DNA from: Candidatus Parcubacteria bacterium
GTDB taxonomy: Bacteria > Patescibacteriota > Minisyncoccia > UBA6257 > HR35
Direction: 5' to 3'
Assembly (NCBI GenBank): GCA_026004535.1
Contig: BPJI01000001.1
Span: forward strand, 143,915 to 207,914
Length of the DNA: 64,000 nucleotides
This document shows positions 1 through 64,000 of this stretch, piece by piece (positions within the stretch are counted from its first letter, which is position 1; each line of letters begins with the position of its first letter). The notes under the pieces were generated by a model. That model ran no database searches. It saw nothing but the letters and a program-made list of their open reading frames with translations, and was not told the DNA's origin. Both the position numbers and the translations under genes were made by a program.

Positions 1-9
1 TTTATGTTC

Positions 10-993
10 TTATTTTTCTTTAATTGCTTGAAAAATTTTTTGAGTTATCTCCTTATTTTCTTTTAAAAATTCTCGAGCAGCTTGAAAACTACCTCCCAAT
101 TTTGTTTCTTCCCAAAAATAACTATTACCAGATTTTTTAACCACCCCTATTCTTTCAGCTAAATTTAATAAATCAGCTTCATAAGAAATACCTTCGTTAT
201 AGTAAATATCAAACTCAGCTGTTTTAAATGGTGGTGCAACTTTATTTTTAACAATTTTAGCCTTAATTTTGTTGCCAATAATTTCTTCTCCTTTTTTAAT
301 TTGACTAACTCGTTTAAGTTCAATTCTAACTGAAGCATAAAATTTTAAAGCTTTACCACCCGGTGTTGTTTCTTGGCCAGGAATCATCCCACCAATCATT
401 GCTCTTGTTTGATTAATAAAAATTAAGACTGTTCTTGTTTTGGAAATGATTCCAGTTAGTTTTCTTAAAGCTTGAGACATCATTCTTGCCTGAAGTCCAA
501 TAAATTGATCACCAACTTCGCCTTCAAGTTCAGCTCGAGGAACCAAAGCAGCAACTGAATCAACAATAATTAAATCAAAAAGACCTGAACGAATTAATTT
601 TTCAACAATATTCAAAGCATCTTCACCTGAATCAGGTTGGGAAATAACTAATTTCTCAATATTAACCCCAATTTTTTTAGCATAATCAGGATCTAAGGCA
701 TGTTCTGTGTCTATAAAAGCAACATTGCCATTTTCCTTTTGAACCTGAGCAGCAACTGATAAAGCTAGGGTTGTTTTACCTGATGATTCAGGCCCATAAA
801 TTTCAATAATTCTGCCTCGAGGAAGTCCACCAACTCCTAAGGCTAAATCTAAAGAAGGTGAGCCAGTTGAAATTACTTCGACATCAACCTTAGGAATTGT
901 TTCCAAAGTCATAATTGATCCTTCGCCAAATTCTTTCTTTAGTTCTTCTAAAAGTCCTTTTAGTTCTTTATTTTCTTTGCCAGCTTTCGTCAT
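10..993 (-). CDS. recA: Recombinase RecA
   Basis: 327 aa ORF; P-loop GPESSGKTT and a RecA-like core throughout. Confidence 0.95.
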
Positions 994-1328
994 CTGGGTA
1001 AATAAATTATTTCTCTTTCAATTTTTGTTTCTTGACCCCAAAATTTTTTTTCTTTAATTATAAATCTATTAAGACCTTCTTTTAAATAAAAAGTTTTTTC
1101 AAAGTAACCTTGATCATCAAAATAAACAGGCAGTTCATTAATAAATAGATCTCCTCTTTTATCAGCAAAACCTTTAAAATCAATACTATTATTATAAACG
1201 GTAATTTTATTTGGAGGATAGATTATTTTTATTTTTGGAGGCAAAGCTAAGTCAATGAAGTTATAAAGATTGAAAATCAAGAGCGAGGTTAAAAGAAGAA
1301 TAATGAAGTTTTCAGGCAAAAGGATCAT
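990..1328 (-). CDS. Hypothetical small protein with N-terminal TM helix, start overlaps recA by 4 nt
   Basis: 112 aa ORF; hydrophobic N-terminus; ATGA overlap with recA suggests co-transcription. Confidence 0.4.
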
Positions 1329-1331
1329 TTT

Positions 1332-1404
1332 GAGCGGCGGACGGGATTTGAACCCGCGACCTTCTCCATGGCAAGGAGACGTTCTACCACTGAACTACCG
1401 CCGC
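1332..1404 (-). tRNA. tRNA-Gly (anticodon GCC)
   Basis: Reverse complement gcggcggtagttcagtggtagaacg...ttGCCat...ggttcaaatcccgtccgccgctc gives a cloverleaf; 7-nt anticodon loop TTGCCAT. Confidence 0.85.
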
Positions 1405-1456
1405 AATACAGCTTCACAGCTTCTTGGCTTCACAGCTTATTAGTAATTTTATTATA

Positions 1457-3520
1457 TCATAGCTCAAAAGAAGAATTATTGCTTTCTAAATCTTCTTTTG
1501 TAATCAATACTTTTCTTGGTTTAGAGCCTTCTTGGGGTCCGATAATTCCTTTTTCTTCCATTAAATCTAAAAGTCTAGCTGCTCGAGCATAGCCAATTTT
1601 TAATCTTCTTTGAAGCAATGAGGTTGAAGCTTTACCAGCTTCTAAAACAATATCGATTGCTTGTCTAAATAATTCTTCGTCTTCATTAGCTTCAAAGGTT
1701 CCTAGTTTTACAGCTTCTATTTCTTCAATCGGAATTTTTTGTCTTTCAAATTGAGGTAATTCTTCTGCTTGATCTTTCCAAAAATCGATAACTTTATGGA
1801 TTTCTGTTTCAGTAATAAATGGCGCTTTGATCCTGAGTGGTTGGTGTAAAGTAGTTGAGATAAAAAGTCCATCACCCGAGCCAATTAATTTTTCGGCACC
1901 CCCAGTATCTAAAACAGTTCGTGAATCAACATAAGAAGCAACTTTAAAACAGAGTCGATTTGGAACATTAGCTTTAATCAAACCAGTGACAACATCAACT
2001 GATGGTCTTTGGGTTGCTAAAACTAAATGAATACCAGTTGCCCTTGCCATTTGGGTTAGTCTGATAATCATTGATTCAATATTCGAACCATAAGTAACCA
2101 TTAAATCTGCTAATTCATCAATTGCTAATAAAATTCTTGGCATTATTTTTTCTTTGCGGTTTAACTGTTTCTGATTGTATGAATCAATATCTCTTGATTT
2201 TGTTTCTTGTAAGAGTTTATATCTTTCTTCCATTTCCTCTATTAACCAGTTAAAAACGGCTAAAGTTTTTTTAGCCTCAACAACGGGATCCATAATTAAA
2301 TGAGGTAAATCACTATAATTTATTAGTTCAACTCTTTTAGGGTCAATTAAAATTAAGCTTAGTGTTTCTGGCGTATTTTTCATTAACAACGATATCAAAA
2401 GATTATGAATGAATATTGATTTTCCTGAACCGGTTGTTCCGGCAATTAAAAGATGAGGCATTTTAGCTAAATCAGCAAACAAAACCTCGCCATTTATTTT
2501 TCGCCCAACAGGAAAACTAAGCAAAGGTCCTTCAAGAAACTCTTTTTCTCTTAAAAGATTACCTAAACGAACTACGGCTGATTTTTTGTTTGGCACTTGA
2601 ATACCTAAAACAGCCTTGTCTGGAATTGGTGTTTCAATAATTAAATTTGGTGTTCCTAATGCTAAGGCTAAGTCTGATTGATATGATAGAATTTTCGAAA
2701 GTTTAATTCCTTCGCCTGGTTTGAGAGCAAATCTTGTTATTGCTGGTCCAATTTCAACATCAATAATCTCAACTTTGATGCCAAAATTTTCTAATGTTTT
2801 TTGGATAATTTGCGATGTTGATTTAATGTCAGGAGCTAAAACCTCTTCTTTACCATGAGAAATTAAATCTAGAGGAGGCAATTTCCAAATACTTTTAGGC
2901 AAAACTTTCCTTGTTTTAATTTTTATTTTTTCTTTTAGTTTATTGTTAGTAATTTCTTTTTTAACAGTTTTTACTGGTTCTGACTCAACTGTTACAACTT
3001 TAACTTGTTTAACTTTGTTTTCAATCTCTTCTAACGTTTTTTGGGTTGATTGGAAAACTGTTTTTAATAATTCAAATAATCTTTCTTCTAAAATTAACCA
3101 TAAACCAAAAAATAGAAAAATAAATGAAAGCAATATTAAGCCATAAAGACCAATATAAGTAGAGAAAGATAATAAAATTGAACCAATCTCGCCTCCTTGA
3201 CGGAAAATTAAATGAAGGAAAAAGTTAAAAAATAAAAATAGAATTAAAAGACCCGAAAATTGTCTTAGTAATTTTAACCAGGTTGGTTTTTGGAAAAGAA
3301 AATAGCCTAAAAAAACAAAGAAAGGAATTAATAAATAACTATTCCAAGCAAAAATAAAAGTTAAAGCATTTTTTATTTTTGAGGTTAAAATACCTCCATT
3401 AGAAAAAAGTGAGATAAACAAAACCCCAGCTAAAATAAAACAAATAAAACCCAAAGCTTGCTTAAAACTTTCTTTAATAAAAATTTCCTTGAAAACAGAT
3501 TTATTATTTCTTTTCGCCAT
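1457..3520 (-). CDS. ftsK: DNA translocase FtsK/SpoIIIE with N-terminal membrane domain
   Basis: 687 aa; N-terminal TM helices; Walker A GTTGSGKS; C-terminal winged-helix gamma-like domain. Confidence 0.9.
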   Translation of the reverse strand: MAKRNNKSVFKEIFIKESFKQALGFICFILAGVLFISLFSNGGILTSKIKNALTFIFAWNSYLLIPFFVFLGYFLFQKPTWLKLLRQFSGLLILFLFFNFFLHLIFRQGGEIGSILLSFSTYIGLYGLILLSFIFLFFGLWLILEERLFELLKTVFQSTQKTLEEIENKVKQVKVVTVESEPVKTVKKEITNNKLKEKIKIKTRKVLPKSIWKLPPLDLISHGKEEVLAPDIKSTSQIIQKTLENFGIKVEIIDVEIGPAITRFALKPGEGIKLSKILSYQSDLALALGTPNLIIETPIPDKAVLGIQVPNKKSAVVRLGNLLREKEFLEGPLLSFPVGRKINGEVLFADLAKMPHLLIAGTTGSGKSIFIHNLLISLLMKNTPETLSLILIDPKRVELINYSDLPHLIMDPVVEAKKTLAVFNWLIEEMEERYKLLQETKSRDIDSYNQKQLNRKEKIMPRILLAIDELADLMVTYGSNIESMIIRLTQMARATGIHLVLATQRPSVDVVTGLIKANVPNRLCFKVASYVDSRTVLDTGGAEKLIGSGDGLFISTTLHQPLRIKAPFITETEIHKVIDFWKDQAEELPQFERQKIPIEEIEAVKLGTFEANEDEELFRQAIDIVLEAGKASTSLLQRRLKIGYARAARLLDLMEEKGIIGPQEGSKPRKVLITKEDLESNNSSFEL

Positions 3521-3543
3521 TCTTGTAAAATTATAAAAAACAA

Positions 3544-3990
3544 ATGGTTTTAATTCAAAATCGCGAGGCTTTGAGAAATTATGAAATCTTAGAGAGATTT
3601 GTTGCTGGAATTGAGCTTAAAGGCTTTGAAGTTAAAGCTTTATTTTCAGGCAAAGGTAGTTTAAAGGGGGCTTATGTTTCTTATAAGGGAGATGAATTAT
3701 TTTTGAAAAATTTTAATTTGCCTCCTTATCAGTCTCAAAATACCCCCCGAGACTATGAGCCAACCCGAGATCGAAAATTACTTTTACATCGTAAAGAGAT
3801 TAATTATCTTTTAAACAAAATCAAACAACCAGGTTTGACAATTGTGCCCCTAAAGATTTATAATCAAAATAGATTAATAAAGGTTGAAATTGCTTTAGTT
3901 AAGGGTCTTAAAAAATATGAAAAAAGAGAGAAAATTAGAAAAAGAGAATTTCAAAGGCAAAAAGAAAGAATTCTAAAAGGCAGAATTTGA
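3544..3990 (+). CDS. smpB: SsrA-binding protein SmpB
   Basis: 148 aa; matches SmpB along its length (ALRNYEILERFVAGIELKGFEVK...). Confidence 0.9.
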   Translation: MVLIQNREALRNYEILERFVAGIELKGFEVKALFSGKGSLKGAYVSYKGDELFLKNFNLPPYQSQNTPRDYEPTRDRKLLLHRKEINYLLNKIKQPGLTIVPLKIYNQNRLIKVEIALVKGLKKYEKREKIRKREFQRQKERILKGRI

Positions 3991-4156
3991 TTCGTTAACC
4001 ATTAACATAACTGAAGTATGATACCGGGTCATCCCGAACCGTGCTCTGCTCTGGTGCGGGGTAAAGGTAAACAGAAATGACTAAGAGAAAACAGAAAGTT
4101 TATCCTAATTGCAAAAGGCCGATGAATAAATACTACTACTAAGCCAATAAACCGAA

Positions 4157-4498
4157 ATGAGCAAAATCGGTTCAGTTATTTTAATAATAATTTTTCTAAT
4201 AAATTTTGTCTTGGCTCAAAATAGTATTGATCAAGCTCAAGTAAAGATAATGAAAATCTTGACTAATATTATTAAATTTGCCTTTTCTGTTTTAATGATT
4301 TTAGGAAGTGGCTTATTGATTTTTTTAGGCTTAATGTATATTTTAGGTAAAGGAAAATATACATCTCCTTTTGGGGGAAAAGATGAGGTAATCGTTCATA
4401 AAGCAATTCTTTATTTAATTTTAGGAATTGTTCTTTTGATCACTTCTTTTTTTATACCTAATATTATTAAGAATTTTATTGAAAGTTCAATTAGATGA
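4157..4498 (+). CDS. Small membrane protein with signal peptide plus two TM segments (TrbC/VirB2-pilin-like topology)
   Basis: 113 aa; cleavable N-terminal signal followed by two hydrophobic helices; no catalytic motif. Confidence 0.4.
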   Translation: MSKIGSVILIIIFLINFVLAQNSIDQAQVKIMKILTNIIKFAFSVLMILGSGLLIFLGLMYILGKGKYTSPFGGKDEVIVHKAILYLILGIVLLITSFFIPNIIKNFIESSIR

Positions 4499-5472
4499 AA
4501 ATTGTAATTTTCGGTGGTGGCACGGGTCTTTCAAATATTTTGACTGGTTTGAAAAAGGATTATGGAAAGAAAATAAAAAATTTAACTGCTGTTGTAACTG
4601 TGGCTGATTCTGGAGGAAGTTCAGGAATTTTGCGTCAAGTTTATGACATCCCGGCGGTTGGTGATTTAAGAAATTGTCTTTTAGCTTTATCAAATATCGA
4701 AAATTATGTTCGTAAAGTTATGCAATATAGATTTACTGAGGGCCAAGGATTAAGGGGCCATCCTTTGGGTAATTTATTTTTAGTTGCCTTGTTAGAAACA
4801 GAGGGTAATATTTTAAAAGCAGTAAAAAAAGCAGCAAAAATTTTAAATATTTCAGGTGAAGTATTTCCAGTTACGTTTGAAAAAACAGAATTAATAGCTT
4901 TTTTTGAGGATAAGAGTAAAATTGTTGGTGAAAATGAAATTACTAATTATGGCATTCTAAGTCAAAAAAGAATTGTTTCCTTAAAAATAAGACCAGAGAA
5001 TCCAAAAGTGCCAAAAGAATTAGTTAAAAGAATTGAAGTAGCTGATGTTTTAATTTTTGGTCCAGGAAGTCTCTATACTAGCATCTTGCCTAATGTTTTG
5101 ATTAAAAAAATTAAAGAAACAATTGAAAAATCTAAAGCTTTAAGAATTTTTATTGTTAATTTATTAACCCAGCCAGGAGAAACAGACAATTTTTCTGCTA
5201 GTCAACATTTAAAAGAATTTTTGCGAATTTCTGGTTTAAATAAAATTGATATTGCTATTTTAAACTGTGGGAAACCTTCTAAAGAACAGGAAGCAAGAAT
5301 AAAGGATGAAAATAAAAAATTAGTTGAAAATGATTTGGAAGAATTAGAAAAGATGGGGGTTAAATTTTATTTAGCTGATTTAATTAATCAAAAAGATATT
5401 TATGTTAAACATGATCCTTTTAGATTAAGAGATGTAATTTTAAAAATAGTAAAGGATTATGATATAATTTAA
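4495..5472 (+). CDS. YvcK/CofD-family protein (gluconeogenesis factor / UPF0052)
   Basis: 325 aa; N-terminal GGGTGL and DSGGSSG motifs typical of YvcK/CofD. Confidence 0.8.
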   Translation: MKIVIFGGGTGLSNILTGLKKDYGKKIKNLTAVVTVADSGGSSGILRQVYDIPAVGDLRNCLLALSNIENYVRKVMQYRFTEGQGLRGHPLGNLFLVALLETEGNILKAVKKAAKILNISGEVFPVTFEKTELIAFFEDKSKIVGENEITNYGILSQKRIVSLKIRPENPKVPKELVKRIEVADVLIFGPGSLYTSILPNVLIKKIKETIEKSKALRIFIVNLLTQPGETDNFSASQHLKEFLRISGLNKIDIAILNCGKPSKEQEARIKDENKKLVENDLEELEKMGVKFYLADLINQKDIYVKHDPFRLRDVILKIVKDYDII

Positions 5473-5474
5473 TA

Positions 5475-5636
5475 ATGGCAGTTAAAACAAGAAATTTAAT
5501 TAAATTAAGATGCGAAAATTGCCAAAGAGTTAATTATTATTATTGGAAGAAAAAAGGAGCTGAATATAAATTAAATTTAAAAAAATATTGTCCAAATTGC
5601 CGAAAACATACAAATCACAAAGAAGCAAGAAAATAA
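5475..5636 (+). CDS. rpmG: 50S ribosomal protein L33
   Basis: 53 aa ORF absent from the track (MAVKTRNLIKLRCENCQRVNYYYWKKKGAEYKLNLKKYCPNCRKHTNHKEARK); CxxC...CxxC zinc ribbon and L33-like sequence. Confidence 0.8.
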   Translation: MAVKTRNLIKLRCENCQRVNYYYWKKKGAEYKLNLKKYCPNCRKHTNHKEARK

Positions 5637-5677
5637 AAGTCGGAAGCTGAGAAGTTATGAAGCTGTGAAGTTAGCAT

Positions 5678-5751
5678 AGGGGAGTAGCTCCAATTGGCAG
5701 AGCGGCGGTCTCCAAAACCGCAGGTTGTGGGTTCGAGTCCCACCTCCCCTG
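5678..5751 (+). tRNA. tRNA-Trp (anticodon CCA)
   Basis: aggggagtagctcaattggcagagcggcggtctCCAaaaccgcaggttgtgggttcgagtcccacctcccctg cloverleaf. Confidence 0.8.
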
Positions 5752-5929
5752 CAATTCAATCAAGGGGAAGGTGGGCGAGAATACGCTAATATCCAAGTCA
5801 ATCGTGTAAACAAAATCCTTTCATTTCATCGTTGATAACTAGTTAAATATTGTTTTGTTGTTATGGCATTCAGTCACACAACCCAACAGACAAATAAAGA
5901 GCACGGAGTTTATCGTTTTCGCCCCGCAA

Positions 5930-6487
5930 TCATAATCCCAACTCCTCGCTAATTTCTTGCATTGCTTTTAGAGCTATTTCCGCTAATTCTTCTAATTTCA
6001 ATCCTAACATTTCGTCAGCTTTTAAAATTATTTCTCGATTAACTCCTTTAGCAAAGGATGGTTCTTTAAATTTGTTTAAAATTCTTTCAACAGTAACCTC
6101 GCTCAATTTTTTATTCGGCATTACTAAAGCAACAGCAACAATTAATCCAGTTATTTCTTCACAACAATATAAAGCTTTTTCTAATTTTGTTTCAGGAATT
6201 AAACCTTGAAGATGGTTATGTTTTCTTATAGCTTCAATCACTTCTTGAGGGAAGCCTTCTTTGGTTAAAATTTCAACAGCGATTAAAGGATGTTTTTCGG
6301 GTGTTTCTTTGGTTATTTCCCAGTCTAAATCATGTAAAAGCCCAGCTAAAGCCCAAATTTCTTCATCTTCGTCATATTTTTTCGCTAAATGTCTCATTAA
6401 ATTTTCAGTAGCTAAAAGGTGCTTTTTTAAATTTTGATTTTGGATATATTGATCAATCAATTGTAGCGCTTTTTCACGAAGATTCAT
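5930..6487 (-). CDS. HD-domain phosphohydrolase
   Basis: 185 aa; H...HD motif (LLHDLD) and a second His cluster. Confidence 0.7.
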   Translation of the reverse strand: MNLREKALQLIDQYIQNQNLKKHLLATENLMRHLAKKYDEDEEIWALAGLLHDLDWEITKETPEKHPLIAVEILTKEGFPQEVIEAIRKHNHLQGLIPETKLEKALYCCEEITGLIVAVALVMPNKKLSEVTVERILNKFKEPSFAKGVNREIILKADEMLGLKLEELAEIALKAMQEISEELGL

Positions 6488-6548
6488 TTTCGATTTTTTT
6501 TAATCCGACATTTATTAAATTATAATATAAAATAAATAAATATAATTG

Positions 6549-6632
6549 GCGCGAGTGGCGGAATTGGTAGACGCGCAGCCTTGAGGGGGCTGTGGGAGAA
6601 TTCCCGTGTGGGTTCGAGTCCCACCTCGCGCA
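6549..6632 (+). tRNA. tRNA-Leu (anticodon GAG)
   Basis: gcgcgagtggcggaattggtagacgcgcagccttGAGggggctgtg + long variable arm + gggttcgagtcccacctcgcgca. Confidence 0.85.
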
Positions 6633-6648
6633 AATAGGTGAGTGAGAG

Positions 6649-6957
6649 ATGAAAATAATTTATTATTTTAAAAATTTAAGATTGTCACAGGCAGAAATAG
6701 AATTTATTAAGAAACAGACGAATAAAATAAGGAGATTATTTAAAGATAAAAAAGAAATCGAAAAAGAATCTTTAATTGAGGTTGAATTAACCAAAGATAA
6801 AGAAATTAAAGCTAAAGAGGGAATTTATAAAACAAAAATAATTTTAGACCTACCAGATAGGTCTTTGATTATAGCCAAGGGAGTTGGCAAGAATATTTTT
6901 CAAGCAATAAATGATGGGTTTGAAAAATTGAACAGGCAATTAAGACAAAAACCCTAA
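6649..6957 (+). CDS. hpf: Ribosome hibernation promoting factor (HPF/RaiA, short form)
   Basis: 102 aa; fold-wide similarity to HPF/YfiA (LRLSQAEIEFIKKQ...AINDGFEKLNRQLRQ). Confidence 0.65.
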   Translation: MKIIYYFKNLRLSQAEIEFIKKQTNKIRRLFKDKKEIEKESLIEVELTKDKEIKAKEGIYKTKIILDLPDRSLIIAKGVGKNIFQAINDGFEKLNRQLRQKP

Positions 6958-8649
6958 TTTCTGCCAAAAATCAATTACAAATTTTTGATAATCTAATTTA
7001 TCTAAAGCAATCTCGTCTAATTTTTCTTCCATTAAAGCAGTAAATTTTAAATCGATAATCTCAGGATATTTTTCTAATAAAAATTTATAAACAGCTTCTC
7101 CCTTTTCAGTTGGTTTTAAAAAATTTTTTTCTTTAATAATATAATTTCTTTTCTTTAGAATTTCAATTATTGGTACATAAGTAGAGGGCCGGCCAATACC
7201 TAGTTCTTTCATTTTTTTAATTAAACTTGCTTCATTAAATCTTGACGGAGGTTTTGTTTCGATTTTCTTAAAGTCAAGGTTTAAAATAGTAAAAATTTCT
7301 TTTTCTTTAACTTCTGGTTTTAGGGAAAATTTTTCTTTGATTGGATAAACTCTGCTAAAACCATCAAAAACAAGCTCTTTATTTATGGCTAAAAATATAT
7401 AACCCTGATTATTACCTGATATACTACCCGGATTATTACCGGATAAATTCCCTGGATAAGAACTGGATATCCGGTTTATATCTGGGTAATTAATTTCATC
7501 CGGTTTATATCCGGGCAACTTCTGCATAAATATATATTTACTTTCTAAATACTCCAATGGTTTAAAATGACTAGCAATTGTCATCATTAAAATTAATTGC
7601 CAAAGTTTCAAAAAATCTTTAGTCAAATTTGGTTTTTCTAAAGAAGTTGGTCTAATAGCCTCATGAGCTTCAAAACTAATTTTTTCTTTTTTAAATCTTG
7701 GTAAAGAAAAATAATTTTTACCATAATTTTCTTCAATAAATTTTTTGATTTTTAAAGAAAAATTTTTATTAATCAAATGACTATCAGTTCGATGATAAGT
7801 AATATAACCAGCTTCAAATAATTTTTGAGCAATAAACATTGTCTTTTTTGGAGTAAATTTTAAAAATTGATAAGCTATTCTTTGTAAATTTTCAGTATCT
7901 AAAGGAAGTGGAGGATAAATTTTCTTTTTTTCTTCAATAATTTTTTCTAGTTTCAAATTTTTAATTTTTAAAACATCTTTTTTAATTTTCTCCAATTCTT
8001 CTTTCTTAATTTTTAAAATTTTTAAATTTTTATCAACTAAAACTAAAGGCAAAGGAAAATTTTCTAAAAAAGCGTAAACATTAAAATACTCTTCTTTTTT
8101 AAAATTTCTAATTTCTTCTTCTCTTTCAACAATTAATCTTAAAGCTGCCGATTGGACCCTGCCAGCAGATGAACCAATTTTGTTTTGCCATAAAATTGGT
8201 GATAGAGTATAGCCAAAAATTCTATCTAAGTATCTTCTTCCTTTTTGAGCCTTAACTAAACTTTCATTAATTTGAGTTAAATTTTTTAAGGCCTGATAAA
8301 AAGCAGTTGGAATTATTTCATGAACAAAAATTCTTTTAATTTTTGAATGCTCTTTTTCGGGTAAAATCATTTTGATTTCACAAGCAATCATTTCTCCTTC
8401 TCTGTCTGGATCTGTAGCTAAAATTATCTTTTCTGCTTTTTGAGCTAGTTTTTTTATCTTTTCAATTATTTTCTTTTTACCTTTAATCGGTACATATTTA
8501 GCCTCAATTTGATTGTTTCTTAAATAAATGCCAAAAGAATTTTGAGGTAAATCCAATAAATGGCCATAAGTTGCTAAAACATAATAGCCTTTCAAAAATT
8601 TTCTAATTGTTTTTGCTTTTGTTGGTGATTCAACTATTAAAAGTTTCAT
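6940..8649 (-). CDS. topA: DNA topoisomerase I (type IA), with an in-frame repeat-derived low-complexity insert
   Basis: 569 aa; N-terminal Toprim (PDREGE); active-site region GIGRPSTY; insert ...LPGYKPDEINYPDINRISSSYPGNLSGNNPGSISGNN encoded by the CCGGATAA repeat family. Confidence 0.85.
   Translation of the reverse strand: MKLLIVESPTKAKTIRKFLKGYYVLATYGHLLDLPQNSFGIYLRNNQIEAKYVPIKGKKKIIEKIKKLAQKAEKIILATDPDREGEMIACEIKMILPEKEHSKIKRIFVHEIIPTAFYQALKNLTQINESLVKAQKGRRYLDRIFGYTLSPILWQNKIGSSAGRVQSAALRLIVEREEEIRNFKKEEYFNVYAFLENFPLPLVLVDKNLKILKIKKEELEKIKKDVLKIKNLKLEKIIEEKKKIYPPLPLDTENLQRIAYQFLKFTPKKTMFIAQKLFEAGYITYHRTDSHLINKNFSLKIKKFIEENYGKNYFSLPRFKKEKISFEAHEAIRPTSLEKPNLTKDFLKLWQLILMMTIASHFKPLEYLESKYIFMQKLPGYKPDEINYPDINRISSSYPGNLSGNNPGSISGNNQGYIFLAINKELVFDGFSRVYPIKEKFSLKPEVKEKEIFTILNLDFKKIETKPPSRFNEASLIKKMKELGIGRPSTYVPIIEILKKRNYIIKEKNFLKPTEKGEAVYKFLLEKYPEIIDLKFTALMEEKLDEIALDKLDYQKFVIDFWQKLGFLS
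7399..7518. repeat. In-frame array of TACCCGGAT/ACCGGATAA-type units inside topA
   Basis: tactacccggattattaccggataaattccctggataag...atccggtttatatccgggcaa; same unit family as at 11250, 55481 and 60845. Confidence 0.8.
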
Positions 8650-8654
8650 CTAAT

Positions 8655-8925
8655 AATTAATCCACGGATTTACACGGATTAATAATCACCACGGATTAAC
8701 ACGGATAAAGTATTACCCCACTGATTAACACGGATTTATAGTAACCACTGATTATCACGGATAACATACTAATCCACTGATTAACACGGATCTATTATAA
8801 TCCGCGTATATCCGTGGTTAAATAATATCCGCGCATATCCGTGTGAATCCGCGGTTTATAATAATCCGCATATATCCGTGGCTAATTATATCCGCGTAAA
8901 TCCGCGGCTAAATAAAATTTTCCTC
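8655..8925. repeat. Dense inverted array of ~25 CACGGAT / ATCCGYG heptamer units (~11 bp phasing) between topA and dprA, extending into the dprA 3' end
   Basis: Left half in cacggat orientation (ccacggatttacacggattaataatcaccacggattaacacggataa...); right half inverted (atccgcgtatatccgtgg...atccgcgtaaatccgcggc). Confidence 0.85.
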
Positions 8926-9922
8926 CTTGATTAAAAACAATACCTTTAATTTCTAAATGGGAAAGCAAAGCCAAAACTTGACCAAGATCAATTTTTGTTT
9001 TTTGAGAAATTTCAGCAATAGTTAAGCCTCCATTTTTTAAAACTTCAACAATCTCTTTCTCTTTTGGTGCTAAAGACAAATTTTTAATTTTTTGAGGAAT
9101 TTTGAAATCAAAAGCTCTTAGAATATCTTCGGTTTCAATAACCAAATTAGCGCCTTGTTGAATTAATCTCAAACTCCCCAAATAATTTTTATCATAAATT
9201 GAACCAGGAATAACAAAAATATCTTTACCGTAATTTAAAGCATAACGAGCAGTAATTAAAGCTCCAGAATCAATTGGCGCTTCAATAATCAAAATTCCAT
9301 CACTTAAACCAGCAACAATTCTATTTCTTAAAGGAAAATTTTCAGGTAAAGCAGGAGTCCCCAGGGGATATTCAGAAATTATTGCTCCGCCAACTTCCAA
9401 AATTTTTTCAATAAACTTTTTTCTTGGATCTTTTAAAATCAAATCTAAACCACAGCCAATAACAGCGATGTTTTCTTTTTTAGCTTCAATTGCTCCTTGA
9501 TGAGCACTTAGATCAATGCCATAAGCCAAGCCACTAACAATTAAAACACCAATCTGAGCCAAATTTTGAGAAAATTCAAAAGCAGTCTTTTTGCCTAATG
9601 AAGATGCTTTTCTTGTGCCAACAATACCAATTGTTAAAGGAAAATCTAAATTCAATTTGCCTAAAACAAAAATGCCTAAAACAGGTTCTTTAATTTTTCT
9701 TAATTTTTCAGGAAATTCCTTTTCTTTTCTTAAAATAATTTCACCTCCAATTTCTTTTAGTTTTTTATATTCCTCCTCCCAATCTTTCTTAAATTTAAAT
9801 TCTTTTTCCGTGATTTCAAAAATTTTCTTAAATGATTTATATTTTTTATAGAGAGTAAAAATTTTTTGGTTAGGTGGTCTAAAATTAGTTACAATTGCTT
9901 GAAAATAAATTTTTTCTTCCAT
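8882..9922 (-). CDS. dprA: DNA processing protein DprA (Smf)
   Basis: 346 aa; Rossmann-like DprA core (GIVGTRKASSLGKK...GLAYGIDLSAHQGA); C-terminal residues LAADLRGYN are encoded by the repeat array. Confidence 0.85.
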   Translation of the reverse strand: MEEKIYFQAIVTNFRPPNQKIFTLYKKYKSFKKIFEITEKEFKFKKDWEEEYKKLKEIGGEIILRKEKEFPEKLRKIKEPVLGIFVLGKLNLDFPLTIGIVGTRKASSLGKKTAFEFSQNLAQIGVLIVSGLAYGIDLSAHQGAIEAKKENIAVIGCGLDLILKDPRKKFIEKILEVGGAIISEYPLGTPALPENFPLRNRIVAGLSDGILIIEAPIDSGALITARYALNYGKDIFVIPGSIYDKNYLGSLRLIQQGANLVIETEDILRAFDFKIPQKIKNLSLAPKEKEIVEVLKNGGLTIAEISQKTKIDLGQVLALLSHLEIKGIVFNQGGKFYLAADLRGYN

Positions 9923-10259
9923 GATTCAATTTTTTTGGTTCATTGATTTTATTGGTTTATTTTTGGCTAGATTAATTTTAAGCCTCTTTCTTTTTAAAGA
10001 ATATTTACGAAAAGAACATGGATTTTCTTTTCTTTATCTAATTTTATCAATTTTAATTTTTTTGGGCTATTATTCTTCTTTTGTTTTTATTTTTTTAATT
10101 GTTCTCGAAGTAATTGTTTTAATTAAAAAAATTATTTTTGATAAGGTAAAACTATTTGATTTAGAATATCTCTTTTTAAGAATTGCTTTAGCCATAGTTT
10201 ATCTTTTTGTTGGTCCAGGTCTTTTAAGTTTAGATAGAATGTTTAATATTAGATTTTAA
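9921..10259 (+). CDS. Hypothetical polytopic membrane protein
   Basis: 112 aa; very hydrophobic; no recognisable motifs. Confidence 0.35.
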   Translation: MIQFFWFIDFIGLFLARLILSLFLFKEYLRKEHGFSFLYLILSILIFLGYYSSFVFIFLIVLEVIVLIKKIIFDKVKLFDLEYLFLRIALAIVYLFVGPGLLSLDRMFNIRF

Positions 10260-11510
10260 ATGAAAAAATTAATAATTTTCCCCTTTATTTTTAAAATTGC
10301 TTTTGCTTTAACAATTACTGAAATTATGTATAATCCTGAAGGTAATGATTTGGGCAGGGAATGGATTGAGGTTTTTAATAACTCTGATCAAATAATCCAG
10401 ATTTTATCAGGTAAAAACGGTTGGCGAATTAATGACGGTAAAAATCACTTATTTGAGGAAAGTTTAACAGTCGGACCTCAAGAAATATTTATTATTGTTC
10501 AAGATAAAAATTTATTTTTTAAAGACTACTCAGATTTTAAAGGTAAATTAGTTCAGGCTAATTTTTCTTTAAAAAACGAATCTGGTATCATTCAAATTTA
10601 TGATAATAATAAAAATTTATTAGCTGGAGCTAATTATCAAAGCTCTTGTGGTGGCAATAATGATGGTTATTCGATAATTTTTGAAAATGGTGTTTGTAAA
10701 GAAAATAAGATTAAAGGAGGAACTCCAGGTAGTTTATTGGTTGCCGATAAAGATATAAACCAACAGTCATTTTCAGCAAATTCTCAATTATCAACTATAA
10801 CACCAATCACAAATTTAGATACAACCTCAACCCAAGAATCAAATTTAACTCAACAATCAATTTCAACTAAAGAAACCCAACCAACATTAATAATCTCTGA
10901 ATTTTTACCTAATCCTGAAGATAACGACCAAGGTAAAGAATTTATTGAAATTTTTAATTACGGTGATGAAGTGATTGATTTAAATAAATTTGTTTTAGAA
11001 ATAAATAAGAAAAAAATAAAACTTTCTGGGCAAATTGAGCCTGAAGAGTATTTTTTAATAACTAATAAAGATTACAACTTTTATCTTAGAAATAACGGCG
11101 AAGAAATATCTCTTTATTTTAATAACGAGAAAATTTTTTCAATTAGTTATCAAGGTAAAGCACCACAAGGTAAAAGTTTTGCTCGAAACCAAAATGGTGA
11201 TTGGCAATTTACTCAACCAACTCCAGGAAGAGAAAATGTTTTTTATGAGTTACCCGGATATAAACCGGATAATAATTACCCGGATTTAGACCGGATAATA
11301 CTACCCGGATTCAAATCGGATTTATCTGATAATAATCCGCGTAATATTTCCGGTGATCATCCGGGTAATCTATCCGGTAATCATCCGGGCAATAACCTGG
11401 CTTCAATTCAATCATTAAACCAAAACAATTTAAAAAATGAAATAATTTATATCAGTGGAGCTTTATTAATCATAATAATATTAGTTTTTCTCGTTTGGTA
11501 TAAATTATAA
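10260..11510 (+). CDS. Secreted/cell-surface protein with two lamin-tail (LTD) domains and a C-terminal TM anchor; carries an in-frame CCGGATAA-repeat insert
   Basis: Signal peptide; two LTD-like segments (ITEIMYNPEGNDLGREWIEVFN..., IISEFLPNPEDNDQGKEFIEIFN...); insert ELPGYKPDNNYPDLDRIILPGFKSDLSDNNPRNISGDHPGNLSGNHPGNN; terminal hydrophobic helix. Confidence 0.7.
   Translation: MKKLIIFPFIFKIAFALTITEIMYNPEGNDLGREWIEVFNNSDQIIQILSGKNGWRINDGKNHLFEESLTVGPQEIFIIVQDKNLFFKDYSDFKGKLVQANFSLKNESGIIQIYDNNKNLLAGANYQSSCGGNNDGYSIIFENGVCKENKIKGGTPGSLLVADKDINQQSFSANSQLSTITPITNLDTTSTQESNLTQQSISTKETQPTLIISEFLPNPEDNDQGKEFIEIFNYGDEVIDLNKFVLEINKKKIKLSGQIEPEEYFLITNKDYNFYLRNNGEEISLYFNNEKIFSISYQGKAPQGKSFARNQNGDWQFTQPTPGRENVFYELPGYKPDNNYPDLDRIILPGFKSDLSDNNPRNISGDHPGNLSGNHPGNNLASIQSLNQNNLKNEIIYISGALLIIIILVFLVWYKL
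11250..11398. repeat. In-frame CCGGATAA-family repeat array inside the LTD protein gene
   Basis: ttacccggatataaaccggataataattacccggatttagaccggataatactacccggattc...catccgggtaatctatccggtaatcatccgggcaa. Confidence 0.8.
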
Positions 11511-12083
11511 GAAATCAAAAACAATGTTTTTATATTTTTTGACCAAGAAATCATGTCTATCTTTTTCAACTTTAGTCAAAATATTTTGAGCTACAGGCTG
11601 TAATAAATGATGTTTAAATTTCAACCCCCAAATACTACTTTCAATTCCTCCAATGGCTACAAATTCTCCTAAAATTAATTTTTCACTAATTAAATATTCT
11701 AAAGAATGATTGATTCTTAAAGATGTAAAACCCAAAAGGAAATAAGCAAAAGATAATTTGACCAAGTCTTCTTCGTTTAGAAATTCTTTAGTTAGATTAA
11801 AAATTGGTGCTGTAGTTAAAATTTCAAGTTTAGTAATATCCTGATGATTGATTTCTGAATGAAATAAATTATGTAAAGCTAAATAGATCAGACTCCATCT
11901 TTTTGTTTCATTTTTGTCTAAAGGAGGAGAGTCAAACTTTGCTAAATGTTGGGGTAAAACATTAATCGAGGCTAAAAATATTTTTGCTTCTTCAGGTGGT
12001 AATGCTTTTAAGTCAAAATAATCATTAGCAAGATCCCTTTTTTCTAAAATTATTTTTATGTTTTCTAAGGTTTTATCCGTCAT
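11505..12083 (-). CDS. Hypothetical protein
   Basis: 192 aa ORF with coding-like composition; no confident motif. Confidence 0.4.
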   Translation of the reverse strand: MTDKTLENIKIILEKRDLANDYFDLKALPPEEAKIFLASINVLPQHLAKFDSPPLDKNETKRWSLIYLALHNLFHSEINHQDITKLEILTTAPIFNLTKEFLNEEDLVKLSFAYFLLGFTSLRINHSLEYLISEKLILGEFVAIGGIESSIWGLKFKHHLLQPVAQNILTKVEKDRHDFLVKKYKNIVFDFL

Positions 12084-12343
12084 TTTTAAAAAGGGCCCTT
12101 TTAGCGGGGGCCCATCTTGTAAATTATTTTTTTGTTTTTTATAAAATTAAATTAAGACCCCCGCTTTCTGGGAATCTTTATTTGCCAAATAATAAATTTA
12201 AAAGTTAATCCACTGTTCATCGTTAAATAAATTATAACTTAAAAAATTTTTGATGTCAAGCCTGGTTTTCCACAGTCTAAATTTTGTTTTTTTTAAATTT
12301 TGTCTTAAAATTAATTTAGGTCGTAATTAATTAAATTAATTAA

Positions 12344-13030
12344 ATGCCTTATCAACAAAACCTAACACCGACAGATATATTAAATAACTATCTTCTATCT
12401 TTTATTCCTTCTTTAACTAATGCTCTTTTAAGTTTATTGGCTGCAGTTGTTGTTTTTGTCGTTGGTTGGTTAGTGGCTATGTTGATAAAATTTGTGCTCG
12501 AATATGTTCTGTCCAAAATTCAAATAAAAGAGTGGTTAAACAAATCTGGCTTGGGTAAATATGTCGAAGATTTTAGTTGGGAAGAAAGATTAGACAAAGT
12601 TTTAGCTGAAATCGGATTTTGGATTGTTTTGACTATCTTTTTGATGACTTCATTTGACATTTTGGGTCTTTCAGTTGTTAACTCTTTTCTTCGTGGTGTT
12701 ATTAGTTATATCCCCAAAGCAATTGCTGGTGGTTTAATTCTTTTAGCTGGTTTTATATTTGGTGAGTTAGCTAGAAAATCTCTTGTAGGGGTTTTACGAG
12801 CTTTAGAAAGGAAAAGCGCTAGCGGGATCAGTGTTTTTATTAAATGGACAATCATAGTTTTTTCTTTTCTAGCAGCTTTAAACCAATGGGGAATTGCTGT
12901 TGAAATTATTAATACTTTGGCCATGGGTTTAGTTTTATTTATAGCAATTGCCGGTGGTTTAGCTTTTGGTCTTGGTGGCCAAGAGACAGCTAGAGAAATT
13001 TTAGAAGTAATTAAAAAACATTTTAAATAG
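12344..13030 (+). CDS. Membrane protein with repeated TM-helix motifs (MscS-like N-terminal/TM_helix-type)
   Basis: 228 aa; several hydrophobic helices with repeated G-rich segments (AGGLILLAGFIFG..., IAGGLAFGLGG). Confidence 0.45.
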   Translation: MPYQQNLTPTDILNNYLLSFIPSLTNALLSLLAAVVVFVVGWLVAMLIKFVLEYVLSKIQIKEWLNKSGLGKYVEDFSWEERLDKVLAEIGFWIVLTIFLMTSFDILGLSVVNSFLRGVISYIPKAIAGGLILLAGFIFGELARKSLVGVLRALERKSASGISVFIKWTIIVFSFLAALNQWGIAVEIINTLAMGLVLFIAIAGGLAFGLGGQETAREILEVIKKHFK

Positions 13031-13033
13031 TAC

Positions 13034-13062
13034 TTGACAAAATATTGATCTTATATTATAAT
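13034..13062 (+). promoter_or_regulatory. Consensus sigma-70 promoter for the 23S-5S rRNA unit
   Basis: TTGACA (13034-13039), 17-nt spacer, TATAAT (13057-13062); ~360 nt upstream of the 23S 5' end. Confidence 0.7.
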
Positions 13063-15985
13063 ATATTAGTATGTAGACAATTGCCGAAACGTGTTAACTA
13101 CCAGGATAGACTACTGGATATAATTACGAGGATTAATGATGAATAAATTAGGTCTATATCCTGGTAGTATTATTCGGATCATATCCGAATAAAAATATTG
13201 TCAGTGGTTGTTCGTATTATTTTATATTGATTTAGTTTTTGATATTTGAATCTTAAGTAAATCAAGCGAAGAGTTTGCAGATCTAATTTTAATCTTAATT
13301 ACTTTTTTATTCTGGAGTAACATTAGTAGTGTTGAATTTTATTGTTCGCTAAAATAATATATCCTAAACCAAATTGGTTTAGGTTTTAGGATGCAGTGCT
13401 GAGATGACAAGGTCCAGCAAAAAAGTTACAGGCTAAAGGTGGATGCCTTGGGAGGAAGAGGCGATGAAGGACGCGGCTAGGCTGCGATAAGCCTGGGGGA
13501 GGCGCCGAGCAGCCATTGATCCCAGGATTTCCGAATGGGGCAACCTGACTGGAGCAAACTCCAGTCACCTTCCTTTTAAGGAGGGGGCGAACCCGGGGAA
13601 GTGAAACATCTCAGTACCCGGAGGAAAAGAGACCAATAGGCATTCCCTGAGTAGCGGCGAGCGAAAAGGGAGGAGCCCAAACACTTGTTCCGCAAGGAAC
13701 AAGTGGGTTGTAGGAACAAGACTTCCCTTAAATGGAGAGGGATAAAAGACTATTAGTCGAAGCATCCTGGAAAGGAGCGCCAAAGAGGGTGAAAGCCCCG
13801 TAGGCGAAAATAGTCTTTTATCTTGCGTCTTGTTTCCTGAGTACCTCGAGGAACGAAAGCCTTGGGGGAAACAACCGGAACCATCCGGTAAGGCTAAATA
13901 CTCTTCCTCACCGATAGTGAACTAGTACCGCGAGGGAAAGGTGAAAAGCAGGCCGGTGAGGCCGGTGAAATAGAACCTGAAACCTTTAGCCTACAAAGAG
14001 CACAAGCCCGTAAGGGTGAGTGCGTGCCTATTGAAGAATGAGCCGGCGAGTTTAGAGTATTGCCTTGTCTAAGTGCGGTTAAGCACGAAGGCAGAGTGAA
14101 AGCGAGGGTTAAAAGCCCGCCATAGGCAATACTCTAAGACCCGAAGCCAGACGATCTTACCATGGCCAGGGTGAACTTCACCGAAAGGTGAGGGGAGGCC
14201 CGAACCCGTTGGTGGCTCAAAACCATGGGATGAGCTGTGGTAAGGAGTGAAAAGCTTATCGCGTCTGGGAATAGCTGGTTCTTCCCGAAATAGCTTTAGG
14301 GCTAGCGGCTGTTAATAAGCCTTTGGAGGTAGAGCACTGATGAATTGGTAAAGGCCGAAAGGTCAGCCAATTCGTCAAACTCCGAATGCCAAAGGTTTTT
14401 TCCAGCTAGTCAGTCTATGGGGGATAAGCTCCATGGACAAGAGGGAAACAACCCAGACCATTGGCTAAGGTCCCTAAATCCTAGCTAAGTGGAGAAGGCA
14501 GTGGTTTTTCTCAGACAGATAGGAGGTTGGCTTAGAAGCAGCCATCCTTTAAAGAGTGCGTAACAGCTCACTATCAGAGAAAAATCGCGCCGAAAGATAA
14601 ACGGGGCTAAGCTAGGTACCGAAGCCATGGACCCTGTACTAAAAATACAGGGTGGTAGGGAAGCATTCCATTCGCGTTGAAGGTCTATCCGCGAGGAGGA
14701 CTGGAGCGAATGGAAGAGAGAATGCCGGCATGAGTAACCGCAAATCGCCTGAGATGGGCGATCGCCGTAAGGTCAAGGTTTCCTTGGCAATGGAAATCAG
14801 CCAAGGGTTAGGCAGGACCTAAGGTGTAGCCGAAAGGTGAAGCCGATGGAAAGCCGGTTAATATTCCGGCCCCACCTTGCTTGGCGATGGGGTGACGAAG
14901 GAAATAAGGAAAAGAGGAGTAATGGTTATCCTTTCTGTTTGAGCTAGACTGGAGAAGGAGGAAAATCCCCTTCTCTGCCTTCAATGGTAACAGTCGTTCA
15001 AACAGAGAAGCCTGTTTTTGCAGGCAACTTTTCCGAAGAGCCTTCCAGGAAAAGCCTCTAAGCTTAAAAGCAAGGTGCCTGTACTGGAAAACCGACACAG
15101 GTGGCCGAGGCGAGTAGCCTAAGGCGAACGAGTGAGACCTCCTCAAGGAACTCGGCAAAAAAGCGGGCGTAACTTCGGGATAAGCCCTGCCAAAATGGAT
15201 GTTGGAGGTTAGAGATTAGAAGTTGGATTTAATTTTTCCAACTTTATTATCTTTAACTTCCGACTTCCAATTTTTGGCCGCAGCGAAAGTTCCCCTGGCG
15301 ACTGTTTATCAAAAACACAGCTCCCTGCTTAACTGGTTAACAGGATGTATAGGGGGCGACGCCTGACCTATGCCGGAATGTTAAAGTCTTGGGGTTTTGA
15401 GAAAATTTATTTTCTCAAGGCTCACGGGACTAAGCACCGGTAAATGTCGGCGGTAACCCTGACCGTCCAAAGGTAGCGCAATTCCTTTCCGGGTAAGTTC
15501 CGGAGCGCATGAAAGGCGTAACGACTGGGGGACTGTCTCGAGGAGGCGCTCGGTGAAAATGCAATCCCCGTGAAGATGCGGGGTACTGGCAGCGGGACGA
15601 AAAGACCCTAGGAGCTTTACTGGGCTCACTCATTGATTTTGGCTTAATGGTGCACAGCGTAGTGGGGAGGCGATGAAACTTTGCTTTCGGGCAAAGTGGA
15701 GCCGTCAATGGAACACCCACCATCATTAAGTTAAGGTCTAACCCAAGGCAGAACCTTGGGGACAGTGAGTGGGGGCCAGTTTTGCTGGGGCAGCAGCCTC
15801 CTAAAGAGTAACGGAGGCGTTCAAAGGTTGGCTTGTCCTGGATGGAAACCAGGATGAAAGTGTAAAGGCATAAGCCAGCCTGACTGCAAGGCTGACAGGC
15901 CGAGCAGAGGCGAAAGCCGGACTTAGTGACCCGACGGCTCTTTATGGAAAGGCCGGAGACAACGGATAAAAGTTACCCTAGGGAT

Positions 15986-16828
15986 AAAGGTTGAAATAAA
16001 CCTGTTGTCCTCCCTCTTGGTAACAAGAGGGTAACAAAAACGCCTTATAACGGTAGAGCCTGAAAGGGTAATACCGTGGGAAGTTAAGAAGGTAAAAATG
16101 AAAATAACTAAAGAACAAAAAGCAGCTTTGATTGGAATGATTTTAGGCGATGGTTATTTACAGTCAACTGGAAAGAAGAATGCCAGATTAAGATTAGAGC
16201 ATAGAGCGCAACATTATGAATATCTGGTTTGGAAAATGAAATTGTTGCCACAACTTTTTCAAGGTAAACCGAAAATAATAAAAAGACAACACCCCTTGAC
16301 AAAAAGAATTTATAGTTATGTTAGATGCCAATCAAATTCTTCGCCTTTGTTGGGAAAGTTAAGAAGATTGTTTTATCAAGATGGTCAAAAGAAAATCCCT
16401 GAAAATATAGAAAAACTGCTAATTGATGATCTTACATTTGCAATCTGGTTTTATGATGACGGTTATTATTCTAAAAAGGATGGTTATTGTGCTATATATT
16501 TGGGGAAGATTTCTTTTGCTGAAGCTAAACTTTTGAGTCAAGCAATAACCAATAAATTCAATCTTAAAAATAAAGTTGTTGATAAAAAGAATAAAGGCTT
16601 TATGTTGTACTTTCCAGCAAGTGAGAAGATAAAGATCAAAAATATTCTTCAAAAATATTTTGTTCCAATAATGAGTTATAAAATACCTTCTTAACCCCGT
16701 AACGACTGAAGTGTTAAGCTGAGAGACAGAGATATCTACTCTGTCTAAGACGGCGTTCTCATACAAAAAATGGAGATTAGACTCCATTTTTGTATGATGA
16801 AGATATAGTCTAATCCTTAAAGGATTGA
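15986..16828 (+). mobile_element. Group I intron in 23S rRNA at the GGGAUAA/CAGGC (omega-type, E. coli ~2449) site
   Basis: Exon sequence resumes as aacaggctggttgggcccgagagtccatatcgacgg; intron ends in G after a 5' exon U; contains a LAGLIDADG ORF. Confidence 0.75.
16098..16694 (+). CDS. LAGLIDADG homing endonuclease (intron-encoded)
   Basis: 198 aa; [11 protein letters not shown] motif plus a second half-site motif region; located inside 23S intron 1. Confidence 0.8.
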
Positions 16829-16953
16829 ACAGGCTGGTTGGGCCCGAGAGTCCATATCGACGGCCCAGCTCGGCACCTCGATGTCGGCTCACCCTAGCGC
16901 GGGGCTGAACAAGGTCCCAAGCGTCGGGCTGTTCGCCCGTTAAAAGGGTACGT

Positions 16954-16989
<36 letters not shown>

Positions 16990-17035
16990 TTATCTGCTGT
17001 CAGCGTTTGGAAGCCTGAGAGGAGCTGGACCTAGT

Positions 17036-17848
17036 AAATAATTGCTACTTCCTTGAGTAATCAAGGATGACAAAGTGGCTCATAACGGTAAAAGCCAGGG
17101 TTGGTCGGATAAACATCCTCACATAGACAGTCGGTCCCTGTCTATGCTATAATTTACTTGAGGACCGATGTTAACCTGAGGCTAATACCGTGGGAAGTCA
17201 ATCTAAAGCGAACAAAATTCATTTAGCTTATATTACTGGCTTTTTAGATGGCGATGGTAGTTTAATGATGCAAATTAAAAAGAGAAAAGATATTCAAAAC
17301 GGAAAAAGATTTAGTCAACTATTTGTTTTTATCAAGACAGTGGTCATGAAAGGCCACTGTTCTGGATTAGAAAGCAATTAGGCATCGGTTATATAAGTAG
17401 AAGGAATGATGGGATTACTGAATTAAGAATTAATGGATGTCGAACTATGGCAAGAATCTTAAAAATGCTGAAGCCGTATATAAAATTTAAAGTTAAACAA
17501 GTAGATATTATGATAAAATGCGGGCAACTTCTCCAAAGGAAGTTGAGCGAAAATAATTTAAAGAAAATAGCAGTGTATATCTATGAACTGCAGAAAGCCA
17601 ATTATGCAACTAGACGCAAGAAAACATTATCAGAAATTTGTCAAGCTTTAGGTTTGACCCCGTAACGACTGAGGCGAAAGCCGAGGGTTGAGATTTTTAT
17701 CTCAGCCAAGACGCCACCACCTACAACAAATGGAGGTGAGAAGTTAGAGATGGGGAATGAGTAATTAATTCTCGCGTCTCATCTCGCACCTTCATTAGTC
17801 GTAGGTTGAAGGTATAGTCTACTCCTTCTAGTAATAGAGGGGTTAGTG
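17036..17848 (+). mobile_element. Second group I intron in 23S rRNA, inserted in the sarcin-ricin-loop region (CCUAGU/ACGAGAGGACC)
   Basis: 5' exon ...ggagctggacctagt; 3' exon acgagaggaccggtctgg; shares ...taataccgtgggaagt... and ccccgtaacgactga...aagacg blocks with intron 1. Confidence 0.7.
17190..17665 (+). pseudogene. LAGLIDADG homing endonuclease split into two ORFs (frameshift)
   Basis: ORF 17190-17381 has YITGFLDGDGSL; ORF 17447-17665 continues a LAGLIDADG C-terminal half in another frame. Confidence 0.65.
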
Positions 17849-17927
17849 ACGAGAGGACCGGTCTGGGGCAGCCTCTGGTGTAGGAGTTGTTCCTCCAGGA
17901 GCATAGCTCCGTAGCTAAGCTGCCAAG

Positions 17928-17960
<33 letters not shown>

Positions 17961-18170
17961 CACCTCAAGATTAGGCTTCCCCATTAGGCCCCGGATAGAC
18001 CATCCGGTTGATAGGCCACAGCTGTAAGCTCCGTAAGGAGTTGAGGCAAGTGGTACTAATGGCCGATTGTTTTGCTGGACTTTGTCATCTCAGCACTGCA
18101 TCTTTTCCCCAATATACAGAACTATCAGAACTGGCGCAGAACTTACAGAATTGATTTATTAATTGCTTTT

Positions 18171-18296
18171 CCTCCCCGTGGTCGTATGTCTAGTCTGGAA
18201 CCACCCCTTACATTCCGAACAGTCAGGTGAAACAGACTAGAGCCGATGATAGTCCTTTAAGGGCGAAAGTAGGTACTGCGGGGAGGATTTTTAATT
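18171..18296 (+). rRNA. rrf: 5S rRNA
   Basis: cctccccgtggtcgtatgtctagtctggaaccacc...ccgaacagtcaggtgaaac...gtactgcggggagg with terminal helix pairing. Confidence 0.85.
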
Positions 18297-18309
18297 TATA
18301 ATTAAATGA

Positions 18310-19059
18310 ATGAATAAAAGACTAAAAAAACAAATTATTTATGGAACAATAATTTTTTTATTTTTCGCAGTTTTTACTTTTTTAATTTATCTAAAATTAA
18401 AAGGACCAACTGTTGCTTCCTGTTTTGACGGTAAAAAAAATCAAGATGAGGAAGGGATTGATTGTGGAGGTTCATGCCCTCCTTGTGAATTAAAAACTTT
18501 ACAACCATTAAAAATTTATCCAACTCAATTTTTGGTTTATGAAAACTCGATGGATATTATTGGCTTAATTGAAAATCCAAATTCAAATTTAGCTTTGAAA
18601 AAACTTAAATATTATTTTGAAATTTATGATATCGACAACGTTTTAAGAGCAACAACAACAATCAGAGAGACAAACTTAGAACCAGAAATAAAAAAATATT
18701 TATTAGAGATAAAACAACCTAAACCAGAATTTATTATTAGTGGTATAAAATTAAAAATTTTAGAACCACTGGCCAAAGATTGGCTTAAAAAAGAGAAAAC
18801 AAAATTTTCAGTGAGTTATTATAATGAAAAACTTGTTCAAGAAGATGATAAATGGAAAATTAAACTCACTTTATTTAACCAATCTTATCTAACTCAAAAT
18901 TTAGAGGTTATTGGTTTGGTTTATAATAAAAATAATACCTTAGTTGGTGTTGGTAAAACTTTTGTCTCTTTAGCTTCGCAAGAGGTTAAAGAAATTTATA
19001 TTTCTTTGCCTAGTTTATTGACTCAACCAGCAGGATTTGAAATTTATTTTCAACAATGA
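18310..19059 (+). CDS. Hypothetical membrane-anchored protein with a Cys-rich motif
   Basis: 249 aa; N-terminal TM; CFDGKKNQDEEGIDCGGSCPPC. Confidence 0.45.
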   Translation: MNKRLKKQIIYGTIIFLFFAVFTFLIYLKLKGPTVASCFDGKKNQDEEGIDCGGSCPPCELKTLQPLKIYPTQFLVYENSMDIIGLIENPNSNLALKKLKYYFEIYDIDNVLRATTTIRETNLEPEIKKYLLEIKQPKPEFIISGIKLKILEPLAKDWLKKEKTKFSVSYYNEKLVQEDDKWKIKLTLFNQSYLTQNLEVIGLVYNKNNTLVGVGKTFVSLASQEVKEIYISLPSLLTQPAGFEIYFQQ

Positions 19060-20030
19060 AAAGAATTTTAACTGGCATTAAACCAACAGGTGAAGTTCAG
19101 TTAGGTAATTATTTTGGAATGATCAAAGAAGTTGTCAAGCTTCAGGATAAATATGAAGTTTTTTTGATGATTGCTGATTTACATGCTCAAACAGTTCCCT
19201 ATGATCCTAAAGAATTGAAATCTTTGACTTATGATTTAGCAGCATCTCTGATTGCTTTAGGTATTAATACTAAAAAAACAGTTCTCTTTAAACAATCAGA
19301 TGTTCCAGCTCACTTATGTTTATATTGGATTTTGGGTTGTTTAAGTTATTTTGGTGAGCTTCAAAGAATGCATGAATTTAAAGAAAAAAGTCAAAGATAT
19401 AAAAAGCAAGGAATCGGAACCGGAATTTTTATGTATCCAGTTTTACAAGCTGCTGATGTCTTAATTTACAATCCTGATTTAGTGCCAATTGGTCAAGATC
19501 AGGTTCAACATTTAGAATTAACTCGAGAATTAGCGCGTAGGTTTAATCAAAGATTTGGTAAATTATTCAAGATCCCTGAAATTCATTTACAAAAAGAGAC
19601 GGCTAAGATTATGAGTCTCAGTGATCCAACAAAGAAAATGTCAAAATCATTGCCTGAAGGCTGTTTAGAAATTTTTGCTGACGAAAAAGAAATTAAGGAC
19701 AAAATAAGAAAAGCCATTACTGATTCTGGCAATGAGATTAAATATAATCCTGAAAAGAAGCCTGGTATTAGTAATTTAATGATTATTTATAAATATTTAA
19801 CCAACAAATCTTTAACTGAAATTGAGCAAGAGTTTTCAGGCTTGGGCTATAGTTATTTTAAAGAAAAAATTATTGAAGCTTTTTTTGAATACTTTAAAAA
19901 TGCTCGAGACAAGAAAGAAAAAATTAAGAAACAAGAAATTGATAAAGTCTTAATCAGGGGAGCAAAAATTGCAAATAAAGTAGCTAATCAAAATCTGGAA
20001 AAAATTTTAAAGATAACCGGTTTAAAATAA
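19056..20030 (+). CDS. trpS: Tryptophanyl-tRNA synthetase
   Basis: 324 aa; TGIKPTGEVQLGNYFG (HIGH-region equivalent) and KMSKS motif. Confidence 0.9.
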   Translation: MKRILTGIKPTGEVQLGNYFGMIKEVVKLQDKYEVFLMIADLHAQTVPYDPKELKSLTYDLAASLIALGINTKKTVLFKQSDVPAHLCLYWILGCLSYFGELQRMHEFKEKSQRYKKQGIGTGIFMYPVLQAADVLIYNPDLVPIGQDQVQHLELTRELARRFNQRFGKLFKIPEIHLQKETAKIMSLSDPTKKMSKSLPEGCLEIFADEKEIKDKIRKAITDSGNEIKYNPEKKPGISNLMIIYKYLTNKSLTEIEQEFSGLGYSYFKEKIIEAFFEYFKNARDKKEKIKKQEIDKVLIRGAKIANKVANQNLEKILKITGLK

Positions 20031-20035
20031 TATCT

Positions 20036-20119
20036 TGACAAAGAAAGTGCTTTTATGATAAAATTTGAAGGTCGCCGAAGAAATCCCGCATCTTTAAAAG
20101 AGTAAGTCGGGACGAGGCA
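20036..20119 (+). promoter_or_regulatory. Promoter (TTGACA...TAAAAT) plus a structured 5' leader upstream of rplJ, likely an L10 autoregulatory leader
   Basis: tatcTTGACAaagaaagtgcttttatgaTAAAATttgaaggtcgccgaagaaatcccgcatctttaaaagagtaagtcgggacgaggca; position and pairing potential resemble rplJ leaders. Confidence 0.45.
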
Positions 20120-20635
20120 ATGAAAACAAAAAAAGAAAAAGAAAAAATTTTAAAAGATTTGGTTGATAAATTTAAATCAGCTAAAGGTTATTTATTGGTA
20201 AGTTTGTTAAAATTACCAGCTGATTCTCAAAAAAGAATTAGGGATTTATTAAAAGAAAATAATTCTCTATTTCAGGTTGCTAAAAAAACGCTGGTTTATA
20301 AAGCAAATCCAGATTTCCCTTTTACCGATGAAGAATTAAAATTACCTTTTGCCTTTATTTGGAATTTTGATGAAAATTTATCTGGTTTTCAAGCTTTGAA
20401 AAATTTAAAGAAAGAAGGAATTGAATTAGAAATTTTAAAAGGTTATTTACAGGGCAAAGTTTTAAATAAAGAAGAAGTATTAGCTGTTATTAATTTACCA
20501 TCTAAAGAAGAATTGGTTGTTAAACTAATTGGCAGTTTGAAAAATCAAATTTACAGACTAGATAATTCTTTAAAATATCCATTAAATAAACTAATCTTAT
20601 TATTGTCGCAAATTAAATCAACTGATAAGCACTGA
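20120..20635 (+). CDS. rplJ: 50S ribosomal protein L10
   Basis: 171 aa; L10-like; immediately precedes rplL. Confidence 0.8.
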   Translation: MKTKKEKEKILKDLVDKFKSAKGYLLVSLLKLPADSQKRIRDLLKENNSLFQVAKKTLVYKANPDFPFTDEELKLPFAFIWNFDENLSGFQALKNLKKEGIELEILKGYLQGKVLNKEEVLAVINLPSKEELVVKLIGSLKNQIYRLDNSLKYPLNKLILLLSQIKSTDKH

Positions 20636-20694
20636 TTTAAATCCGCTTAAATAAGCGGTTGAGTAATTATCAGTGTAAATCAGTATGTTAAATA

Positions 20695-21069
20695 ATGGCT
20701 GAAAAAATTCAAAAAATTATTGATGAAATTTCTAACTTAACAGTTTTAGAACTTAATGAATTGGTCAAATTATTAGAAGATAAGTTTGGTGTTCAAGCAG
20801 TTGCTTTTCAGGTTCCGACTCAAGCTAAATCTGAGGCTCCGGTTGAAGAAGGATCAGCTAATGTTGATATAATTTTGGCTGATGCTGGTTCACAAAAGTT
20901 GAATGTTATTAAAATTATTCGAGAAATAAATCCTAACTTATCATTAAAAGAGGCTAAAGACATAGTCGATAATCCACCACAAAAGATTGCTGAAAAAGTT
21001 GAAAGAAAAAAAGCTGAAGAATGGTTAAAGAAATTTCAAGAAGCTGGAGCCAAAGTTGAGTTAAAATAG
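20695..21069 (+). CDS. rplL: 50S ribosomal protein L7/L12
   Basis: 124 aa; MAEKIQKIIDEISNLTVLELNELVKLLEDKFGV...; canonical C-terminal domain. Confidence 0.92.
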   Translation: MAEKIQKIIDEISNLTVLELNELVKLLEDKFGVQAVAFQVPTQAKSEAPVEEGSANVDIILADAGSQKLNVIKIIREINPNLSLKEAKDIVDNPPQKIAEKVERKKAEEWLKKFQEAGAKVELK

Positions 21070-21140
21070 CGCCTGTAGCTCAGCGGTAGAGCGTCTGTTT
21101 CACAGACAGAAGGTCGCTGGTTCAAATCCAGCCAGGCGCA
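21069..21140 (+). tRNA. tRNA-Val (anticodon CAC)
   Basis: gcgcctgtagctcagcggtagagcgtctgttTCACAGacagaaggtcgctggttcaaatccagccaggcgca. Confidence 0.8.
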
Positions 21141-21276
21141 GATAGAAGATTTAATTTGGATCTGTAGTTTATAGGACATTAAACTGTTCCTTATAGCTCC
21201 GGTCTTTCACTTTGATCGGGTCTGGAGCTCATCGGACGGCAAGCTGTCCTCACAGCCACAGTCCCTCGCTTCGCTC

Positions 21277-21350
21277 GGGCCTGTAGCTCAGTTGGTTAGA
21301 GCGCTGCCATGGCATGGCAGAGGTCGGGGGTTCGAGTCCCCCCAGGTCCA
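21277..21350 (+). tRNA. tRNA-Ala (anticodon GGC)
   Basis: gggcctgtagctcagttggttagagcgctgccatGGCatggcag...ggttcgagtccccccaggtcca; G3:U70 Ala identity pair present. Confidence 0.85.
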
Positions 21351-23207
21351 CTAATAACTTAAAGCATCGCAGTCAATTTCTTCAATTTCTATTCCTTCTA
21401 AAAGTTTTTTAAGGTTAAAATCAAGTTTTGGTTTAGTTTTAATAATTAATTCTAAAAAGAATCTTTTTCTAATTTTAAATGGCCGGGCAAAGATTGGACC
21501 AAAAATTTCTATTTCCGGGTTTTCTTTTTTTAGTCTTTCTTTAATGAAAAATAATTTCTCTTGAAGTTTTTTTAAATCTATACCCCCCTCTTTTAAAATA
21601 ACTAATCTCCGAAATGGCGGCAAACTATTAATTTCTCTTTCCTTTATTAATTCATTTATTATTTCTCCTGTTTTTATTTTTGCTTCAACTCGAGGATTAA
21701 TGATGTTACCAACTAAAAATATTTTTTCAGTTTTATTTTTAAAAAAATTTAAAATCCTGATAAATTTTTCTTTAACAAAAAAGTCCTGGGCAAAGTAAAA
21801 TTCATCAAAGTTATAGAAGAAAAAAGCATCAAAATTTTCAATTAGAGGATTAAGCAAAAGCAAACTCCCAATTAAAATATATCTTTCTTCTTGATTAAAC
21901 TCCTTGATTATTTTCTTACTTTCTTTTTCTAAAAAATAAATATTCTTTTTTTTATCAAAGTCATTATTTTCTGTCAGTTCTGCGTTAGTTCCACTTAGTT
22001 CTGCGTTAGTTATTGTTTTTATTAATTTATAAATAGCCTTAGCTCCCTTATGAGAAATTAAAAAACTCGATTTTTTCTTACAAAAAGGACAAATTTCGGG
22101 TAAGTTTTGATTTTTTAAACAATAAGAGCAGTAAATAAAATTTTCTTCAGCAGCCAAGAATTTACCGCAAATATTACAAGTTAAAGTTTGCAGACAAGAT
22201 TCACAAATCAAACGGTAGCCAAAAGTTTTTTCCGGAACAAAAATAACTATCTTCTTAAATTCTTTAATTTTATCTTCAAACTCTTTTTCTGAAATTCTTT
22301 CTATAACTACGAATTGTCGCGAATTATTATACGAATTCCCGCGAACATAACCTAAATTAAATTGTTGCGATTTATTCATGTTAATTTGTTTTTTTATTTG
22401 TGTTGATTCGTAAATTAATAAATCAAAAGAAGGTAAGTCAGAAATAGCTAAGTATTTTATCTTATTAATTTCAGCGAATTTTAAAAATATTTTGCGATAA
22501 TCAAAATAAGGTGGTTTGAAAAATTCTTTGTAAAAAAACGAGCCTTCATCATAAACAATTAATTGATCTAAATTTTGCCAAGGCAAAAATATTGAGTTTT
22601 TATTACCAATAAAGGTTTCTTGATTGGTGCTAGTAATTTTTTCTAAAAGAGAAAAGAAACTTTTTTGTTGGGGCAAAATTAAATTTGCTTGAGGCAAAAT
22701 CTGTTTTAAATATTCTAAATAATTTTCTTGAGGAACAATAATTAAACTTTTTTTATTTTTTAAAATATTTTCATTAAGTTGAGACAAAACTTCAATTTCA
22801 AATTTTTTATTTAATCCGCGTTGATCCGTGTTTGATCTGCGTAAATCAGTAGCCATCATTTTCTTATAAGGGAAAAATAAAGATAAAGCAGTAGCTAAAG
22901 AAATATTGCTGTAATTTTTTAACCAAAAAGCTAATTGAAGTTGCTGTTTAGTTAATAAAGGCGAAGGATTAATAATTTTTAAGACAGGTTTTAATTGAAG
23001 TTTTTTTTCTTTTAACAGGGCTCTTCTTTTTTCAATTGATTCAAGATTAAAAACATAACCTGGTATTTTTCTTTTTTTGAATTCAACTTCAACAATAGCT
23101 CCTCTTTTGATTTTCTTTTCTGAGAAATAAGAGAAAAAATCAGGCGCATTGCTCGGTAATCTAATTAGTGGTATAATATCTATAATTAAATATTTTGATT
23201 TAATCAT
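21351..23207 (-). CDS. priA: Primosomal protein N' (PriA)-like, with Cys4 zinc-binding region but no recognisable Walker A; carries two in-frame repeat inserts
   Basis: 618 aa; N-terminal 3'-DNA-binding-like region; LIIVPQENYLEYLKQ (helicase motif Ia-like); YDEGS; CESCLQTLTCNICGK...CSYC...CPFC; inserts ATDLRRSNTDQRGLN and ITNAELSGTNAELTENND. Confidence 0.65.
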   Translation of the reverse strand: MIKSKYLIIDIIPLIRLPSNAPDFFSYFSEKKIKRGAIVEVEFKKRKIPGYVFNLESIEKRRALLKEKKLQLKPVLKIINPSPLLTKQQLQLAFWLKNYSNISLATALSLFFPYKKMMATDLRRSNTDQRGLNKKFEIEVLSQLNENILKNKKSLIIVPQENYLEYLKQILPQANLILPQQKSFFSLLEKITSTNQETFIGNKNSIFLPWQNLDQLIVYDEGSFFYKEFFKPPYFDYRKIFLKFAEINKIKYLAISDLPSFDLLIYESTQIKKQINMNKSQQFNLGYVRGNSYNNSRQFVVIERISEKEFEDKIKEFKKIVIFVPEKTFGYRLICESCLQTLTCNICGKFLAAEENFIYCSYCLKNQNLPEICPFCKKKSSFLISHKGAKAIYKLIKTITNAELSGTNAELTENNDFDKKKNIYFLEKESKKIIKEFNQEERYILIGSLLLLNPLIENFDAFFFYNFDEFYFAQDFFVKEKFIRILNFFKNKTEKIFLVGNIINPRVEAKIKTGEIINELIKEREINSLPPFRRLVILKEGGIDLKKLQEKLFFIKERLKKENPEIEIFGPIFARPFKIRKRFFLELIIKTKPKLDFNLKKLLEGIEIEEIDCDALSY

Positions 23208-24216
23208 GATTTTTAAAGTTGGGATTGACTTAGGTACAGCTAATACTAATGTTTATTTGCCTGGTAAGGGAGTAGTTATTACTGAACCAACTGTTGTTGC
23301 TTATGATGAGATAAGTCAAAGAATTATTGCTGTTGGTAAAGAAGCTAAAGAAATGATCGGTAAAACACCAAGCGAAATTAAAATTTACCGACCACTTAAA
23401 GAAGGAGTTATTGCCGATTATAAAGCTACTTTAGCAATTTTAAGACATTTTTTAAATAAACTCAAATTAACGAGATTTTTCAAACCAATATTAGTTGTTT
23501 CTGTTCCAGCTGGTATTACTTCAACTGAAAAAAGAGCAATTATTGATGCCGCCTTAGAAGCTGGTGTTAGAGAAGTCCATCCGATTAAAGAGCCTATTTT
23601 AGCTGCTTTAGGAGCCGAAATGCCGATTCAAGGCCCACTAGGTAATATGATCGTTAATATTGGTGGTGGGACAACAGAAATAGCTGTTATTTCTTTAGGT
23701 GGAATTGTTGCTTTTGAATCATTAAAAATCGCCGGCGATAAAATGGACGAAGCAATTAGAGAGTATTTAAGAAGAAAATTTAACTTAGCTGTTGGTGAAA
23801 AAACTGCCGAAAAGATAAAAATTGAAATTGGTTCAGCCTTAATGAGACAAAAGAATAATAATCATTTATCTTTAGATGTTAGTGGTGTTGATTTAATTTC
23901 TGGTTTACCAAAGCAGATTAAACTCTATTCATTTCAGGTGGCTGAATCATTGCAAAAAGAATTAAGAGAAATTGTTATTGGCGTCAAAAGGGTTTTAGCT
24001 GAAACTTTGCCTGAATTAGTTGCTGATATTATGGAGAGAGGAATTTTTTTATCTGGTGGTGGTGCTCTACTAAGAGATATTGATGTTTTGGTTTCTGAAC
24101 AAACAGGAGTTAAGGCTTTTATTGTTGATGATCCTTTATATTCGGTCGCTCGCGGCACAGGTAAAGTTTTAGAAAAAATTGATCTTTATACTAAATTAGT
24201 TCAAAGCCACTTATGA
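23206..24216 (+). CDS. mreB: Rod-shape protein MreB
   Basis: ATG at 23206 (MIFKVGIDLGTANT...); actin-fold phosphate motifs; the ORF-track start at 23149 is an upstream extension. Confidence 0.9.
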   Translation: MIFKVGIDLGTANTNVYLPGKGVVITEPTVVAYDEISQRIIAVGKEAKEMIGKTPSEIKIYRPLKEGVIADYKATLAILRHFLNKLKLTRFFKPILVVSVPAGITSTEKRAIIDAALEAGVREVHPIKEPILAALGAEMPIQGPLGNMIVNIGGGTTEIAVISLGGIVAFESLKIAGDKMDEAIREYLRRKFNLAVGEKTAEKIKIEIGSALMRQKNNNHLSLDVSGVDLISGLPKQIKLYSFQVAESLQKELREIVIGVKRVLAETLPELVADIMERGIFLSGGGALLRDIDVLVSEQTGVKAFIVDDPLYSVARGTGKVLEKIDLYTKLVQSHL

Positions 24217-24998
24217 TCTACGGCAATTTAAAAGAGCAAAAAATTGTTAAAGAGCTAATTGAAAAAAATAAATCACCAATTTTAATTATTGGGCCAGAAG
24301 GCGTAGGCAAGTTCTCTTTTGTTTTAGAATTTATCAAAGATAAAGATTATGAAAAAATAATTTTTAATTCACCAGAAAGATCCTTTAAAATTGACTCAGC
24401 TCGTTTTTTAGTTTCTCTAAGTCAAAGAAAAAGCAAGAAAAGAATTATTGTAATTAATGATGTTCATAAGTTTTCTTATCCTAGCCCACAAATTATTCAA
24501 GGACCACTTCTAAAAACCTTAGAAGAAACTCCCTCAGAAACAATTTTCATTTTAATTACTCATAAACAACACAAAATTTTGCCAACAATTAGGTCTCGAA
24601 GTATTCAGGTAAAATTTGGCTTGGTTAGCAAAGAAGAAACACTAAAATTTCTAAAAGAAAATAATTTCAATGATGAGGAAATTAATTATGCTTTAAATTT
24701 TTATCCTCATCAACCAGGTAAAGCTTTAAAATTATTAACCGAAAAAAAGAAATTAGAAATTTTTAGGCAATTTATTATTAACCAAGATTTTGATTTAGAA
24801 AATTTAAAAAATTATTTCAACTTAAATGAGTTTTTAGAAAATTATATTTTATTTAAACGTAATGAGCTATTAAAAAAAATAAATAAACCACTAACTAAAG
24901 AAATTTATCATCTTAAAGAAGCCTTAGATCTTTATTATAATTCTGACTATAATTTAAATTTTGAGCTTCAATTAGCTAATTTGATTTTAAATAATTAA
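24213..24998 (+). CDS. holB: DNA polymerase III clamp-loader delta'-like AAA+ protein
   Basis: 261 aa; P-loop-like GPEGVGKFSF; AAA+ clamp-loader-like layout. Confidence 0.5.
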   Translation: MIYGNLKEQKIVKELIEKNKSPILIIGPEGVGKFSFVLEFIKDKDYEKIIFNSPERSFKIDSARFLVSLSQRKSKKRIIVINDVHKFSYPSPQIIQGPLLKTLEETPSETIFILITHKQHKILPTIRSRSIQVKFGLVSKEETLKFLKENNFNDEEINYALNFYPHQPGKALKLLTEKKKLEIFRQFIINQDFDLENLKNYFNLNEFLENYILFKRNELLKKINKPLTKEIYHLKEALDLYYNSDYNLNFELQLANLILNN

Positions 24999-25001
24999 AT
25001 A

Positions 25002-25163
25002 ATGGATAGTGCTTTTAAAACATTAAAAAATATTGTTTTAATACTTTTAGTCGTTTATATTATTTCTTTTTTAATCTATACTGATTTTTTAATTAATTTA
25101 GCCAAAACCAATCCTAAATTTGATTTTAGTCGTTATTTATTTAAAATTTTAAACCTAGAATGA
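25002..25163 (+). CDS. Possible small TM protein (53 aa) whose stop overlaps the frr start (ATGA)
   Basis: MDSAFKTLKNIVLILLVVYIISFLIYTDFL...; not in the ORF track (<60 aa); speculative. Confidence 0.25.
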   Translation: MDSAFKTLKNIVLILLVVYIISFLIYTDFLINLAKTNPKFDFSRYLFKILNLE

Positions 25164-25702
25164 TCGAAGATTTAAAAAAGGAACTAGGTAAAACATTGAA
25201 TGAATTTAAAGAGAGATTAAAAGAAATAAGATCCCATAAGCTTTCTTTAGGTTTTTTAGAAAATTTAGAAATTTCCCTTTATCACTCAAAATATCCTTTA
25301 AAAGCTCTTTGTTTAATATCGCAAATTGATCCTTTAACTTTTCGCTTAGAACCTTATGACCCTAATTCTTTAAAAGAGATTGAGATTGCTCTTTTGGAAA
25401 GGAAGATGGGAATTTCAGTAATTAAAGAAAAAAATAGTTTATTAGTTAAATTTCCACCATTAACTGAAGAAGCAAAAAAAGAAATAATCAAATCTTTAAA
25501 TAATTTAAAAGAAGAAATAAGAGTTAAAGGTAGAATAACCAGGGATGAATTTTTGAAAAGGTTGAAAGCTGATAAAGAAGAGGGTAAGATTTCCGAGGAT
25601 TATTTTTATAAAACTAAAGAGAATTTTGACAAAGAAATTGATAAATTTAATCAAGAGGTCGAGAACATTTTCAAACAAAAAGAAAAAGAAATTTTGTCAT
25701 GA
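25160..25702 (+). CDS. frr: Ribosome recycling factor
   Basis: 180 aa; RRF-like along its whole length. Confidence 0.85.
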   Translation: MIEDLKKELGKTLNEFKERLKEIRSHKLSLGFLENLEISLYHSKYPLKALCLISQIDPLTFRLEPYDPNSLKEIEIALLERKMGISVIKEKNSLLVKFPPLTEEAKKEIIKSLNNLKEEIRVKGRITRDEFLKRLKADKEEGKISEDYFYKTKENFDKEIDKFNQEVENIFKQKEKEILS

Positions 25703-26718
25703 CCCTGATTGCTTTTTTATTTTTTATTGGTTTGTTAATTTTAGTTCATGAATTAGGGCATTTTCTCGGTGCTAAAAAGGTTGGTCTTAAAGTTGAAGAA
25801 TTTTCAATCGGTTTCCCACCAAAAATTTTTTCCAAAAAAATTAAAGATACGGTTTATTCTTTAGGCTTAATTTTATTTGGTGGTTATGTTAAATTAAAAG
25901 GCGAAAATGATCCGCAGGATTTAGAAGGGTTTTTAAATTTAAAACCAATAAAGAAATTAATCGTTGTTTTAGCTGGCATCTTTTTTAACATTATTTTGGC
26001 TTACTTTTTCTTTGCTTTTAGTTTAAATCTAGGTTATCCAGTTGAGACAAATAAAATTTTTGTTTCTGGTTTTTTAAATAAAAATACTCAGGGTTATAAA
26101 TATTTTAAGATCGGCGATGAAATTGTGGCTGTTAAAATTAATGATAAAATCTTTAAACCAGAAAGTCCTCTTGCTTTATCTAAATTTTTAAAGGAAAATC
26201 AAGGTAAAGAAGTTGAAATTTTTTATTTAAGAGATGGTCAAGAATTATCAGCTAAAGTTGTGCCACCAGTTGGTTTTTACATAGCTAATTTTAAATTAGA
26301 AAAAACCTCCTTGCCCTATAGTTTCATTTTAGCTTTTGAAAAAACTTTTACTTCTTTTAAAAAAATAATTTTTGGTTTTGGTCAGGCAATTAAAAGTTTA
26401 ATCACTAAAGAAAAAATTGATTTAGAGATAATTGGACCAGTTGGCATTTATAATTTATTTGACAATTTTAAAAATTTTGGTTTAGGTTATTTATTTTATT
26501 TTTTAGCTGTTTTATCTTTAAATTTAGCTTTTATTAATCTTTTACCTTTTCCAGCTTTAGATGGTGGTCGAGCGATTTTTATTATTTTTGAAATTTTAAC
26601 TCGCAAAAGAATTAATTACCAAAAAGAAGAAATAATTCATCGACTTGGTTTTATTTTTTTACTGTTTTTACTTCTAGTGGTCACTTTTAAAGATATTTAT
26701 AAATTATGGTTCAAATAG
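25699..26718 (+). CDS. rseP: Site-2 protease RseP (M50 zinc metalloprotease)
   Basis: HELGHF zinc motif in TM1; PDZ-like middle region; LDGG motif. Confidence 0.85.
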   Translation: MTLIAFLFFIGLLILVHELGHFLGAKKVGLKVEEFSIGFPPKIFSKKIKDTVYSLGLILFGGYVKLKGENDPQDLEGFLNLKPIKKLIVVLAGIFFNIILAYFFFAFSLNLGYPVETNKIFVSGFLNKNTQGYKYFKIGDEIVAVKINDKIFKPESPLALSKFLKENQGKEVEIFYLRDGQELSAKVVPPVGFYIANFKLEKTSLPYSFILAFEKTFTSFKKIIFGFGQAIKSLITKEKIDLEIIGPVGIYNLFDNFKNFGLGYLFYFLAVLSLNLAFINLLPFPALDGGRAIFIIFEILTRKRINYQKEEIIHRLGFIFLLFLLLVVTFKDIYKLWFK

Positions 26719-28205
26719 GGAAAGGAAATTTTTCTGACTGGTATATTAACCTTATTTTAAAAGCTAACCTGATTGATTATGGGCCAGTTAAGGGCACGAT
26801 TGTTTTTAAGCCTTATGGTTATCGAATTTGGGAAAAATTAATGTTTATTGTTGATAATGAAATCAAACAATTTGGCACACAAAATGTTTACTTCCCAATT
26901 TTTATTCCCGAAAGTTTTTTAAGCAAAGAAAAAGAACACTTAGAAGGTTTTTCACCTGAGGTAGCCGTGGTAACTTATGCCGGTGGCGAAGAGTTAAAAG
27001 AAAAATTGATTGTTAGACCAACTTCAGAAACAATAATGTATCCAATTGTGGCTAAATGGATTAAATCTTATCGTGACCTACCTTTAATTATCAATCAATG
27101 GACAAATGTTATTCGTTGGGAAAAAAGACCATTTCCTTTTATTCGCAATACTGAATTTTTATGGCACGAAGGGCACAGTTTGCACTCTAGTCACCAATCA
27201 GCCTTAGAATTAGTTTTTAAAGTTTTAGCTATGTATCAAAAGATTTATCAAGATGTTTTGTGTATCTATGGTGTTAGCGGCAGAAAATCAGAATCAGAAA
27301 AATTTGCTGGTGCCTTGGCAACTTATACTTATGAAATTTTAATGCCTGATGGCAAAGCTTTGCAAGGCTGTACTTCTCATGATTTAGGTCAAAATTTTGC
27401 CAAGGTTTTTAATGTTCGTTTTCAAGATAAAGATAAAAAATTAAAATATGTTTGGCAAACATCATGGGCAATAACAACTCGAGCTATCGGTGCTTTAATT
27501 GGTGTTCATGGTGATGATTATGGTTTGATTTTGCCGCCAAAAATTGCGCCTTATCAAGTTGTTGTTATCCCTATTTATGATAAAAAGCATGATAAAAAAA
27601 TAAGGGCTTTTATTGAAGATATACAAAAAGAACTGACGCAAGTATATATTTCTGTAAGTTCTGCGTTATTTCCGCGTCTTTCTGCATTAGATATTTATGT
27701 TGATGATTCAGAACATACGCCTGGTTATAAATTTAATGAATGGGAATTAAAAGGCGCACCACTAAGAATTGAAATTGGTTATCAAGAATTGAAAAATCAA
27801 ACTTTAACTTGTTTTCGGCGAGATAAAAGAGAAAGATTTAAATTAAAATTAAATGAATTAAAAAATAATCTCAGTAATATTTTTACTGAGATTGAAAAAA
27901 ATTTATTTTTAAGATCAAAAGAATTTACTGAAAAAAATACTTATTTTGTTAAGGATTACCAGGAGTTTAAAAAAATTATGAAAACAAAAAGAGGATTTAT
28001 TCAAGCTTATTGGTGCGAAAAAGAAGAATGTGAGAGTAAAATTAAGGAAGAGACAAAAGCAACAACAAGATGTCTTCCTTTGGATATTAAAAATTCGCGG
28101 ATTACGAATTATAAGTTACGACTTACAAATTACAGTTCAAAGGGAAAATGTGTTTATTGTGGTAAAAAAGCCAGAAATGTCTGGCTTTTTGCCCAGAGCT
28201 ATTAA
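26706..28205 (+). CDS. proS: Prolyl-tRNA synthetase (archaeal/eukaryotic-type class II) with two short repeat-derived inserts
   Basis: 499 aa; class II motifs; C-terminal Zn-binding C..C and ...FAQSY end; inserts VSSALFPRLSALD and NSRITNYKLRLTNYSS. Confidence 0.85.
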   Translation: MVQIGKGNFSDWYINLILKANLIDYGPVKGTIVFKPYGYRIWEKLMFIVDNEIKQFGTQNVYFPIFIPESFLSKEKEHLEGFSPEVAVVTYAGGEELKEKLIVRPTSETIMYPIVAKWIKSYRDLPLIINQWTNVIRWEKRPFPFIRNTEFLWHEGHSLHSSHQSALELVFKVLAMYQKIYQDVLCIYGVSGRKSESEKFAGALATYTYEILMPDGKALQGCTSHDLGQNFAKVFNVRFQDKDKKLKYVWQTSWAITTRAIGALIGVHGDDYGLILPPKIAPYQVVVIPIYDKKHDKKIRAFIEDIQKELTQVYISVSSALFPRLSALDIYVDDSEHTPGYKFNEWELKGAPLRIEIGYQELKNQTLTCFRRDKRERFKLKLNELKNNLSNIFTEIEKNLFLRSKEFTEKNTYFVKDYQEFKKIMKTKRGFIQAYWCEKEECESKIKEETKATTRCLPLDIKNSRITNYKLRLTNYSSKGKCVYCGKKARNVWLFAQSY

Positions 28206-29218
28206 TGATCAAAATTAGAAAAGAATTATTTATTGCTATTGATTTAGGAACTTCTTATACCAAAGTTTACGTTAAGGAATTAGGCATGGTTGAAGAATTG
28301 CCGACTGTTATTGCTTTGAATCGTAGAAATAGAAGTGTTATTAGTTTTGGCGAGGAAGCTAAAAAAATGATTGGTCGTAATCCCCAAAATATTGATGTTG
28401 TCAGGCCAGTTCTTAGAGGAATTGTGACTCATTTTGATGAAGCTTTAATCTTTTTAGAAAATGTTTTGGAAAAAATAAAAAAAGATTTTTTGCCTCTTTT
28501 TGGTTTAAAGTTGATAATCGGTATCCCCTTAGATCTAACTGAAGTTCAGAAAAAAGGAGTAGTAGATGTTGGTTTAGGAGCCGGAGCCAAAGAGGTTTAT
28601 TTAGTTGAAGAACCAGTAGCTGCTGCTTTGGGTGCTAATTTAGACATTGAACAAGCCAAGGGTATTTTAATTGTTGATATTGGTGGCGGCACAACTGATA
28701 TCGCTTTAATTTCTTTAGGCGGTGTTGTTTTGGGTAAAAGCATTAGGATCGGTGGTGATACTTTTAATGAAAGTATAATCAATTATTTAAAATCAAAATA
28801 TGGTTTAATTATTGGTGAAGGTCAGGCTGAAGAAGCGAAAATTTCAATTGGCACAATCAATTTAAAATCAGGTAGTTTTTTAATTAAAGGCAGAGATATT
28901 TTAACTGGTTTGCCTAAAGAAATTAATTTTTTCAGCCAAGATTTAAGGGAAAGCATCTTAGAAAATTTAGATGATATAGTTTTAAATGTGAAAGATATCA
29001 TAAATCTATCTCCGCCAGATCTTTTGGGCGATATTAGTTCTTCAGGGATTTATCTTTCAGGCGGTGGTTCTTTGATTGATGGTATCGATAATTTTTTAGA
29101 AAAAGAAATTAAACTTAAAATTAATTTAGTTGAAGAACCAAAATATGCTGTTATTCGCGGTTTGGGAAAAATCGTTGAAGATTTTGTTCATTTTAAAAAA
29201 TTAATCAACTATGCTTAG
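28205..29218 (+). CDS. Second MreB-family actin homologue
   Basis: 337 aa; IAIDLGTSYTKVY...; DIGGGTTD. Confidence 0.85.
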   Translation: MIKIRKELFIAIDLGTSYTKVYVKELGMVEELPTVIALNRRNRSVISFGEEAKKMIGRNPQNIDVVRPVLRGIVTHFDEALIFLENVLEKIKKDFLPLFGLKLIIGIPLDLTEVQKKGVVDVGLGAGAKEVYLVEEPVAAALGANLDIEQAKGILIVDIGGGTTDIALISLGGVVLGKSIRIGGDTFNESIINYLKSKYGLIIGEGQAEEAKISIGTINLKSGSFLIKGRDILTGLPKEINFFSQDLRESILENLDDIVLNVKDIINLSPPDLLGDISSSGIYLSGGGSLIDGIDNFLEKEIKLKINLVEEPKYAVIRGLGKIVEDFVHFKKLINYA

Positions 29219-29930
29219 AAAAAAAATTAAAAATATATTTTTTGTTTTGCTGGCTAGTCTTTTGTTTTTCTGGTTTAGTCAAAAAGTTTATGCTCAGCAA
29301 GAAGTTTTTTTTAATTTATCTTTAGGTTGGCAAAATTTAATTAAAAATCTTTGGCAAAAAATCTTTCCTCAAACCGAAGACGATGCTTATAAAGAAAAAT
29401 ACTATGAACTTTTACAGGAATTGGCTAAATTAAAATTAACTCTAAAACAAATCAAGGAAACTGAAATAATAACTAATCGAGAAAAATATCTACCTAATCT
29501 AACCGAAGCTAAAATTTTAAAAATCGACCCTCTTGGCTATATTTACGCCGAAAATCCAGGAATTAAGGAGGAAGCAATTGTTCTTGATCAAAACTGGTCA
29601 TTAGTTGGTAAAGTGGTTAAGGTTAGTAAAAATTATTTAGTTGTGGCTTCTTTAAATTTGCCCGGAATTGAATTTAATACTGCTAATATAGATGGTGAAC
29701 TTTTGGGTTTAGGGAAAACAATTTCTAATGGTTTTTTGGAAGTTAATTTTATTGATCCCAAACTTAAAATAAAAATTAATGACTTTGTTTTAACTTATGG
29801 TGATGATAATTATCCCTCAGGCTTTTTAGTTGGTACAGTTAATAAAATTAATAAAACTCAATTAGGCCAACAAATAATTGTTAAACTTTCCTTTAATCTT
29901 GATTCGGGCAAGATTTATTTAATTAAATGA
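29211..29930 (+). CDS. mreC: Rod-shape protein MreC
   Basis: Signal/TM, coiled-coil, then beta-domain (…VVKVSKNYLVVASLNLPGIEF…GLGKT…); follows mreB. Confidence 0.75.
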   Translation: MLRKKIKNIFFVLLASLLFFWFSQKVYAQQEVFFNLSLGWQNLIKNLWQKIFPQTEDDAYKEKYYELLQELAKLKLTLKQIKETEIITNREKYLPNLTEAKILKIDPLGYIYAENPGIKEEAIVLDQNWSLVGKVVKVSKNYLVVASLNLPGIEFNTANIDGELLGLGKTISNGFLEVNFIDPKLKIKINDFVLTYGDDNYPSGFLVGTVNKINKTQLGQQIIVKLSFNLDSGKIYLIK

Positions 29931-30325
29931 TTCTTGATTTATTATTTTTAATTTTTATTCAGCCCTTAGTAATTTCAATTTTTTTCTTTTTAGCGCCAGT
30001 TCTTAAATATTTTTTTCAAAACAAAAACGAAAAGCTAATTTTAAATTTAGTTATTTTTTCCTTAATCACTGATTTAATTTTTATTAAACCATTAGGATTT
30101 TTTTTACTAATAACCTCTTTGGCTTTATTTTTAATTTCCTTATTGGAAAAATTTTTAGGCACTACTTATTTTTATCAAAAATTAATTTATCTTTTGATTT
30201 TTAATCTCATTTTTTTAGGTTTATTTTTATATTTAACAACCAAACAAATTTTCGTTCCCTTTTTGCTTAAATTTTTAATTTTTAATATAATTTTTCAACT
30301 AATCTATCTTTTTATCAGAAAATGA
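29927..30325 (+). CDS. mreD: Rod-shape protein MreD (polytopic membrane)
   Basis: 132 aa; highly hydrophobic; position between mreC and PBP2. Confidence 0.55.
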   Translation: MILDLLFLIFIQPLVISIFFFLAPVLKYFFQNKNEKLILNLVIFSLITDLIFIKPLGFFLLITSLALFLISLLEKFLGTTYFYQKLIYLLIFNLIFLGLFLYLTTKQIFVPFLLKFLIFNIIFQLIYLFIRK

Positions 30326-32106
30326 TTGATGAAGAAATTCTTTTTCAACCCCGGGGCAAAAGAGTTAAGACAAGTTATTTTAAGAATCAAAACATCTTTC
30401 TTTTCGTTTTTTCTTTAATTTTTCTTTCAGGCTTAATTTATTTTTTCTACCTACAGATTTTCTTTAAACAAAAATATTTAGCTCTTGAAAAAAATTTAAA
30501 GACAATTACTTATTTTGCTTTCCCTCCTCGAGGAAAAATTTTAGATTCCCAAGGAAAAACTTTAGCTGAAGCTGAACTTACTTTTGATGCCTATGTTGAT
30601 TTAAATAAAATTCAACAATTACCATTTCAACTTTCAGGTAAATTTTTTTATCGTGGTAGTCAATTAATTATAAGAGACATTCCTCGAGAGATTGCTTTAA
30701 ATTTTTTAACTAAAAAAATTGATGGCTTAGAGATTGTGCCTTCTTTTAAAAGAGTTTATTTAGGTCATGAAGAGATTGGTAGTCTAATTGGTTATGTTGG
30801 TTTTCCTTCGAAAAATGAAACAAAATATTATCAAGAAGAATTTGTTGGCAAATCAGGTCTTGAATTGGTCTATCAAGATTATCTTAGGGGCGAGTTGGGT
30901 GAAATTGTTTATCAAATTCAAAAAAATAATTTAAGGAAGATAAAAGAAACCCAACCGCAGCCAGGTAAAAATTTGGTTTTAACTATTAATTATGATTTCC
31001 AGAAAAAGGCTTATGAGTTAATTGATGATTATTTAAGAAGAAACAATTATAAAAAAGCTGCTTTTATAGCTTTAAATCCAAATACTGGAGAAATTATTTC
31101 CTTAATTTCCTATCCTTCTTATGACCCCAATTGGTTTTTAACTAATCCAGATAAAGTCAATCAAATTTTGCAAGACAAAAATCAACCTTTGTTTAATCGA
31201 GTCGTGAGTGGTCTTTATGCTCCTGGTTCAACAATTAAATTAATTGTTGCTGCCGGTGCTTTAGAGGAAAAAATTGTTAGTCCAGAGACAGAAATTTATG
31301 CTGCTGGCGAGCTTAGATTACCTAATCCTTATTTTCCTGGTACTTATTCTATTTTTAAAGATAATAAAATTCATGGTTGGACAAATATCTATAGGGCAAT
31401 TGCTGACTCAGTTAATATTTATTTTTATGTTGTTGGCGGTGGTTATCCTTATGCTAATGATAAAATTCCAATCAGACAAGGCTTAGGCATTGAAAGATTG
31501 AATAAATGGTGGCAAAATTTTGGTTTAGGTCAAAAAACAGGCGTTGATTTAAACGGTGAAAAATCTGGCTTTTTACCATCGCCTCAAACAAAAGCAAAGA
31601 ATATTTTTGACCCTACCTGGCGTTTAGGTGATACTTATAATGTCGCAATTGGTCAAGGAGATATTTTGGTTACACCACTTCAAATTGCTTTATGGACAAG
31701 TGCTTTTACAAATAATAAAATTTACCAACCATTTATCGTCAAAAAAATTATTGATGATCAAGGAAAAATTATTTTTGAAAGGCAGTCAAAAATTTTAAAA
31801 GAAAATTTAATCAGCGAAGAAAATTTAAAAATAATCCAGAAAGCAATGAGAATGACAGTTACTCAGGGAACAGCTCAAATTCTTAATGATTTACCAGTTG
31901 CAGTTGCTGGCAAAAGTGGAACTCCGGAAATTTTTGCTAAAAAGAAATTGAATGCTATTTTTACTGGTTATTTTCCATTTGAAAAACCCGAAGTTGTAAT
32001 GACTTTACTAATTGAAGATGTGCCAAGTGGTTCAGTCGCTACTTTACCTTTGTATAAAGAATTAGTCAAAGCTTATCTAGAATCAGAACATGGAAGAAAT
32101 TTTTGA
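30322..32106 (+). CDS. mrdA: Penicillin-binding protein 2 (elongasome transpeptidase)
   Basis: 594 aa; N-terminal TM; SxxK (GSTIKL), SxN (SVN) and KSGT motifs. Confidence 0.85.
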   Translation: MIDEEILFQPRGKRVKTSYFKNQNIFLFVFSLIFLSGLIYFFYLQIFFKQKYLALEKNLKTITYFAFPPRGKILDSQGKTLAEAELTFDAYVDLNKIQQLPFQLSGKFFYRGSQLIIRDIPREIALNFLTKKIDGLEIVPSFKRVYLGHEEIGSLIGYVGFPSKNETKYYQEEFVGKSGLELVYQDYLRGELGEIVYQIQKNNLRKIKETQPQPGKNLVLTINYDFQKKAYELIDDYLRRNNYKKAAFIALNPNTGEIISLISYPSYDPNWFLTNPDKVNQILQDKNQPLFNRVVSGLYAPGSTIKLIVAAGALEEKIVSPETEIYAAGELRLPNPYFPGTYSIFKDNKIHGWTNIYRAIADSVNIYFYVVGGGYPYANDKIPIRQGLGIERLNKWWQNFGLGQKTGVDLNGEKSGFLPSPQTKAKNIFDPTWRLGDTYNVAIGQGDILVTPLQIALWTSAFTNNKIYQPFIVKKIIDDQGKIIFERQSKILKENLISEENLKIIQKAMRMTVTQGTAQILNDLPVAVAGKSGTPEIFAKKKLNAIFTGYFPFEKPEVVMTLLIEDVPSGSVATLPLYKELVKAYLESEHGRNF

Positions 32107-32980
32107 AAAACCAAATTTAAATGAAGAAGAAAAATATTTAATCGAGCCATTTTTTACCAATTTAGATAAATCAGTTTATGGTATTTTGTTTTTGCCTCCA
32201 GAAGTTGTTGGTGCCTTGTGTTCTCGCGCTTCAAGAGCTAAAGAAGATTTGAGAATTGTTTTCCTTAAAGAATTTGTTAAACCATTTTTAGAAACTGAAT
32301 ATGGTAAAAGTTTGAAAAATTTTATTGATTTTTTACACCAACATCCAGCCGAAGTTTTATTTAACAATCCTAAAGCTAGAGAATTTTATATTAAATGGTT
32401 AGCTGAATATGGTGATGATTCAATTGCTCAAATGGCTGGTACTCATTTAGTTTACTCATCTTTATCTCAAATTGCTATTAAGCATATTGAAAATCAAAGA
32501 ATTGGTCTAGCTCCAATTGAAAAATCAACTCGTTATGTTGATTATTCTCTTAAGATTAATAATCATTATCTTTATTTTACACCGCCAGAAATTGAAAAAC
32601 TTGGTTTGAAAGAGGAATATGAAAAAACAATAGACAATATTTTCGAAACTTACATTTTTCTTTTTCAAAAATACCTTGATTACTTAAAGATTAAATATTC
32701 TGAAGAAAAGGAAATTGTTTTAAAAACAAAAGTTTTTGATACGATTAGAATAATTTTACCTTTAAGTACATTAGGACAATTAGCTCTTTTTGGCAATGGC
32801 CAAGCATTTGAATATTTAATTAATAGATCATTAGAGCATCCTTTGGCAGAAATAAGATGGTTAGGTCAAAGGGCTTATGAAGAATTAAATAAAATTATTC
32901 CGGCATTTTTAAGAAGAGTTGAAAAAGAAGAAAGTAAAGAATATAGAAAATATTTAGGCTCAAAGAAGCCAAAAAATTAG
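32090..32980 (+). CDS. ThyX-like (FAD-dependent thymidylate synthase fold) protein with a degenerate RHR motif
   Basis: GALCSRASRA resembles the ThyX N-terminal AARVSY block; IAIKHIENQRIGLAPIEKSTRY aligns to the ThyX RHR...SGRY block but reads NQR. Confidence 0.4.
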   Translation: MEEIFEKPNLNEEEKYLIEPFFTNLDKSVYGILFLPPEVVGALCSRASRAKEDLRIVFLKEFVKPFLETEYGKSLKNFIDFLHQHPAEVLFNNPKAREFYIKWLAEYGDDSIAQMAGTHLVYSSLSQIAIKHIENQRIGLAPIEKSTRYVDYSLKINNHYLYFTPPEIEKLGLKEEYEKTIDNIFETYIFLFQKYLDYLKIKYSEEKEIVLKTKVFDTIRIILPLSTLGQLALFGNGQAFEYLINRSLEHPLAEIRWLGQRAYEELNKIIPAFLRRVEKEESKEYRKYLGSKKPKN

Positions 32981-33082
32981 AGAAATTCAATTTTGAAGAT
33001 CGATAAGACGCTTAAGACGTCAATACTCTTAAGATAAAGTTAAATTAATCGAATATGATCCCTGAAGGTGAAGATAAGATAA

Positions 33083-33949
33083 TTGCTGGACTTTTGTATC
33101 CTGAAGTCTAAAGAACCTTATGAGAAAATTTTAGCTAAAGTTAAGAAGCCTTTCTTTATCAGAGAAAGAAGAAAGATTTTAGAAAAAGTTTTGAAAGAGA
33201 GAAAATATCGCTGGTATAAAGTGCCTCGAGCTTTTGAAAATGTTTATTTAAGATTTGAAATTTTATTAAATATTGGTGCTTGGCGAGATTTACAAAGACA
33301 TCGAATGCAAACTCAATATCATCAAAAATTTACACATTGATAATGGCTTTGATGTCCCTGAAGAATTAAAAGAAATTGGTTTGGAAGAAAAATTTATCTT
33401 CAGCTATTAAAAAATTAGAAACCTTTTATCAAAAAATTAAAGATCCAGATTTAGCTCAATATGCAGTTAGTTTTGCCCATCGCGTTCGTTTTATTCAATA
33501 TCAAAATTTAAGACAATTTTTTTGGGAAACAGAACTAAGAACAACTCCCCAGGGCCATCCTGATTATCGTAAAATCGAGCAAGAAAAAGCAAAAATAATT
33601 CAAAAAATTTATCCTTTGATTGCTAAATATTTATTAGTTGATTTTCAGGAATATGAATTTGCCCGACGCGAAAGCATTAAAAAAATAAAAGTCAAAGAAG
33701 AAGAATTAAGAAAGATGATATAATTATTTTAGGTCAAAATTAAATTTATTTTTTAAGATGAATAATCATATATATAATTTATTTTCTCAATTGGTTCAAA
33801 ATCGAAGAAGTATTTATCGGATTCAAAAGTTTTATTTAAAAGATGCTCGAGGTTGTAAAAAATGCCTGGATTTTTGGAAGCAAGTTTTAAAGCAAAAAGA
33901 AGCAGAGACAAAAGAACTTATTAATTTAATCAAGGCTCATAAAATCTAA
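33083..33949 (+). pseudogene. Frameshifted fragments of a second ThyX-like domain (RHR motif present)
   Basis: ORF 33083-33340 ends ...GAWRDLQRHRMQTQ...; continuation GFDVPEELKEIGLEEKFIF is in another frame; ORF 33376-33723 is in a third frame; 32981-33082 is stop-rich. Confidence 0.45.
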
Positions 33950-34241
33950 ATTTACTCATCTCCACTACTTAATACCATAGTATTCATATCGGGACAGATG
34001 ATATCCCGATATTTTTCTGAAGCTGAGAACTTGGAAGCTTATCCTAAACTCTACGTGGTTTAGGGTTATTTTCTGTTAGTTCTGTGTTTTATAACAGAAA
34101 AAGATTTCAAACTTAAAACTGGTTCAATTCTCTATTGCTACGTAGCAATGAACTTTTTGCCTTTTTTATTAGAAATTTAAAATTTAAGACGTAAGACGTC
34201 TTAAACATTAATTTATGCTATGAAACTAGGAAGCTGAGAAG

Positions 34242-34343
34242 CTATTTAGTTGCTTCATAAAGAGCCTTTATTTCTTGGTCTGATAAAGCACGATTATAGA
34301 TTCGGACTTCATCGATGAGACCTTGAAAATAGATAGCGCACCT
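34242..34343 (-). pseudogene. Orphan C-terminal fragment of a LamG-domain protein
   Basis: Minus-strand translation ...GLIDEVRIYNRALSDQEIKALYEATK* is the classic LamG/concanavalin C-terminal motif; an in-frame stop lies 8 codons upstream. Confidence 0.6.
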
Positions 34344-34679
34344 CTACGCGACACCTCTACTGTTGCTCCGAGTTTGCAATACAATATGTGAGTATAATAT
34401 TCTTGCTAAATCCTAATTCAATTTTAGATGCCTTATATCCATTGATTAACAACATTTGGCTCCATTAATACTGCAACAGATTAGATATTGGCCGAATAAT
34501 TCACATTATTACACAACTCAGCCAATTCCTGCAACCTTGCATCGCATACTAAATGTAAATATGAAACGCCTACCCACATGCTCTCTTGTATTACAAATCT
34601 ATACCAGTGATCCTAATTGGACAATTTATTAAAGCCATAAAGTCTATCTGGATGCATTAATACTAAGGATTGTAGTATG

Positions 34680-35594
34680 TTATACATAATCATCCACTCC
34701 ATCAAAACTTAAAGCTTTACCTACTTTACCATCAACACATTGAGGTCCATTCATTAAGGTTCCATTATTGTTGTTTCCTGATAAATCTTTAGCAGTACAA
34801 TCATCAAAACTCCAATAACCTACAAGTCCTTGAGCTTGGTCAATTAGTCTTTTGTTTGTTCCTGCTGAATAAAGATGAGGGTAGTTATCATTATCATTTT
34901 TTGAAGCTTGAGATTGAGGATTTTCTAATTGAGCATAGAGGGCATAACTTCCTCCTGCAACAAATGAATAGTAATATGGAGGTTTGTTGATTGGGTCAAT
35001 GAAAAGTCTAGGAATGTTTAAGATTGAGTAGTTTGAAAAAGGAATCGGTATCCACCCTGTACCATCTGTATTCTCTGGTGTTGCTGAGCATCTATATGAG
35101 AAACCTGAAGGTAAAGATGGAAGTTGAGATAACCAAGAGGAACAGTTTGGATTTGAATCAGGTAAGGATATATAGACAACATTTGATGAGGCATATTGAA
35201 GTTCAGAGAAAGTGTAGTCTGTGGCATAAATTGAATCTAACAGTTTTTCAATATTTGATAAATCTGAGACTCTTTTTGTATCTCTACCTTTTTTAAAGAT
35301 ATCTGTTGGTTTGATAACAACTATTAAAACTGTAGCAAGAATTGCAATTAAGGCTAAAACAACCAAAAGTTCAACTAAGGTAAAAGAAGCTTGCGGTTCT
35401 TTTGGTTTGATGAACCAATTCGGTCTTCGCTTATGCTTGAGTTTGAAAGTTTTCATACGGCCTAAACAAATCTTGCTTGTCGAATTTGATCTACATTCTT
35501 CAGAACTTTTTGACCTGAACCAAGTTATTGCTTTGTTTTGAGTTACGGCGTGGTGCTTGGTATTAGATAGTATTTTGTTTTTGTTATTATTCAT
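34680..35594 (-). CDS. Type IV pilin-like N-terminus fused to the start of a LamG domain; 3' truncated
   Basis: ASFTLVELLVVLALIAILATVLIVV prepilin-type helix after a ~68 aa leader; C-terminal LVGYWSFDDCTAKDLSGNNNNGTLMNGPQCVDGKVGKALSFDGVDDYV* is a LamG N-terminal consensus. Confidence 0.55.
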   Translation of the reverse strand: MNNNKNKILSNTKHHAVTQNKAITWFRSKSSEECRSNSTSKICLGRMKTFKLKHKRRPNWFIKPKEPQASFTLVELLVVLALIAILATVLIVVIKPTDIFKKGRDTKRVSDLSNIEKLLDSIYATDYTFSELQYASSNVVYISLPDSNPNCSSWLSQLPSLPSGFSYRCSATPENTDGTGWIPIPFSNYSILNIPRLFIDPINKPPYYYSFVAGGSYALYAQLENPQSQASKNDNDNYPHLYSAGTNKRLIDQAQGLVGYWSFDDCTAKDLSGNNNNGTLMNGPQCVDGKVGKALSFDGVDDYV

Positions 35595-35728
35595 TTTTTT
35601 TAATTATAACACATTAACTTGTGAACTCGTTAATTCGTTAACTTTTGAATCGAATAATCAAATATATGATATAATTATAACGTATAAGAGGCTGAAACCT
35701 AAGAAGCTGAGAAGCTGAAAGATAAATT

Positions 35729-35802
35729 GCCAGGGTAGCTCAGTTGGTTAGAGCACCGCTCTGGTAATGCGGAGGTCACGGGTTCAAATCCCGTCCCTGG
35801 CT
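35729..35802 (+). tRNA. tRNA-Thr (anticodon GGT)
   Basis: gccagggtagctcagttggttagagcaccgctctGGTaatgcggaggtcacgggttcaaatcccgtccctggc. Confidence 0.8.
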
Positions 35803-35879
35803 CAATGTCGTTAATTAAGTTATTGAAATTCAAATTCGCGTAGATCTGCGTTAAAATTCGCGTAGATCCGCGTTAATTC

Positions 35880-36152
35880 GTGAAAATGTCAGAAAAATTG
35901 CAGGAAATTGAAAAAAGACTTCGTACTCTTTTTTCTTTGTGGGTTGATCCTCAAAAGGTCGAAAAATTAGATATCAAGGCTAATGTTGATGAAAGAGGAG
36001 TTTTAGTCGAGATTACTGGGCCAAAAGACGTTTTAAGTTTGATTATTGGTAAAAAAGGTTCAACAATCAATGCTGTTAGAAAAATTACTAAAAGTATTGG
36101 CGGTTCAATTGGAGCAGCAATTTCTTTAAAGGTTAATACTCCTCAAGGCTAA
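35880..36152 (+). CDS. KH-domain RNA-binding protein (KhpA-like)
   Basis: 90 aa; IIGKKGSTINAVRKI GxxG KH motif. Confidence 0.65.
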   Translation: MKMSEKLQEIEKRLRTLFSLWVDPQKVEKLDIKANVDERGVLVEITGPKDVLSLIIGKKGSTINAVRKITKSIGGSIGAAISLKVNTPQG

Positions 36153-36649
36153 TGGATCATCAATTAGCGCTAAAAATTTTAGATGCTATTTTACTTTCAG
36201 CTCGAAGAAAAATTAAATTAAGCACCTTGAAAAATTTTTTTCAAGGTTTTGATTTAGATGAATTAATTAGTTTAGCTAAGCAAAGATACCAAGATTTAGG
36301 TTTTTTTATTTATCGAGACAAGGATAGCTTAGAATTAGTGACTAGACCAGAATTAGCCAATTACTTGATAAATTTTTTTGGTCTTGAAGAAAATGAATTA
36401 GCTCAAGAATTGTTAGAAGTTTTAGCTATCATTGCTTATGGTGGTCCAATTAAACTTGAAGAGATAAATCAAATTAGAAATAAAAAATCAGCCTCAATTA
36501 TTAAGGAATTATTAAATGAAGGTTTAATTAAAAAAGAAAATAAAAATTATAAAGTTAGCGAGAAATTTTTGCATTTTCTTGGCTTTAAGAGTTCAAAAGA
36601 ATTACCTGATTACAATAGATTGAGAAAGGAAATTAAAAGAAAATCATGA
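36152..36649 (+). CDS. scpB: Segregation and condensation protein B
   Basis: 165 aa; LEVLAIIAYGGPIKLEEINQIRN...SASIIKELLNEGLI winged-helix pattern. Confidence 0.75.
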   Translation: MDHQLALKILDAILLSARRKIKLSTLKNFFQGFDLDELISLAKQRYQDLGFFIYRDKDSLELVTRPELANYLINFFGLEENELAQELLEVLAIIAYGGPIKLEEINQIRNKKSASIIKELLNEGLIKKENKNYKVSEKFLHFLGFKSSKELPDYNRLRKEIKRKS

Positions 36650-37482
36650 TCTTTCTTTTTTTGTTTTTAAGTCTCTTTCAGGTTAGTCATCAAGAAAATT
36701 TAGCTTCCCAAGTAAGCGCCGTTTTTGATTTAGAAAATTTTACAGCCGAAAGTAATATAAATCATCTAAATTTAAACGATTTAATAGCTGATTCGGTTTT
36801 AGTTAAAGAAATTAATGGTAAAACGTTATTTAGTTATAATGCTGACAAACAAAAGGAAATTGCTTCGTTAACAAAATTAATGAGCGCTTATATAGGTTAT
36901 CTAATTTATCCGAATGATAAAAATTTTATTTTTACTCCTGAAGCCATAGCCCAAGAGGGTAATGTTGGTTATTTTTATGTTGGTGAAAAAATTAGTCGTG
37001 ATGATATTTTAAAAGCAGGTTTAGTTGCTTCGAGCAATGATGCTATTTATTTATTGGCCCAAGAGTATGGTCTAGATAAGTTTGTTAATTTAATGAATGA
37101 AAAAGCAAAAGAATGGAAAATGTTAAAAACAAATTTTGTTGATCCTACTGGTTTAGGTAAAAATATTTCAACTTCTCTAGATCTTTATTTAATGTTAGTC
37201 AAAATTTATTCCCAGGCTCCTGAGATTTTTGATATTACTCGGCTTGGCAAAATAATTGTTAATGGCAAAATTTTATGGACAACCAATCTTCTACTGGATA
37301 AATATAGGTCAATAATTGTTGGTGCCAAGACTGGTTATAAAGGTTCAGCTGGTGAAAATTTAGCCTTAATTTTAAAATTTAATAAGTCTCCCTTTTTAAG
37401 TGTTATTATTTTAGATTCTAAGGATCGTTGGCAAGATGCTGAAAAAATAATTAAAGCTTTAAAGTATTACTATGGTGAATGA
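36646..37482 (+). CDS. D-alanyl-D-alanine carboxypeptidase (PBP5-like, S11)
   Basis: Signal peptide; SxxK (ASLTKLM), SxN (SSND), KTG (KTGYKG). Confidence 0.8.
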   Translation: MIFLFLFLSLFQVSHQENLASQVSAVFDLENFTAESNINHLNLNDLIADSVLVKEINGKTLFSYNADKQKEIASLTKLMSAYIGYLIYPNDKNFIFTPEAIAQEGNVGYFYVGEKISRDDILKAGLVASSNDAIYLLAQEYGLDKFVNLMNEKAKEWKMLKTNFVDPTGLGKNISTSLDLYLMLVKIYSQAPEIFDITRLGKIIVNGKILWTTNLLLDKYRSIIVGAKTGYKGSAGENLALILKFNKSPFLSVIILDSKDRWQDAEKIIKALKYYYGE

Positions 37483-38509
37483 AGTTTTTTTAAACTTAAT
37501 TAAAATTGTGAGTTTAGGAATTTTAAGTTTTTTGCTTTCTTTATTTTTAGTGCCTTTTTATTTAAAAATAGCCTTGAGATTTAATTTAACCGATAAACCT
37601 CATCGTCAGGATGCTCCAATTGCAACCGAAACTTTAAAAGAAAAAGCAGGTACGCCGACGATGGCTGGAGTAATTATTTGGTTACCACCATTAATTTTAG
37701 CTTTATTAATTTTATTGTTAAAAAATATTTTTGGTAATGTTTTTGATTTTTTAAATTTTGTTAGTCGTCGAGAAACTTATTTATCCTTAGCTGGTCTTTT
37801 TTTAGGAGGAATATTCGGCCTGATTGATGATTTATTAAGACAATTTAATCTGACTGGTTTACGCCGAAGAGATACTTTTTTAATCTATTTAACAATCGGT
37901 CTCTTTTTTGCCTGGTGGTTTATAGCTAAATTAAATTTCAGTTTTATTGATTTGCCTCAACAAAGAATTTATTTAGGTGTTCTCTTGTTTCTTTTATATT
38001 TTTTGTTCGTTTTTTTAGCCGTTGTTCTTTCGGGGGATATTACTGATGGTGTTGACGGACTTTTTGGCGGTTTAAGTTTTTCAATTATTTTAACCTTAAC
38101 TATTTTTGCTTTTTTGAATCAAGATTATAATTTAGCAAGTTTTGGAGCAACTCTTCTGGGTTCTCTTTTGGCTTATTTATGGTTTAATTTTTACCCAGCT
38201 AAATTTTTTGATGGAAATACTGGTTCTTTTTCAGTTGGAATAGCTATCGTCTTAATGTCATTTTTTACTCAAAGTAGTTTGCTTTTGCCTTTATTAGCGC
38301 CAATTTTTGTTCTTGAAGCTGGTTCAGTTATTTTGCAGATTTTTTCAAAAAAAATTTTAAAGAGAAAAATTTTTCTTTCTACCCCGATTCATCACCACCT
38401 CCGAGCTATTGGTTGGCATGAAGCTAATATAACTTTTCGTTTTTGGATTATTAATATTATCGGTTGTTTATTAGCAGGCATTATTTATTTGCTTTTGAAA
38501 TTTATTTAA
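37472..38509 (+). CDS. mraY: Phospho-N-acetylmuramoyl-pentapeptide transferase MraY
   Basis: KAGTPTMAGV, DGVDGL and PIHHHL motifs; polytopic membrane. Confidence 0.85.
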   Translation: MVNEVFLNLIKIVSLGILSFLLSLFLVPFYLKIALRFNLTDKPHRQDAPIATETLKEKAGTPTMAGVIIWLPPLILALLILLLKNIFGNVFDFLNFVSRRETYLSLAGLFLGGIFGLIDDLLRQFNLTGLRRRDTFLIYLTIGLFFAWWFIAKLNFSFIDLPQQRIYLGVLLFLLYFLFVFLAVVLSGDITDGVDGLFGGLSFSIILTLTIFAFLNQDYNLASFGATLLGSLLAYLWFNFYPAKFFDGNTGSFSVGIAIVLMSFFTQSSLLLPLLAPIFVLEAGSVILQIFSKKILKRKIFLSTPIHHHLRAIGWHEANITFRFWIINIIGCLLAGIIYLLLKFI

Positions 38510-39762
38510 TGTCTAGATTAATTATTAAAGGAGGAAAAAAATTAGAAGGAAAGATAAGAGTTAGCGGATCGAAAAATGCTATCTTAACTCTTTTACCAGC
38601 AAGTTTGCTCATTGATGGCCGGGTTATTTTAAAAAATGTTCCTCAAATTAAAGATGTGAATGTTATGATTGAAATTTTAAAACATCTTGGTGCTGAAGTT
38701 CAATTTGTTGATTCAACTTTAATTATTAAAACTAAAAATATCGGTTATCGAGATTTATTGATTGATGAGGTAAAGCTTTTAAGAGCCTCGGTTTTATTTT
38801 TAGGTCCAATTTTAGCTAAATTCGGTAAGATAAAGATTTATTTTCCTGGTGGCGACATTATTGGTGTTCGACCAATTGATGCTCATCTTAAAGGGATGAT
38901 TGATTTAGGAGCACAAATTGAAACCAGCGGCGATTTTCTGGAAGGAAAATTTAGACAATATACCCAAAATGAGATTGCCCTAAAAGAAGTTAGTGTTACT
39001 GCCTCAGAAACATTAATTATGGCTTCAGCCTTATCAAAAAAGCCTATTAATTTAAGATTGGTTGCTTTAGAGCCTCATGTTCAAGCTTTGTGTCAATTTT
39101 TAAAATTGGCTGGTTATGAAATTAATGGTATTGGTACGCATTTTTTAAAAATAAATAGAGGTAGAAAAATTAAAAAAGAGGTTATCTTTGATGTTCCTTC
39201 AGATTACATTGAAGCTGGCACTTTTATGACTTTGGCGCCAATTGTTAAAAATAAAATAATTATCGAAAAAGCACCAATCGAAAATCTAGATGCAGTGTTT
39301 GTTACCGCTAAGGAAATGAATTTAAATTTTGAAATTAAAAACAAAAATATTATTATTAAGCAATCTAAATTAAAAGGAACAAAGATTCAAACAGGTCTTT
39401 ATCCAAAGTTTGCTTCTGATCTTCAGCCACCATTCGGTATTTTAGCCACCCAAGCTAAAGGAGTAAGTTTAATTCATGAATGGATGTATGAAAACAGATT
39501 TGGTTATTTAAGAGAAGCAGAATATATGGGAGCTAATGTTGAGATTTTAGATCCTCATCGAGCCATTGTTATTGGTCCAACACCTCTATTTGGTAAAGAA
39601 GTAAGATCATTAGATATCCGAGCTGGAATTAGTTTGGTTATTGCTGGTTTGTATGCTCAGGGTAAAACAACGATTTATGAAGCTGAAAAAATTGATCGTG
39701 GTTATGAAAAAATTGAGGGAAAATTAACTAATTTAGGAGCTGAAATAATTAGAGAAGACTAA
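38509..39762 (+). CDS. murA: UDP-N-acetylglucosamine 1-carboxyvinyltransferase MurA
   Basis: ATG at 38509 (MSRLIIKGGKKLEGKIRVSGSKNA...); EPSP-synthase fold; the ORF-track start at 38464 is an upstream extension overlapping mraY. Confidence 0.85.
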   Translation: MSRLIIKGGKKLEGKIRVSGSKNAILTLLPASLLIDGRVILKNVPQIKDVNVMIEILKHLGAEVQFVDSTLIIKTKNIGYRDLLIDEVKLLRASVLFLGPILAKFGKIKIYFPGGDIIGVRPIDAHLKGMIDLGAQIETSGDFLEGKFRQYTQNEIALKEVSVTASETLIMASALSKKPINLRLVALEPHVQALCQFLKLAGYEINGIGTHFLKINRGRKIKKEVIFDVPSDYIEAGTFMTLAPIVKNKIIIEKAPIENLDAVFVTAKEMNLNFEIKNKNIIIKQSKLKGTKIQTGLYPKFASDLQPPFGILATQAKGVSLIHEWMYENRFGYLREAEYMGANVEILDPHRAIVIGPTPLFGKEVRSLDIRAGISLVIAGLYAQGKTTIYEAEKIDRGYEKIEGKLTNLGAEIIRED

Positions 39763-41041
39763 TAATCAATTCAGCCTCGTCTTTCCCAATTAATGTTGGT
39801 AAATTTAAGATTCTTTTGGTTATTTCTTCAGCTTTAGGACAAGAACCAATTTCGTAATCAAAATTTTTTAAATTAGAACAAGGAGCCAGGACACAGTTAT
39901 ACCAATCACCGAGATAAATATTTTCTTTCTTAAATTTTTCTAAAATAAAATCTCGATTTTTCGTTAAAAACGGGAATCTTAAAAATATAGGCTCAATATT
40001 TGCGTAATAATTGGAAACAGATACAGAACCATCGGAACGAACGGAAGGATTATTTCTGAATACCCCGCTCCTTCCTTGTCCGCTTCCGTAAATTCCGTTT
40101 AATTTTTCTGAATAAATCTTCGCTATTTCTTTTCTTTGTTGATTAAATCTTTCTAATTTTTTTAATTGATTCTCTAATAAAGGAAAAAGTTGTCGGGGAA
40201 ATTTAGCTAAATAATTTTTTGGTCTTTGCCCTTGTTTTTCAATCAAAGAAATCATTTCTAAGGTAGCGCCTCTTGTTCTTAAAAATCTTAAATAAATTTT
40301 TGTCAAAAAATTATAATTCTTTTTAGCTTGATAAAGTATTTTGCCAGTAAAAAGAATTTTTTTAATTTCTTTTTCTTCTAATTCAGGTAACTTTTCATAT
40401 TCAGTTCTGATTTTTTCGGCTAATTCTTTATTATTTACAATCAAAGCTCCACCAATAATTGAAGAAATAACTTTATTGCGATTAAAACTTAATAAAGCAA
40501 CATTGCCAAAGTTGCCCAAATATTGATTTTGATATTTTGCACCTAAAGAATGAGTTAAGTTTTCAATAATTAAAAGATTATTTTTTTTAGCGATTTCTAA
40601 AATTTCATCAATTTTAGCTGGAATGCCAAAAGTGTTTTGAATAATTATTGCTTTTGTTTTGTCACTGATTTTTCTTTTTAAATCTTCAATGTCGAGATTA
40701 AAAGTTTCATCAATATCAACATAAATAGGTTTAAAGTTAGCAAACTTAATGGCATTAGGAACAACCAGACAAGAAAAAGCTTGTGTAATTATTTCAGCTG
40801 GGAAGTACTTGATCTGAATCGAGTCTTGTTCTAGTTCAGAGTAATTTTGGCTTAATAAAAATGTCAAAGCGCTTCTGGCAGAATTAAAGAAAAATATTTC
40901 TCCTTCAGGAAAATAGAGTTTTAAAATTTCTCTCACTCTATTTTCTGAAAGTAAAAAATTGAATGTTTTACCATTAATTAAATTTTGAATTATTTCATAA
41001 TCATCATTTTCAAAATTTGGCACTAAATCAATATGAATCAT
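39749..41041 (-). CDS. DegT/DnrJ/EryC1/StrS-family PLP-dependent (sugar) aminotransferase
   Basis: 430 aa; LSFNRNKVISSIIGGALIV matches the lysine-containing DegT motif; typical C-terminal domain. Confidence 0.65.
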   Translation of the reverse strand: MIHIDLVPNFENDDYEIIQNLINGKTFNFLLSENRVREILKLYFPEGEIFFFNSARSALTFLLSQNYSELEQDSIQIKYFPAEIITQAFSCLVVPNAIKFANFKPIYVDIDETFNLDIEDLKRKISDKTKAIIIQNTFGIPAKIDEILEIAKKNNLLIIENLTHSLGAKYQNQYLGNFGNVALLSFNRNKVISSIIGGALIVNNKELAEKIRTEYEKLPELEEKEIKKILFTGKILYQAKKNYNFLTKIYLRFLRTRGATLEMISLIEKQGQRPKNYLAKFPRQLFPLLENQLKKLERFNQQRKEIAKIYSEKLNGIYGSGQGRSGVFRNNPSVRSDGSVSVSNYYANIEPIFLRFPFLTKNRDFILEKFKKENIYLGDWYNCVLAPCSNLKNFDYEIGSCPKAEEITKRILNLPTLIGKDEAELIISLL

Positions 41042-41047
41042 TTTTTT

Positions 41048-42628
41048 TTATTTTAAATTTAATTTAATTCTTTCTGGTAATCTATTAAAAATCCAAATAC
41101 CAACCCGATTAAATTTTAAACTCTGAAGAAAAATTTCTAACTCTCTACTATTTTTAATCAAAAGAACTTTTTCTTTTAAAACTTCTTTAAAAACATCATA
41201 AAAATCATCTGAAGTTAAAATAATTTTGTCAAAAGCTAAAAACTCTTGTGCCAAATTTTTGTAAATTTCTTTTGTTTCTTTGCCAAGTTCTAATAAACCA
41301 TTAAAGATAATAACTTTATAATCAAAATTTAAAGTTTTAAAAAAGTTTATTCCTTCGAAAACTCCACGCGGGTTAGCATTATAAGAATCATCAAAAAGAT
41401 ATATATGATTAAATTTTTTCAATTTCAAAAATCCCTCAGGCAATTCTAAATTTTTAATTCTTTCTCTGTATTTTTGAATATCATCTATTAAATATATATA
41501 TGATAGAGCACCAACTAAATTTTCAATCTGCATCGGAAAAATAATATTAGTTTCAAAAACAATTTTCTGTCTATTTTTATTGTTTTGTGTCAAGGCTGTT
41601 TTTTGTGCAGTAAATTCAAAAATAGATCTTTCTAAATTTATTTCTTTGATTTTGTAAGAAAAATCCCCATCTTTACCATAAGTATAAGTTTTAATATCGG
41701 GACATATGATGTCCCGATATTTATTTTCCAATAGTTCAAAATATTCATGGTTGTTATTAATAAAAAGGATGCCTTTTTTTATCCAAGTTAAAATTTCCAA
41801 ACCCTCTCCTTGAATAATATTTTCAATACTCCTGAATAAAAATAAATGCTGCTTAGTAGTGCCAGTAATATAAGCAATATGGGGAGTAATATATTTTGTT
41901 ATCCACTTAACATTGCCTAAATAATAAGAGCCAAATTCTAAAATTAAATAATCATAATTTTCCATTTTCGCCTTGAGTAAAAATTTCAATAAAGCATATT
42001 CATGATTAATTCTTGGGGGTGTTGTCAGAACTTTATATTTTCCTTTTAAAAATTGAGTCAAAAATTCTTTAGTGCTAGATTTGCCATAACTCCCAACAAT
42101 GCCAATAATTTTAAAATTTGGATTTTCCCCTCTGATTTTTTCAATTTTATTTTTAACTTTCTTGCCTAAAAACAAAAGATAAGGCTTGACTAAAATATCA
42201 AAAATACCAATTGCTGCAGTAAAAACAATAAACTGGCTAATCCATAAAGAAAGAAGAAAAAATAGAAACGAATTGTTTTCAGTTATAAATAAAAAGATAA
42301 AATTAATTAAAAAAGCTAAGAATGAAATTAAAATTGCTTTAGGTGTAAAATGAATTTTTTTAATCAGATTAATTCTTAAAGCAAAAAGCAGAACAATAAG
42401 GAAAATCAAAAAATCAGGCCGAAGCAAAAAATTAAACTTAAAGAATAATGATAAAAATAATAAAATTAAAACTAAATATTCTTTTTTATTAAAAATCAAT
42501 TTTTTTGAACTAGGCAAATAAAAATGAGCAATAACTCGAGAATAAAGATAATCCTTAATTTGATAAAATCTCAAAACTCCGACTCCATTAATCAAAAAAA
42601 CAACTATTGAAAGAACCAAACTAATCAT
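41048..42628 (-). CDS. Mur ligase family protein (MurF-like) with an unusual ~170 aa N-terminal polytopic membrane domain
   Basis: 526 aa; IIGIVGSYGKSSTKEF Mur-ligase P-loop; downstream Mur-ligase middle and C domains; N-terminal hydrophobic helices. Confidence 0.65.
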   Translation of the reverse strand: MISLVLSIVVFLINGVGVLRFYQIKDYLYSRVIAHFYLPSSKKLIFNKKEYLVLILLFLSLFFKFNFLLRPDFLIFLIVLLFALRINLIKKIHFTPKAILISFLAFLINFIFLFITENNSFLFFLLSLWISQFIVFTAAIGIFDILVKPYLLFLGKKVKNKIEKIRGENPNFKIIGIVGSYGKSSTKEFLTQFLKGKYKVLTTPPRINHEYALLKFLLKAKMENYDYLILEFGSYYLGNVKWITKYITPHIAYITGTTKQHLFLFRSIENIIQGEGLEILTWIKKGILFINNNHEYFELLENKYRDIICPDIKTYTYGKDGDFSYKIKEINLERSIFEFTAQKTALTQNNKNRQKIVFETNIIFPMQIENLVGALSYIYLIDDIQKYRERIKNLELPEGFLKLKKFNHIYLFDDSYNANPRGVFEGINFFKTLNFDYKVIIFNGLLELGKETKEIYKNLAQEFLAFDKIILTSDDFYDVFKEVLKEKVLLIKNSRELEIFLQSLKFNRVGIWIFNRLPERIKLNLK

Positions 42629-42858
42629 TTAATAAAATCTAATAAATCTTTTCGGTGAAAATCGGCTTCTCGTAAAATTGTTAAAATCGTTCCAATAGGC
42701 AAATCTTTTTTAAGATGAGGAATCACTGCTCTTTTCTTTAGGCTCCTATTATACATTATTACATGACTGCCAGATTGGTGATCAATTTCAAATCCTTTTG
42801 AAATAAAAAATTTTATTAAAACTCCAGAGCTTATACTTGGCAATTTAGACATATTCAA
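42625..42858 (-). CDS. hicA: HicA-family toxin (mRNA interferase)
   Basis: 77 aa; ...KGFEIDHQSGSHVIMYN... HicA signature; paired with upstream hicB. Confidence 0.7.
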   Translation of the reverse strand: MNMSKLPSISSGVLIKFFISKGFEIDHQSGSHVIMYNRSLKKRAVIPHLKKDLPIGTILTILREADFHRKDLLDFIK

Positions 42859-43090
42859 TTTCTAAAGTTGTAATTAGAGATCTGAAATTTTTTGAAGCCT
42901 CGGGTATTTTCTCTTTGTGTTTTTTCAAACTGTAAATATAAGCATTAATAGCGTCTTTTGCCATTTTATAGGCTTCCTCTAATGTTTTGCCATAAGTAAT
43001 ACAACCCGGAAGATCAGGAACAAAAATAGTGTAGCCACCTTCTTTTTCTGGTCTTAAAATAATTTGGAATTCCAAAAACTTTCTTTTCAT
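42845..43090 (-). CDS. hicB: HicB-family antitoxin
   Basis: 81 aa; ...EGGYTIFVPDLPGCITYGKTLEEAYKMAKDAI... HicB/UPF0150 pattern. Confidence 0.7.
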   Translation of the reverse strand: MKRKFLEFQIILRPEKEGGYTIFVPDLPGCITYGKTLEEAYKMAKDAINAYIYSLKKHKEKIPEASKNFRSLITTLEIEYV

Positions 43091-43128
43091 TTTTCGTCTT
43101 TCGTTTTTAATATTTTTATATTTTATTA

Positions 43129-43818
43129 TTATACAATATTTTTTACAATTTTGGCAAATTCTTCTGGATTTTCTTTATGATAACTATGACCTCCAACAAA
43201 AGTTATTAATTTTGAACTTGAAATTAAATTTTTTAAAGTATGAGCGTCTTTAAAAGGAGTTATCTTGTCTTTTTCTCCCCAAAGTAAAATAGTTTTAACT
43301 TTGATTTCCTTTGCCTTTTCACTTAAATCTTGATTAATATTAGCCATTGTTTTTTTCATATTTTCATCAAAGAGAAAATAGTCATAGCTACCAACAAAAA
43401 TCCGATAAAACATTTTCTTTAAAAAGAATGATAATTTTTGAGTAAGAATTTGCTCTGCTGGTTTAAAGATTTTAGCTAAAAAATTAAAAATTTTTTGTTT
43501 AATAGTTTTCCTTCTAATAATTGCTGGTGCATACAAAATTAAAGTTTTTATTTTTTGAGGAAATCTTAATGAATAAAGCATTGCTAAAGCACCACCAAAA
43601 GAATGCCCCAAAAGATAAAAATTTTCTAAATTTCTTAATTTTTCTTCTAAAAAATTTAAGTAATCATCAAAAGTATAAGGCCTATTAATTGGAGTTTTAA
43701 ATCCCGGTAAATCAATTAAAATCATCTCAAAATCATTCTTTAAAATTTCAGCCACTTCTTTAAAAGAATCACTGCCACTTTTTGTCCAACCATGAATAAT
43801 AACTAAAAGAGGTTTCAT
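43129..43818 (-). CDS. Alpha/beta-fold hydrolase
   Basis: 229 aa; nucleophile elbow GHSFGG. Confidence 0.7.
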   Translation of the reverse strand: MKPLLVIIHGWTKSGSDSFKEVAEILKNDFEMILIDLPGFKTPINRPYTFDDYLNFLEEKLRNLENFYLLGHSFGGALAMLYSLRFPQKIKTLILYAPAIIRRKTIKQKIFNFLAKIFKPAEQILTQKLSFFLKKMFYRIFVGSYDYFLFDENMKKTMANINQDLSEKAKEIKVKTILLWGEKDKITPFKDAHTLKNLISSSKLITFVGGHSYHKENPEEFAKIVKNIV

Positions 43819-43860
43819 TATATTATTATAAATATAATATTATGATATAATGGTTATATA

Positions 43861-44070
43861 ATGGTAACCAAAACATCATCCAAAAAATCTGAAAAACTTT
43901 TTAGAAAGCCTTTTGTTATTTTGACCTTAAATTATTGGAAAAAAATAGAAAATATTTTAGAGGATTTTGAAATGCTCACTTCCTCTTCATATCGAAAGAA
44001 AATTCAAAAAGCACGCTCGGAAAGAAAGTTATATTCCTCAGATGAAGTAAAAGAATTATTAAACCTGTAA
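43861..44070 (+). CDS. Putative antitoxin of a RelE/ParE-type module
   Basis: 69 aa; immediately upstream of a RelE/ParE-like ORF; sequence alone is uninformative. Confidence 0.4.
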   Translation: MVTKTSSKKSEKLFRKPFVILTLNYWKKIENILEDFEMLTSSSYRKKIQKARSERKLYSSDEVKELLNL

Positions 44071-44083
44071 TATATTTATTTTA

Positions 44084-44341
44084 ATGGGTTATTGTTTCAA
44101 GCCCTCAGCCTTAAAGGACTTACAAAAATTGCCTAAACAAATTCAAAAAAGAATTTTAGAAAAATTGGATTTTTATGTCAGTAGCCCTAATCCATTAAAA
44201 TTTGACGAAAAACTTCAAAGTAAGGATCTAGGTGATTATCGCTATCGTGTTGGTGATTATAGGATAATTTTTGATTTCGATGATAAATTAAAAGCTTTAA
44301 TAATATTAAAAGTAGGGCACAGAAAAGATGTTTGTAAATAA
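44084..44341 (+). CDS. RelE/ParE-family toxin
   Basis: 85 aa; ...LPKQIQKRILEKLDFYVSSPNP...GDYRYRVGDYRIIFDFDDKLKALIILKVGHRKDV RelE/ParE hallmark. Confidence 0.75.
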   Translation: MGYCFKPSALKDLQKLPKQIQKRILEKLDFYVSSPNPLKFDEKLQSKDLGDYRYRVGDYRIIFDFDDKLKALIILKVGHRKDVCK

Positions 44342-44343
44342 GA

Positions 44344-46428
44344 ATGAAGTTAGAAGACTTAGAAATTCCTTTAAAAGAATATAAAGGCATTGGGCCAAAA
44401 ACAGTTTTAAAATTGGCAAAAAATAAAATTAAGACAATTAAAGACCTTCTTTATTTTTTTCCTTATAAATATCAAGATCTAACTCAAATTAAAAAAATCA
44501 AAGATATTAAAGTTGGTGAAACAGCAGTTATTGTTGGTAAATTAACCAATCTCAAGCTTTTTCCAACACCAAAAAGAAAAATGTTTATCTTGAATGCTAT
44601 TATTTCTGATGAAACTGGTAGTCTAAAAGTTATTTGGTACAATCAACCATTCTTGACTCGAACTTTAAAAGAAAACACTTTAGTTGCTTTATATGGTAAA
44701 TTAGTTAGAAATAGTTTTGGTTTAAATATTCAATCGCCAAAATTTGAAGTTTTAAAAGCAAAAGAGGATTTTCAAAAAAGAATTATACCTGTTTATTTAG
44801 AAATTGAAGGTATTAGATCAAATTATTTAGCTAAGGTTATTCAAACAGTCTTAGAGAAATATGAAATTGAAAATTTAATTGATCCTTTGCCTCAAGAAAT
44901 TTTAAAAAAATTTAATTACCCATCGCTAGGTCAAGCAATTAAAACATTACATCAGCCTCAGGATTTCGCTTCAATTAATTTGGCCAAAGAAAGATTAAGC
45001 TTTGAAGAACTTTTATATTTAGAACTAGCTTTATTTTTAGAAAGAAAAAATTTACAAAAAAACAAAGCACCAATAATTGAAAAAGATCAAGAATTAACAA
45101 ATAAATTTTTAATTCAATTTGATTTTGACTTAACCCAAGGCCAAGAAAAAGTTTTAACCGAGATTTTCAATGATCTAAAAAAAGGAATGCCAATGAACAG
45201 ATTGCTTCAAGGCGAAACAGGCGCTGGTAAAACTTTAATTGCTGAAATAATTGCTTTGAATGTCGTTAAGAATGATCTTCAGGTTATTTTTATGGCACCA
45301 ACAGAAATTTTAGCTCAACAACATTTTCAAAGATTTGTTAAACATTTTGCTTTGTTTGATTATGGTTTAGGTCTATTAACTTCAGGTCAAATTTTTTATG
45401 CTCGAAAAGGCTTTCGTGCTTCAAAAATAATTCAGGAGATAAATAGATTATTAGGTTTAGGTGAAATAAAAATTTTAATCGGTACTCATTCTTTAATTGA
45501 AAACCCTCTTAATTTTCAAAAGATTGGTCTAGTTATTATTGATGAACAACAAAGATTTGGAGTTGAGCAAAGAAGAAAATTATTAGCTCAAACAAAACAA
45601 GAATTTTTGCCTCATTTTCTGTCAATGACCGCAACGCCAATTCCTCGAACTTTAGCCTTGGCCTTTTATGGTGATTTAGATTTTTCCTATTTAGAAGAAA
45701 AACCATTTGGCCAAAAAGAAATTAAAACTTATGTTATTTCTCCCAAAAAAGAAAAAGCAATGTGGAATTTTGTTAAAAAAGAAATTAGTGAAGGTCATCA
45801 AGTTTTTGTTATCTGTCCTCGGGTTGAAGAAAAAGAAGATGAAATTGCCTCAGTAAAAAAAGAATATGAAAGAGTAAAAGAAATATTTTCCGTTCGTTCC
45901 GTTAAAATAGCGATGCTTCATGGCAAAATGAAATCAGAAGAAAAGGAAAAAATTTTAAAAGCAATGCAAAAAAATGAAATTCAAATTTTAGTTAGTTCAT
46001 CAGTTGTTGAAGTTGGCATCGATCTACCTTTGGCAACAGTTATTATTATTCAATCACCAGAGAGATTTGGTTTAGCTCAACTTTATCAATTGCGTGGCCG
46101 TGTTGGTCGAAGTGTTCATCAAGGTTATTGTTTTTTAGTTCCCCAAAAACTTTCATTGAAATCAAAATTAAGATTAAAATATTTTTTACAAGCTAAGTCT
46201 GCTTTAGAACTTTCAGAATATGATTTAAAATTAAGAGGTGGTGGTGAGCTTCTAGGCGAAAGACAAGCAGGCATTCCTGATTTAGCCATGAAAGCCTTAA
46301 GCAATCTAAAACTAATTGAAAAAGCAAGAAAAATCGCTGAAGAAATATTAAACCAAGATCCAAAAATTGAAAAATATCCAAACTTAAAGAAAGAAATAAA
46401 TAAAAGAAAAGGTTTGATTTTGGCTTAA
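44344..46428 (+). CDS. recG: ATP-dependent DNA helicase RecG
   Basis: 694 aa; wedge domain; Walker A GETGAGKT; DEQQRFGV; helicase C motifs. Confidence 0.9.
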   Translation: MKLEDLEIPLKEYKGIGPKTVLKLAKNKIKTIKDLLYFFPYKYQDLTQIKKIKDIKVGETAVIVGKLTNLKLFPTPKRKMFILNAIISDETGSLKVIWYNQPFLTRTLKENTLVALYGKLVRNSFGLNIQSPKFEVLKAKEDFQKRIIPVYLEIEGIRSNYLAKVIQTVLEKYEIENLIDPLPQEILKKFNYPSLGQAIKTLHQPQDFASINLAKERLSFEELLYLELALFLERKNLQKNKAPIIEKDQELTNKFLIQFDFDLTQGQEKVLTEIFNDLKKGMPMNRLLQGETGAGKTLIAEIIALNVVKNDLQVIFMAPTEILAQQHFQRFVKHFALFDYGLGLLTSGQIFYARKGFRASKIIQEINRLLGLGEIKILIGTHSLIENPLNFQKIGLVIIDEQQRFGVEQRRKLLAQTKQEFLPHFLSMTATPIPRTLALAFYGDLDFSYLEEKPFGQKEIKTYVISPKKEKAMWNFVKKEISEGHQVFVICPRVEEKEDEIASVKKEYERVKEIFSVRSVKIAMLHGKMKSEEKEKILKAMQKNEIQILVSSSVVEVGIDLPLATVIIIQSPERFGLAQLYQLRGRVGRSVHQGYCFLVPQKLSLKSKLRLKYFLQAKSALELSEYDLKLRGGGELLGERQAGIPDLAMKALSNLKLIEKARKIAEEILNQDPKIEKYPNLKKEINKRKGLILA

Positions 46429-46459
46429 ATTTATTCAGATTTTTTCCACAATTAAAAAC

Positions 46460-46488
46460 TTGACATTTAAAAAAATATTAGGTATAAT
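46460..46488 (+). promoter_or_regulatory. Consensus sigma-70 promoter, copy A of a ~55 bp duplicated promoter cassette
   Basis: ttttccacaattaaaaacTTGACAtttaaaaaaatattaggTATAATaatc. Confidence 0.6.
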
Positions 46489-46527
46489 AATCGCAGTTAT
46501 TAAATTAATTTTTCCACAATTAAAAAC

Positions 46528-46556
46528 TTGACATTTAAAAATTTTTTAAGTATAAT
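46528..46556 (+). promoter_or_regulatory. Consensus sigma-70 promoter, copy B (tandem duplicate)
   Basis: ttttccacaattaaaaacTTGACAtttaaaaattttttaagTATAATtttt. Confidence 0.6.
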
Positions 46557-46653
46557 TTTTAATGTTAAAAGGTCTTAATTAATTTAATTAAAAGGCGTAA
46601 ATTAAACAAAAGCCATCTTCATTAATACAAGATAGATGGCTTTAAATTCAAAA

Positions 46654-48642
46654 ATGGAAAAAAATAAAAAAGCAATCGTCGGTTTAGTTTTAACCTCTCT
46701 TTTAACTTTTTCAGTCGTTCCTTATTTTAGTGTTTCAGCAGAGACCTGCAATCCTGATGCTTTAGTTCCAGTTGCTTATGGTCAAAGAGGAACATCTGTT
46801 CAAAATGCTCAGGCTTGTTTAATTGAAGCTGGTTACGATATTCCAGCCGGAGCAACTGGTTACTATGGTTCTCAAACAAGAGCAGCTGTTAGAGCTTTTT
46901 ATGCTGATTGGTATGGAGATTGGAGTGGTAACAATTTGGGACCAAGAGGTGTTGCTCAGCTTAGATCAATGTTGACTTCTGCTCCAGCAGAAGGAACAAC
47001 ATCATCAACAGGAAATCAACAACAATCATCAACAACAAGTGGTGTTTCTCAAGATGTTTTACTTCAAGTTTTAGCTAAACTTTCTGCTGGTGATACAGCT
47101 GGTGCTTTAGCTTTATTACTTCAAGCTTTAGGTGGTCAAGCACCATCACAAACAACAACTACACAAACAACAACTACACAAACAACTCAGCAACAAGCAA
47201 CTGAAGGTTTCTTAACTGTTGAGCAAGATCCAACTGTTACTGGTGTTACTTTAAGAGAAGGTGAGACAGGCAAGGTTTTTGGTTTAAGATTTAGAGCCGA
47301 TAATGGTCCAGTTACTGTTCAATCAGTTTTCTTAAGATGGGATGGAGGTGCTGCTCCTCATAGAATTATATCTAAATTAGAGGTTGTTGATGATCAAAAC
47401 AATGTTCTTTACTCAAGAAATGTTGATTCAACAACCTTCTTACAAGATTCAAACTTAAAATACTATCTTCCGGTAACTGGTCTTAATTATCAAGTCCAGA
47501 CTAATCAATACCGTTCACTCTTTGTTCAAGTAACTGTTTTAAACACTTTGCCAACAGGAACAGCAGGATCACATAATTTATTCTATGTTGGTCAAAATGA
47601 TGTTCGCGGAAGAGATGGTTTAGGTATTGATCGATTTGGGCCAACTTCTCAGATTGGACCAGTTTCAGTAACTCTTGAGGCATCCTTGGCTGGTTCAGCT
47701 TACTGGGTTGTGGCTAGAAATGCTAATTCACCATTAGCTGGTTTCATTATTGGTGATCCTACCAATGGTAATGCTGATAAAGTTGTAATGCTCAAATTTG
47801 ATGTTACTGCTAAAAATGATAGTTTAAGACTAACCGAAGTAAGTGGTACTCTTTCTCCAGCATCAGCAACATCAACATTTAGAACTGTTTACTTAAGACA
47901 AGGAAGTCAAATCTTGGATGTCAGAACACCTGATGCTTCTAATGGTAACTTCACTTTCAATGTTGTTCCTGCTAACTTCACAATCAACAAAGACCAAACA
48001 GTTACTTTTGAAGTTTTAGCTGATATTCGAGGTGCTACTTTAACTCCAGTAACTGCATCTGTAACTATTACAGGAGTTAAGGGCTTGAATAGTCTTGGTG
48101 GAACAGTACCTTTAACACCTGTTACTCTTTCAATTGCGTCTGATGTAATGTCAGCAACAACTCGTGCTCCAGAAGTTCAACTTGTTAGTATGACAACCAA
48201 CTATACACCACCATCTCAAACTGCCTCTTCCTCTTACAGTGTTTCTTTGACCTTTAATGTAACACCAAGAGGAGGAACAATCTATATGGGAACAACAACT
48301 GCTCCAACAACATTTTTAGGTCTTCAACTTCAAAAAAATTCAGGAGCAACTTCAACTCCCAATGGTGGTGTAGTTGTTCAGCTCAAACAAGGTTCAACTG
48401 ACATTACTAATACTCAACCAGTTGGTTCAACCTCTACTTTGTATCAGCTTGCTCAAGATACAACTTATACTTTTGTTGTAACTGCTAATCAAAATGGAGC
48501 ACCAAGTGGTACTGGTTTGGGAACAGGTCTCTATCGCTGGATTGTAAATTATATGAACTTTAAACAAGAGGATACTGGTTCTAATGTAGCTGTTCCTGGT
48601 GTCTCTAATGTCTTCCAAACTGGTTACACCAATGTTCAGTAA
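46654..48642 (+). CDS. Secreted protein with N-terminal peptidoglycan-binding-like domain, Thr/Gln-rich linker and large beta-rich domain (paralogue 1)
   Basis: Signal peptide; AQACLIEAGYDIPAGATGYYGSQTRAAVRAFYADWYGDW (PG_binding_1-like); start at the second Met (MEKNKKAIVG) matches paralogue 2; the ORF track starts at 46636 inside a 5' hairpin. Confidence 0.7.
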   Translation: MEKNKKAIVGLVLTSLLTFSVVPYFSVSAETCNPDALVPVAYGQRGTSVQNAQACLIEAGYDIPAGATGYYGSQTRAAVRAFYADWYGDWSGNNLGPRGVAQLRSMLTSAPAEGTTSSTGNQQQSSTTSGVSQDVLLQVLAKLSAGDTAGALALLLQALGGQAPSQTTTTQTTTTQTTQQQATEGFLTVEQDPTVTGVTLREGETGKVFGLRFRADNGPVTVQSVFLRWDGGAAPHRIISKLEVVDDQNNVLYSRNVDSTTFLQDSNLKYYLPVTGLNYQVQTNQYRSLFVQVTVLNTLPTGTAGSHNLFYVGQNDVRGRDGLGIDRFGPTSQIGPVSVTLEASLAGSAYWVVARNANSPLAGFIIGDPTNGNADKVVMLKFDVTAKNDSLRLTEVSGTLSPASATSTFRTVYLRQGSQILDVRTPDASNGNFTFNVVPANFTINKDQTVTFEVLADIRGATLTPVTASVTITGVKGLNSLGGTVPLTPVTLSIASDVMSATTRAPEVQLVSMTTNYTPPSQTASSSYSVSLTFNVTPRGGTIYMGTTTAPTTFLGLQLQKNSGATSTPNGGVVVQLKQGSTDITNTQPVGSTSTLYQLAQDTTYTFVVTANQNGAPSGTGLGTGLYRWIVNYMNFKQEDTGSNVAVPGVSNVFQTGYTNVQ

Positions 48643-48665
48643 TTGTTGTCAGTAAATTCTCAGCA

Positions 48666-48702
48666 AAAAGCCCCCAAAACAAAAGGGGGCTTTTTGCTTT
48701 TT
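48666..48702 (+). terminator. Rho-independent terminator
   Basis: aaaaagcccccaaaacaaaagggggctttttgcttttt. Confidence 0.8.
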
Positions 48703-48743
48703 ATTAAAAATTGTTCTAATAAAAGATTTTTCCACAATCCCAA

Positions 48744-48772
48744 TTTGACATTAAAAGATTTTTTAGGTATAA
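48744..48772 (+). promoter_or_regulatory. Consensus sigma-70 promoter, copy C of the duplicated cassette
   Basis: ttttccacaatcccaatTTGACAttaaaagattttttaggTATAATttttt. Confidence 0.6.
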
Positions 48773-48822
48773 TTTTTTTAAATTGAGGTCTAAATTAATT
48801 TATATTTTTTATATTTTTTAAA

Positions 48823-51087
48823 ATGGAAAGAAATAAAAAAGCACTCGTCGGTCTAATCTTGGCTTCTCTTTTAGCTTTTTCCGTCGTTCCTTATTTTAAT
48901 GTTTCAGCTCAAACTTGCGATCCTGATGCTTTAGTTCCAGTTGCCTATGGTCAAAGCGGAGCAGCAGTTAGAAATGCTCAATCCTGCTTAATTGAAGCTG
49001 GTTATGATATTCCAGCTGGAGCAACTGGCTACTATGGTTCTCAAACAAGAGCAGCTGTTAGAGCTTTTTATGCTGATTGGTATGGAGATTGGCATGGGAA
49101 TAATTTAGGTCCAAAAGGTGTGGCTCAACTTAAATCAATGTTAGCTTCAGCACCAGAAACACCATCAACAGGTAGTCAGCAACCATCAACAGGTGGTGTT
49201 TCTCAAGATCTTTTACTTCAGGTTTTAGCTAAACTTGCTGCTGGAGATACAGCTGGTGCTTTAGCTTTATTACTTCAAGCCTTGGGTGGTCAAGCTCCAA
49301 CTACAACAACCACAACCACAACTACAACTACAACCCAGCCAACTCAACCAACTCAACAAGCAACTGAAGGTTTCTTAACTGTTGAGCAAGATCCAACTGT
49401 TACTGGTGTTACTTTAAGAGAAGGTGAGACAGGCAAGGTTTTTGGTTTAAGATTCAGAGCTGATAATGGTCCTGTTACTGTTCAATCAGTTTTCTTAAGA
49501 TGGGATGGTAATACTGCTCCTTATAGAGTCATTTCTAAGTTAGAAGTTGTTGATGACCAAAACAATGTTCTTTTCTCAAGAAATGTTGATTCAACAACTT
49601 TCTTACAAGATTCAAGCTTAAATTACTATCTTCCAGTAACTGGTCTTAATTATCAAGTCCAAACTAATCAATACCGCTCAATCTTTGTCCAAGTAACTGT
49701 TGTTAATACTTTACCAACAGGAGTTAATTCCTTAGCTTTCCATGTTAATCAAAATGATGTTCGTGGAAGAGATGGTTTAGGTATTGATAGATTTGGACCA
49801 ACCTCAACTATTGGACCAGTTTCAGTAACTCTCCAAGCATCCTTAGCTGGTTCAGCTTACTGGGTTGTAGCTAGGAATGCTAATTCACCATTAGCAGGCT
49901 TCATTATTGGTGATCCTGTCAATGGTAATGCTGATAAAGTTGTAATGCTCAAATTTGATGTTACTGCTAAAAATGATAGTTTAAGACTAACCGAAGTAAG
50001 TGGTACTCTTTCTCCAGCATCAGCAACATCAACATTTAGAACTGTTTACTTAAGACAAGGAAGTCAAATCTTGGATGTCAGAACACCTGATGCTTCTAAT
50101 GGTAACTTCACTTTCAATGTTGTTCCTGCTAACTTTACTATTAATAAAGATCAAACAGTTACCTTTGAAGTTTTAGTTGATGTTCGTAATGCTACCTTAA
50201 CTCCAGTAACTGCATCTGTAACTGTTATAGGAGTTAAAGGCTTAAATAGCCTTGGTGGAACAGTTACTGCGTCATCTCTTTCAATTGCTTCTGATGTAAT
50301 GTCAGCAACAACTCGTGCTCCAGAAATAGTTTTAACAAATGTTAGCTCGACGTATACACCATCAGATATAAATCGTCCAAGTTCGCTCGACGCCAGCTTT
50401 GATATTAATATCACACCAAGAGGAGCAAGTTTAACTGTTTCTTCAACAGGAGCGTTCTTTGTTGAGCTTCAAAAAGGAGATGGGGCTAGAGCTACTGTTA
50501 ATAGAACAGCAACAGCAACTTTAACCGTTGATTTATCAGCTCAGAAAGCAACAACAACTGTTGTTTTAGATGGCCAAACAATTTTAGTTTTCGTTACTAG
50601 TACAGTAACAAGTGCCACTTCAACTGTTACTTCAACTGTAATAATAAATATTGCTAACGGAGGTACTTTGATATTGACACCATCACTCACTCTTAATGCT
50701 AATGCTACTGGAACTACTAATGCTACTGGAACTATTACAATGCCAGTACAAAACTTTAGTTTTTCAGTAACACGAAGCGCAACAACAACGCAGGACAGTA
50801 ATACTCTAGGTGCAACTTCAACTGCATCAGATATGAATTTAAGCACTTCTATATTTACAGTAATCTATGATGTTTTCTTTGGGCAGACAAGAATTAATCC
50901 TTCAGGAAGTGTTTATAATTTAGCCCAGGATCAGACATATACATTTAAACTCAAAAGTGTTTATACAAATGTTGCTTCTGGTGTCTCTGGTTTTAACAGA
51001 ATTCGAATTCTTGACTTTAGATGGGATTCTCGTAATGCCGACTTTATAAGGAACACCTTCTATACTTCTTATTATAATATTCAGTAA
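48823..51087 (+). CDS. Paralogue 2 of the secreted PG-binding-domain protein, with divergent C-terminal ~250 aa
   Basis: 754 aa; first ~500 aa near-identical to 46654-48180 at the DNA level; C-terminus differs but keeps NLAQDQTYTF and a terminal Y.N(V/I)Q. Confidence 0.75.
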   Translation: MERNKKALVGLILASLLAFSVVPYFNVSAQTCDPDALVPVAYGQSGAAVRNAQSCLIEAGYDIPAGATGYYGSQTRAAVRAFYADWYGDWHGNNLGPKGVAQLKSMLASAPETPSTGSQQPSTGGVSQDLLLQVLAKLAAGDTAGALALLLQALGGQAPTTTTTTTTTTTTQPTQPTQQATEGFLTVEQDPTVTGVTLREGETGKVFGLRFRADNGPVTVQSVFLRWDGNTAPYRVISKLEVVDDQNNVLFSRNVDSTTFLQDSSLNYYLPVTGLNYQVQTNQYRSIFVQVTVVNTLPTGVNSLAFHVNQNDVRGRDGLGIDRFGPTSTIGPVSVTLQASLAGSAYWVVARNANSPLAGFIIGDPVNGNADKVVMLKFDVTAKNDSLRLTEVSGTLSPASATSTFRTVYLRQGSQILDVRTPDASNGNFTFNVVPANFTINKDQTVTFEVLVDVRNATLTPVTASVTVIGVKGLNSLGGTVTASSLSIASDVMSATTRAPEIVLTNVSSTYTPSDINRPSSLDASFDINITPRGASLTVSSTGAFFVELQKGDGARATVNRTATATLTVDLSAQKATTTVVLDGQTILVFVTSTVTSATSTVTSTVIINIANGGTLILTPSLTLNANATGTTNATGTITMPVQNFSFSVTRSATTTQDSNTLGATSTASDMNLSTSIFTVIYDVFFGQTRINPSGSVYNLAQDQTYTFKLKSVYTNVASGVSGFNRIRILDFRWDSRNADFIRNTFYTSYYNIQ

Positions 51088-51104
51088 TTGTTGTAAATAA
51101 ATTT

Positions 51105-51133
51105 ATCATCTAATAGCCCGGCAGCCAGCCGGG
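51105..51133 (+). terminator. Rho-independent terminator
   Basis: agcccggcagccagccgggctattttttt. Confidence 0.8.
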
Positions 51134-51169
51134 CTATTTTTTTATGGTATAATTTAATTAATGTAGGAG

Positions 51170-51337
51170 ATGGATTTTTTAAAGAAAAGGGCAAAAGAAT
51201 TTTATAGCAACGCTCTCGAGATCTTTGAAAAGAAAGTTTATAATTTATCAGCTTTTAATTTAGAACAAGCAACCCAACTTTGGCTAAAATATTTGATTGC
51301 TAAAAAATTAGGCGAATGGCCTCAAACCCATTAAATG
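51170..51337 (+). CDS. HEPN-like N-terminal fragment (55 aa), stop overlaps the start of the following MNT gene
   Basis: MDFLKKRAKEFYSNALEIFEKKVYNLSAFNLEQATQLWLKYLIAKKLGEWPQTH*; helix pattern of an HEPN N-terminus but no Rx4-6H motif; not in the ORF track. Confidence 0.35.
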
Positions 51338-51692
51338 AAAAGTTTAATTAGTATTAGAAAAAAAATAGTTGAGAAGAAAAAGAAATATTTTGAACATTAT
51401 CTTGAATATGCGCAAAAAATTAAAGAAGCAGCAATTCAAGTTTTAGGTGAAGCGAAAGTTTTAGTTTTTGGTTCGGTTGTCAAAGGCAATTGGGGACCGA
51501 ATAGTGATATTGATGTTTTAATTATTTCTTCTAAATGGAGCGGAGACTATGAAAATGATAGCATAATTAAATTCAAAATAAAAAAATTAGCTGGGGTTAG
51601 TCATCCCTTTCCAAATCCATACAGCAACTCCTGAAGAATATCAAAACTGGTGGCTAAAATTTATAAAAGATAATTACATTGAGATAAAATAA
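51335..51692 (+). pseudogene. Minimal nucleotidyltransferase (MNT) domain gene with a frameshift
   Basis: ...LVFGSVVKGNWGPNSDIDVLII (GS...SDID NT motif); C-terminal ...IHTATPEEYQNWWLKFIKDNYIEIK is in a different frame from ~51595. Confidence 0.6.
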
Positions 51693-51758
51693 ATATACAG
51701 ACGGAATAGATAAAAAATACGGAACTAACAGAAACAACCACGGCAAACAGAGGCAGGT

Positions 51759-52510
51759 GTGTTAATAATGAAAACCGAGATTTTGATTTTATTTTTGCTT
51801 CTTCCATTATTACTTTTTGCTCAAAATTTAAGAGGAAGCAATTTAATTGATACTGTAATTGTTTCAGGACCGGATTTAATTTTCGAAGATAACCGGGTTG
51901 TTTTTAAATTTCAAGCAATTAATTATTCTTTAATAAAACCTAAATATTTTTACTTTCAAACCCAGCTTGGCCATTAGAAAGAAACTGGAAGAATTTTTAT
52001 GGAACAGTACAAAATTACTATTTACCAAAAGGAATAGGTCTTTACATCTTTAAGGTAAGAGCAGTTAATGATAGGGGTTATTATGATAGGACTCCCGCGA
52101 CTTATTATTTTTTAACTAAAACTTCTAAATTTTATCGAGACATTTCAATTTCTCCTTCTTGGGATGGAATGAGTTTAACTTTAACTAATAACACCAATAA
52201 AGAAATTAATATTACTAATTGGCAAATAAGAACATCAAATCTAATTTTTACAATTCCTAAAGGAGTTAAAGATTTTAATCCCGATCAAAATAAAAGAAAA
52301 GAAGAAAATATAATTTTACCTCCTTATGGCAGGGCAGTTTTTTATGCTGTTTATTCAAGTCCAACTTCGAGCTCCACGGGATTGCCTTTTCAAAATATTC
52401 CTTTATCTCCTTTTGGAGTTAACTTTTTAGGCAATCAATGTTTTGCTTATTTAGATAAAACTTATCCTTCAAATTTTTGGATGCTTAAAATATTCCTCCA
52501 GAATCTTTAA
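51759..52510 (+). pseudogene. Secreted protein with Y_Y_Y-like and lamin-tail-like domains, one frameshift in a T5 run (~51950)
   Basis: Signal peptide MKTEILILFLLLPLLLFAQN; after a +1 shift continues ...SNPAWPLERNWKNFYGTVQNYYLPKGIGLYIFKVRAVNDRGYYDRTPATYYF...MSLTLTNNTNKEINITNWQIRTSNLIFTIPKG...; could be a sequencing error. Confidence 0.5.
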
Positions 52511-52847
52511 ATATGGTTTTACTGGTAAAATATCTCGCCAATGTGCTGTTTAGCTTCAAAGTTTGATTGCGATGGAAGATATCTTTTAGCTCGACTCGGA
52601 ATAACGATTCGTTGACAAGCTGTTGAGATTGGTATAATTATAATTCTTGTTATCTAGAAATCGTAATAATAAAGATTTTTTTGGTAAAGAATGGAGAATT
52701 TATTTTGATACCCGTGATGAACTTGATAAGCAAGATAGAAAACCATTAAGAAGAATTTTTAAAGATAGATATGAAGAATTTCTCTTTATGACGACAAAGG
52801 TTTGCTTGTAATAAATATGATATTTATTAGTGATATAATTAAGAATA

Positions 52848-52921
52848 GCGGCGGTAGTTCAGTGGTAGAACGTCTCCCTTCCAAGGAGAAGGTCGCGGGT
52901 TCAAATCCCGTCCGCCGCTCA
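52848..52921 (+). tRNA. tRNA-Gly (anticodon TCC)
   Basis: gcggcggtagttcagtggtagaacgtctcccTTCCAAggagaaggtcgcgggttcaaatcccgtccgccgctc. Confidence 0.85.
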
Positions 52922-52979
52922 TGCACCTTTTTTAACTATTAAACCTTTAAACATTTAAACCGATAAATCAAACCTATTT

Positions 52980-53354
52980 ATGTTAAAATTATTATTCATG
53001 GTAAAAGGTTTCGAAGAACTGATTGTTTTTCAAAAAGCAAGAGATTTAACTAAACTTATTTACAATTTAACTAAAAAAGAAGAGTTTAAGAAAGATTTTG
53101 GTTTAGTTGATCATATCAGGCGGGCATCAGTTTCAATAATTTCTAACATTGCTGAGGGTTTTGAGCGAGGAACAAAAGAAGAACTTCCACATTTTCTTTA
53201 TATAGCCAAAGCTTCTTGTGGCGAAGTAAGGGCTCAAATAAAAGTTTCAGGGTTTAAAGGTTTAAAATATAAGAAAGTAAAACCTAAAGATGTCGAAGAA
53301 TTCGATAGAATGTTAGAAAAAATTTTAGCCAAAAGACAAACGCTAATCATTTAA
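52980..53354 (+). CDS. Four-helix-bundle protein (TIGR02436 family: 'S23 ribosomal'/rRNA-IVS protein, also the Avd family of DGRs)
   Basis: 124 aa; ...IVFQKARDLTKLIYNLTKK...SNIAEGFERGTKEELPHFLYIAKASCGEVRAQI... family signature. Confidence 0.65.
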   Translation: MLKLLFMVKGFEELIVFQKARDLTKLIYNLTKKEEFKKDFGLVDHIRRASVSIISNIAEGFERGTKEELPHFLYIAKASCGEVRAQIKVSGFKGLKYKKVKPKDVEEFDRMLEKILAKRQTLII

Positions 53355-53357
53355 TCA

Positions 53358-55418
53358 ATGACAAAAAAATTAATAAGTTATTTGACAGTTATTTTATTTT
53401 TGATCCCTTTTACTCTTTTAATTGTTGATAATAAAGTTCTTTTTCCTTTTATTACGACCAAAGCAATATTTTTTAGAATTTTAGTTTCAATTGGGTTAGT
53501 TTTAGCAATTTGGCTTTATTTGTTAAATCCTAACTCTTTTCCTAAAAAAAATTATCTTTTAATAGCAATTGCCTTATTTTTTATTGCTAATATTATTGCC
53601 ACAATTTTTAGTGTTAATCCCTTTAGATCTTTTTGGGGAAATGCCGAAAGAATGGAAGGGACCTGGTCATTATTTTTTTATCTTTCTTATTTTTTTCTTT
53701 TATTTACTTTATTTAGCTTCAACCCCCAAGCCAAAAAAACTATTTTTTACTCTATTTTAATTGTTACAACCCTAATTTCTCTTTTAGAAATTCAACAAGC
53801 ATTTATCTTAAAACAAGAAAGACCATCAGCAACGTTAGGTAATCCAACTTATATTGGCTTTTTAAATCTTTTAACAATTTTTATTATTTTATATTTTTAT
53901 TTTGAATCTCGAAATAGAATAGAAAAATCAATTTATATTTCTTTGATTTTGCTTAATCTTTTATCTTTAATTGGCTCACAAACTCGCGGATCTATTTTAG
54001 GTTTATTAGTTGGTATTTTTATTTTTTCTTTTCTTTATCTTTTATTTTCCAAAATTCAAACTCGAAAGAAAATTTTAGTCCTTAGTCTGCTTTTACTTTT
54101 TATAATTTCTTTCTTTTTATTTTTAAAAACAGAATTTGCTCTTAAAATTCCGGGGATAAAAAGAATTAGCGAAACACTGCAAGATCCAGTTTCTGTTTTC
54201 CCTCGTTTTTATGCTTGGAAAATATTTTTAACTGCTTTTGAGAAAAAACCTGTGTTTGGTTGGGGGCCGGAAACAATGCCAATTGCTTTTTTTGCTAATT
54301 TTGATCCCCAAATTTTTAATTACGAACAAGCAATTTTTGATCGTCCTCATAATAAATTCGTTGAAATTTTGGCTTCAACCGGAATTTTTGGTTTTTTAAC
54401 CTGGCTTTTAATTTTTATCGCTTTTTTCTATTATTTAATTAAATCCAATATTAATTTTTATCAAAAACTAACTCTTTCAGCTTTTATTTTTTCTTATTTA
54501 GCTCAAAATTTTTCTTTATTTGATATGCAAGCAAGTTATGTTTTGTTTTTTTATGGCTTAGCTTTGATTTCTCCAAAAATTGAGTTTAAAGAAAACCGCC
54601 AGCGCTTTATTCGCCCTTACATTATTTTAGTTTCCGGTTTAAGCCTGGTAGCAATTATTTTTCATCTTCAACATTTTTATATTGTCAGAAGCATTATTAC
54701 TTTTCTAAATCAATCAGATCCTAAAATTGCCGGTGAAAACTTTTTGAAGCTTTCAGAAATTGCTGGACCATTTTTAACTGAAGAAGCAGTTATGGCAATG
54801 AATTATTTTTCTAATAATCTTAGCCAAATTAAAGATTTCAAAACCCTAACGAATTTTTACAATCTTGTTGAAAAAGCATATCAGAAAGATCCCAAAGATT
54901 ATCGTTTGGCAAGTGCTTTTATTTCAATGAAAACAATATTAATTGATGTTCAAAAACAAGTTGGTCAGGATCCAAGTAAAAATATTATTGAAGTTGAAAA
55001 AATTTATTCTGATTTAATTTCTCTTTATCCCAATTTTCCTGAAATTTATATTAATTATGCGAGATTTTTGTTAAGTAATAATAAAAAAGAAAAAGCTTTT
55101 GAGATATTAAAAAATGGCGAAAAAATGGCCCAAAATTATCCTAAATATTACTTTTATGAATCAGTTTTGTATTTTGAAATTAAAGAAAAAAAATTAGCTT
55201 ATCAAAAATTAAAAATAGCAACCCAAAGTTTGAAATTTAATTCTGATCAAGAATTTGAAATCGCTTTAAAAATTTATTTAGCTAATCAAGATGTGGAAAA
55301 CTCAAAAAATATCATTTCTCTTTGGTTGAAGCAAAATAATTCAAGTTCTACCCAGCAAAAAATAGCTCAAATTTTACAAGAATACAATCAAGGCCAATTT
55401 TTAAAACTTGACAAATAA
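53358..55418 (+). CDS. O-antigen ligase/polymerase-like polytopic membrane protein with C-terminal TPR-like repeats
   Basis: 686 aa; ~10 TM helices with the Wzy_C-type loop (GSQTRGSILGLLVG); soluble helical-repeat C-terminal third. Confidence 0.6.
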   Translation: MTKKLISYLTVILFLIPFTLLIVDNKVLFPFITTKAIFFRILVSIGLVLAIWLYLLNPNSFPKKNYLLIAIALFFIANIIATIFSVNPFRSFWGNAERMEGTWSLFFYLSYFFLLFTLFSFNPQAKKTIFYSILIVTTLISLLEIQQAFILKQERPSATLGNPTYIGFLNLLTIFIILYFYFESRNRIEKSIYISLILLNLLSLIGSQTRGSILGLLVGIFIFSFLYLLFSKIQTRKKILVLSLLLLFIISFFLFLKTEFALKIPGIKRISETLQDPVSVFPRFYAWKIFLTAFEKKPVFGWGPETMPIAFFANFDPQIFNYEQAIFDRPHNKFVEILASTGIFGFLTWLLIFIAFFYYLIKSNINFYQKLTLSAFIFSYLAQNFSLFDMQASYVLFFYGLALISPKIEFKENRQRFIRPYIILVSGLSLVAIIFHLQHFYIVRSIITFLNQSDPKIAGENFLKLSEIAGPFLTEEAVMAMNYFSNNLSQIKDFKTLTNFYNLVEKAYQKDPKDYRLASAFISMKTILIDVQKQVGQDPSKNIIEVEKIYSDLISLYPNFPEIYINYARFLLSNNKKEKAFEILKNGEKMAQNYPKYYFYESVLYFEIKEKKLAYQKLKIATQSLKFNSDQEFEIALKIYLANQDVENSKNIISLWLKQNNSSSTQQKIAQILQEYNQGQFLKLDK

Positions 55419-55480
55419 AAATTTTTGATAAAATAATAAACTTACCAATTTAAAGCTGACAGCTACTAAAATTGTTTTAT

Positions 55481-55753
55481 CTACCCGGATGAATACCGGA
55501 TTGTTTTACCCTGATGGTTACCGGAATAGATTACCCGGATAGTTAACCGGATTATATTTACCCGGATGATTACCGGATAAAAAATATTTTATAAATCATC
55601 CGGTTTAAATCCGGGTGACTTATCCGGTTATAATACGGGTAGAAGTTGTTATCTGGTTTATATCCGGGTATTTGTAGTATTTACATCCGGTTTGAATCCG
55701 GGTAGTTATATCCGGTTCATATCCGGGTAGTATTATCCGGTTTAAATCCGGGC
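55481..55753. repeat. Intergenic inverted ('palindromic') array of ~20 TACCCGGAT/ACCGGATAA units with ~11-12 bp phasing, upstream of nrdJ
   Basis: Left arm ctacccggatgaataccggattg...ttacccggatgattaccggataaaaaat; centre ~55595; right arm inverted atccggtttaaatccgggtga...atccggttcatatccgggtagtattatccggtttaaatccgggc. Confidence 0.85.
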
Positions 55754-55813
55754 AAAAATATTTTCTACCGCCCGCGTTTGAAAAGGTCTTCAATTAGAAT
55801 TTTTATTTAAAAG

Positions 55814-58800
55814 ATGCCCAAAAGAACATTGACTTCTAATCAGGTTGTTTTTAAAACAAGTTCAAATTTTTTAAAAATCCAAAGATTTTTTACTAAAGAA
55901 AGAGTGCACCCTTATGATGAGGTTAAATGGATAAAAACAACAGCTGAAATTCCAGGTTCTAATTTTAAAATGGAAGATGTGGAATTTCCTGATTTTTACA
56001 GTCAAAATGCAATTAATATTATTGCTTCTAAATATTTCAAAATCAACAAAGGTAAACAAGAAAAAAGTTTAAAAGAACTAATTGATCGAGTTGTTAAAAC
56101 GTTTAAAAAATGGGGTTTAGAACAGGGTTATTTTAATGAAAAAGAAGCCAAAATTTTTGAGGATGAACTAACTTATATCTTGCTTCATCAATATGCTGCT
56201 TTTAATTCTCCTGTTTGGTTTAATTTCGGTGTTGAAGGAAGAAGTCAACAAGGCGCAGCTTGTTTTATCTTAGATGTTCAAGATAATATGGAATCAATTT
56301 TGGATTGGATTAAAACTGAAGGAATGATTTTTAAAGGAGGCTCAGGCTCTGGAGTTAATTTGTCAAAATTAAGAGCCAAAGGAGAACCTCTTTCAACTGG
56401 CGGTGCTTCTTCTGGAGTTATTTCTTTTATGAAAGCAGCCGATGCAGTTGCAGGAAGTATAAAATCTGGTGGAAGTACGCGTAGGGCGGCAAAGATGGTG
56501 ATTTTAAATGCTGATCATCCTGAAATTATGGATTTTATAAGAGTTAAAGCTGAGGAAGAAAATAAAGTTAGAGCCTTAATGGAGGCAGGTTATGACATGA
56601 CTGATCTAAATAATCCTTTGTGGCAAAATATTTTCTTTCAAAATGCTAATAATTCAGTTAGAATTCCTGATGATTTAATGGAAGCAGCAATGAAAGATGA
56701 AAAATGGCAGACTTATTATCGAACAACAGGTAAGGCTTCACAAGCTTATAAAGCTAAGGATATTTTGTGGGAAATTGCTAAAGCTGCTTGGGAATGTGGT
56801 GATCCAGGAGTTCAATTTGATGACATTATTCAAAAATGGCATACTTGTAAAAATTCAGGACGAATTGAAGCAACCAACCCTTGTAGCGAATATATATTTC
56901 TTAACTGGACAAGCTGCAACTTAAGTTCAATCAATCTTTTGAAATTCTTAAAAGAAGATGGTAAGTTTGATATTCCTGCATTTTTGCATACTGTCAGAGT
57001 AATGTTTTTAGCTCAAGATATTATGATTTCAAAAGCTGATTATCCTCATCCAAAAATTACTGAAGAAACTAAAAAATATCGAACAATTGGTTTGGGTTAT
57101 ACTAATTTAGGCGCCTTGATTATGGCTTTGGGTCTTCCTTATGATTCTGATGAAGCAAGAAATTTGGCTGCAAGTATTACTGCCTTAATGACCGGGGAAG
57201 CCTATAAACTTTCAACCCAAATTTCAGCTAAACTTGAACCATTTCCTGAATATGAAAAAAATAAAGAACCAATGTTGGAGGTAATGGAAATGCACCGAAA
57301 AGCTCTATTGAAATTAATACAGAACTTTACAGAACTAAAACAAAACTCGCAGAAAAAACACAGAACTGACGGAACTAACACAGAACTTACAGAAAATATC
57401 GCCGCAGAACATACAGAACTAATACAGAACTTGCAGAAAAATTCAGCTAGTTCTGCGTCATATTCTGTTAGTTCTGTTACTGAGGAAATTTTAGAAAAAG
57501 CAAAAGAAGTTTGGGATGAAGTAATTGAAAATGGAAAAAAATATGGCTTCAGGAATGCTCAAGCAACAGTAATTGCGCCTACTGGTTGTTTAGTAGGGAA
57601 TAGTTTAATTTCAACTGAATACGGTTTAGTTCCGTTAGAAACACTTGGGAATCCATTGGGTTATAAGTGGCAAGATTTAAATATTGAGGTGATGACCGAT
57701 GAAGGACCACAATTAGCTACCAAATTTTATGTTAATGGTTTAGTTGAAACTAGAAAAATAGTTACTAAAAATGGTTATGAAATCGTAGGCACTCCAGAAC
57801 ATAGAATTAAAGTTTTCGATAAAGAATCTGGTGAGCTTAAATGGAAATATTTTGCTGATATCAAAGAGGGAGATATTGTAGCTTTAGAAATGAATACAAT
57901 TTTTGGCAGTCCTAAGCCAATCGAACTTCCACCTTTACCAGAACTTCATTGGAATCAAGATTTTGATGCCAAAGTTCCAAGACATATGAATGAAGAATTA
58001 GCAGAAATAGTTGGCTATTTTATGGGCGACGGCAGTCTACATTCTAAAGGTTTAAGATTTTGCGTGACCCAAGAAGATAAAGATGTGATTGAAAGATTAA
58101 GATATTTAATTAAAAGTCAATTTAATCTTGATATATTTTTAACCCAGAGGCTTGGTTATATAGAAGTTAGCGTAAACTCAGTTCCTCTTGTTTTATGGTG
58201 GGAAGCTTGTGGTTTTAAAAAGAAACAAAAGAAAGTTGGTAAAGGCTGGGAACCTCATATTCCTCTTACTATCCTTTATTCTAACGATCGAAAAATTTAT
58301 ACTGCTTTTTTAAGAGGTCTTTTCGAAGCAGATGGTACTGTCTGGAAGGATTCAAAAACTCCAGCTCTTTCGACTCATAGCAAAGAATTTCATGACCAAA
58401 TAAAATATTTACTTTTAGCTTTAGGAATACCAACAAAATCTAAAATTGGAATTTCAGGTTGGGACAAGAAAAACCTCTATGTTCTTTATGTGAAAAATAG
58501 AGAATATGCTAAAAAATTCGGAGAAGAAATTGGTTTTATTGGAGAAAGAAAAAATAAATTACTTGAAAATATCACCACAAAACCTAGTCAAATAAAAATG
58601 GATCAAGTTTATCTTTCTCAAAATCTTGTTGAAGCCATAACACCTCTTTTAACCAAAAGGGAAAGAGACAGTTTAAGGTTAGAATTTAAAAGAAAAAATG
58701 CTATTACTAGAAGTTTTGCTTTAAGGATTTTAGATAAAGTTGAAAATAAAGCCTTTAACTATTATGTAAATAAAATTTTCTTTGATGTTGTCAAAACAAA

Positions 58801-59944
58801 TGAATCAGCTGGAGAAAATCTTACTTATGACCTTTCTGTTCCAACAAATGTAACTTATATTGCTAATGGTTTTATCAGTCATAATACAATTTCTTTTATG
58901 ATGGATGCAGATACAACTGGAGTTGAACCCGATTTTGCTTTAGTTAAAATGAAACAACTTGTTGGTGGTGGTTATATGAAGATTGTAAATAGAACTATTC
59001 CTCTTGCCTTAAGAAGACTTGGCTATAGCGAAAAAGAAATTGAAGATATTGTTAAACATTTAGAAGAAACTCAAAATATTGAAACAGCGCCTCATCTAAA
59101 ACCAGAGCATTTATCTGTTTTTGATTGTGCTATTAAGCCACCCGGAGGAAATAGATATATTCATTGGCTAGGACATGTAAAAATGGTTGCTGCTATTCAA
59201 CCATTTATTAGCGGTGGAATCTCGAAAACTTTCAATATGCCTAATGAGACTTCAATTCAAGAAATTTATGATGCCTACTTTACTGCTTGGAAATTAGGAA
59301 TTAAATGTTTTGCTGTTTATCGTGATGGTTCAAAAGCAACTCAGGCTTTATACAGTGAAAAAAAGGAGAAGAAAAGCAAAGAAAAAATTGAAAGACGAAA
59401 ACTACCTTTAGTTAGGCAATCTGAAACTCATAAATTTTCAATTGCCGGCCATGAAGGTTACTTAACCTATAGCATTTTTGAAGATGGTTCTTTGGGTGAA
59501 ATTTTCATTCGTATGTCAAAACAAGGAAGTACTTTGGCTGGTCTTTTGGATGCTTTTGCAATTTCAGTTTCGATTGCTCTTCAATACGGTGTGCCTTTAA
59601 AGGAATTGGCAAGTAAATTTGTTTATATGAGATTTGAGCCAATGGGAATTACTAATAATCAAAAAATACCAATTGCAAGTTCAATTATTGATTATATTTT
59701 TAAATATCTTGGTTATAAATTCTTAACTCCAGAAGAATTAAAAGAAATAGGTTTAGAAGTTAAAGAGGAATCTATCTTAAAAGAACATCCAAGATTAATT
59801 GAATCAAAATTTGAGTTAGATCCGGTGAAGACAGAAAATAATTTATCTGGTCCGCCATGTAAATATTGTGGTGGAATGACGACTCGAACTGGTAGTTGTT
59901 ATACTTGTTTAGAATGTGGTGAAACTTCTGGCGGTTGTAGTTAG
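55814..59944 (+). CDS. nrdJ: Class II (adenosylcobalamin-dependent) ribonucleotide reductase NrdJ, interrupted by a LAGLIDADG intein and carrying an in-frame ACAGAACT-repeat insert
   Basis: 1376 aa precursor; SPVWFNFG, ACFIL, ATNPCSEY, C-terminal Cys-rich tail; host junction VIAPTG|C...SHN|TISFMMDADTTGVEPDF restores the conserved APTGT...GVEP block. Confidence 0.85.
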   Translation: MPKRTLTSNQVVFKTSSNFLKIQRFFTKERVHPYDEVKWIKTTAEIPGSNFKMEDVEFPDFYSQNAINIIASKYFKINKGKQEKSLKELIDRVVKTFKKWGLEQGYFNEKEAKIFEDELTYILLHQYAAFNSPVWFNFGVEGRSQQGAACFILDVQDNMESILDWIKTEGMIFKGGSGSGVNLSKLRAKGEPLSTGGASSGVISFMKAADAVAGSIKSGGSTRRAAKMVILNADHPEIMDFIRVKAEEENKVRALMEAGYDMTDLNNPLWQNIFFQNANNSVRIPDDLMEAAMKDEKWQTYYRTTGKASQAYKAKDILWEIAKAAWECGDPGVQFDDIIQKWHTCKNSGRIEATNPCSEYIFLNWTSCNLSSINLLKFLKEDGKFDIPAFLHTVRVMFLAQDIMISKADYPHPKITEETKKYRTIGLGYTNLGALIMALGLPYDSDEARNLAASITALMTGEAYKLSTQISAKLEPFPEYEKNKEPMLEVMEMHRKALLKLIQNFTELKQNSQKKHRTDGTNTELTENIAAEHTELIQNLQKNSASSASYSVSSVTEEILEKAKEVWDEVIENGKKYGFRNAQATVIAPTGCLVGNSLISTEYGLVPLETLGNPLGYKWQDLNIEVMTDEGPQLATKFYVNGLVETRKIVTKNGYEIVGTPEHRIKVFDKESGELKWKYFADIKEGDIVALEMNTIFGSPKPIELPPLPELHWNQDFDAKVPRHMNEELAEIVGYFMGDGSLHSKGLRFCVTQEDKDVIERLRYLIKSQFNLDIFLTQRLGYIEVSVNSVPLVLWWEACGFKKKQKKVGKGWEPHIPLTILYSNDRKIYTAFLRGLFEADGTVWKDSKTPALSTHSKEFHDQIKYLLLALGIPTKSKIGISGWDKKNLYVLYVKNREYAKKFGEEIGFIGERKNKLLENITTKPSQIKMDQVYLSQNLVEAITPLLTKRERDSLRLEFKRKNAITRSFALRILDKVENKAFNYYVNKIFFDVVKTNESAGENLTYDLSVPTNVTYIANGFISHNTISFMMDADTTGVEPDFALVKMKQLVGGGYMKIVNRTIPLALRRLGYSEKEIEDIVKHLEETQNIETAPHLKPEHLSVFDCAIKPPGGNRYIHWLGHVKMVAAIQPFISGGISKTFNMPNETSIQEIYDAYFTAWKLGIKCFAVYRDGSKATQALYSEKKEKKSKEKIERRKLPLVRQSETHKFSIAGHEGYLTYSIFEDGSLGEIFIRMSKQGSTLAGLLDAFAISVSIALQYGVPLKELASKFVYMRFEPMGITNNQKIPIASSIIDYIFKYLGYKFLTPEELKEIGLEVKEESILKEHPRLIESKFELDPVKTENNLSGPPCKYCGGMTTRTGSCYTCLECGETSGGCS
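57305..57485. repeat. In-frame inverted array of ACAGAACT units inside nrdJ
   Basis: acagaactttacagaactaaaacaaaactcgcagaaaaaacacagaactgacggaactaacacagaacttacagaaaat...acagaactaatacagaacttgcag then inverted agttctgcgtcatattctgttagttctgtt; encodes ...HRTDGTNTELTENIAAEHTELIQN... Confidence 0.8.
57587..58885 (+). mobile_element. Intein (433 aa) with LAGLIDADG homing-endonuclease domain inside nrdJ
   Basis: Begins Cys (CLVGNSLIST...), internal YFMGDGSL and LRGLFEADGTV LAGLIDADG motifs, ends ...YIANGFISHN followed by Thr. Confidence 0.85.
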
Positions 59945-60822
59945 TGTTTTCTTCTTCGACCATGAAAAGCCTGGTGAATTTCTTTTAATTCCCGATTAGT
60001 TAAATGAGTATAAATTTGTGTTGTTTGTAAATTTTTATGGCCTAATAAAAGTTGAATTGCTCTTAAATCAGCTCCAGCCATTAATAAATCGGTTGCAAAT
60101 TGATGTCTTAAAGTATGGGGAGTTATTTTCTTTAAGATACCTGCTTTTTTTGCATAATATTTAATTATTTTTTCAACTCCTCGTGGTGTTAATCTTTTAA
60201 AAGCTGAACTTTTGCTTAAATTAACAAATAAAGCTGCTTCTTTATCGGTTCTTTTTTCTAAATATTTCTTTAAATAATATTTAGCAATCTCGGAAAGAAA
60301 GACTAATCTAATTTTTCCTCCCTTACCTTTAACCCTAATTTCTTTTTTATTTAAATCTATATCTCGATTCAAAGAACAAAGTTCAGAAACTCTAAGCCCA
60401 GTACTGAATAAAGTTTCTAATAAGGCTCGATCTCTTAAAGATTTTAAATCTTCACCTGAAGCAGAGTTTAAAAATCTATTTAATTCTTCATCAGTTAAAA
60501 CATTGATTTCTCTTTCAGGAATTTTGGGCAGTTCAATTCTTAGGGGATCATAAATATTAATTTCTTTTTTTTGTAAAAATCTTAAAAAATTTCTAAGAGC
60601 AATAAGATAATAAGATTGAGTTTTTAAAGACAATCCTTTTTTGTTTAAAAATGAACGAAAATTATAAATAGTTTCGTCATCAATTTTTTTAAATTTATTT
60701 TTTTCTAGCCAGTCTAAAAAAAATTTAATTTTTCTCAAATATTCTTTAATTGTACCCCTGCTTCTTCCTTTTTCTAAAACTAAATAATCTTCGTATTTTT
60801 GAAGATATTCCTTTAAGTCCAT
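59941..60822 (-). CDS. xerC: Tyrosine recombinase XerC/XerD family
   Basis: 293 aa; R...HxxR...Y catalytic pattern (HTLRHQFATDLL...LLGHKNLQTTQIYTHL). Confidence 0.85.
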   Translation of the reverse strand: MDLKEYLQKYEDYLVLEKGRSRGTIKEYLRKIKFFLDWLEKNKFKKIDDETIYNFRSFLNKKGLSLKTQSYYLIALRNFLRFLQKKEINIYDPLRIELPKIPEREINVLTDEELNRFLNSASGEDLKSLRDRALLETLFSTGLRVSELCSLNRDIDLNKKEIRVKGKGGKIRLVFLSEIAKYYLKKYLEKRTDKEAALFVNLSKSSAFKRLTPRGVEKIIKYYAKKAGILKKITPHTLRHQFATDLLMAGADLRAIQLLLGHKNLQTTQIYTHLTNRELKEIHQAFHGRRRKH

Positions 60823-60844
60823 AAATTATATACCCCGATTATAA

Positions 60845-61181
60845 ACCGGATAATAATTTTTTCTACCTGGATGCAAACCGGATAAAACCACCCGGATTTA
60901 GACCGGATATAATTACCCGGATATAAACAGGATATAATTACCCGGATGTAAACCGGATAAGTTACCCGGATTATAACCGGATGATTTATAAAATATATTT
61001 AATCCGGTATTTATCCGGGTAATCTATCCGGTAAGTTATCCGTGTAAATATAATCCGGTATTCATCCGGGTAGATATTTTAATCCGGTGTTTATCGGGGT
61101 AATCTATCCGGTTGACTATCTGGGTAATATTTTAGTATCCGGTAATAATCCGGGTAATCTATCTGGTAGATATCCGGGTAA
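60845..61181. repeat. Second intergenic inverted array of CCGGATAA-family units between xerC and rpsO (divergent promoter region)
   Basis: Left arm aaaccggataataa...cacccggatttagaccggatataattacccggatataaacaggatataattacccggatgtaaaccggataag...; centre ~60985; right arm inverted atccggtatttatccgggtaatctatccggtaagttatcc... Confidence 0.85.
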
Positions 61182-61209
61182 TAAATTTTTATGTTATAAT
61201 TATTATACA

Positions 61210-61473
61210 ATGTCAAAAGTTAAAGAAAAAATTCAAGCTATAATTCAAAAATTTGGTAAGCACGAAAAAGATACTGGTAGCCCTGAAGTTCAAATTGCCT
61301 TATTGACTGAAGAAATTTTAAATATTCAAAGACACTTGGCTCAAAATAAGAAAGATAAACATTCTAAGCGAGGATTAATTTTAAAGATAGTTCAAAGAAG
61401 AAAACTTTTAAATTATCTTAAAAAAGAATCTTATACTCGTTATCGAAAAATAATTGAAGAGCTAAAACTATGA
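61210..61473 (+). CDS. rpsO: 30S ribosomal protein S15
   Basis: ATG at 61210 (MSKVKEKIQAIIQKFGKHEKDTGSPEVQIALLTEEILNIQRHLAQNKKDKHSKRGLILKIVQRRKLLNYLKK...); the ORF-track start at 61087 is a read-through of the repeat array. Confidence 0.85.
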   Translation: MSKVKEKIQAIIQKFGKHEKDTGSPEVQIALLTEEILNIQRHLAQNKKDKHSKRGLILKIVQRRKLLNYLKKESYTRYRKIIEELKL

Positions 61474-61973
61474 ACCCCTTGGTCCAAAAATGGCAACGAG
61501 TAAATATCTTTATTGATACTCAAAATATTTATCATTCAGCCAAAAACCTTTATAATGCCAAAGTTGATTTTAAAAAATTAATTGATCTTTTGGTTGGTGA
61601 AAGAAGTTTAATCAATGCTTTTGCTTATGTTATTCGTTCTGAGTTTACTCCTAAAGAAATTGATTTTTTTGAAGCTTTAATTAAGCAAGGAATTAATTTA
61701 AGGATCAAAGAACTTCAGATTTATCCTGACGGCAGTAAAAAAGCTGATTGGGATATTGGTATTGCTATTGATGCCGTTCGATTTAGTCAATTAGTTGATG
61801 TTGTTATTTTAGTTACTGGCGATGGTGATTTTTATCATTTAGTTGAATATTTGCAAAATCAGGGCAAGCAAGTTGAGGTTGCTGGTTTTTCTCAGACAAC
61901 TTCAGTAAAATTAAAAGAGCTGGCTGATTTTTATTATGATTTAAATGAAATAAAAAATTTGATTTTAATATGA
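61470..61973 (+). CDS. NYN-domain (LabA/YacP-like) protein, putative RNase, located between rpsO and pnp
   Basis: 167 aa; NIFIDTQNIYHSAKN...AFAY...DWDIGIAIDAV...ILVTGDGDFYHLV NYN/PIN-like acidic residues. Confidence 0.6.
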   Translation: MNPLVQKWQRVNIFIDTQNIYHSAKNLYNAKVDFKKLIDLLVGERSLINAFAYVIRSEFTPKEIDFFEALIKQGINLRIKELQIYPDGSKKADWDIGIAIDAVRFSQLVDVVILVTGDGDFYHLVEYLQNQGKQVEVAGFSQTTSVKLKELADFYYDLNEIKNLILI

Positions 61974-63994
61974 GAGAATCTTATCTTTATAAAAGTGATA
62001 ATTTAGAAATTGAGTTTGAAGTTAATGATTGGGCGGAAAGATCTTTAATTTCTTTATTAACTAAAAGTAGGGATACTGTTGTAATGACAGTTATTAATTT
62101 GGGACAAGAATTGCCTCAGTCCGATTTTTTGCCCCTAACTGTTGATTATGAAGAAAAATTTTATGCTGCGGGTAAGATCTTTGGCAGTCGTTTTATTCGT
62201 CGAGAAACAAAGCCGACAATTACTTCGATCTTAAACGCTCGTTTAATTGACCGTAGCATCCGACCTGCTTTTCCATTAAATTTTCGCTATCAAACTCATA
62301 TTGTTAATACTGTTTTATCTTATAATCCTGAAGCTAACCCCGCTCTTTTAGCTTTATTGGGAACATCATTCGCTTTAGAATATTTAAAAATTCCCTGGAA
62401 TGGACCAATTGCTGGTTTTAAAATCGAAGATACTGATAAGGAAATTTTTGTTTCTGGTACAAAAAATAAAGTTAACATGATTGAATTTGAAGGCAAAGAG
62501 ATAAAGGAAAAAGAAATTATTGAAGACATAAAAATAGCTTTCGCTGAAATTCAAAAAATAATTAATTTTATTGAAGAAAGTACAAAAAAACAAACAAGAA
62601 AAATAGAAATTAAACAAGAAAATTATAAAACTGCTGAAGAATTATTAGCGAAATTTTTAAAAGAAAAAAATATTGATCTAAAAAAATTGCTTTTTGGTCA
62701 AGAAGAGGGAGATAAGAATTGGTCAAATATTTTTGGTTTATTAGCTCAGGAGGATTTCGGAGAAAACGCTCCTTATGTTTTAAATGTTTTAAATAAAAAA
62801 TTTAAACAAATTTTCCAACAAACAGTTTTAGAAGAGAAAACAAGGCCTGATGGAAGAAAATTAGATGATATCCGTCCGATTTCAGCTCAAATTGATGTCC
62901 TACCTCGGGTTCATGGTTCTGCAATTTTTAAACGAGGATTAACTCATATTCTTTCAACTGTTACTTTTGCTGCTCCAGGTGAGGAGCTTGTTTTAAAAGA
63001 GATTGAATACGAAGGAACTAAACATTTTATGCATCAATATAATTTTCCTCCTTATTCAACTGGAGAAATTGGCTCAAGCAAAGGACCATCAAGAAGAGAA
63101 ATCGGACATGGTGAATTGGCTGAAAAAGCTTTAAGAAGTCTAATTCCTTTGCAAGAAGAATTTCCTTATACTATTCGGGTTGTTTCTGAAGTCTTATCTT
63201 CTAATGGTTCAACTTCAATGGGTTCTGTTTGTGCTTCGTCTTTAGCTTTAATGGCAGCCGGTGTTCCAATCAAAAAACATATTGCTGGTATAAGCATTGG
63301 TATAGCTTATCAGGATGATGAAAATTACGAACTTTTAACCGATATTCAAGGACCAGAAGATTTTTTTGGTGGTATGGACTTTAAAGTTGCTGGCACAAAA
63401 GATGGCGTAACAGCAATTCAGCTCGATGTCAAAATCGAGGGTTTAAATTTTGAGCAAATTGAAAAAGCTTTAACGAAAGCCAGAGAGGCAAGATTAAAAA
63501 TCATTGATTATATGGAAACAATTATTAAAGAACCAAGAAAAGAAGTTAGTCCATTTGCGCCAAAAGTTGAAGCTATTAAAATTGATCCTTTAAAAATTGG
63601 ACTAGTGATTGGTACTGGAGGAAAAACTATTAATGAAATTATCGTTGCTACTAATACAAAAATTGATATCCATCCTGACGGCTTAATTTATATTAGCGGA
63701 GAAAATCATAACAATGTCGCTTTAGCTAAAAATTGGATTAAAATTATAGGTGATTCATTACAAATTGGTGAAATTGTTAAAGGTAAAGTAATCAAAATTT
63801 TGCCCTTCGGCGCGATTTTAGAATTAGCACCACAAAAAACAGCCCTACTTCATATTTCTGAAATTGCTGATAAAAAAATAGAAAGTATCGAAAATGAAAT
63901 TAAAATCGGAGAGGAATTAAATGTTTCGGTTAAACAAATTAGCGATGATGGTAGAATTTATGTCTCTTTAAAAGATGCCCGAAGAACAAGATAA
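61970..63994 (+). CDS. pnp: Polynucleotide phosphorylase
   Basis: 674 aa; two RNase PH domains, KH (IGLVIGTGGKTINEI) and S1 (GEIVKGKVIKILPFGAILEL) domains. Confidence 0.9.
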   Translation: MRESYLYKSDNLEIEFEVNDWAERSLISLLTKSRDTVVMTVINLGQELPQSDFLPLTVDYEEKFYAAGKIFGSRFIRRETKPTITSILNARLIDRSIRPAFPLNFRYQTHIVNTVLSYNPEANPALLALLGTSFALEYLKIPWNGPIAGFKIEDTDKEIFVSGTKNKVNMIEFEGKEIKEKEIIEDIKIAFAEIQKIINFIEESTKKQTRKIEIKQENYKTAEELLAKFLKEKNIDLKKLLFGQEEGDKNWSNIFGLLAQEDFGENAPYVLNVLNKKFKQIFQQTVLEEKTRPDGRKLDDIRPISAQIDVLPRVHGSAIFKRGLTHILSTVTFAAPGEELVLKEIEYEGTKHFMHQYNFPPYSTGEIGSSKGPSRREIGHGELAEKALRSLIPLQEEFPYTIRVVSEVLSSNGSTSMGSVCASSLALMAAGVPIKKHIAGISIGIAYQDDENYELLTDIQGPEDFFGGMDFKVAGTKDGVTAIQLDVKIEGLNFEQIEKALTKAREARLKIIDYMETIIKEPRKEVSPFAPKVEAIKIDPLKIGLVIGTGGKTINEIIVATNTKIDIHPDGLIYISGENHNNVALAKNWIKIIGDSLQIGEIVKGKVIKILPFGAILELAPQKTALLHISEIADKKIESIENEIKIGEELNVSVKQISDDGRIYVSLKDARRTR

Positions 63995-64000
63995 AAAAAT

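Follow-up and report, generated by a model that had tools for sequence, protein, structure and literature searches.

The window, by which we mean the whole 64-kb stretch of DNA analysed here, from the Patescibacteria genome KatS3mg096, contains on its minus strand a pilin-LamG gene that is disrupted in a precise manner. Its 5' module and the tail of its LamG domain are both preserved, and between them, in the hypervariable slot of the LamG core, lie 348 bp of non-coding DNA (34332..34679, minus strand; hereafter the filler) with no ORF, no codon periodicity and no detectable relatives. We consider it somewhat more probable than its opposite (roughly 55%) that this is a real dead cassette, that is, a non-functional paralogue in which junction-guided recombination, or recombination that refreshed the flanks, left a non-coding core. 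The preliminary description of the locus had offered a decayed gene, an insertion or the remnant of a variable cassette, and leaned toward a DGR target. The disruption stands, and its position exactly in the hypervariable core slot fits a cassette remnant or pseudogene; the insertion and the DGR are not supported.

Anatomy of the disrupted gene

The interrupted ORF (34680..35594, minus strand) encodes 304 aa and, in the ORF list of the window, has the C-terminus KALSFDGVDDYV followed by TAA. Its true start is likely to be M47, at 35456 instead of the annotated 35594, because the aligned family homologues begin 5-10 aa ahead of FTLIELL. From that codon an intact 5' module, delimited by the ORF and its homologues, runs to 34683 (34683..35456, minus strand) and comprises a prepilin leader, a pilin domain and the first 49 LamG codons (GLVGYW...FDGVDDYV). 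The leader, the F-T-L-[IV]-E signature and the hydrophobic helix of a type IV prepilin are all present, in SFTLVELLVVLALIAILATVLIVVI, and the N-methylation or class III signal motif SFTLVELLVVLALIAILA... (35325..35393, minus strand) matches PF07963 with E=3.7e-6 at aa 68-90. The 3' end of the module is the family-conserved LamG 5' flank (34683..34829, minus strand), in which 46 of 49 residues are the same as in the homologue P0017, which has a DNA identity of 84-90% in the comparison with the orthologous locus, and which ends at the 5' variability junction DDYV. The first codon past this junction is the TAA stop (34680..34682, minus strand). This stop is also in the public record, since the product of the window gene is 100% identical to KatS3mg096_171 (304 aa) of the deposited genome.

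The other half of the lectin domain is found downstream as the LamG tail YFQGLIDEVRIYNRALSDQEIKALYEATK with its TAG (34242..34331, minus strand), which aligns to positions 126/130-151 of the 151 positions of PF13385 (Laminin_G_3) and is intact yet untranslatable. Read by comparison with the consensus TTCAATGGT, the tail may have a 1-nt deletion at TTCAA-GGT. The gene closes with its own 3' end signals, an AGCTTCTCAGCTTCC motif followed by a terminator hairpin (34182..34243, minus strand), which are conserved in the orthologous locus. On its other side the divergent tRNA-Thr(GGT) gene (35729..35803, plus strand) provides a synteny anchor, with tRNAs at the same place in that orthologous locus. 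Adjacent thyX fragments still show a strong coding signal.

Much of this anatomy had been anticipated. The ORF, the PF07963 match and the public record agree with the earlier reading of a prepilin and LamG-start ORF that ends abruptly at 34680 after FDGVDDYV, and the PF13385 match agrees with that of a LamG C-terminal consensus lying downstream behind stops. The two halves had been described as out of frame, which is wrong: they share one reading frame and are separated by 123 codons, and 11 in-frame stops lie between them. In place of a complete one-frame Laminin_G_3 domain (PF13385, ~150 residues) there is thus a match to the tail alone. Translation would halt at the first codon after the 5' junction, and the predicted product of the window gene is at most a pilin without its lectin domain, from which no adhesin could be made.

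Size of the slot and position of its junctions

There are 608 homologues of the query, typically of ~400 aa and carrying both PF07963 and PF13385, and the pilin module belongs clearly to this family, with E values down to 1e-116 and identities of 57-78% across more than 90% of the query length. In the alignment, conservation extends over the 5' module as far as FDGVDDYV, is nearly absent from a core of ~125 aa, and returns in a tail of 26 aa. FDGVDDYV and DEVRIYNRAL lie 122-144 residues apart (median 131) in 57 intact homologues, and 123 codons apart in the window gene. By this agreement the lesion is a replacement and not an insertion: the filler takes the place of the core, adds nothing to the length of the gene and occupies exactly the hypervariable core slot of the family. 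Sizing against the intact genes thus removes the support for the insertion that the preliminary description had proposed.

Both edges of the filler coincide, to the codon, with the variability junctions of the family. These junctions can be seen in two paralogues of the genome KatS3mg093, P0017 and P0018 (loci L039 and L040), whose DNA is 100% identical over ~770 nt, starting 25 nt ahead of the ATG and reaching as far as GATTATGT, where the Val of DDYV is encoded. Past GATTATGT the two loci drop abruptly to random-level similarity, and they become alignable again at F/S-N-G-x-IDEV. The window gene breaks at both of the same points.

A sharply bounded, non-coding segment of a composition unlike that of the pilin part could also be a foreign element residing in the gene, such as an IS or MITE, a self-splicing intron, an invertible segment or an embedded ncRNA. 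Against this, the core is replaced and not interrupted, so that joining the flanks gives a LamG domain short of ~120 residues. An IS or MITE was rejected on the same ground, its length substituting for that of the core, and on the lack of terminal inverted or direct repeats at the edges. For an intron or structured RNA, the Rfam search of the filler gave no match at the gathering threshold and, with cmscan at E<=10, a single chance-level one to mir-27 (34474-34539, E=9.8, 12.9 bits against a gathering score of 48.5); its predicted RNA fold is no more stable than that of shuffled sequences, with z of +0.07 and -0.36 on the two strands. An invertible segment or shufflon was discarded as well, as the reverse strand is non-coding and not LamG-like and no inverted repeats bound the segment; the reverse-complement, reverse-only and complement-only readings are all without an ORF. 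No match was found in phages or plasmids. We regard a foreign element as largely refuted already and as a very improbable source of the filler.

Selection on the flanks

The locus L040 of KatS3mg093 is an intact syntenic orthologue of the window gene. It lies in the same context (ProRS-MreB-MreC-PBP ... pilin-LamG ... tRNA-KH-ScpB-S11 peptidase), and its downstream motif and terminator are as in the window. Against this orthologue the 5' module of the window gene has 65-90% DNA identity, and dN/dS amounts to 0.32 in its pilin part and to 0.13 in its LamG 5' flank; in the LamG tail pN is 0.05 and pS is 0.58. Both flanks carry a signature of purifying selection and did not decay along with the core.

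These values bear directly on whether the gene could be an old pseudogene that decayed in place, its core long neutral, its 5' module selected as a LamG-less pilin, and its tail preserved through gene conversion or by chance. Such a history would suit the frequent occurrence of homologues that are truncated or lack LamG, the homogenisation of 5' modules across loci, and one relative, L004, whose heavily decayed core lies next to a still-canonical tail. On the other hand, the differences from the orthologue in the tail and in the LamG 5' flank are nearly all synonymous, the composition of the filler is off the intergenic equilibrium (G.218 against.137), both of its edges fall on the family junctions to the codon, and the strongly coding thyX fragments indicate that the region is not generally ancient junk. 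Because the 78-nt tail and the 147-nt flank lack the expected load of non-synonymous changes, slow decay in place is excluded unless recombination keeps refreshing the flanks. As an account of the whole locus we hold it to be improbable; together with a foreign element and a DGR it forms the minor part of the alternatives.

Content of the filler

On the coding strand the filler has no ORF longer than 43 codons and on the other strand none longer than 58, in six frames. Its stops per frame (11, 6 and 8 on the coding strand; 5, 8 and 10 on the other) are about random for its composition. The earlier statement that no coding-strand ORF lies between the halves is therefore correct and extends to all six frames. 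A 3-base periodicity is lacking (p=0.49; in the N-terminal part, p=2e-11), and the codon-usage log-likelihood ratio equals that of shuffled sequences in every frame and every 87-nt window.

The base composition tells something different. The plus strand of the filler is G-poor (GC skew -0.33 to -0.39), and its coding strand (A.318, C.138, G.218, T.327; G>C skew +0.23) is indistinguishable from the mean of seven intact LamG cores (A/C/G/T.311/.141/.201/.346). The pilin part has a different composition, as does the neighbouring intergenic DNA, where G is.137 compared with.218, and the skew of the filler carries on that of the LamG 5' flank. The segment had been called compositionally distinct, which is right with respect to the pilin part, the intergenic DNA and the G-poor plus strand, but not with respect to the seven LamG cores.

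Database searches for relatives of the filler were negative. By blastn its DNA has none in the 64-kb window, in 121 related loci, in phages or in plasmids; an exact 22-mer taken from it is absent from the JGI metagenome contigs; and a search of 5.8 billion proteins with its frame +1 translation gave no candidates. When the flank, each of the six frames and the tail were joined into chimeras, Pfam aligned the tail alone. A blastx comparison and an HMM of 57 cores gave no signal, with low power, as the HMM was also weak on the L004 control. Frameshift-tolerant alignment to 65 cores gave p ~0.1 for the filler, compared with z ~+6 (0 of 150 shuffles) for the decayed core of L004. Peptide k-mers common to the filler and real cores reach z=1.6 at best. 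Frame +1 of the filler has a weak collinear similarity to the core of P0123, a paralogue in the same genome that ranks first of the 65 cores, with a Smith-Waterman p of 0.0007-0.04 that depends on the scoring and comes from a post hoc comparison; we take this likeness as a hint only. A second decayed tail seen by eye inside the filler was rejected when the DNA-level test gave p 0.2-0.46. Taken together, these comparisons give at most weak evidence for the filler being a former LamG core.

The near-palindromic intergenic motif TCGCGTAGATCTGCG, of which two tandem copies lie between the tRNA gene and the KH gene, is also found with 2 mismatches at the 3' end of the filler (34337..34351, minus strand); its 4 hits compare with 0.13 expected. 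As the filler thus holds a copy of a local intergenic motif, it can be argued to be genuine DNA. It is best regarded as non-coding DNA, possibly composed in part of a degenerate core and in part of intergenic-type sequence.

Mosaicism and lesions in the pilin-LamG family

In 34 of the 35 pairs with 5' modules at least 80% identical, the cores are 19-37% identical, and the tails are 67-96% identical. The loci P0021 and P0105 share an identical frameshifted cassette under different pilin modules, and L002 and L004 have 5' modules 97-99% identical in genomic contexts that differ. Lesions of the lectin part were found in about 8-9 of the 34 loci containing the junction, ~25 being intact. They consist of a nonsense codon in the core (L001 and L091), a frameshift in the core (L003/L062, L044 and L080), a core deletion (L002), and heavy decay of the core with a tail that is still canonical (L004). 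By these comparisons the family is mosaic, recombining and lesion-prone in its lectin part, with the core exchanged wholesale between near-identical genes. Truncated or LamG-less homologues are frequent in the family at large.

The source genome, KatS3mg096 (Paceibacteria, family HR35), consists of 16 contigs with a total of 844 kb at a coverage of 31.6x, assembled from PacBio HiFi reads with metaFlye 2.8.3 (PMC9671151); the MAG bin includes two phage-like circular contigs. It has five paralogues of the gene, one of which is intact (_301, 394 aa), while the other four end at the start of a family-variable block: _126 (168 aa) right after GGSY, _085 (214 aa) and _293 (223 aa) right after GNNNNGT, and _171, the window gene (304 aa), right after DDYV.

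The lesion is best accounted for by recombination or replacement at the junctions, through which the cassette slot received a segment that was defective or non-coding; equivalently, the flanks around a dead copy may be refreshed again and again by recombination. A junction-guided event is favoured because the flanks look selected and the breakpoints coincide with the variability junctions, and gradual decay in place, insertion and mutagenesis by a retroelement all fit worse. The anatomy, the coincidence with the junctions, the selection on the flanks, the mosaic structure of the family and the lack of DGR parts in the window are shown directly; we infer both the recombinational origin of the lesion and the existence of the filler as such in cells. 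Several observations count against a dead cassette of this kind. No donor of the filler was found in the window, the 121 related loci, phages, plasmids or the JGI metagenomes, and a donor with junk between good flanks would shift the question one step back. The decayed core of L004 is recognised as LamG and the filler is not (p ~0.1). The coding-type excess of G over C has been kept though the codon structure is gone, a pattern not predicted by ordinary neutral decay. A filler as fully unrecognisable as this one is in no other surveyed locus. Lastly, the 5' module of the window gene is only 81% identical to those of the other four KatS3mg096 paralogues, which leaves a refreshment of its flanks from them hypothetical.

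A further possibility, which we consider unlikely though worth stating, is that the LamG core (~370 bp) is a true cassette, swapped at two fixed junctions by recombination of a dedicated, or at the least a very efficient, kind other than that of a DGR. The junctions would then lie after DDYV and before F-x-G-x-IDEV, and the junk core of the window gene would be a failed or null product of a swap, or a blur left by the assembler over co-existing alleles. An exchangeable cassette of this kind would mean an extreme within-population diversity of host-binding specificity.

Assembly of the locus

Another reading, doubtful in our view but the one with the most to recommend it after the dead cassette, is that metaFlye collapsed many intact LamG cores present at this locus into a meaningless consensus between the conserved junctions. 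The data consist of HiFi reads at 31.6x assembled by metaFlye 2.8.3, and a collapse would account for the exact junction edges, for a length within the family range, for a LamG-like composition that lacks codon structure, and for the selected flanks. It would also account for the fact that 4 of the 5 paralogues in one MAG are cut at the starts of variable blocks, the listed KatS3mg093/094/095 copies being full-length. The swapping of cores between near-identical genes makes polymorphism at the strain level plausible, and homologues on short-read contigs of 1-3 kb, some of them ending in the core, are what polymorphic loci would give. When we made a naive consensus of 7 real cores, it had pristine flanks together with frameshifts and stops. 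That same consensus, however, retains obvious LamG motifs and loses C and G, and the filler does neither. Furthermore, the filler holds a good copy of the local intergenic motif, which a blend of LamG cores should not. By reasoning, polishers and aligners would favour the draft or the plurality allele, so that junk would need ~10 alleles without a majority among ~32 reads. The locus is also a caution that long-read consensus assemblies and gene calls at pilin-LamG loci may be unreliable.

Among the homologues listed, the copies of KatS3mg093, KatS3mg094 and KatS3mg095 have full-length ORFs, and many other homologues lie on short-read contigs of 1-3 kb.

DGR components

CPR genomes often carry DGRs, for which surface lectin-like domains are typical targets, and a template repeat located elsewhere in the genome could be, or have been, the source of mutagenic retrohoming into the filler. 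A retroelement would also agree with the presence in the bin of two phage-like circular contigs, and with the ORF at 52980-53354, a member of PF05635 (23S_rRNA_IVP); this is the four-helix-bundle family that has the Avd proteins of DGRs among its relations. The preliminary description had pointed to this ORF as an Avd-family gene. The ORF is 18 kb off, between a tRNA and an O-antigen ligase gene, and has no reverse transcriptase (RT) or template repeat beside it, where an Avd gene would be expected next to these.

As had been stated earlier, no RT is present in the 64-kb window: its single ORF with Y-x-DD is prolyl-tRNA synthetase, and no ORF with an RT motif was found there. Nor did the 40 related loci (522 kb, the window included) contain an RT motif. 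Nor is there a template repeat for the filler in the window, since the region 34200-34760 has no exact repeat longer than 14 nt within the 64 kb and one 20-nt match at 90%. The variable region of a DGR is coding sequence, forms the in-frame 3' part of an intact ORF, and is usually ~100-150 bp long; the segment seen here is non-coding in all frames and has 348 bp. An adenine-templated pattern was not seen, as the cores of the paralogues are unrelated wholesale and not A-substituted. With these findings from the window and the related loci the earlier leaning toward a DGR is left unsupported, and we rate a DGR or other retroelement as highly improbable at this locus.

Relation to known systems

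The gene resembles the Patescibacteria type IV (pseudo)pilins with a C-terminal LamG or concanavalin-like lectin, from which it has the same 5' module, the start and tail motifs of LamG and the context of the orthologue. It differs from the intact members in that its lectin core is missing or non-coding, and what the window shows is a lesion of the ordinary pseudogene type in a gene of known kind. On its own the locus carries little weight; it is a dead adhesin copy and not to be reported as a DGR target.

The part worth pursuing is the cassette behaviour of the family, namely the codon-sharp exchange of the lectin core, the homogenisation of blocks between loci and the high rate of lesions limited to the lectin part. 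CPR episymbionts depend on pili for host attachment. Should the family prove to be an active variation system or strongly polymorphic within populations, it would bear on how CPR bacteria change their host specificity.

In its organisation the family may be compared to Neisseria pilE/pilS and to segmentally recombining adhesins, which are multi-copy and have conserved segments around a hypervariable one. As in pilE/pilS, the pilin-LamG genes are sharply mosaic, with identical blocks across loci and several defective copies per genome. In the defective pilin-LamG copies, however, it is the variable part that is lost and the conserved module near the promoter that stays, which is the opposite of pilS, and the sequences appear to hold neither a dedicated recombination signal nor an array of silent cassettes. 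A pilE/pilS-type cassette system, in which silent copies without the conserved 5' part donate variable segments to a single expression locus, was accordingly set aside for KatS3mg096, whose defective copies retain the 5' module without the variable part.

With the targets of DGRs the gene shares a surface lectin-type domain, a localised hypervariable region near the 3' end and a PF05635 ORF in the window. It differs from them in having no RT, template repeat or adenine pattern, and in that a block of ~370 bp is swapped wholesale and is non-coding in the window copy. Compared with contingency genes, which are phase-variable through homopolymers, the window copy has no homopolymer tract, and slippage could not reverse its lesion. 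What the family does have in common with contingency genes is the frequency of lesions limited to the adhesin part, among them one shared by three relatives, in which the frame shifts at a T7-T8 tract of the core.

Block sharing and lesions in the pilin-LamG family

Two pilin-LamG genes of KatS3mg093 occupy different loci, L039 (5990-6722) and L040 (2704-3436), the latter carrying the intact syntenic orthologue of the disrupted gene in the window. The two have in common a block of ~770 nt that is 100% identical from the promoter-proximal DNA to the DDYV codon, the 5' junction of the variable LamG core, beyond which the cores are unrelated and the conserved tails are ~85% identical. This pattern indicates that the block was converted or duplicated very recently, in an event that ended sharply at a codon. 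A third gene of the family lies upstream in L039, in tandem.

Other family members carry lesions of several kinds. Three of them, from independent assemblies, have a frameshift at the same position in the LamG core, which in L003 (3885-3895) and in L062, identical to it in sequence, falls in a T8 homopolymer and in L044 (1090-1100) in a T7 homopolymer. The lectin domain may here be subject to phase variation by slipped-strand mispairing. In the case of L004 (3976-4276), where the core is heavily decayed, part of IDEV, the 3' variability junction, is duplicated within the tail by an insertion of 42 nt, and ~170 nt further downstream, after a stretch of short-repeat DNA, there is a second, orphan tail (SEIKTLYEATK*). 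The insertion and the orphan tail resemble scars left by recombination at this junction. Finally, a single in-frame stop interrupts otherwise intact cores in L001 (4805), L041 (10625) and L091, and two of these stops are at or next to a conserved Trp (TLAA-TGA-VRV in L001 and VVNQW*HIVVV in L091). These stops are most simply read as TGG>TGA/TAG nonsense mutations; there was no sign of a UGA-recoding code in the neighbouring genes.

Repeats around the pilin gene

The motif GAAGCTGAGAAGCT has 7 matches in the window versus 0.4 expected, including those at 1410-1431 (-), 5643-5672 (+), 34019-34032 (+), 34230-34243 (+) and 35703-35716 (+). Three tRNA genes each have a copy directly upstream and another copy adjoins the LamG stop codon on its downstream side, so that the entire pilin gene is bracketed by 21-nt direct repeats with 19/21 identical positions. 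The copy downstream of the pilin gene is retained in L040. The motif may belong to a promoter or leader, or may be a site of recombination. A 22-nt tandem repeat with the near-palindrome TCGCGTAGATC(T/C)GCG occupies 35829-35872 (+), in the spacer between tRNA-Thr and a KH-domain gene, and a third, inverted copy lies at 34337-34351 (-), within the non-coding filler that takes the place of the LamG core. Similar GC-rich short repeats are scattered through the spacers adjoining the pilin-LamG genes of L004 and L040.

Neighbouring genes and other features

A thyX-like stretch adjoins the pilin gene (32090-33723, +) and is missing from the orthologous locus L040. It begins with an intact ORF with a Thy1 domain (32090-32980, +), followed by ~100 nt with 5 in-frame stops, after which a second Thy1 domain appears in two fragments (33083-33340 and 33376-33723, both +), the pieces being spread over three different frames. 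Because their coding signal is still strong, these fragments have either been frameshifted recently or represent a second domain that is degenerate.

The PF05635 ORF (52980-53354, +), encoding a four-helix-bundle 23S rRNA intervening-sequence protein, is situated directly 3' of a tRNA (52848-52919) and ahead of a Wzy_C O-antigen ligase/TPR protein, with no reverse transcriptase near it in the window. Outside the window, the KatS3mg096 bin includes a 69-kb and a 38.5-kb circular contig, both of them phage-like "putative chromid" sequences that could be carriers of retroelements.

The rRNA region (13416-18284) includes a 23S match of 2609 nt against a model of 2925 positions, separated from the 5S by ~2.1 kb that contain a 198-aa ORF (16098-16694); no 16S rRNA was found in the 64-kb window. 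An Rfam match to HPnc0260 (21315-21470) overlaps a tRNA.

Follow-up and report, generated by a model that had tools for sequence, protein, structure and literature searches.

Cells of the CPR/Patescibacteria carry an S-layer, as seen by cryo-ET, and we know of no S-layer protein from this group that has been verified experimentally. In Clostridioides difficile, S-layer cassette types at slpA are exchanged by recombination, with the wall-binding part conserved and the exposed part variable. The sapA/sapB genes of Campylobacter fetus and the slpA/slpB genes of Lactobacillus acidophilus form S-layer gene families with conserved ends, and in Lactobacillus slpA is transcribed from strong or multiple promoters, with a hairpin in the 5' leader that stabilises the mRNA. 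Within the Patescibacteria themselves, Ig-like-domain proteins are predicted to form p6 S-layers, according to one preprint (bioRxiv 10.1101/2024.05.28.596244, supplement). In the same supplementary material, the three-Ig-domain form, 643-727 aa in length, is predicted to build a 13.5 nm lattice, and the six-domain form places its C-terminal domain at a pyramid's tip. Three-domain forms given there include Yanofskybacteria GMX57981.1 (692 aa), Nealsonbacteria UMX47672.1 (727 aa), and Vogelbacteria A0A1G2QP48 (643 aa). In a second study, PGBD proteins rank in the top five signal-peptide genes by expression in three Paceibacteria; PMX_810_sub_00350 is one such PGBD protein, of 692 aa (PMC10936435).

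The locus analyzed here lies in a 64 kb window, the whole stretch of DNA under study, from a small Parcubacteria (CPR) genome. Gene A (46654-48642, + strand, 662 aa), the short-tip copy, and gene B (48823-51087, + strand, 754 aa), the long-tip copy, are tandem paralogues in neighbouring ORFs on the same strand, found where a preliminary description of this DNA had placed two adjacent genes. The ORF lister and the database copy both start gene A at 46636. This annotated alternative ATG sits within the 3' arm of the leader hairpin described below, and a start at 46654, giving MEKNKK, agrees with gene B and the orthologues; we therefore take 46654 as the start. A and B share phylum and architecture (signal peptide, N-terminal PG-binding part, three Ig-like domains, 640-750 aa) with the published Patescibacterial Ig-like S-layer and PGBD proteins. 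The likeness is one of architecture; cluster-name look-ups of the family against the published accessions gave no matching accession. We consider it fairly probable that A and B are two isoforms of a major PG-anchored surface protein, most likely an S-layer protein.

The layout of the two proteins is identical, with all domains encoded on the + strand. Each opens with a predicted Sec signal peptide (aa 1-29; 46654-46740 in A), a hydrophobic N-terminus ending VSA/E(Q)TC in A, B, and the orthologues (the slash marks the predicted cleavage site), which AF2 models as a low-pLDDT helix. The PG_binding_1 anchor follows at aa 30-110 (46741-46983 in A, 48910-49152 in B), with PF01471 scores of 31.5 and 31.8 bits, above the cut-off of 23 (E = 2e-7 for A and 1.7e-7 for B); C32, C55, and a GATGYYG motif are invariant across the family. 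Thr/Gln-rich linkers with a helical hairpin (aa 111-183 in A, aa 111-181 in B) lead to Ig-like domain 1 (Ig1; aa 184-347, 47203-47694 in A; aa 182-343 in B), Ig-like domain 2 (Ig2; aa 348-507, 47695-48174 in A; aa 344-502 in B), and the tip domain D3 (aa 508-662, 48175-48639 in A; aa 503-754, about 50329-51084 in B). The AF2 models (A, mc680d5e1e5d8, pLDDT 86; B, m9f3958e71eff, pLDDT 82) show the PG-binding domain, Thr-rich linkers that are disordered, the helical hairpin, and a set of three beta-sandwiches, and D3 of B holds a Thr-rich insertion of ~100 aa (aa 560-675) at low pLDDT. Pfam at E<=1 finds PG_binding_1 alone, with no SLH or CWB2 wall-binding repeats, which sets A and B apart from SLH/CWB2-anchored Gram-positive S-layer proteins. 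The preliminary description had seen secreted PG-binding-domain surface proteins with very strong promoters, a view that is supported, and its S-layer or adhesin-like reading fits the predicted PG anchor, the linkers, the three Ig-like domains, and the lack of an enzyme domain.

That A and B are instead cell-wall enzymes (PG hydrolases or remodelling enzymes) targeted by PG_binding_1, or else targets of a diversity-generating retroelement (DGR), is a proposal to which we give almost no credence. PG_binding_1 is common in wall hydrolases, and NCBIfam returns a weak SleB match over the PG-binding part alone (E = 0.015, 15 bits versus a 236-bit cut-off). However, neither Pfam nor NCBIfam detects a catalytic domain, and beyond the PG-binding part each protein is built of Ig-like beta-sandwiches throughout. 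DGRs abound in CPR genomes, but blastn of both 3' regions against the window gave self-matches alone, with no template-repeat-like copy of either region there.

Gene A is preceded by two promoter cassettes. P1 (46441-46488, +) consists of a TTTTTCCACAAT box (46441-46452), a -35 TTGACA (46460-46465), a 17-nt spacer, and a -10 TATAAT (46483-46488). P2 (46509-46556, +) lies 68 nt downstream, is 92% identical to P1, and has its box at 46509-46520, its -35 at 46528-46533, and its -10 at 46551-46556. Gene B has a single cassette (48726-48773, +; box 48727-48738, -35 48745-48750, -10 48768-48773), which is 69% identical in the three-copy comparison; all three copies open with TTTTTCCACAAT. Both the perfect TTGACA-17-TATAAT promoter noted earlier before each gene and the threefold cassette are thus recovered, the perfect sites being 46460-46488 and 46528-46556 for A and 48745-48773 for B. 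The entire window contains five such sites against 0.02 expected, and one of the remaining two is just upstream of the 23S rRNA. A recent triplication of the promoter does not hold, because the P1+P2 pair is also present in the orthologous loci L063 and L067. The comparison indicates that the pair upstream of A (~68 nt apart) is ancestral and that B carries a single cut-down copy. Box and promoter occupy the equivalent position in L063 and L067, and the orthologues have in common the TTATCCACAAT box, the tandem promoters, and the leader hairpin, all kept across orthologues of just 32-60% protein identity. The TTATCCACAAT box equals the DnaA-box consensus and stands 5-7 nt upstream of the -35. 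A PhoP-like direct repeat and a classical A/T-rich UP element were both considered for this box on the basis of its sequence and rejected, as its spacing and C-rich core do not fit either.

The 5' leader of A (46557-46653, +; about 95 nt) contains AAGGTCTTAATTAA at 46569-46582 and, some 62 nt ahead of the ATG, a related second motif, AAGGCGTAAATTA; it also has a stem-loop, at 46609-46643, and no Shine-Dalgarno sequence. Its predicted fold has an MFE of -17.1 kcal/mol (z = -3.45), and none of 200 shuffles was equally stable. Hairpins of differing sequence stand at the equivalent place in L001, L002, L009, L063, and L066. The leader of B (48774-48822, +), 41 nt shorter in an alignment of both units, has one GAGGTCTAAATTAA motif (48785-48798) and no hairpin (fold z = 0.06). 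The intrinsic terminator of A (48662-48703, +) has a 14-bp perfect stem, AGCAAAAAGCCCCC/GGGGGCTTTTTGCT (48662-48698), a 9-nt loop, and a T-run, and that of B (51112-51145, +) has an 11-bp stem, AATAGCCCGGC/GCCGGGCTATT (51112-51138), a 5-nt loop, and T7, in keeping with the strong terminator described after each gene. The rRNA-type consensus promoters, their tandem arrangement, and the leader hairpin together suggest very high expression at this locus, a property that has been measured for PGBD proteins in other Paceibacteria.

The 1.5 kb 5' part shared by the two genes had been called almost identical. Its identity is in fact patchy, with 158 differences over 1500 aligned nt (89.5% nucleotide and 89% amino acid identity), a dS of 0.29, and a dN/dS of 0.24. 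The longest identical run, 216 nt with dS = 0, lies inside Ig2 (A 47763-47978 = B 49920-50135, +). Permutation gave a mean longest run of 50 nt and a maximum of 131, and 0 of 5000 permutations reached 216. Selection was considered in place of conversion and rejected for this tract: orthologue codon identity there is 0.60-0.64, no higher than elsewhere, and the orthologues show no extra synonymous conservation. By these measures the 216-nt tract is a recent gene-conversion tract. A 101-nt identical tract at the start of Ig1 (A 47191-47291 = B 49354-49454, +) is probably another, although orthologues show some conservation in this region too. Conversion between A and B, as originally suggested, is shown by tracts with dS = 0 that have no added synonymous constraint among orthologues. 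The signal peptide and PG-binding part tell a different story from a simple recent whole-gene duplication, since their dS between A and B (0.45) equals that between A and the L067 orthologue (0.43).

The last shared tract (A 48139-48174 = B 50290-50325, +) is followed at once by a homology breakpoint at 48175-48180 (about 50326 in B, +), at the boundary between Ig2 and D3, where identity falls from about 90% to about 50%. Similarity returns solely at the final codons and for about 20 nt beyond the stop (48612-48658 versus 51057-51103, 77%). The divergent 3' parts span 152 codons in A and 250 in B, which corrects the earlier figure of 170-250 codons. Frameshifting was examined as a cause of the C-terminal difference and discarded, as tblastn in all frames gave merely weak in-frame similarity. 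The A tip is 66% identical to P0003 (L067), and the B tip has 54% identity with P0002 and 52% with P0051, which are the sole other long-type members seen, both in other lineages; the two tips share about 34% with each other, which is the family background. By these identities the tips are two old, pre-existing domain types that did not diverge in place.

The preliminary description had instead suggested duplication with C-terminal diversification. As a recent whole-gene duplication followed by rapid in-place divergence of the C-terminus (positive selection), we regard this origin as very unlikely. The tandem arrangement would suit such an origin, as would the short motifs shared at the very end (Y.LAQD.TYTF ... 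Y.N.Q) and the ~20 nt shared past the stop. However, those end motifs are family-wide, each tip resembles tips from other organisms far more than it does its neighbour, the PG-binding part has a dS equal to the between-species value, and dN/dS of D3 is <1 in every comparison.

A and B belong to a large Paceibacteria family, with members mostly of 590-700 aa, that comprises 337 clusters (50% identity) at E<=1e-30, rising to 1177 at E<=1e-10. A family gene is present in nearly every related genome sampled. It is single-copy in 16 of 16 other loci examined, which carry full-length or near-full-length members (13 of the 16 with about 6 kb flanks); with no tandem pair among these 16, the tandem arrangement is seen in one assembly only. 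The search for further paralogues or strain variants that had been recommended yielded none: the 64 kb window holds no other paralogue, and neither exact look-ups nor two metagenome scans (one with the long-tip alignment, one with B) returned an independent assembly of A/B. Downstream of the pair, at 53358-55418 (+), is a gene whose 686-aa product is a membrane protein carrying a Wzy_C (O-antigen-ligase-like) domain (PF04932, E = 4e-23) and C-terminal TPRs. A Wzy_C/TPR gene also follows the family gene in L001-L004, L008, L011-L013, L066, and L067, including loci with another gene on the upstream side, and its product may be a partner in glycosylation or envelope assembly. After the KatS3mg093 orthologue comes an unrelated 359-aa gene. 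Other genes surround the highly expressed Yanofskyibacterium gene, which does not share the synteny of the A/B locus.

Conservation in the family declines from anchor to tip (PG-binding part 72%, Ig1 54%, Ig2 43%, D3 32%). In the per-domain identity matrix, each domain has a different nearest relative, which points to recombination both within and between genomes. For example, Ig1 of both A and B is 85% identical to that of KatS3mg093 (L066), and L063 and L065 are 95% identical in Ig1 and 89% in Ig2 but 48% in D3; the tip types do not follow the relationships of the rest of the gene. Contigs of 2-3 kb, broken at the gene edges, carry many of the family members, and domain-wise mosaicism explains why metagenome assemblies break so frequently at this gene.

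Such breaks at the gene edges also raise the possibility that the pair is an assembly artefact, with short-tip and long-tip strain alleles of one locus strung together. In another lineage, long- and short-type genes from different samples do occupy one locus, flanked by homologous sequence (L065 versus L063/L064), every other locus examined is single-copy, and exact look-ups and metagenome scanning found no independent assembly of the pair. Against this, the junction is unique and well formed, with the A terminator followed by a distinct, shortened B promoter and leader and without any remnant of RecG. The genes have different terminators, the copies are 11% divergent outside the short identical tracts and are hence easy to resolve, and the contig is 556 kb long. 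An artefact is thus unlikely.

Foldseek matches the models solely to strings of Ig-like domains (PrgB, AgI/II, integrin legs, and complement MG domains). The best structural matches are PrgB and antigen I/II, in which strings of Ig-like beta-sandwiches sit on a wall-attached stalk, at 8-14% identity and with low TM-scores. Unlike these adhesins, A and B have neither an LPXTG sortase signal nor a hydrophobic tail, their C-termini ending ...GYTNVQ and ...SYYNIQ, and their predicted anchoring is N-terminal and non-covalent. Because the fold matches are equally good to Gram-positive adhesins, they do not demonstrate that A and B form a lattice. A possible alternative, to which we assign a distinctly smaller share of belief, is that the pair encodes host-attachment adhesins for episymbiosis or parasitism, with the PG-binding domain anchored in the cell's own wall or binding the host's, the variable tip recognizing the host, and two genes serving two host specificities. 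This is how Kuroda et al. read the PGBD proteins of high expression (PMC10936435), the top Foldseek matches are PrgB and the C-terminal domains of AgI/II, and the tip is the most variable part. However, the family gene is single-copy, syntenic, beside housekeeping genes, under rRNA-grade promoters, and present in nearly every related genome sampled, features that better fit a structural envelope component than a specialised adhesin, and no LPXTG motif or other adhesin hallmark is found in A or B. The two roles are not mutually exclusive.

In our preferred S-layer model, A and B would be exported via the signal peptide, with cleavage after VSA, and held on the wall by the N-terminal PG_binding_1 domain with its conserved Cys pair. 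Thr/Gln-rich linkers, possibly O-glycosylated, would hold them away from the wall, and the three Ig-like beta-sandwich domains would point outward with D3 outermost. The variable C-terminal domain would thus be the exposed tip, as in the S-layer models of the preprint. A, preceded by two consensus promoters and a long leader that bears a 5' hairpin, and ending in the common short D3, would be the ancestral and probably dominant form; B, with one promoter, no hairpin, and a rare long D3, would be an extra copy. Gene conversion would keep the wall-proximal domains alike, Ig2 and Ig1 above all, and recombination would swap the two old tip types as modules among related lineages. From a conversion-homogenised scaffold and two exchanged tips, the cell would thus gain two alternative faces towards the outside over one common scaffold, plausibly in answer to phage or host-contact selection. 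The analysis shows the anatomy of the genes, their promoters and terminators, the domain layout, the conversion tracts, the discordance between domains, and the single-copy synteny at other loci; high expression, lattice formation, glycosylation, and the selective cause are the parts of this model that we infer.

The arrangement resembles C. difficile slpA in that the anchor is conserved, the exposed part is hypervariable, and old types move between lineages by homologous recombination in conserved flanks. It differs in its anchor, PG_binding_1 instead of CWB2; moreover, slpA is a single gene per genome whose product is cleaved into two subunits, with no tandem pair undergoing conversion. As in the sap and slp families, several copies share the anchoring region, differ in the rest, and recombine with each other. 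In those families, however, a single promoter is moved or inverted so that one copy at a time is expressed, whereas A and B have the same orientation, a consensus promoter and terminator each, and no invertible segment; no long inverted repeats flank the A/B promoters, and a promoter-switching arrangement is thus absent. The tandem mosaic pair is a good example of known surface-protein evolution and not a new system. Tandem isoforms, gene conversion, two tip types, domain mosaicism, and a conserved promoter and leader are described neither in bioRxiv 10.1101/2024.05.28.596244 nor in PMC10936435.

The locus is a well-defined S-layer candidate whose regulatory parts are complete, from two consensus promoters and the conserved box upstream of them to the leader hairpin and the terminator, and it has a conserved Wzy_C/TPR neighbour. 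Two tip types on one scaffold amount to a natural experiment, in which the anchor and proximal domains are constrained, and kept alike by conversion, while the tip is exchanged. Because the two types share one scaffold, the identity of the lattice-forming protein, its exposed face, and the relation of tip type to phage or host range become testable. In a more speculative and rather doubtful extension, the family gene would be a population-wide shuffling locus at which anchor, stalk, and tip modules are exchanged between co-resident lineages, with two tip types fixed here on a conversion-homogenised scaffold to produce an S-layer with two faces that determines specificity for phage or host. The conserved TTATCCACAAT box might also govern the promoter of the family gene and, in some genomes, the rpoB promoter, which would tie envelope-protein output to the replication initiator in these minimal cells.

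The GC content of A and B (0.37-0.38) exceeds the value of about 0.27 with which it was compared. A foreign origin was ruled out as the cause, since GC3 (0.16-0.17) equals that of the genome and marks the genes as native; the excess follows from a Thr/Gly/Ala/Val-rich composition. Codon usage, taken as a proxy for expression, shows no special bias in A or B and gives no signal. The predicted proteins have a pI of 5.3, 14% Thr, and 2 Cys, a composition typical of S-layer proteins.

The tandem genes A and B probably encode two isoforms of a peptidoglycan (PG)-anchored major surface (S-layer) protein, in which the anchor and scaffold common to both would be kept alike by gene conversion and the tips would be of two ancient, exchangeable types. 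Both genes lie on the forward strand of a low-GC (~27%) chromosome from Parcubacteria/Paceibacteria (CPR), gene A at 46654-48642 (662 aa) and gene B at 48823-51087 (754 aa), with the boundaries originally assigned. In the database, gene A corresponds to GIW67317.1 (KatS3mg096_185, Candidatus Parcubacteria bacterium), on a contig of 556 kb. In the public annotation (668 aa), and likewise in the ORF listing, gene A begins at the ATG at 46636-46638, inside the 3' arm of a leader hairpin. This start was rejected, given its position in the hairpin and its disagreement with gene B and the orthologues, all of which start MEK/RNKK; the orthologues support 46654 as the likely start. A strong intrinsic terminator follows each gene, as first described, at 48662-48698 for A and 51112-51138 for B. 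That the tandem pair is an artifact of assembly is improbable, because the junction between the terminator of A and the promoter of B is unique and well formed.

The perfect TTGACA-17-TATAAT promoters noticed ahead of the two genes are present at 46460, 46528, and 48745. The whole window contains five such copies versus 0.02 expected, and one of the remaining two lies directly upstream of the 23S rRNA. Ahead of each of the three promoters stands TTTTTCCACAAT, as part of a 48-nt cassette; relative to the first copy, the second is 92% and the third 69% identical. Gene A has two box-plus-promoter cassettes ~68 nt apart, a pair also found in L063 and L067 (loci of relatives), followed by two AAGGTC..AATTAA motifs and the leader hairpin (46609-46643, z = -3.45). 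Hairpins of unrelated sequence occupy the equivalent spot in L001, L002 (z = -4.7), L009, L063, and L066. Gene B has a single cassette and a single AAGGTC..AATTAA motif, and folding reveals no leader hairpin (z = 0.06). In its control region gene A retains the ancestral state, and it is probably the major isoform.

A conserved T(T/A)TCCACAAT box precedes the -35 element by 5-7 nt at 46441-46452, 46509-46520, 48727-48738, and 12266-12276 in the window, at L004:10371 and L013:10393 in relatives, and ahead of the family genes of L001-L015, L063, and L067. The composite of TCCACAAT, a 5-7 nt gap, TTGAC..., and a -10 element occurs 21 times in the 732 kb of sequence examined, 17 times ahead of a family gene and twice ahead of rpoB (L004, L013); across this sequence, the box is nearly confined to surface-protein genes and the rpoB of two genomes. 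The box of most orthologues is TTATCCACAAT, a sequence that contains the canonical DnaA-box consensus TTATCCACA. The motif AAGGTC(N2-3)AATTA also recurs in 5' leaders, both in the window (46569-46582, 48785-48798, 12317-12330, and 55783-55797) and in L001-L015, right after the -10 element and/or 20-30 nt ahead of the ATG. Its bearers are surface-protein genes, an MscS-like gene at 12344, and rpoB, none of which has an obvious Shine-Dalgarno sequence; the motif itself is too distant from the start codon to serve as one. From this regulatory anatomy, transcription is predicted to be strong and perhaps regulated, and the mRNA to be stabilized, as is known for S-layer genes such as Lactobacillus slpA.

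The only Pfam domain found in either protein is PG_binding_1 (aa 45-82), which scores above the curated cutoff, and an NCBIfam search gave no meaningful match. AlphaFold2 models computed with family alignments are confident (pLDDT 86 for A and 82 for B) and share one layout. A signal peptide (aa 1-29) and a compact PG-binding domain (aa 30-110) are followed by a helical hairpin with a linker on either side, a disordered Thr/Gln/Ser one before it and a Thr-rich one after it, and then by three β-sandwiches. The third sandwich of B carries a Thr-rich insertion of ~100 residues modeled with lower confidence. The PDB structures matched by Foldseek (PrgB, the C-terminal domains of antigen I/II, integrin legs, and complement MG domains) are all strings of Ig-like domains; TM-scores were low and identities 8-14%. 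No enzyme domain was detected by Pfam, NCBIfam, the models, or Foldseek. With a pI of 5.3, the mature proteins are mildly acidic; they are 14% Thr, and their only Cys residues are the two of the anchor. GC3 of the two genes (0.16-0.17) is the same as in the rest of the genome; the raised GC is therefore compositional and the genes are native. The promoters, anchor, and Ig-like layout fit the secreted, presumably abundant surface protein of the preliminary description.

A word-indexed search found >120 relatives, nearly all of 610-670 aa and from Parcubacteria/Minisyncoccia metagenomes, annotated as hypothetical or as peptidoglycan-binding domain-containing. A profile search of 1.8 billion representatives yielded 337 clusters at E<=1e-30 and 1177 at E<=1e-10, mostly of 590-700 aa and aligned across the three Ig-like domains. 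Mean pairwise identity within the family falls from the wall outward: 72% in the PG-binding domain, 54% in Ig1, 43% in Ig2, and 32% in D3, the third Ig-like (tip) domain. Kuroda et al. found PGBD proteins with "relatively similar structures" among the five top-expressed signal-peptide genes of three Paceibacteria; one, PMX_810_sub_00350 (2079 nt, 692 aa), carries a signal peptide and is expressed far above its neighbors (PMC10936435). The neighbors of the highly expressed Yanofskyibacterium gene differ from those of A and B. Host attachment was proposed for these proteins (PMC10936435), and a role of A and B as a host-contact adhesin is the main alternative here, possible if clearly less probable than the S-layer isoforms, with which it is compatible. 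The supplement of a 2024 preprint (10.1101/2024.05.28.596244) predicts p6 "hexagonal pyramid" S-layers from Patescibacterial Ig-like-domain proteins. That source places the C-terminal domain of a six-domain form at the tip, and for a three-Ig-domain form (692, 727, and 643 aa) it predicts a 13.5-nm lattice, in agreement with the 13 nm measured in CPR cells by cryo-ET. The comparison of A and B with the three-Ig-domain form covered architecture and size, and they match it in both. Evidence for S-layers in the phylum cited in a 2026 review was still morphological only.

The shared 5' 1.5 kb, initially called almost identical, differs between the copies at 158 of 1500 nt (89.5% DNA identity; 89% protein identity), and its dS is 0.29 and its dN/dS 0.24. 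This part is a mosaic, in which perfectly identical tracts of 216 nt (47763-47978 in A, 49920-50135 in B) and 101 nt (47191-47291 in A, 49354-49454 in B) lie beside stretches with dS of 0.3-0.5. A 216-nt run was reached in 0 of 5000 permutations (mean 50, maximum 131) and was equally unmatched when only third codon positions were used. Constraint was rejected as its cause: orthologue codon identity at conserved residues is 0.60-0.64 within the tract versus 0.63-0.76 elsewhere in Ig1-Ig2. Because identity there is no higher, the tract reflects recent gene conversion, as had been proposed. The 101-nt tract is less decisive, since its region is somewhat more conserved.

Homology between A and B breaks at 48175/50326, the Ig2/D3 boundary, and picks up again only over the final few codons and ~20 nt after the stop. 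The last 152 residues of A match P0003, its closest orthologue (L067), at 66% identity and many others at 53-58%, whereas the tips of A and B share ~34% identity, the family background. The last 250 residues of B are 54% identical to P0002 and 52% identical to P0051, the sole other long-tip members among the 120 matches listed. Both ends of the long tip are homologous to the short tip, and the insertion lies between them. By these comparisons, the C-termini are two old types rather than the product of divergence in place. The preliminary description thus rested on a real observation with overstated identity; its surface protein and gene conversion stand, and its C-terminal diversification after duplication does not.

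Identities are discordant from domain to domain. In DNA, the signal peptide plus PG-binding part is 86.7% identical between A and B and 83.9% between A and L067, and its dS is equal in the two comparisons (0.45 and 0.43). Ig1 is 88.9% identical between A and B and ~85.5% identical to L066 (KatS3mg093, whose name suggests the same sample series). Ig2 is 93.2% identical between A and B and <=65% identical to anything else compared. D3 is 48% identical between A and B, 71% between A and L067, and 55% between B and L065. Likewise, the long-tip P0002 (L065) and short-tip P0005 (L063) are 95% identical in Ig1 and 89% in Ig2, with unrelated D3 domains and a 3' flank that is homologous again; the anchor of P0002 is 99% identical to that of P0062/P0064. 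The family therefore evolves by domain-wise recombination within and between genomes. A and B are either old paralogues or the result of importing an allele, with the middle part undergoing homogenization. Many members (L063, L064, L065, and others) lie on 2-3 kb contigs that begin or end within ~150 nt of the gene, as would be expected if strain-level mosaicism breaks metagenome assemblies.

The family gene is single-copy in 16 of 16 other loci examined, and its synteny is conserved, with RecG upstream in closer relatives. A Wzy_C/TPR membrane protein (690-730 aa) is encoded downstream in L001-L004, L008, L011-L013, L066, and L067, even where the upstream neighbor differs. Small toxin-antitoxin-like genes often intervene, including in the window (NTP_transf_2, 51335-51634; 23S_rRNA_IVP, 52980-53354). 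The contents of this slot (window 51335-53354; L001:7080-7690; L064:2141-2625) vary by genome among NTP_transf_2, HEPN, ParE/HigB, and 23S_rRNA_IVP, with a tRNA-Gly (52848-52920) added in the window, and it looks like a small variable islet. The signal-plus-anchor module alone is 45-77% identical to other secreted proteins of these genomes; being common to other secreted families, it looks like a general wall-anchoring device of Paceibacterota. A second secreted family (725-745 aa, motif VSETxVQVxGIDEPDIVKTDG), encoded at about position 6001 in each of L014, L019, L026, L027, L029-L031, and L033, has the same N-terminal signal peptide and PG_binding_1 module, with up to 73% identity over residues 1-124.

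Elsewhere in the window, the 23S rRNA (13416-16024), with its perfect promoter at 13034, is followed by a LAGLIDADG_2 endonuclease ORF (16098-16694) and only then by the 5S rRNA (18174; region 13034-18284), which suggests an intron or insertion near the 23S 3' end. No 16S rRNA lies upstream of the 23S in the window, so the rRNA genes are unlinked. An Rfam match to HPnc0260, a Helicobacter antisense RNA, at 21315-21470 on the reverse strand is just above the gathering score, overlaps tRNA-Ala, and is probably spurious. Two arrays of ~25-nt units, each ~280-330 nt long, occur at 55485-55746 (the rpoB leader) and 60846-61172, with a left half built of TACCCGGATnnnTACCGGAT and a right half of ATCCGGTTTnnATCCGGGTA. 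Lesser CCGGAT clusters occupy 7428-7509 and 11254-11383; the other Paceibacteria loci had nothing comparable, and one weak 6-unit cluster occurs in L057, an unrelated Acidobacteria locus. Each array folds as one giant imperfect hairpin, and the fold of 55440-55815 reaches an MFE of -135 kcal/mol (z = -8.1), a stability that none of 100 shuffles equalled.

Follow-up and report, generated by a model that had tools for sequence, protein, structure and literature searches.

A probable family of non-autonomous, mobile palindromic CCGGAT arrays between and within genes of hot-spring Parcubacteria

Arrays of CCGGAT half-sites occur both in intergenic DNA and in frame within genes of the Candidatus Parcubacteria MAG KatS3mg096. 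Most probably they belong to a family of palindromic DNA elements, selfish, mobile and non-autonomous, that is confined to one clade of Parcubacteria from hot springs, a reading to which we give a probability of about two in three. The stretch analysed, referred to hereafter as the window, is 64 kb long. A sequence-only reading of the window had proposed that its intergenic arrays and in-frame peptides are copies of one DNA element, and the data presented below bear this out.

Anatomy of the element and its copies in the window

CCGGAT occurs 53 times in the window compared to 9.4 expected, a count reached by none of 100 shuffles, and four loci hold all but about six of these occurrences. The frequency of CCGG outside the arrays in the window was not unusual. 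The unit of the element is (A/T)TTA-CCCGGAT-N4-ACCGGAT-A, and 34 units in the window are matched by the pattern CCCGGAT-N3-6-ACCGGAT. Each arm is a tandem run of such units with a period of 24-25 bp, in which two conserved half-sites of 7-8 bp, TACCCGGAT and ACCGGATA, lie 11 bp apart and the step from one unit to the next is 13-14 bp, rather than the uniform spacing of about 11-12 bp reported initially. The half-sites are phased at 10-11 bp, about one helical turn, and are conserved at 0.9 or above, while the spacers (4-7 nt) vary freely. The outermost units are inverted copies (TTACCCGGAT ... ATCCGGGTAA), forming a terminal inverted repeat like that of MITEs, and the gap between arms is only 0-2 nt in 38 of 57 copies. 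The element is a dispersed, multi-copy repeat of about 100-350 bp whose dyad symmetry is limited to the half-sites. Spacers of mirror units are non-complementary (identity of 0.10-0.22, compared to 0.28-0.36 for random pairing), so "palindrome" here denotes an inverted arrangement of half-sites and not a true hairpin.

Four clear CCGGAT copies were found in the window, together with a decayed one and three sister-motif arrays. The two large inverted arrays that had been placed at 55481-55753 and 60845-61181 are real, with borders refined to 55481-55755 (array A) and 60831-61181 (array B). Array A lies in the wzy-nrd spacer and consists of four forward units (55484-55578), a 19-nt AT centre (55579-55597) and six reverse units (55598-55752). 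Array B is an inverted paralogue of array A. It lies between the start of a xerD-like gene (60822) and the start of rpsO (61210) and has six forward units, a 19-nt centre (60983-61001) and seven reverse units. When array B is reverse-complemented, it aligns collinearly with array A at 77% identity, spacers and 19-nt centre included. Folded as single-stranded DNA, both give long imperfect palindromes (-59.1 kcal/mol, z = -6.7 for array A; -76.1 kcal/mol, z = -8.0 for array B), and both contain stops in all six frames. A promoter-like site upstream of array A (TTGACA-18-AATAAT, + strand, 55408-55437) matches the consensus at 11 of 12 positions and is conserved in the relative L164; if this match reflects function, the nrd 5' leader would include array A. 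The right arm of array B is read through in a spurious N-terminal extension of rpsO (61087-61209, + strand), as had been suspected: the open frame spans 61087-61473, but the true start is the ATG at 61210, which yields an S15 of 87 aa, the same length as the rpsO products of L164 and L166. The decayed copy is found upstream of the 23S rRNA gene (about 13095-13200), where CCGG has become CCAGG, CTGG or CGAGG.

The copies in topA (originally given as 7399-7518) and in the gene for an LTD protein (11250-11398) are in frame as claimed, but the description of them as one-armed did not hold, as both have three forward and two reverse units. The topA copy (7402-7518, - strand) encodes residues 378-416 (39 codons, LPGYKPDEINYPDINRISSSYPGNLSGNNPGSISGNNQG). 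The copy in the LTD gene (11250-11396, + strand), whose centre is degenerate, encodes residues 331-379, in the linker from the second LTD domain to the C-terminal membrane anchor. The near identity of the two peptides (LPGYKPD..NYPD...PGNLSGN) was confirmed, and every genic copy has a single open frame out of six. The Pfam Topoisom_bac match in TopA is broken at the insert. In the AlphaFold model of TopA, insert residues 379-414 are the sole segment with pLDDT below 50 and lie at the tip of a beta-hairpin between strands 365-375 and 418-428; the insert is predicted to be a disordered loop.

The sister family has the half-site C[AG]CGGAT. Its palindromic array of paired half-sites at the dprA-topA junction (8654-8913) has seven forward and eight reverse matches, and the dprA stop codon now falls within it (...AADLRGYN, stop). 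Two short, one-armed sister arrays were also found, one at 22812-22850 (- strand; ATCCGCG, ATCCGTG and ATCTGCG) within the intact priA open frame directly past the 3'BD domain, and the other at 35828-35878 (ATTCGCG-TAG-ATCYGCG, twice) between a tRNA and a KH-domain open frame. The modules can be tiered, with an inner CCGGAT array enclosed by an outer C[GA]C[GA]GA[CT] array. Composite copies at JGI loci have the asymmetric spacers AGAATAATTTA and TAAAAATAYARAAA in common although their host genes differ. These common spacers, and the collinear spacers and centre of arrays A and B, indicate that the copies share descent.

Presence among relatives and in metagenomes

All four testable insertions of the window are lineage-specific. 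The wzy-nrd spacer is about 390 bp in the window but 64 bp in L164 and 71 bp in L166. Similarly, the rpsO-xerD spacer of about 390 bp is reduced to 38 bp in L164, whose XerD is 90% identical to that of the window, and to 24 bp in HR35. The dprA and topA genes overlap in L160 and L162, whereas about 258 bp of extra DNA, the sister array, separates them in the window. TopA orthologues of 531 aa (72-78% identity) lack the 39-residue insert, which disposes of coincidental low complexity as its source. In TopA of L162, HR35 and P0019 this site is occupied by different arrays, and it may hold one old insertion with turnover of modules rather than independent insertions. The LTD orthologue in HR35 has an unrelated linker with no CCGGAT at the position of the insert. 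Presence and absence run both ways between the window and its relatives: the tRNA-wzy spacer contains an array in L164 and none in the window, and Mur-ligase-like and alpha/beta-hydrolase genes of L157 and L148 carry inserts that their window counterparts lack. Comparison of empty and filled sites at four positions yielded AT-rich repeats of an ambiguous kind (TTA(G), ATAAATT, and TA beside the core) and no clear target-site duplication, the flanks being themselves AT-rich and the relatives too diverged.

A metagenome scan found 61 further clusters at at least 44 sites. In total, 66 clusters at at least 44 distinct sites were counted. The polarity of the arms was convergent (>>>..<<<) in every cluster. 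Long open frames contain 32 of 65 clusters, all in one same reading frame, where "genic" is defined stop to stop and takes in bridges between adjacent genes and N-terminal extensions; both this fraction and the copy density are biased, as the JGI loci were chosen by the motif pattern itself. In genic copies the translation is always (LPGxKPD)n-(SGxHPGx)n. These copies retain a period of 24 bp, and the period is divisible by 3 for 87% of genic unit pairs (81 of 93) but only 47% of intergenic pairs (54 of 115; Fisher p = 9e-10). The hosts are unrelated housekeeping enzymes, mostly cytoplasmic, and include the essential enzymes TopA, enolase, Mur ligases, PPDK, RtcB, TGT and PBP2; in several of the host genes a Pfam domain is split by the insert. 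The single open frame, the period and the split domains of the open-frame copies point to selection for coding. Arms range from one to seven units and differ between orthologous copies by whole units: left units of a MurD-like gene number one or three (L123 versus L138 and L141), and the right units of the TGT gene number six, five and four in L132, L143 and L159, respectively.

It had also been asked whether the arrays might be assembly artefacts. Some do lie at contig ends (L136 and L140), and arrays can break assemblies, but no evidence in favour of an artefact was found. The element is contig-internal in many independent JGI, ENA and Logan assemblies, and an array-bearing enolase allele is reproduced with 99% identity between JGI and ENA assemblies. 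With the motif so far in excess of expectation, the probability that the arrays are an artefact or chance low complexity is negligible.

Mode of spread and alternative explanations

We suggest that new copies arise from master copies and would be inserted at fresh sites by an enzyme acting in trans, for which the half-sites, by their appearance, are the likely binding sites. No transposase was found among the open frames of the window or beside the arrays at the loci examined, and the copies are therefore considered non-autonomous. Likewise, no autonomous copy, cognate IS or RAYT was present in the approximately 71 kb examined (64 kb plus 6.7 kb of a 556-kb contig). Most genic insertions would be lost, the survivors being those in loops, linkers or termini that are open in one frame and yield a hydrophilic peptide rich in Pro, Gly, Ser and Asn, with the LPGxKPD repeats followed by the SGxHPGx repeats. 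After insertion, arms would gain and lose whole units in the manner of a VNTR and would erode through point mutations, and sister modules could join or replace them.

A single copy bears cargo. The enolase allele of L142 has a GxxExxY PD-(D/E)XK nuclease between the arms, with arms and cargo in one open reading frame. The GxxExxY nuclease is outside the known transposases. It is possible, although we consider it unlikely, that the arrays are the ends of a new mobile element whose autonomous form carries this nuclease, the arrays without cargo being deletion derivatives. The half-site arrays would then be the sites at which the element is bound and cleaved, and it would survive in essential genes without splicing by keeping arms and cargo as one open frame.

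The spread of the arrays might be explained otherwise. Their inverted arrangement would also fit a host protein-binding array, and conserved half-sites with free spacers, helical phasing, symmetry confined to half-sites and the proximity of arrays A and B to promoters are what a functional platform for a nucleoid-organising, regulatory or centromere/iteron-like protein might show. Array positions differ between relatives, however, copies lie within essential open frames, decayed copies are present, and the eight arrays in 64 kb have no adjacent par or rep genes, all of which makes such a platform quite improbable. Iteron or parC-type clusters, which occupy one or a few conserved loci per replicon beside rep or par genes, resemble the arrays in the form of their phasing alone, and were rejected because of the number of arrays, the location of some within open frames and their non-conserved positions. 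Growth in situ from short seeds by replication slippage or template switching, giving a palindromic minisatellite with no transposition, would account for the whole-unit differences in the MurD-like and TGT genes and for arms of one to seven units. We find it, if anything, slightly harder to accept, as the same half-sites, polarity, spacers and centres recur at at least 44 unrelated sites, singleton seeds are not enriched (about six isolated CCGGAT compared to 9.4 expected for the whole window) and none of the four empty orthologous sites inspected contained a single-unit proto-array.

Uptake sequences such as the DUS of Neisseria and the USS of Haemophilus occur as inverted pairs and have preferred reading frames, and dprA and recA are present in the window. 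If the half-sites were uptake signals, array alleles might spread by biased uptake and recombination in competent CPR cells. Isolated half-sites are not in excess outside the arrays, where CCGG is ordinary, and biased uptake would leave the first appearance of 100-350 bp blocks at new sites unexplained; the idea has very little probability. Identity with DUS/USS, short motifs that are strongly over-represented in dispersed single copies, was rejected on the same count of isolated CCGGAT. An equally slim prospect is that a protein repeat module (PGxKPD/SGNHPGN) is swapped between genes in the manner of PARCEL, the intergenic arrays being decayed coding remnants. The identical peptide frame of all genic copies and the surface location of the LTD protein are in its favour, but the hosts are mainly cytoplasmic enzymes, the largest copies are intergenic and have no open frame among the six, disorder is predicted for the TopA insert, and the polarity and half-site conservation of the DNA exceed any peptide constraint. 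PARCEL itself (palindromic amphipathic repeat coding elements; PMC2996958), in which surface proteins contain amphipathic domains repeated in tandem within the gene, was rejected given the mainly cytoplasmic hosts and the Pro/Gly-rich peptide with its predicted disorder.

Relation to known systems and implications

The sequence-only reading knew of no described element family with such behaviour. Precedents exist, since in-frame palindromic repeats are known in housekeeping genes of Rickettsia (RPEs), Wolbachia and Methanocaldococcus jannaschii (PMC2996958, PMC10969869). The Rickettsia elements RPE-1 to RPE-10 (Ogata et al. 2000, 2002; described in PMC10969869 and PMC2996958) are like the CCGGAT family in being dispersed palindromes of about 100-150 bp that are found in intergenic DNA and in frame in unrelated housekeeping genes of a small genome, where their conserved hydrophilic peptide falls in surface or non-structured segments; in neither case is a transposase or a clear target duplication known. 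Like the RPE class, the CCGGAT family includes open-frame copies with insert-free orthologues (TopA, the Mur-ligase-like gene and the alpha/beta hydrolase) and copies in surface or unstructured segments, the latter judged for TopA from the AlphaFold model, the sole model, and for the LTD protein from the linker position. The CCGGAT family differs in its hosts (Parcubacteria/CPR of hot springs), its tandem two-half-site units, non-complementary spacers and tiered modules. Because host phylum and motif are different, we do not file it as an RPE member; similarity to RPEs at the sequence level is not expected, and the RPEs were compared by description. The protein-coding palindromes of Wolbachia (Ogata 2005) and M. 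jannaschii (Suyama, Lathe and Bork 2005), as cited in PMC2996958, are likewise in-frame insertions in assorted genes, and M. jannaschii provides a precedent from a thermophile. Their hosts are unrelated to those of the CCGGAT family. To our knowledge, neither contains phased half-site arrays.

The family shares with bacterial MITEs (Correia, ERIC, Coxiella QMITE and others; PMC10969869, PMC5896051) small size, inverted ends, lack of a transposase, a location that is intergenic and occasionally in frame within genes, and possible effects on promoters or leaders. TIRs and target-site duplications define the MITEs, for which a cognate IS usually exists, whereas no IS partner was found for the CCGGAT family in the approximately 71 kb; moreover, MITEs have unique sequence between their TIRs and the CCGGAT element is array throughout. 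REP/REPIN sequences are likewise short palindromic units of high copy number that pair as inverted doublets, and a single-copy RAYT enzyme (Y1 HUH; PMC3733652) moves them in trans. REPs have a GTAG/CGTC tag, form true hairpins and are almost always extragenic (PMC3733652), none of which applies here, and identity with these tagged hairpins of 20-40 bp was rejected on the untagged unit consensus and the non-complementary mirror spacers. A CRISPR array, with its direct repeats of 24-48 bp parted by unique spacers of comparable length, was rejected as well (4-7 nt spacers, inverted arms, no Rfam match). The ends of Tn7 (TnsB sites), phage Mu (L1-L3/R1-R3) and IS21 (multiple terminal repeats) each contain several directly repeated binding sites, with the two ends inverted. 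Conservation is confined to binding sites in those ends as it is to half-sites in the CCGGAT arms, but those ends flank kilobases of cargo and the CCGGAT arms abut, with cargo in one copy only. Our literature search found no such element described from CPR; the family itself, the phylum of its hosts and the modular architecture of phased motifs look undescribed.

The arrays would add the CPR, ultra-small bacteria with reduced genomes, to the obligate intracellular Alphaproteobacteria and the one archaeon in which selfish DNA is known within coding genes. Inserts of this kind account for lineage-specific indels and for wrong starts, stops and fusions in CPR annotation, as seen in the extended rpsO frame, the changed C-terminus of dprA and a fusion of TruB and acylphosphatase open frames. 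Handles on mobilisation are offered by the strict polarity of the arms, the conserved, phased half-sites with their free spacers, the tiering of modules and the one nuclease-bearing copy. Should the arrays indeed be the ends of a nuclease-carrying element, the 25-year-old question of RPE-like mobility would gain its first candidate enzyme, and the very widespread, uncharacterised GxxExxY family a function. The inserts also show, as a natural map, where conserved enzymes tolerate insertions.

Structure and distribution of the CCGGAT arrays

The hexamer CCGGAT occurs 53 times in the window, compared to 9.4 expected, and nearly all copies lie within four loci, which bears out the repeat arrays described in the sequence-only reading. 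Two of these loci are intergenic: array A in the wzy-nrd spacer (55481-55755) and array B in the spacer between an xerD-like gene and rpsO (60831-61181), both large imperfect palindromes (DNA fold z = -6.7 and -8.0, respectively). The other two lie within topA (7402-7518) and the LTD gene (11250-11396). The genic copies had been called one-armed, but each is two-armed, with three forward and two reverse units.

Units of the form CCCGGAT-N3-6-ACCGGAT were found 34 times, and 304 units from the window and related loci gave the consensus (A/T)TTA-CCCGGAT-N4-ACCGGAT-A. Half-site positions were conserved at 0.86-1.00, figures somewhat inflated by a detection that tolerated one mismatch per half-site, while the spacers were essentially free. 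Start-to-start distances were 11 bp for the half-sites of a unit and 24-25 bp from unit to unit. The polarity of the clusters was invariant, with forward units followed by reverse units and never the opposite order, and the arms abutted (0-2 nt between them) in 38 of 57 two-armed copies. Mirror units of the two arms agree at their half-sites, but their 4-nt spacers are less alike (0.10-0.22) than those of randomly paired units (0.28-0.36). What is conserved is therefore not a base-paired hairpin but a set of short, phased sites in inverted orientation.

A 19-nt AT-rich centre is common to arrays A and B but faces opposite ways in the two. When B is reverse-complemented, it and array A align collinearly at 77% identity, also in the spacers near the centre; the two are therefore paralogous copies from one source rather than independent growths. 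The CCGGAT module was nested, in 35 of 61 clusters, between outer arms of opposite orientation made of C[GA]C[GA]GA[CT] half-sites at 10-11 bp spacing; only 6 half-site matches had the wrong orientation. Nesting through repeated insertion at the array centre is possible, but the asymmetric spacers of these composites recur in different host genes, which shows that the composite itself is a propagating family.

The exact three-half-site pattern was recovered from 40 metagenome loci, 39 of them at 25-35% G+C (the window has 31%). These loci carry 61 clusters, or 66 when the window and the related contig L164 are included, and the 66 represent at least 44 distinct sites as judged by flank homology. 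A looser 15-base pattern gave only chance single matches on genome contigs (L001-L080). The element had no match in viral contigs, phage records or plasmid records, Rfam returned nothing at the arrays, and the concatenated insert peptides had no match in a word-indexed protein search. An exhaustive HMMER search for the 51-aa insert of the LTD protein yielded five matches, of which only two (P0243 and P0244) were relevant, both small ORFs called on arrays. At one metagenome locus (L144:3679-4770), and likewise at L153, a HicB/HicA-like toxin-antitoxin pair lies between two separate palindromic arrays.

Sister arrays with the same two-half-site unit plan but half-sites of the C[AG]CGGAT or CGCGAAT-like type were present at 8654-8913, at 22812-22850 within an intact priA ORF and at 35828-35878. 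The first, a palindromic array of about 258 bp with C[AG]CGGAT half-sites, separates dprA and topA, a pair that usually overlaps and does so in bacterium HR35 and contig L162; the dprA stop now falls within the array and the C-terminus of the protein is rewritten.

Filled and empty sites

The TopA of the window matches KatS3mg096_144, encoded on a 556,583-bp contig of a Candidatus Parcubacteria MAG, at 100% identity. The nearest relatives recovered were bacterium HR35 (TopA 83%, XerD 75%), a pair of Logan contigs (TopA 88%) and contigs from JGI metagenomes (XerD 90%). A further 6.7 kb of the genome, reached by exact-protein matches, was without arrays. The rpsO-xerD spacer measures 387 bp in the window, compared to 38 bp in L164 and 24 bp in HR35, and the wzy-nrd spacer measures 395 bp, compared to 64 and 71 bp; the sequence to either side aligns with that of the relatives. 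The suspected false N-terminal extension of rpsO is indeed spurious: the ORF from 61087 runs through the right arm of array B, and the S15 domain and 87-aa orthologues place the true start at 61210. On the other side, the insertion of array B displaced the native 38-bp spacer before the xerD-like gene, and its outermost units (60838-60865, minus strand) provide a promoter-like TAGAAA-16-TATAAT and a run of GGGG immediately before the start codon of that gene.

The alignment of TopA orthologues proposed in the sequence-only reading recovered 531-aa proteins (72-78% identity) that do not have the 39-residue insert, which occupies the place of a four-residue turn between conserved strands (KYIF-xxxx-FYFL). 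Conversely, a CCGGAT array lies in the tRNA-wzy spacer of L164 and is absent from that spacer in the window, and Mur-ligase-like and alpha/beta-hydrolase genes carry inserts in contigs L157 and L148 but none in the window. These comparisons indicate that the copies are insertions, polymorphic in both directions between the window and its relatives. The L164 array (L164:18044-18255) is flanked by ACGCGGAT and ATCCGT units; the tRNA-wzy spacer of the window (52980-53354) holds a gene for a four-helix-bundle protein of the Avd / 23S-rRNA-IVS-protein family (TIGR02436).

The content of the TopA site itself differs between relatives. L162 has a direct array of ACGCAGAC there, HR35 a palindromic CACGGAC/GTCCGTG array, and the protein P0019 yet another insert. 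The TGCAGAAGT that precedes the window topA copy resembles TCGCAGACT at the opening of the L162 and HR35 inserts, which suggests one old insertion whose modules were later exchanged or lost; alternatively, the site could be an insertion hot spot. Further lineage-specific inserts occur elsewhere in the TopA of related lineages (P0012, P0018, P0021, P0022 and P0026), e.g. RTRDDTNLYEPKTNQHEPSSREFVSS, YFTANSYEHSREPMRTSFLDANSCEHLREPMRTS and YADLRGQYADLRG, and these look like other families of repeats in translated form. The TopA alignment also showed that the C-terminal zinc-ribbon domains (PF01396) are missing from the whole clade.

Other interruptions were seen in the window. The Rfam LSU match to the 23S rRNA (13416-18050) stops at 16024, and 23S-like sequence appears again ahead of the 5S gene (18174). 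The stretch between contains an ORF for a LAGLIDADG_2 endonuclease (16098-16694), so an intron or intervening sequence appears to split the 23S rRNA. The class II ribonucleotide reductase (55814-59944) has an intein with a LAGLIDADG_3 endonuclease, and its orthologue in L164 (L164:10873-15909) has two inteins (1678 aa, compared to 1376 aa in the window). The thyX gene (Thy1 domain, 32090-33723) is apparently in three ORFs (32090-32980, 33083-33340 and 33376-33723), which could mean that the gene is disrupted or duplicated, or that it took up another insertion. An Rfam match to the Helicobacter antisense RNA HPnc0260 (21315-21470, minus strand; 61.7 bits, gathering score 59) overlaps a tRNA and the 3' end of priA and is probably spurious.

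Copies within reading frames

Clusters lay in long open frames in 32 of 65 cases, all in one common reading frame, in which the left arm translates as (x-L-P-G-[YFL]-K-P-D)n and the right arm as (S-G-[NK]-H-P-G-[NK]-x)n. The host genes include enolase, MurC/D-like ligases, MnmA, SfsA, PBP2, transketolase, PPDK, phosphoglucomutase, RtcB, P-type ATPases, TGT and Sua5. In several host proteins the insert interrupts a Pfam domain, and part of the open-frame copies form bridges between adjacent genes or N-terminal extensions. Genic copies keep the 24-bp period, and their unit intervals were multiples of 3 in 81 of 93 cases, compared to 54 of 115 for intergenic copies (Fisher p = 9e-10). Each genic copy in the window has one open frame of six, while arrays A and B have none (0/6). 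Unit numbers differ between samples, with one or three left units in orthologous MurD-like copies and six, five or four right units in orthologous TGT copies. In the AlphaFold model of TopA (mean pLDDT 86.9) the only segment below 50 is the insert, residues 379-414, which lies between strands 365-375 and 418-428.

Mobility and relation to known repeats

The best-supported reading is that of a non-autonomous mobile element tolerated in genes. Tolerance would have two causes: the peptide read from one frame is a flexible hydrophilic loop, and only insertions in loops, linkers or termini would survive. A host binding array, slippage in situ, uptake sequences, a protein repeat module and an artefact were considered as rivals, and all fit the data less well. 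Restriction-site avoidance was also rejected, as CCGG outside the arrays occurs 60 times with 58 expected (Markov).

The ends of Tn7 and Mu carry multiple transposase-binding sites. By analogy, the inverted, phased short sites of the arrays look like protein-binding sites, which points to a trans-acting protein that would recognise the half-sites. No transposase was found among the window ORFs scanned, all of which were housekeeping genes, toxin-antitoxin components or LAGLIDADG homing endonucleases. The XerD-like recombinase beside array B was rejected as the mobiliser, since it is the product of a conserved housekeeping gene that is single-copy and has the same synteny in relatives without array B. 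No target-site duplication could be fixed at four empty and filled sites or in the composite spacers, and the 'YIF...YIF' of TopA, a candidate duplication, is an ancestral beta-hairpin feature present in insert-free orthologues.

One lead on the mobilising enzyme is a GxxExxY nuclease within the enolase of contig L142 (L142:2591-4255, minus strand). The complete GxxExxY / PD-(D/E)XK_3 domain (PF13366, E = 1.7e-28; TIGR04256, E = 7.6e-30), with its D...E-x-K motif, is flanked by a left CCGGAT arm (3340-3423) and a right arm (3827-3856), and enolase, arms and nuclease form a single open frame of 554 aa. The allele was recovered from both JGI and ENA assemblies (99% identity), and its protein has a second, outer-type insert (TADERRYNADERGY). 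A jackhmmer search over the metagenome loci examined found no GxxExxY cargo other than the L142 copy.

The element did not fit the definitions of REP/RAYT, CRISPR, iteron or DUS sequences where these were testable, and the cognate IS expected of a MITE was not found in the window or beside the arrays of the loci examined. The element could not be assigned to any named family. In-frame palindromic repeats in housekeeping genes are established in Rickettsia (the Rickettsia palindromic elements, RPEs), Wolbachia and M. jannaschii (PMC2996958, PMC10969869), and related intragenic MITEs are known in Coxiella (PMC5896051). The CCGGAT element behaves like these. Literature searches turned up no account of elements of this type in CPR or Patescibacteria. 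The CCGGAT arrays are a real and striking feature.

Follow-up and report, generated by a model that had tools for sequence, protein, structure and literature searches.

The window analysed here, a 64-kb (64,000-nucleotide) stretch of a Candidatus Parcubacteria genome, carries the class II ribonucleotide reductase gene nrdJ, which was recognised by its Pfam domains and by homologues of 79-80% identity. Its coding sequence contains a CAGAACT-family repeat insert and, further downstream, a LAGLIDADG intein. The features of this locus are as follows:

55814..59944, forward strand: nrdJ, class II ribonucleotide reductase, 1376-aa precursor
57317..57481, forward strand: CAGAACT-family insert in nrdJ, NrdJ residues 502-556, net +147 bp (+49 aa) against relatives
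57319..57441, forward strand: left arm of the insert, 12 forward half-sites forming three direct modules with a mutual identity of 82-87%
about 57319-57359, 57360-57403 and 57404-57448, forward strand: the three direct modules
57442..57477, reverse strand: right arm, one inverted module (AGTTCTGC ... ATTCTGT-AGTTCTGT), inverted-repeat pairs I1-I9
57587..58885, forward strand: LAGLIDADG intein, 433 aa, Pfam Intein_splicing and LAGLIDADG_3, missing from homologues

The insert is built from a half-site of ~10 bp (RCAGAAYT), which is paired into a dimer of ~20 bp and then into a module of ~40 bp with four half-sites. The dimer (RCAGAACT-N-RCAGAAWW, spacing 9/11) is the repeat unit; its period is 20-22 bp, and the module spans 40-45 bp (41-45 bp in nrdJ). 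The first-pass annotation had described an 11-bp-phased array with an inverted right arm at this place. The array is indeed there, but the intervals between its half-sites are 10, 11, 9, 11, 9, 11, 9, 15, 9, 11 and 10 bp, so that the spacing alternates between 9 and 11 and the true period is that of the dimer. The right arm consists of one inverted module, the fourth in nrdJ, which gives a partial hairpin, although this hairpin beats shuffled sequences only moderately (RNA fold z = -2.9). Of the wording 'phased, invertible', the phase is 9/11 and reads as a 20-bp dimer, and what the copies show is the occurrence of both orientations, which falls short of 'invertible'. As had also been noted, the array lies upstream of the intein, with the insert ending 105 nt before the intein start, and the intein is an element separate from the repeat insert. 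No intein or self-splicing identity was found for the insert itself, as Hint-type domains begin 35 codons downstream, at 57587, and an Rfam search of the whole window returned no RNA family at the nrdJ insert.

Further copies are present at four other sites of the window, listed here with their host genes:

18107..18166, forward strand: one-module copy in the 23S-5S spacer, half-sites 18116-18152, net +60 bp
18102..18110, forward strand: left side of a possible target-site duplication in the spacer, CTTTTCC-CC; right side CTTTTCCTCC, 18166-18175
21351..23207, reverse strand: priA, Pfam PriA_3primeBD and PriA_C
21960..22019, reverse strand: one-module copy in priA, sense to priA, PriA residues 397-416, KTITNAELSGTNAELTENND, net +60 bp
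26706..28205, forward strand: proS, archaeal/eukaryote-type ProRS, PDB ProRS match with E = 6e-140
27636..27689, reverse strand: one-module copy in proS, antisense to proS, ProS residues 311-328, TQVYISVSSALFPRLSAL, net +48 bp
34066..34100, reverse strand: fifth copy, intergenic, a solo dimer (reverse complement ACAGAACTAACAGAAAAT) facing the forward half-site ACAGAAAAA

The string ACAGAACT has 10 exact matches in the 64-kb window against 1.46 expected, a number that none of 100 shuffles reached, and the dimer pattern RCAGAAH-N2-4-DCRGAA has 15 matches against 0.3 expected, while 100 simulations peaked at 2. Matches to the dimer pattern are confined to 57319-57477, 18116-18152, 21965-22015, 27645-27690 and 34071-34085, apart from one at 40023 that is probably due to chance. 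The one-armed copies previously proposed for priA, proS and the 23S-5S spacer were all borne out, and the host genes and the spacer were verified: the 23S match extends to 18066 (model position 2912 of 2925) and 5S occupies 18174-18284, which leaves a genuine 23S-5S spacer between them. The fifth site (34066-34100) is an addition to those loci. An alignment of the modules across loci has 19 invariant columns, and module identity is 64-84% between loci versus 68-87% within nrdJ. Judged by their sequences, copies of different loci are as alike as the modules inside nrdJ and appear to share a common origin. Insertions of single modules account for the unlinked sites (priA, proS, the spacer between 23S and 5S, and an intergenic one), where one module or less is present; in nrdJ, amplification has led to three direct modules, beside the inverted one.

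The comparison base is limited to this window and to a single relative at moderate distance (~44 kb), represented by the contigs L024 and L025 (both JGI 3300077104), which have the gene order of the window and a DNA identity of 77-83%. A comparison of related genomes for presence or absence of the inserts had been suggested, and all four originally reported loci proved to be empty in this syntenic relative, with the net differences listed above (spacer, priA and proS against L024; nrdJ against L025). The breaks in the alignments coincide exactly with the elements. Across its ~44 kb, the relative contains no array of any repeat family of the window, only 4 scattered CAGAACT heptamers. In addition, the nrdJ insert is missing in all 60 best NrdJ homologues, and all 8 aligned PriA homologues, among them P0121 with 69% identity, have a gap of 20 residues in place of the priA insert. 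Because the syntenic relative and every other homologue are without them, the repeats are, on the evidence of these alignments, true insertions. The 20-mer TAACRCAGAACTKACAGAAA from the conserved module gave 7 single matches among 185,579 GTDB species genomes and 15 single matches in JGI metagenomes, all in unrelated taxa and none flanked by neighbouring half-sites, which is chance level. A viral-contig scan with a looser three-unit pattern gave at least 120 matches, all of them unrelated 9-bp coding repeats (PEL, SEL or TEL) and hence uninformative, and a search of the literature on intragenic repeats of the candidate phyla radiation (CPR) found nothing.

The junctions of the four original loci were checked for target-site duplications, and only the spacer was convincing: where the window has a 9-10-bp duplication, CTTTTCC(T)CC, flanking the spacer copy, the relative has CTTTTTTCCTCC just once. 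A candidate duplication in priA (TTTTTATCAA / TTTTTATTAA) clashes with the net gain of 60 bp, and proS and nrdJ showed nothing clear. As for terminal inverted repeats, the spacer copy has only the ends CAAT...ATTG, and the priA and proS copies have none. Neither a transposase nor another candidate mobilising gene was found within the 64 kb, and no rep or par gene adjoins the arrays in the window. An XerC/D-like recombinase gene, the sole recombinase of the window, lies beside a CCGGAT array and was considered as the mobiliser; it was rejected, as the relative without the repeats has the gene at the same position. A link to homing endonucleases would be speculative: such a neighbour exists for the nrdJ copy (the intein, 105 nt away) and for the spacer copy (a 23S insertion at a distance of ~270 nt), yet for neither the priA nor the proS copy. 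DNA-uptake sequences (USS/DUS) occur singly or as inverted pairs, about 1 per kb, and do not form clean multi-unit insertions; this reading was dropped, since the copies here are clean multi-unit insertions.

In all three coding copies the reading frame is maintained, and the sites are variable loops of essential proteins, in agreement with the earlier claim that the arrays are tolerated inside essential genes and with the expectation that orthologue alignments would map them onto surface loops. They add exact multiples of 3 bp (147, 60 and 48), and the conserved protein sequence picks up directly after each insert. The NrdJ insert is located at a spot where other Parcubacteria also have indels, and in the solved NrdJ structure, 7b9q, this position is taken up by a different linker of 26 residues that does not align. 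Structure prediction, likewise called for in the first-pass annotation, left the NrdJ core intact: the AlphaFold2 model has a mean pLDDT of 88, with flanks above 90 and low values of 54-79 in the insert, which is predicted to form a helical hairpin that lengthens the native helices. In the anticodon-binding domain of ProS, the insert falls between a helix and a strand, opposite a gap of 12-13 residues in the PDB ProRS structures 1h4q and 4twa.

At the peptide level, the near-identity of the nrdJ and priA products that had been pointed out is real: DGTNTELTEN in NrdJ and SGTNAELTEN in PriA are read in the same frame and are identical at 25 of 27 nt. Within the single nrdJ array, however, the half-site is translated as QN, TE and RT, because the modules (41-45 bp) are no multiple of 3. 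Since the half-site thus occurs in all three frames of nrdJ, the array would have been built at the DNA level, with selection keeping only frame-preserving and stop-free copies. The possibility that the element is kept open in every frame by design was rejected, as the nrdJ element is open in only 2 of 6 frames and each solo copy has stops in at least one frame; in-frame survival therefore reflects selection rather than design. Two of the copies are non-coding, and the antisense proS copy yields a peptide unrelated to that of NrdJ and PriA. Among 5.8 billion protein clusters, none has three 5-residue words in common with the insert peptide.

The window also contains other repeat families, and a dimer-array architecture is common to all of them. 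The CCGGAT arrays are clean insertions of ~330 bp into what are 65-bp and 40-bp intergenic spacers in the relative, and units of CCGGAT type or CGCGGAT type are found in-frame in topA, priA and the linker of a lamin-tail-domain (LTD) protein. The CAGAACT and CGCGGAT families have dimer spacings of 9-11 bp, the CCGGAT family has 11/14 and CACGGAT has 10/17.

Taken as a whole, the CAGAACT repeat is probably a lineage-specific, non-coding and non-autonomous selfish DNA in this genome of the Parcubacteria (Patescibacteria). The element would have spread at the DNA level, blind to the reading frame of its host, and the copies surviving in essential genes would be those with a length that is a multiple of 3 bp, a host frame without a stop and a permissive surface loop as the site. 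Such copies may then be translated as filler peptides, while the spacer copy might be lost with the pre-rRNA spacer at processing. Mobility could most likely be ascribed to an enzyme acting in trans, with its gene in another part of the genome and with the half-sites as its recognition sequence; failing that, ectopic recombination or templated repair would be the mechanism.

Phased arrays of short sites are well known from iterons, the parC centromere of plasmid R1 and the omega repressor arrays. By analogy, the arrays here might be functional binding sites for a nucleoid, partition or regulatory protein that binds cooperatively to half-sites about one helical turn apart, with the gene-internal copies being incidental. 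The conserved half-site cores between variable spacers would fit this reading, as would the 9-11-bp spacing of the CAGAACT and CGCGGAT families and the one architecture of all families. However, essential ORFs contain copies in either orientation, an rRNA spacer contains another, the position of the copies relative to promoters or gene starts is inconsistent, and the relative has the same genes yet no array of any family in its 44 kb. The spacings of the CCGGAT and CACGGAT families moreover mean that helical phasing is not general. The 9/11-bp phasing is roughly that of iterons and centromeres, but the neighbouring rep or par gene is absent and the copies sit within ORFs, and a binding-site function is considered unlikely.

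Selection of the inserts for their peptides, for instance as helical or coiled-coil modules adding a function to NrdJ, PriA and ProS, is quite improbable. The near-identical nonapeptide of NrdJ and PriA and the helices that AlphaFold2 predicts in the NrdJ insert would speak for it. Against it stand the use of three frames of the same DNA within NrdJ, the reading of the opposite strand in ProS, the two further sites that are untranslated, the low pLDDT of the insert and the lack of relatives of its peptide among the clusters searched. An independent origin of the copies as convergent coding microsatellites, through slippage at A/G-rich codons (GAA, ACA, AAT) during replication of an AT-rich genome, is more improbable still and is already largely refuted. 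The empty nrdJ site of the relative (AATGAATTTAATAAAGAA) is loosely dimer-like (~10 of 18 positions), and unrelated viruses have many 9-bp coding repeats containing CAGAACT; but the same four-half-site module, with its spacers (TAAC) and tail, is found at five unlinked loci, including non-coding and antisense ones, nrdJ and priA have their 25 of 27 nt in common, the period of 20 bp (module 41-45 bp) is no multiple of 3 as in a slippage micro- or minisatellite, and the alignments with the relative break cleanly and show no partial precursors. That the inserts are artefacts of assembly or sequencing, for instance chimeras joined via the repeat, is hardly credible: repeats and palindromes are difficult to assemble, but the three coding inserts retain long ORFs with exact multiples of 3 bp, the conserved protein continues right after each of them, and gene order is colinear with the relative at every copy.

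The selfish-DNA reading has its closest parallel in the Rickettsia palindromic elements (RPEs; Ogata et al. 2000), which, according to the summaries in PMC2229807 and PMC10969869, lie in-frame in conserved housekeeping genes and also in stable-RNA loci, with several families per genome, and are single palindromes of 105-146 bp with terminal inverted repeats of ~12 bp. RPEs and intragenic MITEs, as described in these papers, are a precedent for selfish DNA in genes, and an RPE-bearing guanylate kinase of Rickettsia is described in PMC2229807 as equally or more active once the insert is deleted. The present element resembles them as a set of short non-coding repeats in a small reduced genome, with several families and with in-frame copies at permissive sites in housekeeping genes (nrdJ, priA and proS) as well as at an RNA locus (the 23S-5S spacer); in both cases the copies would be translated as surface filler, and the mobilising enzyme is not known. 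It thus recalls the 'selfish DNA in genes' of Rickettsia with a different internal build, as it consists of half-sites, dimers and modules, its solo copies are one-armed and 48-60 bp in size, and only nrdJ has an inverted arm. The hosts are Patescibacteria rather than Alphaproteobacteria, RPE-1 to RPE-10 are confined to the genus Rickettsia, and the likeness is drawn from descriptions of RPEs, with no sequence relationship expected.

Other known systems share fewer features. Like the MITEs (the 107-bp form of Correia/NEMIS, ERIC/IRU, YPAL and cyanobacterial examples), which are small, AT-rich, non-autonomous, dispersed and sometimes fused in-frame to ORFs, the copies at five loci in 64 kb are small, non-coding and dispersed, the four loci covered by the relative are empty there, and one copy has a possible target-site duplication. 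MITEs, however, have terminal inverted repeats of a kind not seen here, duplications that are usually TA or short and fixed in length, and an identifiable parent IS; arrays of half-sites in tandem are no MITE feature. REP/BIME and REPIN elements, imperfect palindromes of 20-40 bp, are also short repeats that occur singly, in tandem or as inverted pairs able to form hairpins, and their movement is ascribed to one domesticated enzyme in trans, the REP-associated tyrosine transposase (RAYT). They are individually palindromic and extragenic with GTAG or CGTC heads (PMC3733652), whereas the half-sites and dimers here are direct, non-palindromic repeats without such a head and 3 of the 5 copies are inside genes. 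Nematomorpha mitochondrial genes have coding palindromes in essential genes (PMC6649704), which is a likeness in that inverted repeats are tolerated within essential protein genes; those palindromes are long and perfect, with both arms encoding conserved protein, whereas the insert here is extra, non-conserved and made of tandem sub-repeats.

The ends of Tn7 (bound by TnsB), Mu, Tn402 and IS21 consist of direct transposase-binding repeats of ~10-22 bp, mirrored by an inverted array. By analogy, the present arrays may be likened to such ends, and to iterons and centromeres, in their direct repeats of this size with an inverted mirror, most clearly in the CCGGAT family, but they have no cargo, transposase or rep/par neighbour and are far longer than known ends. 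It is conceivable, if doubtful, that the CAGAACT, CGCGGAT and CCGGAT arrays together are an undescribed mobile DNA of Patescibacteria that consists only of ~10-bp binding half-sites without terminal inverted repeats, grows by dimers, flips and is moved by a dedicated sequence-specific protein, with a mechanism distinct from those of MITEs, REPs and RPEs. The half-site architecture hints at a DNA-binding or mobilising activity, which is a candidate for a search of the complete genome. The residence of selfish repeats in essential genes had mostly been seen as peculiar to Rickettsia, and an independent, differently built case in an ultra-small genome of the Patescibacteria suggests recurrence in reduced genomes. 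Filled and empty sites also amount to natural 'insertion scans' of the loops of NrdJ, PriA, ProS and TopA, and annotation should allow for repeat insertions as the origin of additional low-complexity stretches in proteins of the CPR and of long rRNA spacers.

The repeat families of the window had been regarded as three sequence-distinct families with one behaviour. The other families do behave alike, but they are hardly distinct in sequence: the CGCGGAT dimer TAACGCAGATCTACGCGAATTT and the CAGAACT dimer TAACGCAGAACTGACAGAAAAT match at 17 of 22 positions, and the intermediate half-sites ACGGAACT and GCGGAAAT are found within CAGAACT modules. From these similarities, the CAGAACT, CGCGGAT and CCGGAT families look like one superfamily with the half-site AC-N-C-R-G-A-W. 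Separately, an F2-like relic, GCGCAGATTTGACGCG, is present in the LTD linker of the relative, which hints that the superfamily is older than the split.

The CAGAACT array that the first-pass annotation had described inside nrdJ was found at 57319-57477, and its identification of the other hosts as priA, proS and the 23S-5S spacer agrees with domains, structure matches and rRNA boundaries. ACAGAACT has 10 matches in the window versus 1.46 expected, a number reached by no shuffle, while the dimer pattern of the family has 15 matches versus 0.3 expected. Meaningful matches are confined to five places, the last of which had been overlooked:

CAGAACT-family copies, with net length in the window versus a syntenic relative
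57319-57477, array inside nrdJ; +147 bp (49 aa)
18116-18152, copy in the 23S-5S spacer; +60 bp
21965-22015, minus strand, copy in priA, sense to the gene; +60 bp (20 aa)
27645-27690, copy in proS, antisense to the gene; +48 bp (16 aa)
34066-34100, fifth copy, intergenic

The priA product has the 3'BD and C-terminal domains, and the proS product matches solved ProRS structures (E = 6e-140). As the 23S rRNA ends at ~18079 and the 5S begins at 18174, the 18116-18152 copy is truly within the spacer. The window is AT-rich (31% GC) and carries typical housekeeping genes (recA, ftsK, smpB, topA, dprA, rRNA, priA, mreB, proS, PBP2, thyX, murein genes, recG, nrdJ, xerC/D, rpsO and pnp), with no transposase among the genes of its 64 kb. 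Its NrdJ is 79-80% identical to homologues annotated 'Candidatus Parcubacteria bacterium', and by sequence it is assigned to a Parcubacteria/Patescibacteria genome.

The relative was reached through a PriA search, in which a 69% identical homologue (P0121) was found on contig L024 of JGI 3300077104. This contig has the gene order of window 9.4-33.2 kb at ~77% DNA identity, and L025, from the same sample, is colinear with 40.9-64 kb at 75-84% identity. Both alignments are broken exactly at the CAGAACT elements, and the spacer, priA, proS and nrdJ sites are empty in the relative; judged from these alignments, the four copies are insertions. The nrdJ insert is absent from the 60 best NrdJ homologues, as is the priA insert from 8 PriA homologues. 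The spacer insert is flanked on both sides by CTTTTTTCCTCC, single in the relative, which is the signature of a 9-10-bp target duplication; at the other junctions the duplication is ambiguous. The 44 kb of the relative hold four scattered CAGAACT heptamers and no array, and 22 kb of a more distant genome (L001) hold no CAGAACT. Moreover, a 20-mer from the conserved module gave at most isolated chance matches in 185,579 species genomes and JGI metagenomes, and none of 5.8 billion protein clusters has a word triplet in common with the insert peptide. On these searches, the repeat is lineage-specific.

The array had been thought to be simply phased at 11 bp, which does not hold, the half-sites in nrdJ starting at intervals of 10, 11, 9, 11, 9, 11, 9, 15, 9, 11 and 10 bp. 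Instead, what recurs is a dimer of ~20 bp, RCAGAACT-N-RCAGAAWW-NNN, and two dimers form a 40-45-bp module of four half-sites. Alignment of seven modules (three direct and one inverted from nrdJ, and one each from the spacer, priA and proS) gave 19 invariant columns; modules from different loci are as alike (64-84% identity) as those within nrdJ (68-87%). The nrdJ and priA copies share GGAACTAAC[A/G]CAGAACT[T/G]ACAGAAAAT and do encode nearly the same peptide in the same frame (GTNTELTEN and GTNAELTEN, 25/27 nt alike). The hairpin of the nrdJ repeat is modest (RNA z = -2.9).

Because the modules are 41-45 bp long, the half-site is translated as QN, TE and RT inside the single nrdJ array. In addition, two copies are untranslated and the proS copy is on the opposite strand, and therefore the array was built as DNA and not as a peptide repeat. 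An element open in all reading frames is excluded, since only two of six can be read through the nrdJ copy without a stop, and stops interrupt several frames of the solo copies; lengths in multiples of 3 and stop-free frames would therefore be what selection has left in essential genes. We consider it probable that this is a non-autonomous selfish repeat, in which slippage or unequal exchange would lengthen arrays in place and a putative trans-acting activity would carry copies to new sites. Dispersal may have been by transposition, which the single clean target duplication favours.

In NrdJ, the insert takes the place of KVKENEFNK, a short interhelical loop; indels of 3-17 aa occur at this point in other Parcubacteria too, and in the solved NrdJ structure 7b9q it is occupied by a linker of 26 residues that does not align. 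An AlphaFold2 model of the NrdJ N-extein, with 80 homologues as input, has a mean pLDDT of 88.3 and insert flanks above 90, while residues ~511-550 (pLDDT 54-79) are predicted as a helical hairpin prolonging the native helices. In the anticodon-binding domain of ProS, the insert separates a helix from the strand that comes next, opposite a gap of 12-13 residues in the enzyme of T. thermophilus and in that of P. falciparum, and the PriA insert follows the Cys-rich zinc region. By homologue alignment and, for NrdJ, modelling, these positions are tolerated ones; surface loops had been expected.

In behaviour, the repeat resembles Rickettsia palindromic elements (RPEs) and intragenic MITEs (PMC2229807, PMC10969869), but it fails the structural definition of each: solo copies are non-palindromic, unlike RPEs, and lack the terminal inverted repeats of MITEs. 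Likewise, it has no REP head, and neither a rep nor a par gene is near the copies, in contrast to rep/par-linked arrays. Literature searches turned up no account of repeats of this kind in CPR bacteria.

Two further families in the window had been regarded as distinct in sequence:

Copies of the CCGGAT and CACGGAT/CGCGGAT families
55482-55752, CCGGAT array upstream of nrdJ, intergenic; clean ~330-bp insertion (relative's spacer 65 bp)
60840-61184, CCGGAT array between xerC/D and rpsO, intergenic; clean ~330-bp insertion (relative's spacer 40 bp)
7395-7457, CCGGAT-family copy in topA, in-frame read-through
11250-11394, CCGGAT-family copy in the linker of a lamin-tail-domain (LTD) protein, in-frame read-through
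8663-8911, 22810-22842 (priA) and 35832-35876, CACGGAT/CGCGGAT family, same dimer-array plan

Against that separation speak the CGCGGAT-family dimer TAACGCAGATCTACGCGAATTT, which is like the CAGAACT dimer at 17/22 positions, the intermediate half-sites within CAGAACT modules (ACGGAACT, GTGGAACT and GCGGAAAT) and the common plan of a dimer array plus an inverted array, which in the CCGGAT/CCGGGT family means 4-6 direct dimers of 25 bp and, after them, an inverted array of like build. The three are read as one superfamily with the half-site AC-N-C-R-G-A-W. In DNA folding, the intergenic CCGGAT arrays give long hairpins (z = -7.2), and priA holds one insert each of the CAGAACT and CACGGAT/CGCGGAT families, both sense to the gene. 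In the LTD linker of L024 (19760-19798), where that of the window holds a CCGGAT array, a perfect 20-bp palindrome CCTGCCTGCCGGCAGGCAGG adjoins GCGCAGATTTGACGCG, which resembles the CGCGGAT-family dimer; this may be a relic of a superfamily older than the split, or an independent event in a permissive linker.

Intergenic 33950-34300 is a nest of mini-repeat families, namely GAAGCTG, a CAGAACT dimer and TAAGACG/AAGACGTCTTAA, and TAAGACG recurs at 33004-33034. Short GAAGCTG arrays of 8-bp period (1408-1438, 5643-5673 and 35687-35718) directly precede tRNA-Gly(gcc), tRNA-Trp and tRNA-Thr, within ~4-10 nt of the mature 5' end, and are absent at four other tRNAs; GAAGCTG also occurs twice in the intergenic stretch (~34019 and 34231).

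Other insertions were also seen. The 23S rRNA gene (13416-18079) has two of ~0.8 kb (~15988-16827 and ~17037-17843), the first encoding a LAGLIDADG_2 endonuclease (ORF 16098-16694); both are missing from L024, whose 23S aligns at 96-98% either side. NrdJ has a 433-aa LAGLIDADG intein (57587-58885) at the APTG|C...HN|T site, absent in all 60 best homologues, L025 included. Two GC-rich stretches drew no match from Rfam or ARAGORN. One, 136 nt long (21141-21276), separates tRNA-Val from tRNA-Ala and, like tRNA-Val itself, is missing from the relative; the other (4032-4063) closely follows smpB on its downstream side, where one might expect a tmRNA. At 21315-21470 on the minus strand, Rfam reports HPnc0260, a Helicobacter antisense RNA, with 61.7 bits where 59 is the gathering score; this match, which shares sequence with tRNA-Ala and the 3' end of priA, is probably spurious. 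The thyX of the window (32090-33723) appears broken, with Thy1-domain ORFs at 32090-32980 and 33376-33723 separated by ~400 bp with stops, while that of the relative is one gene of >533 aa; the split may reflect a pseudogene or an unrecognised insertion. The 128-aa GTG ORF of ribosomal protein S15 (61087-61473) extends back into the CCGGAT array, and, the relative's S15 having 87 aa, the true start is probably near 61211.
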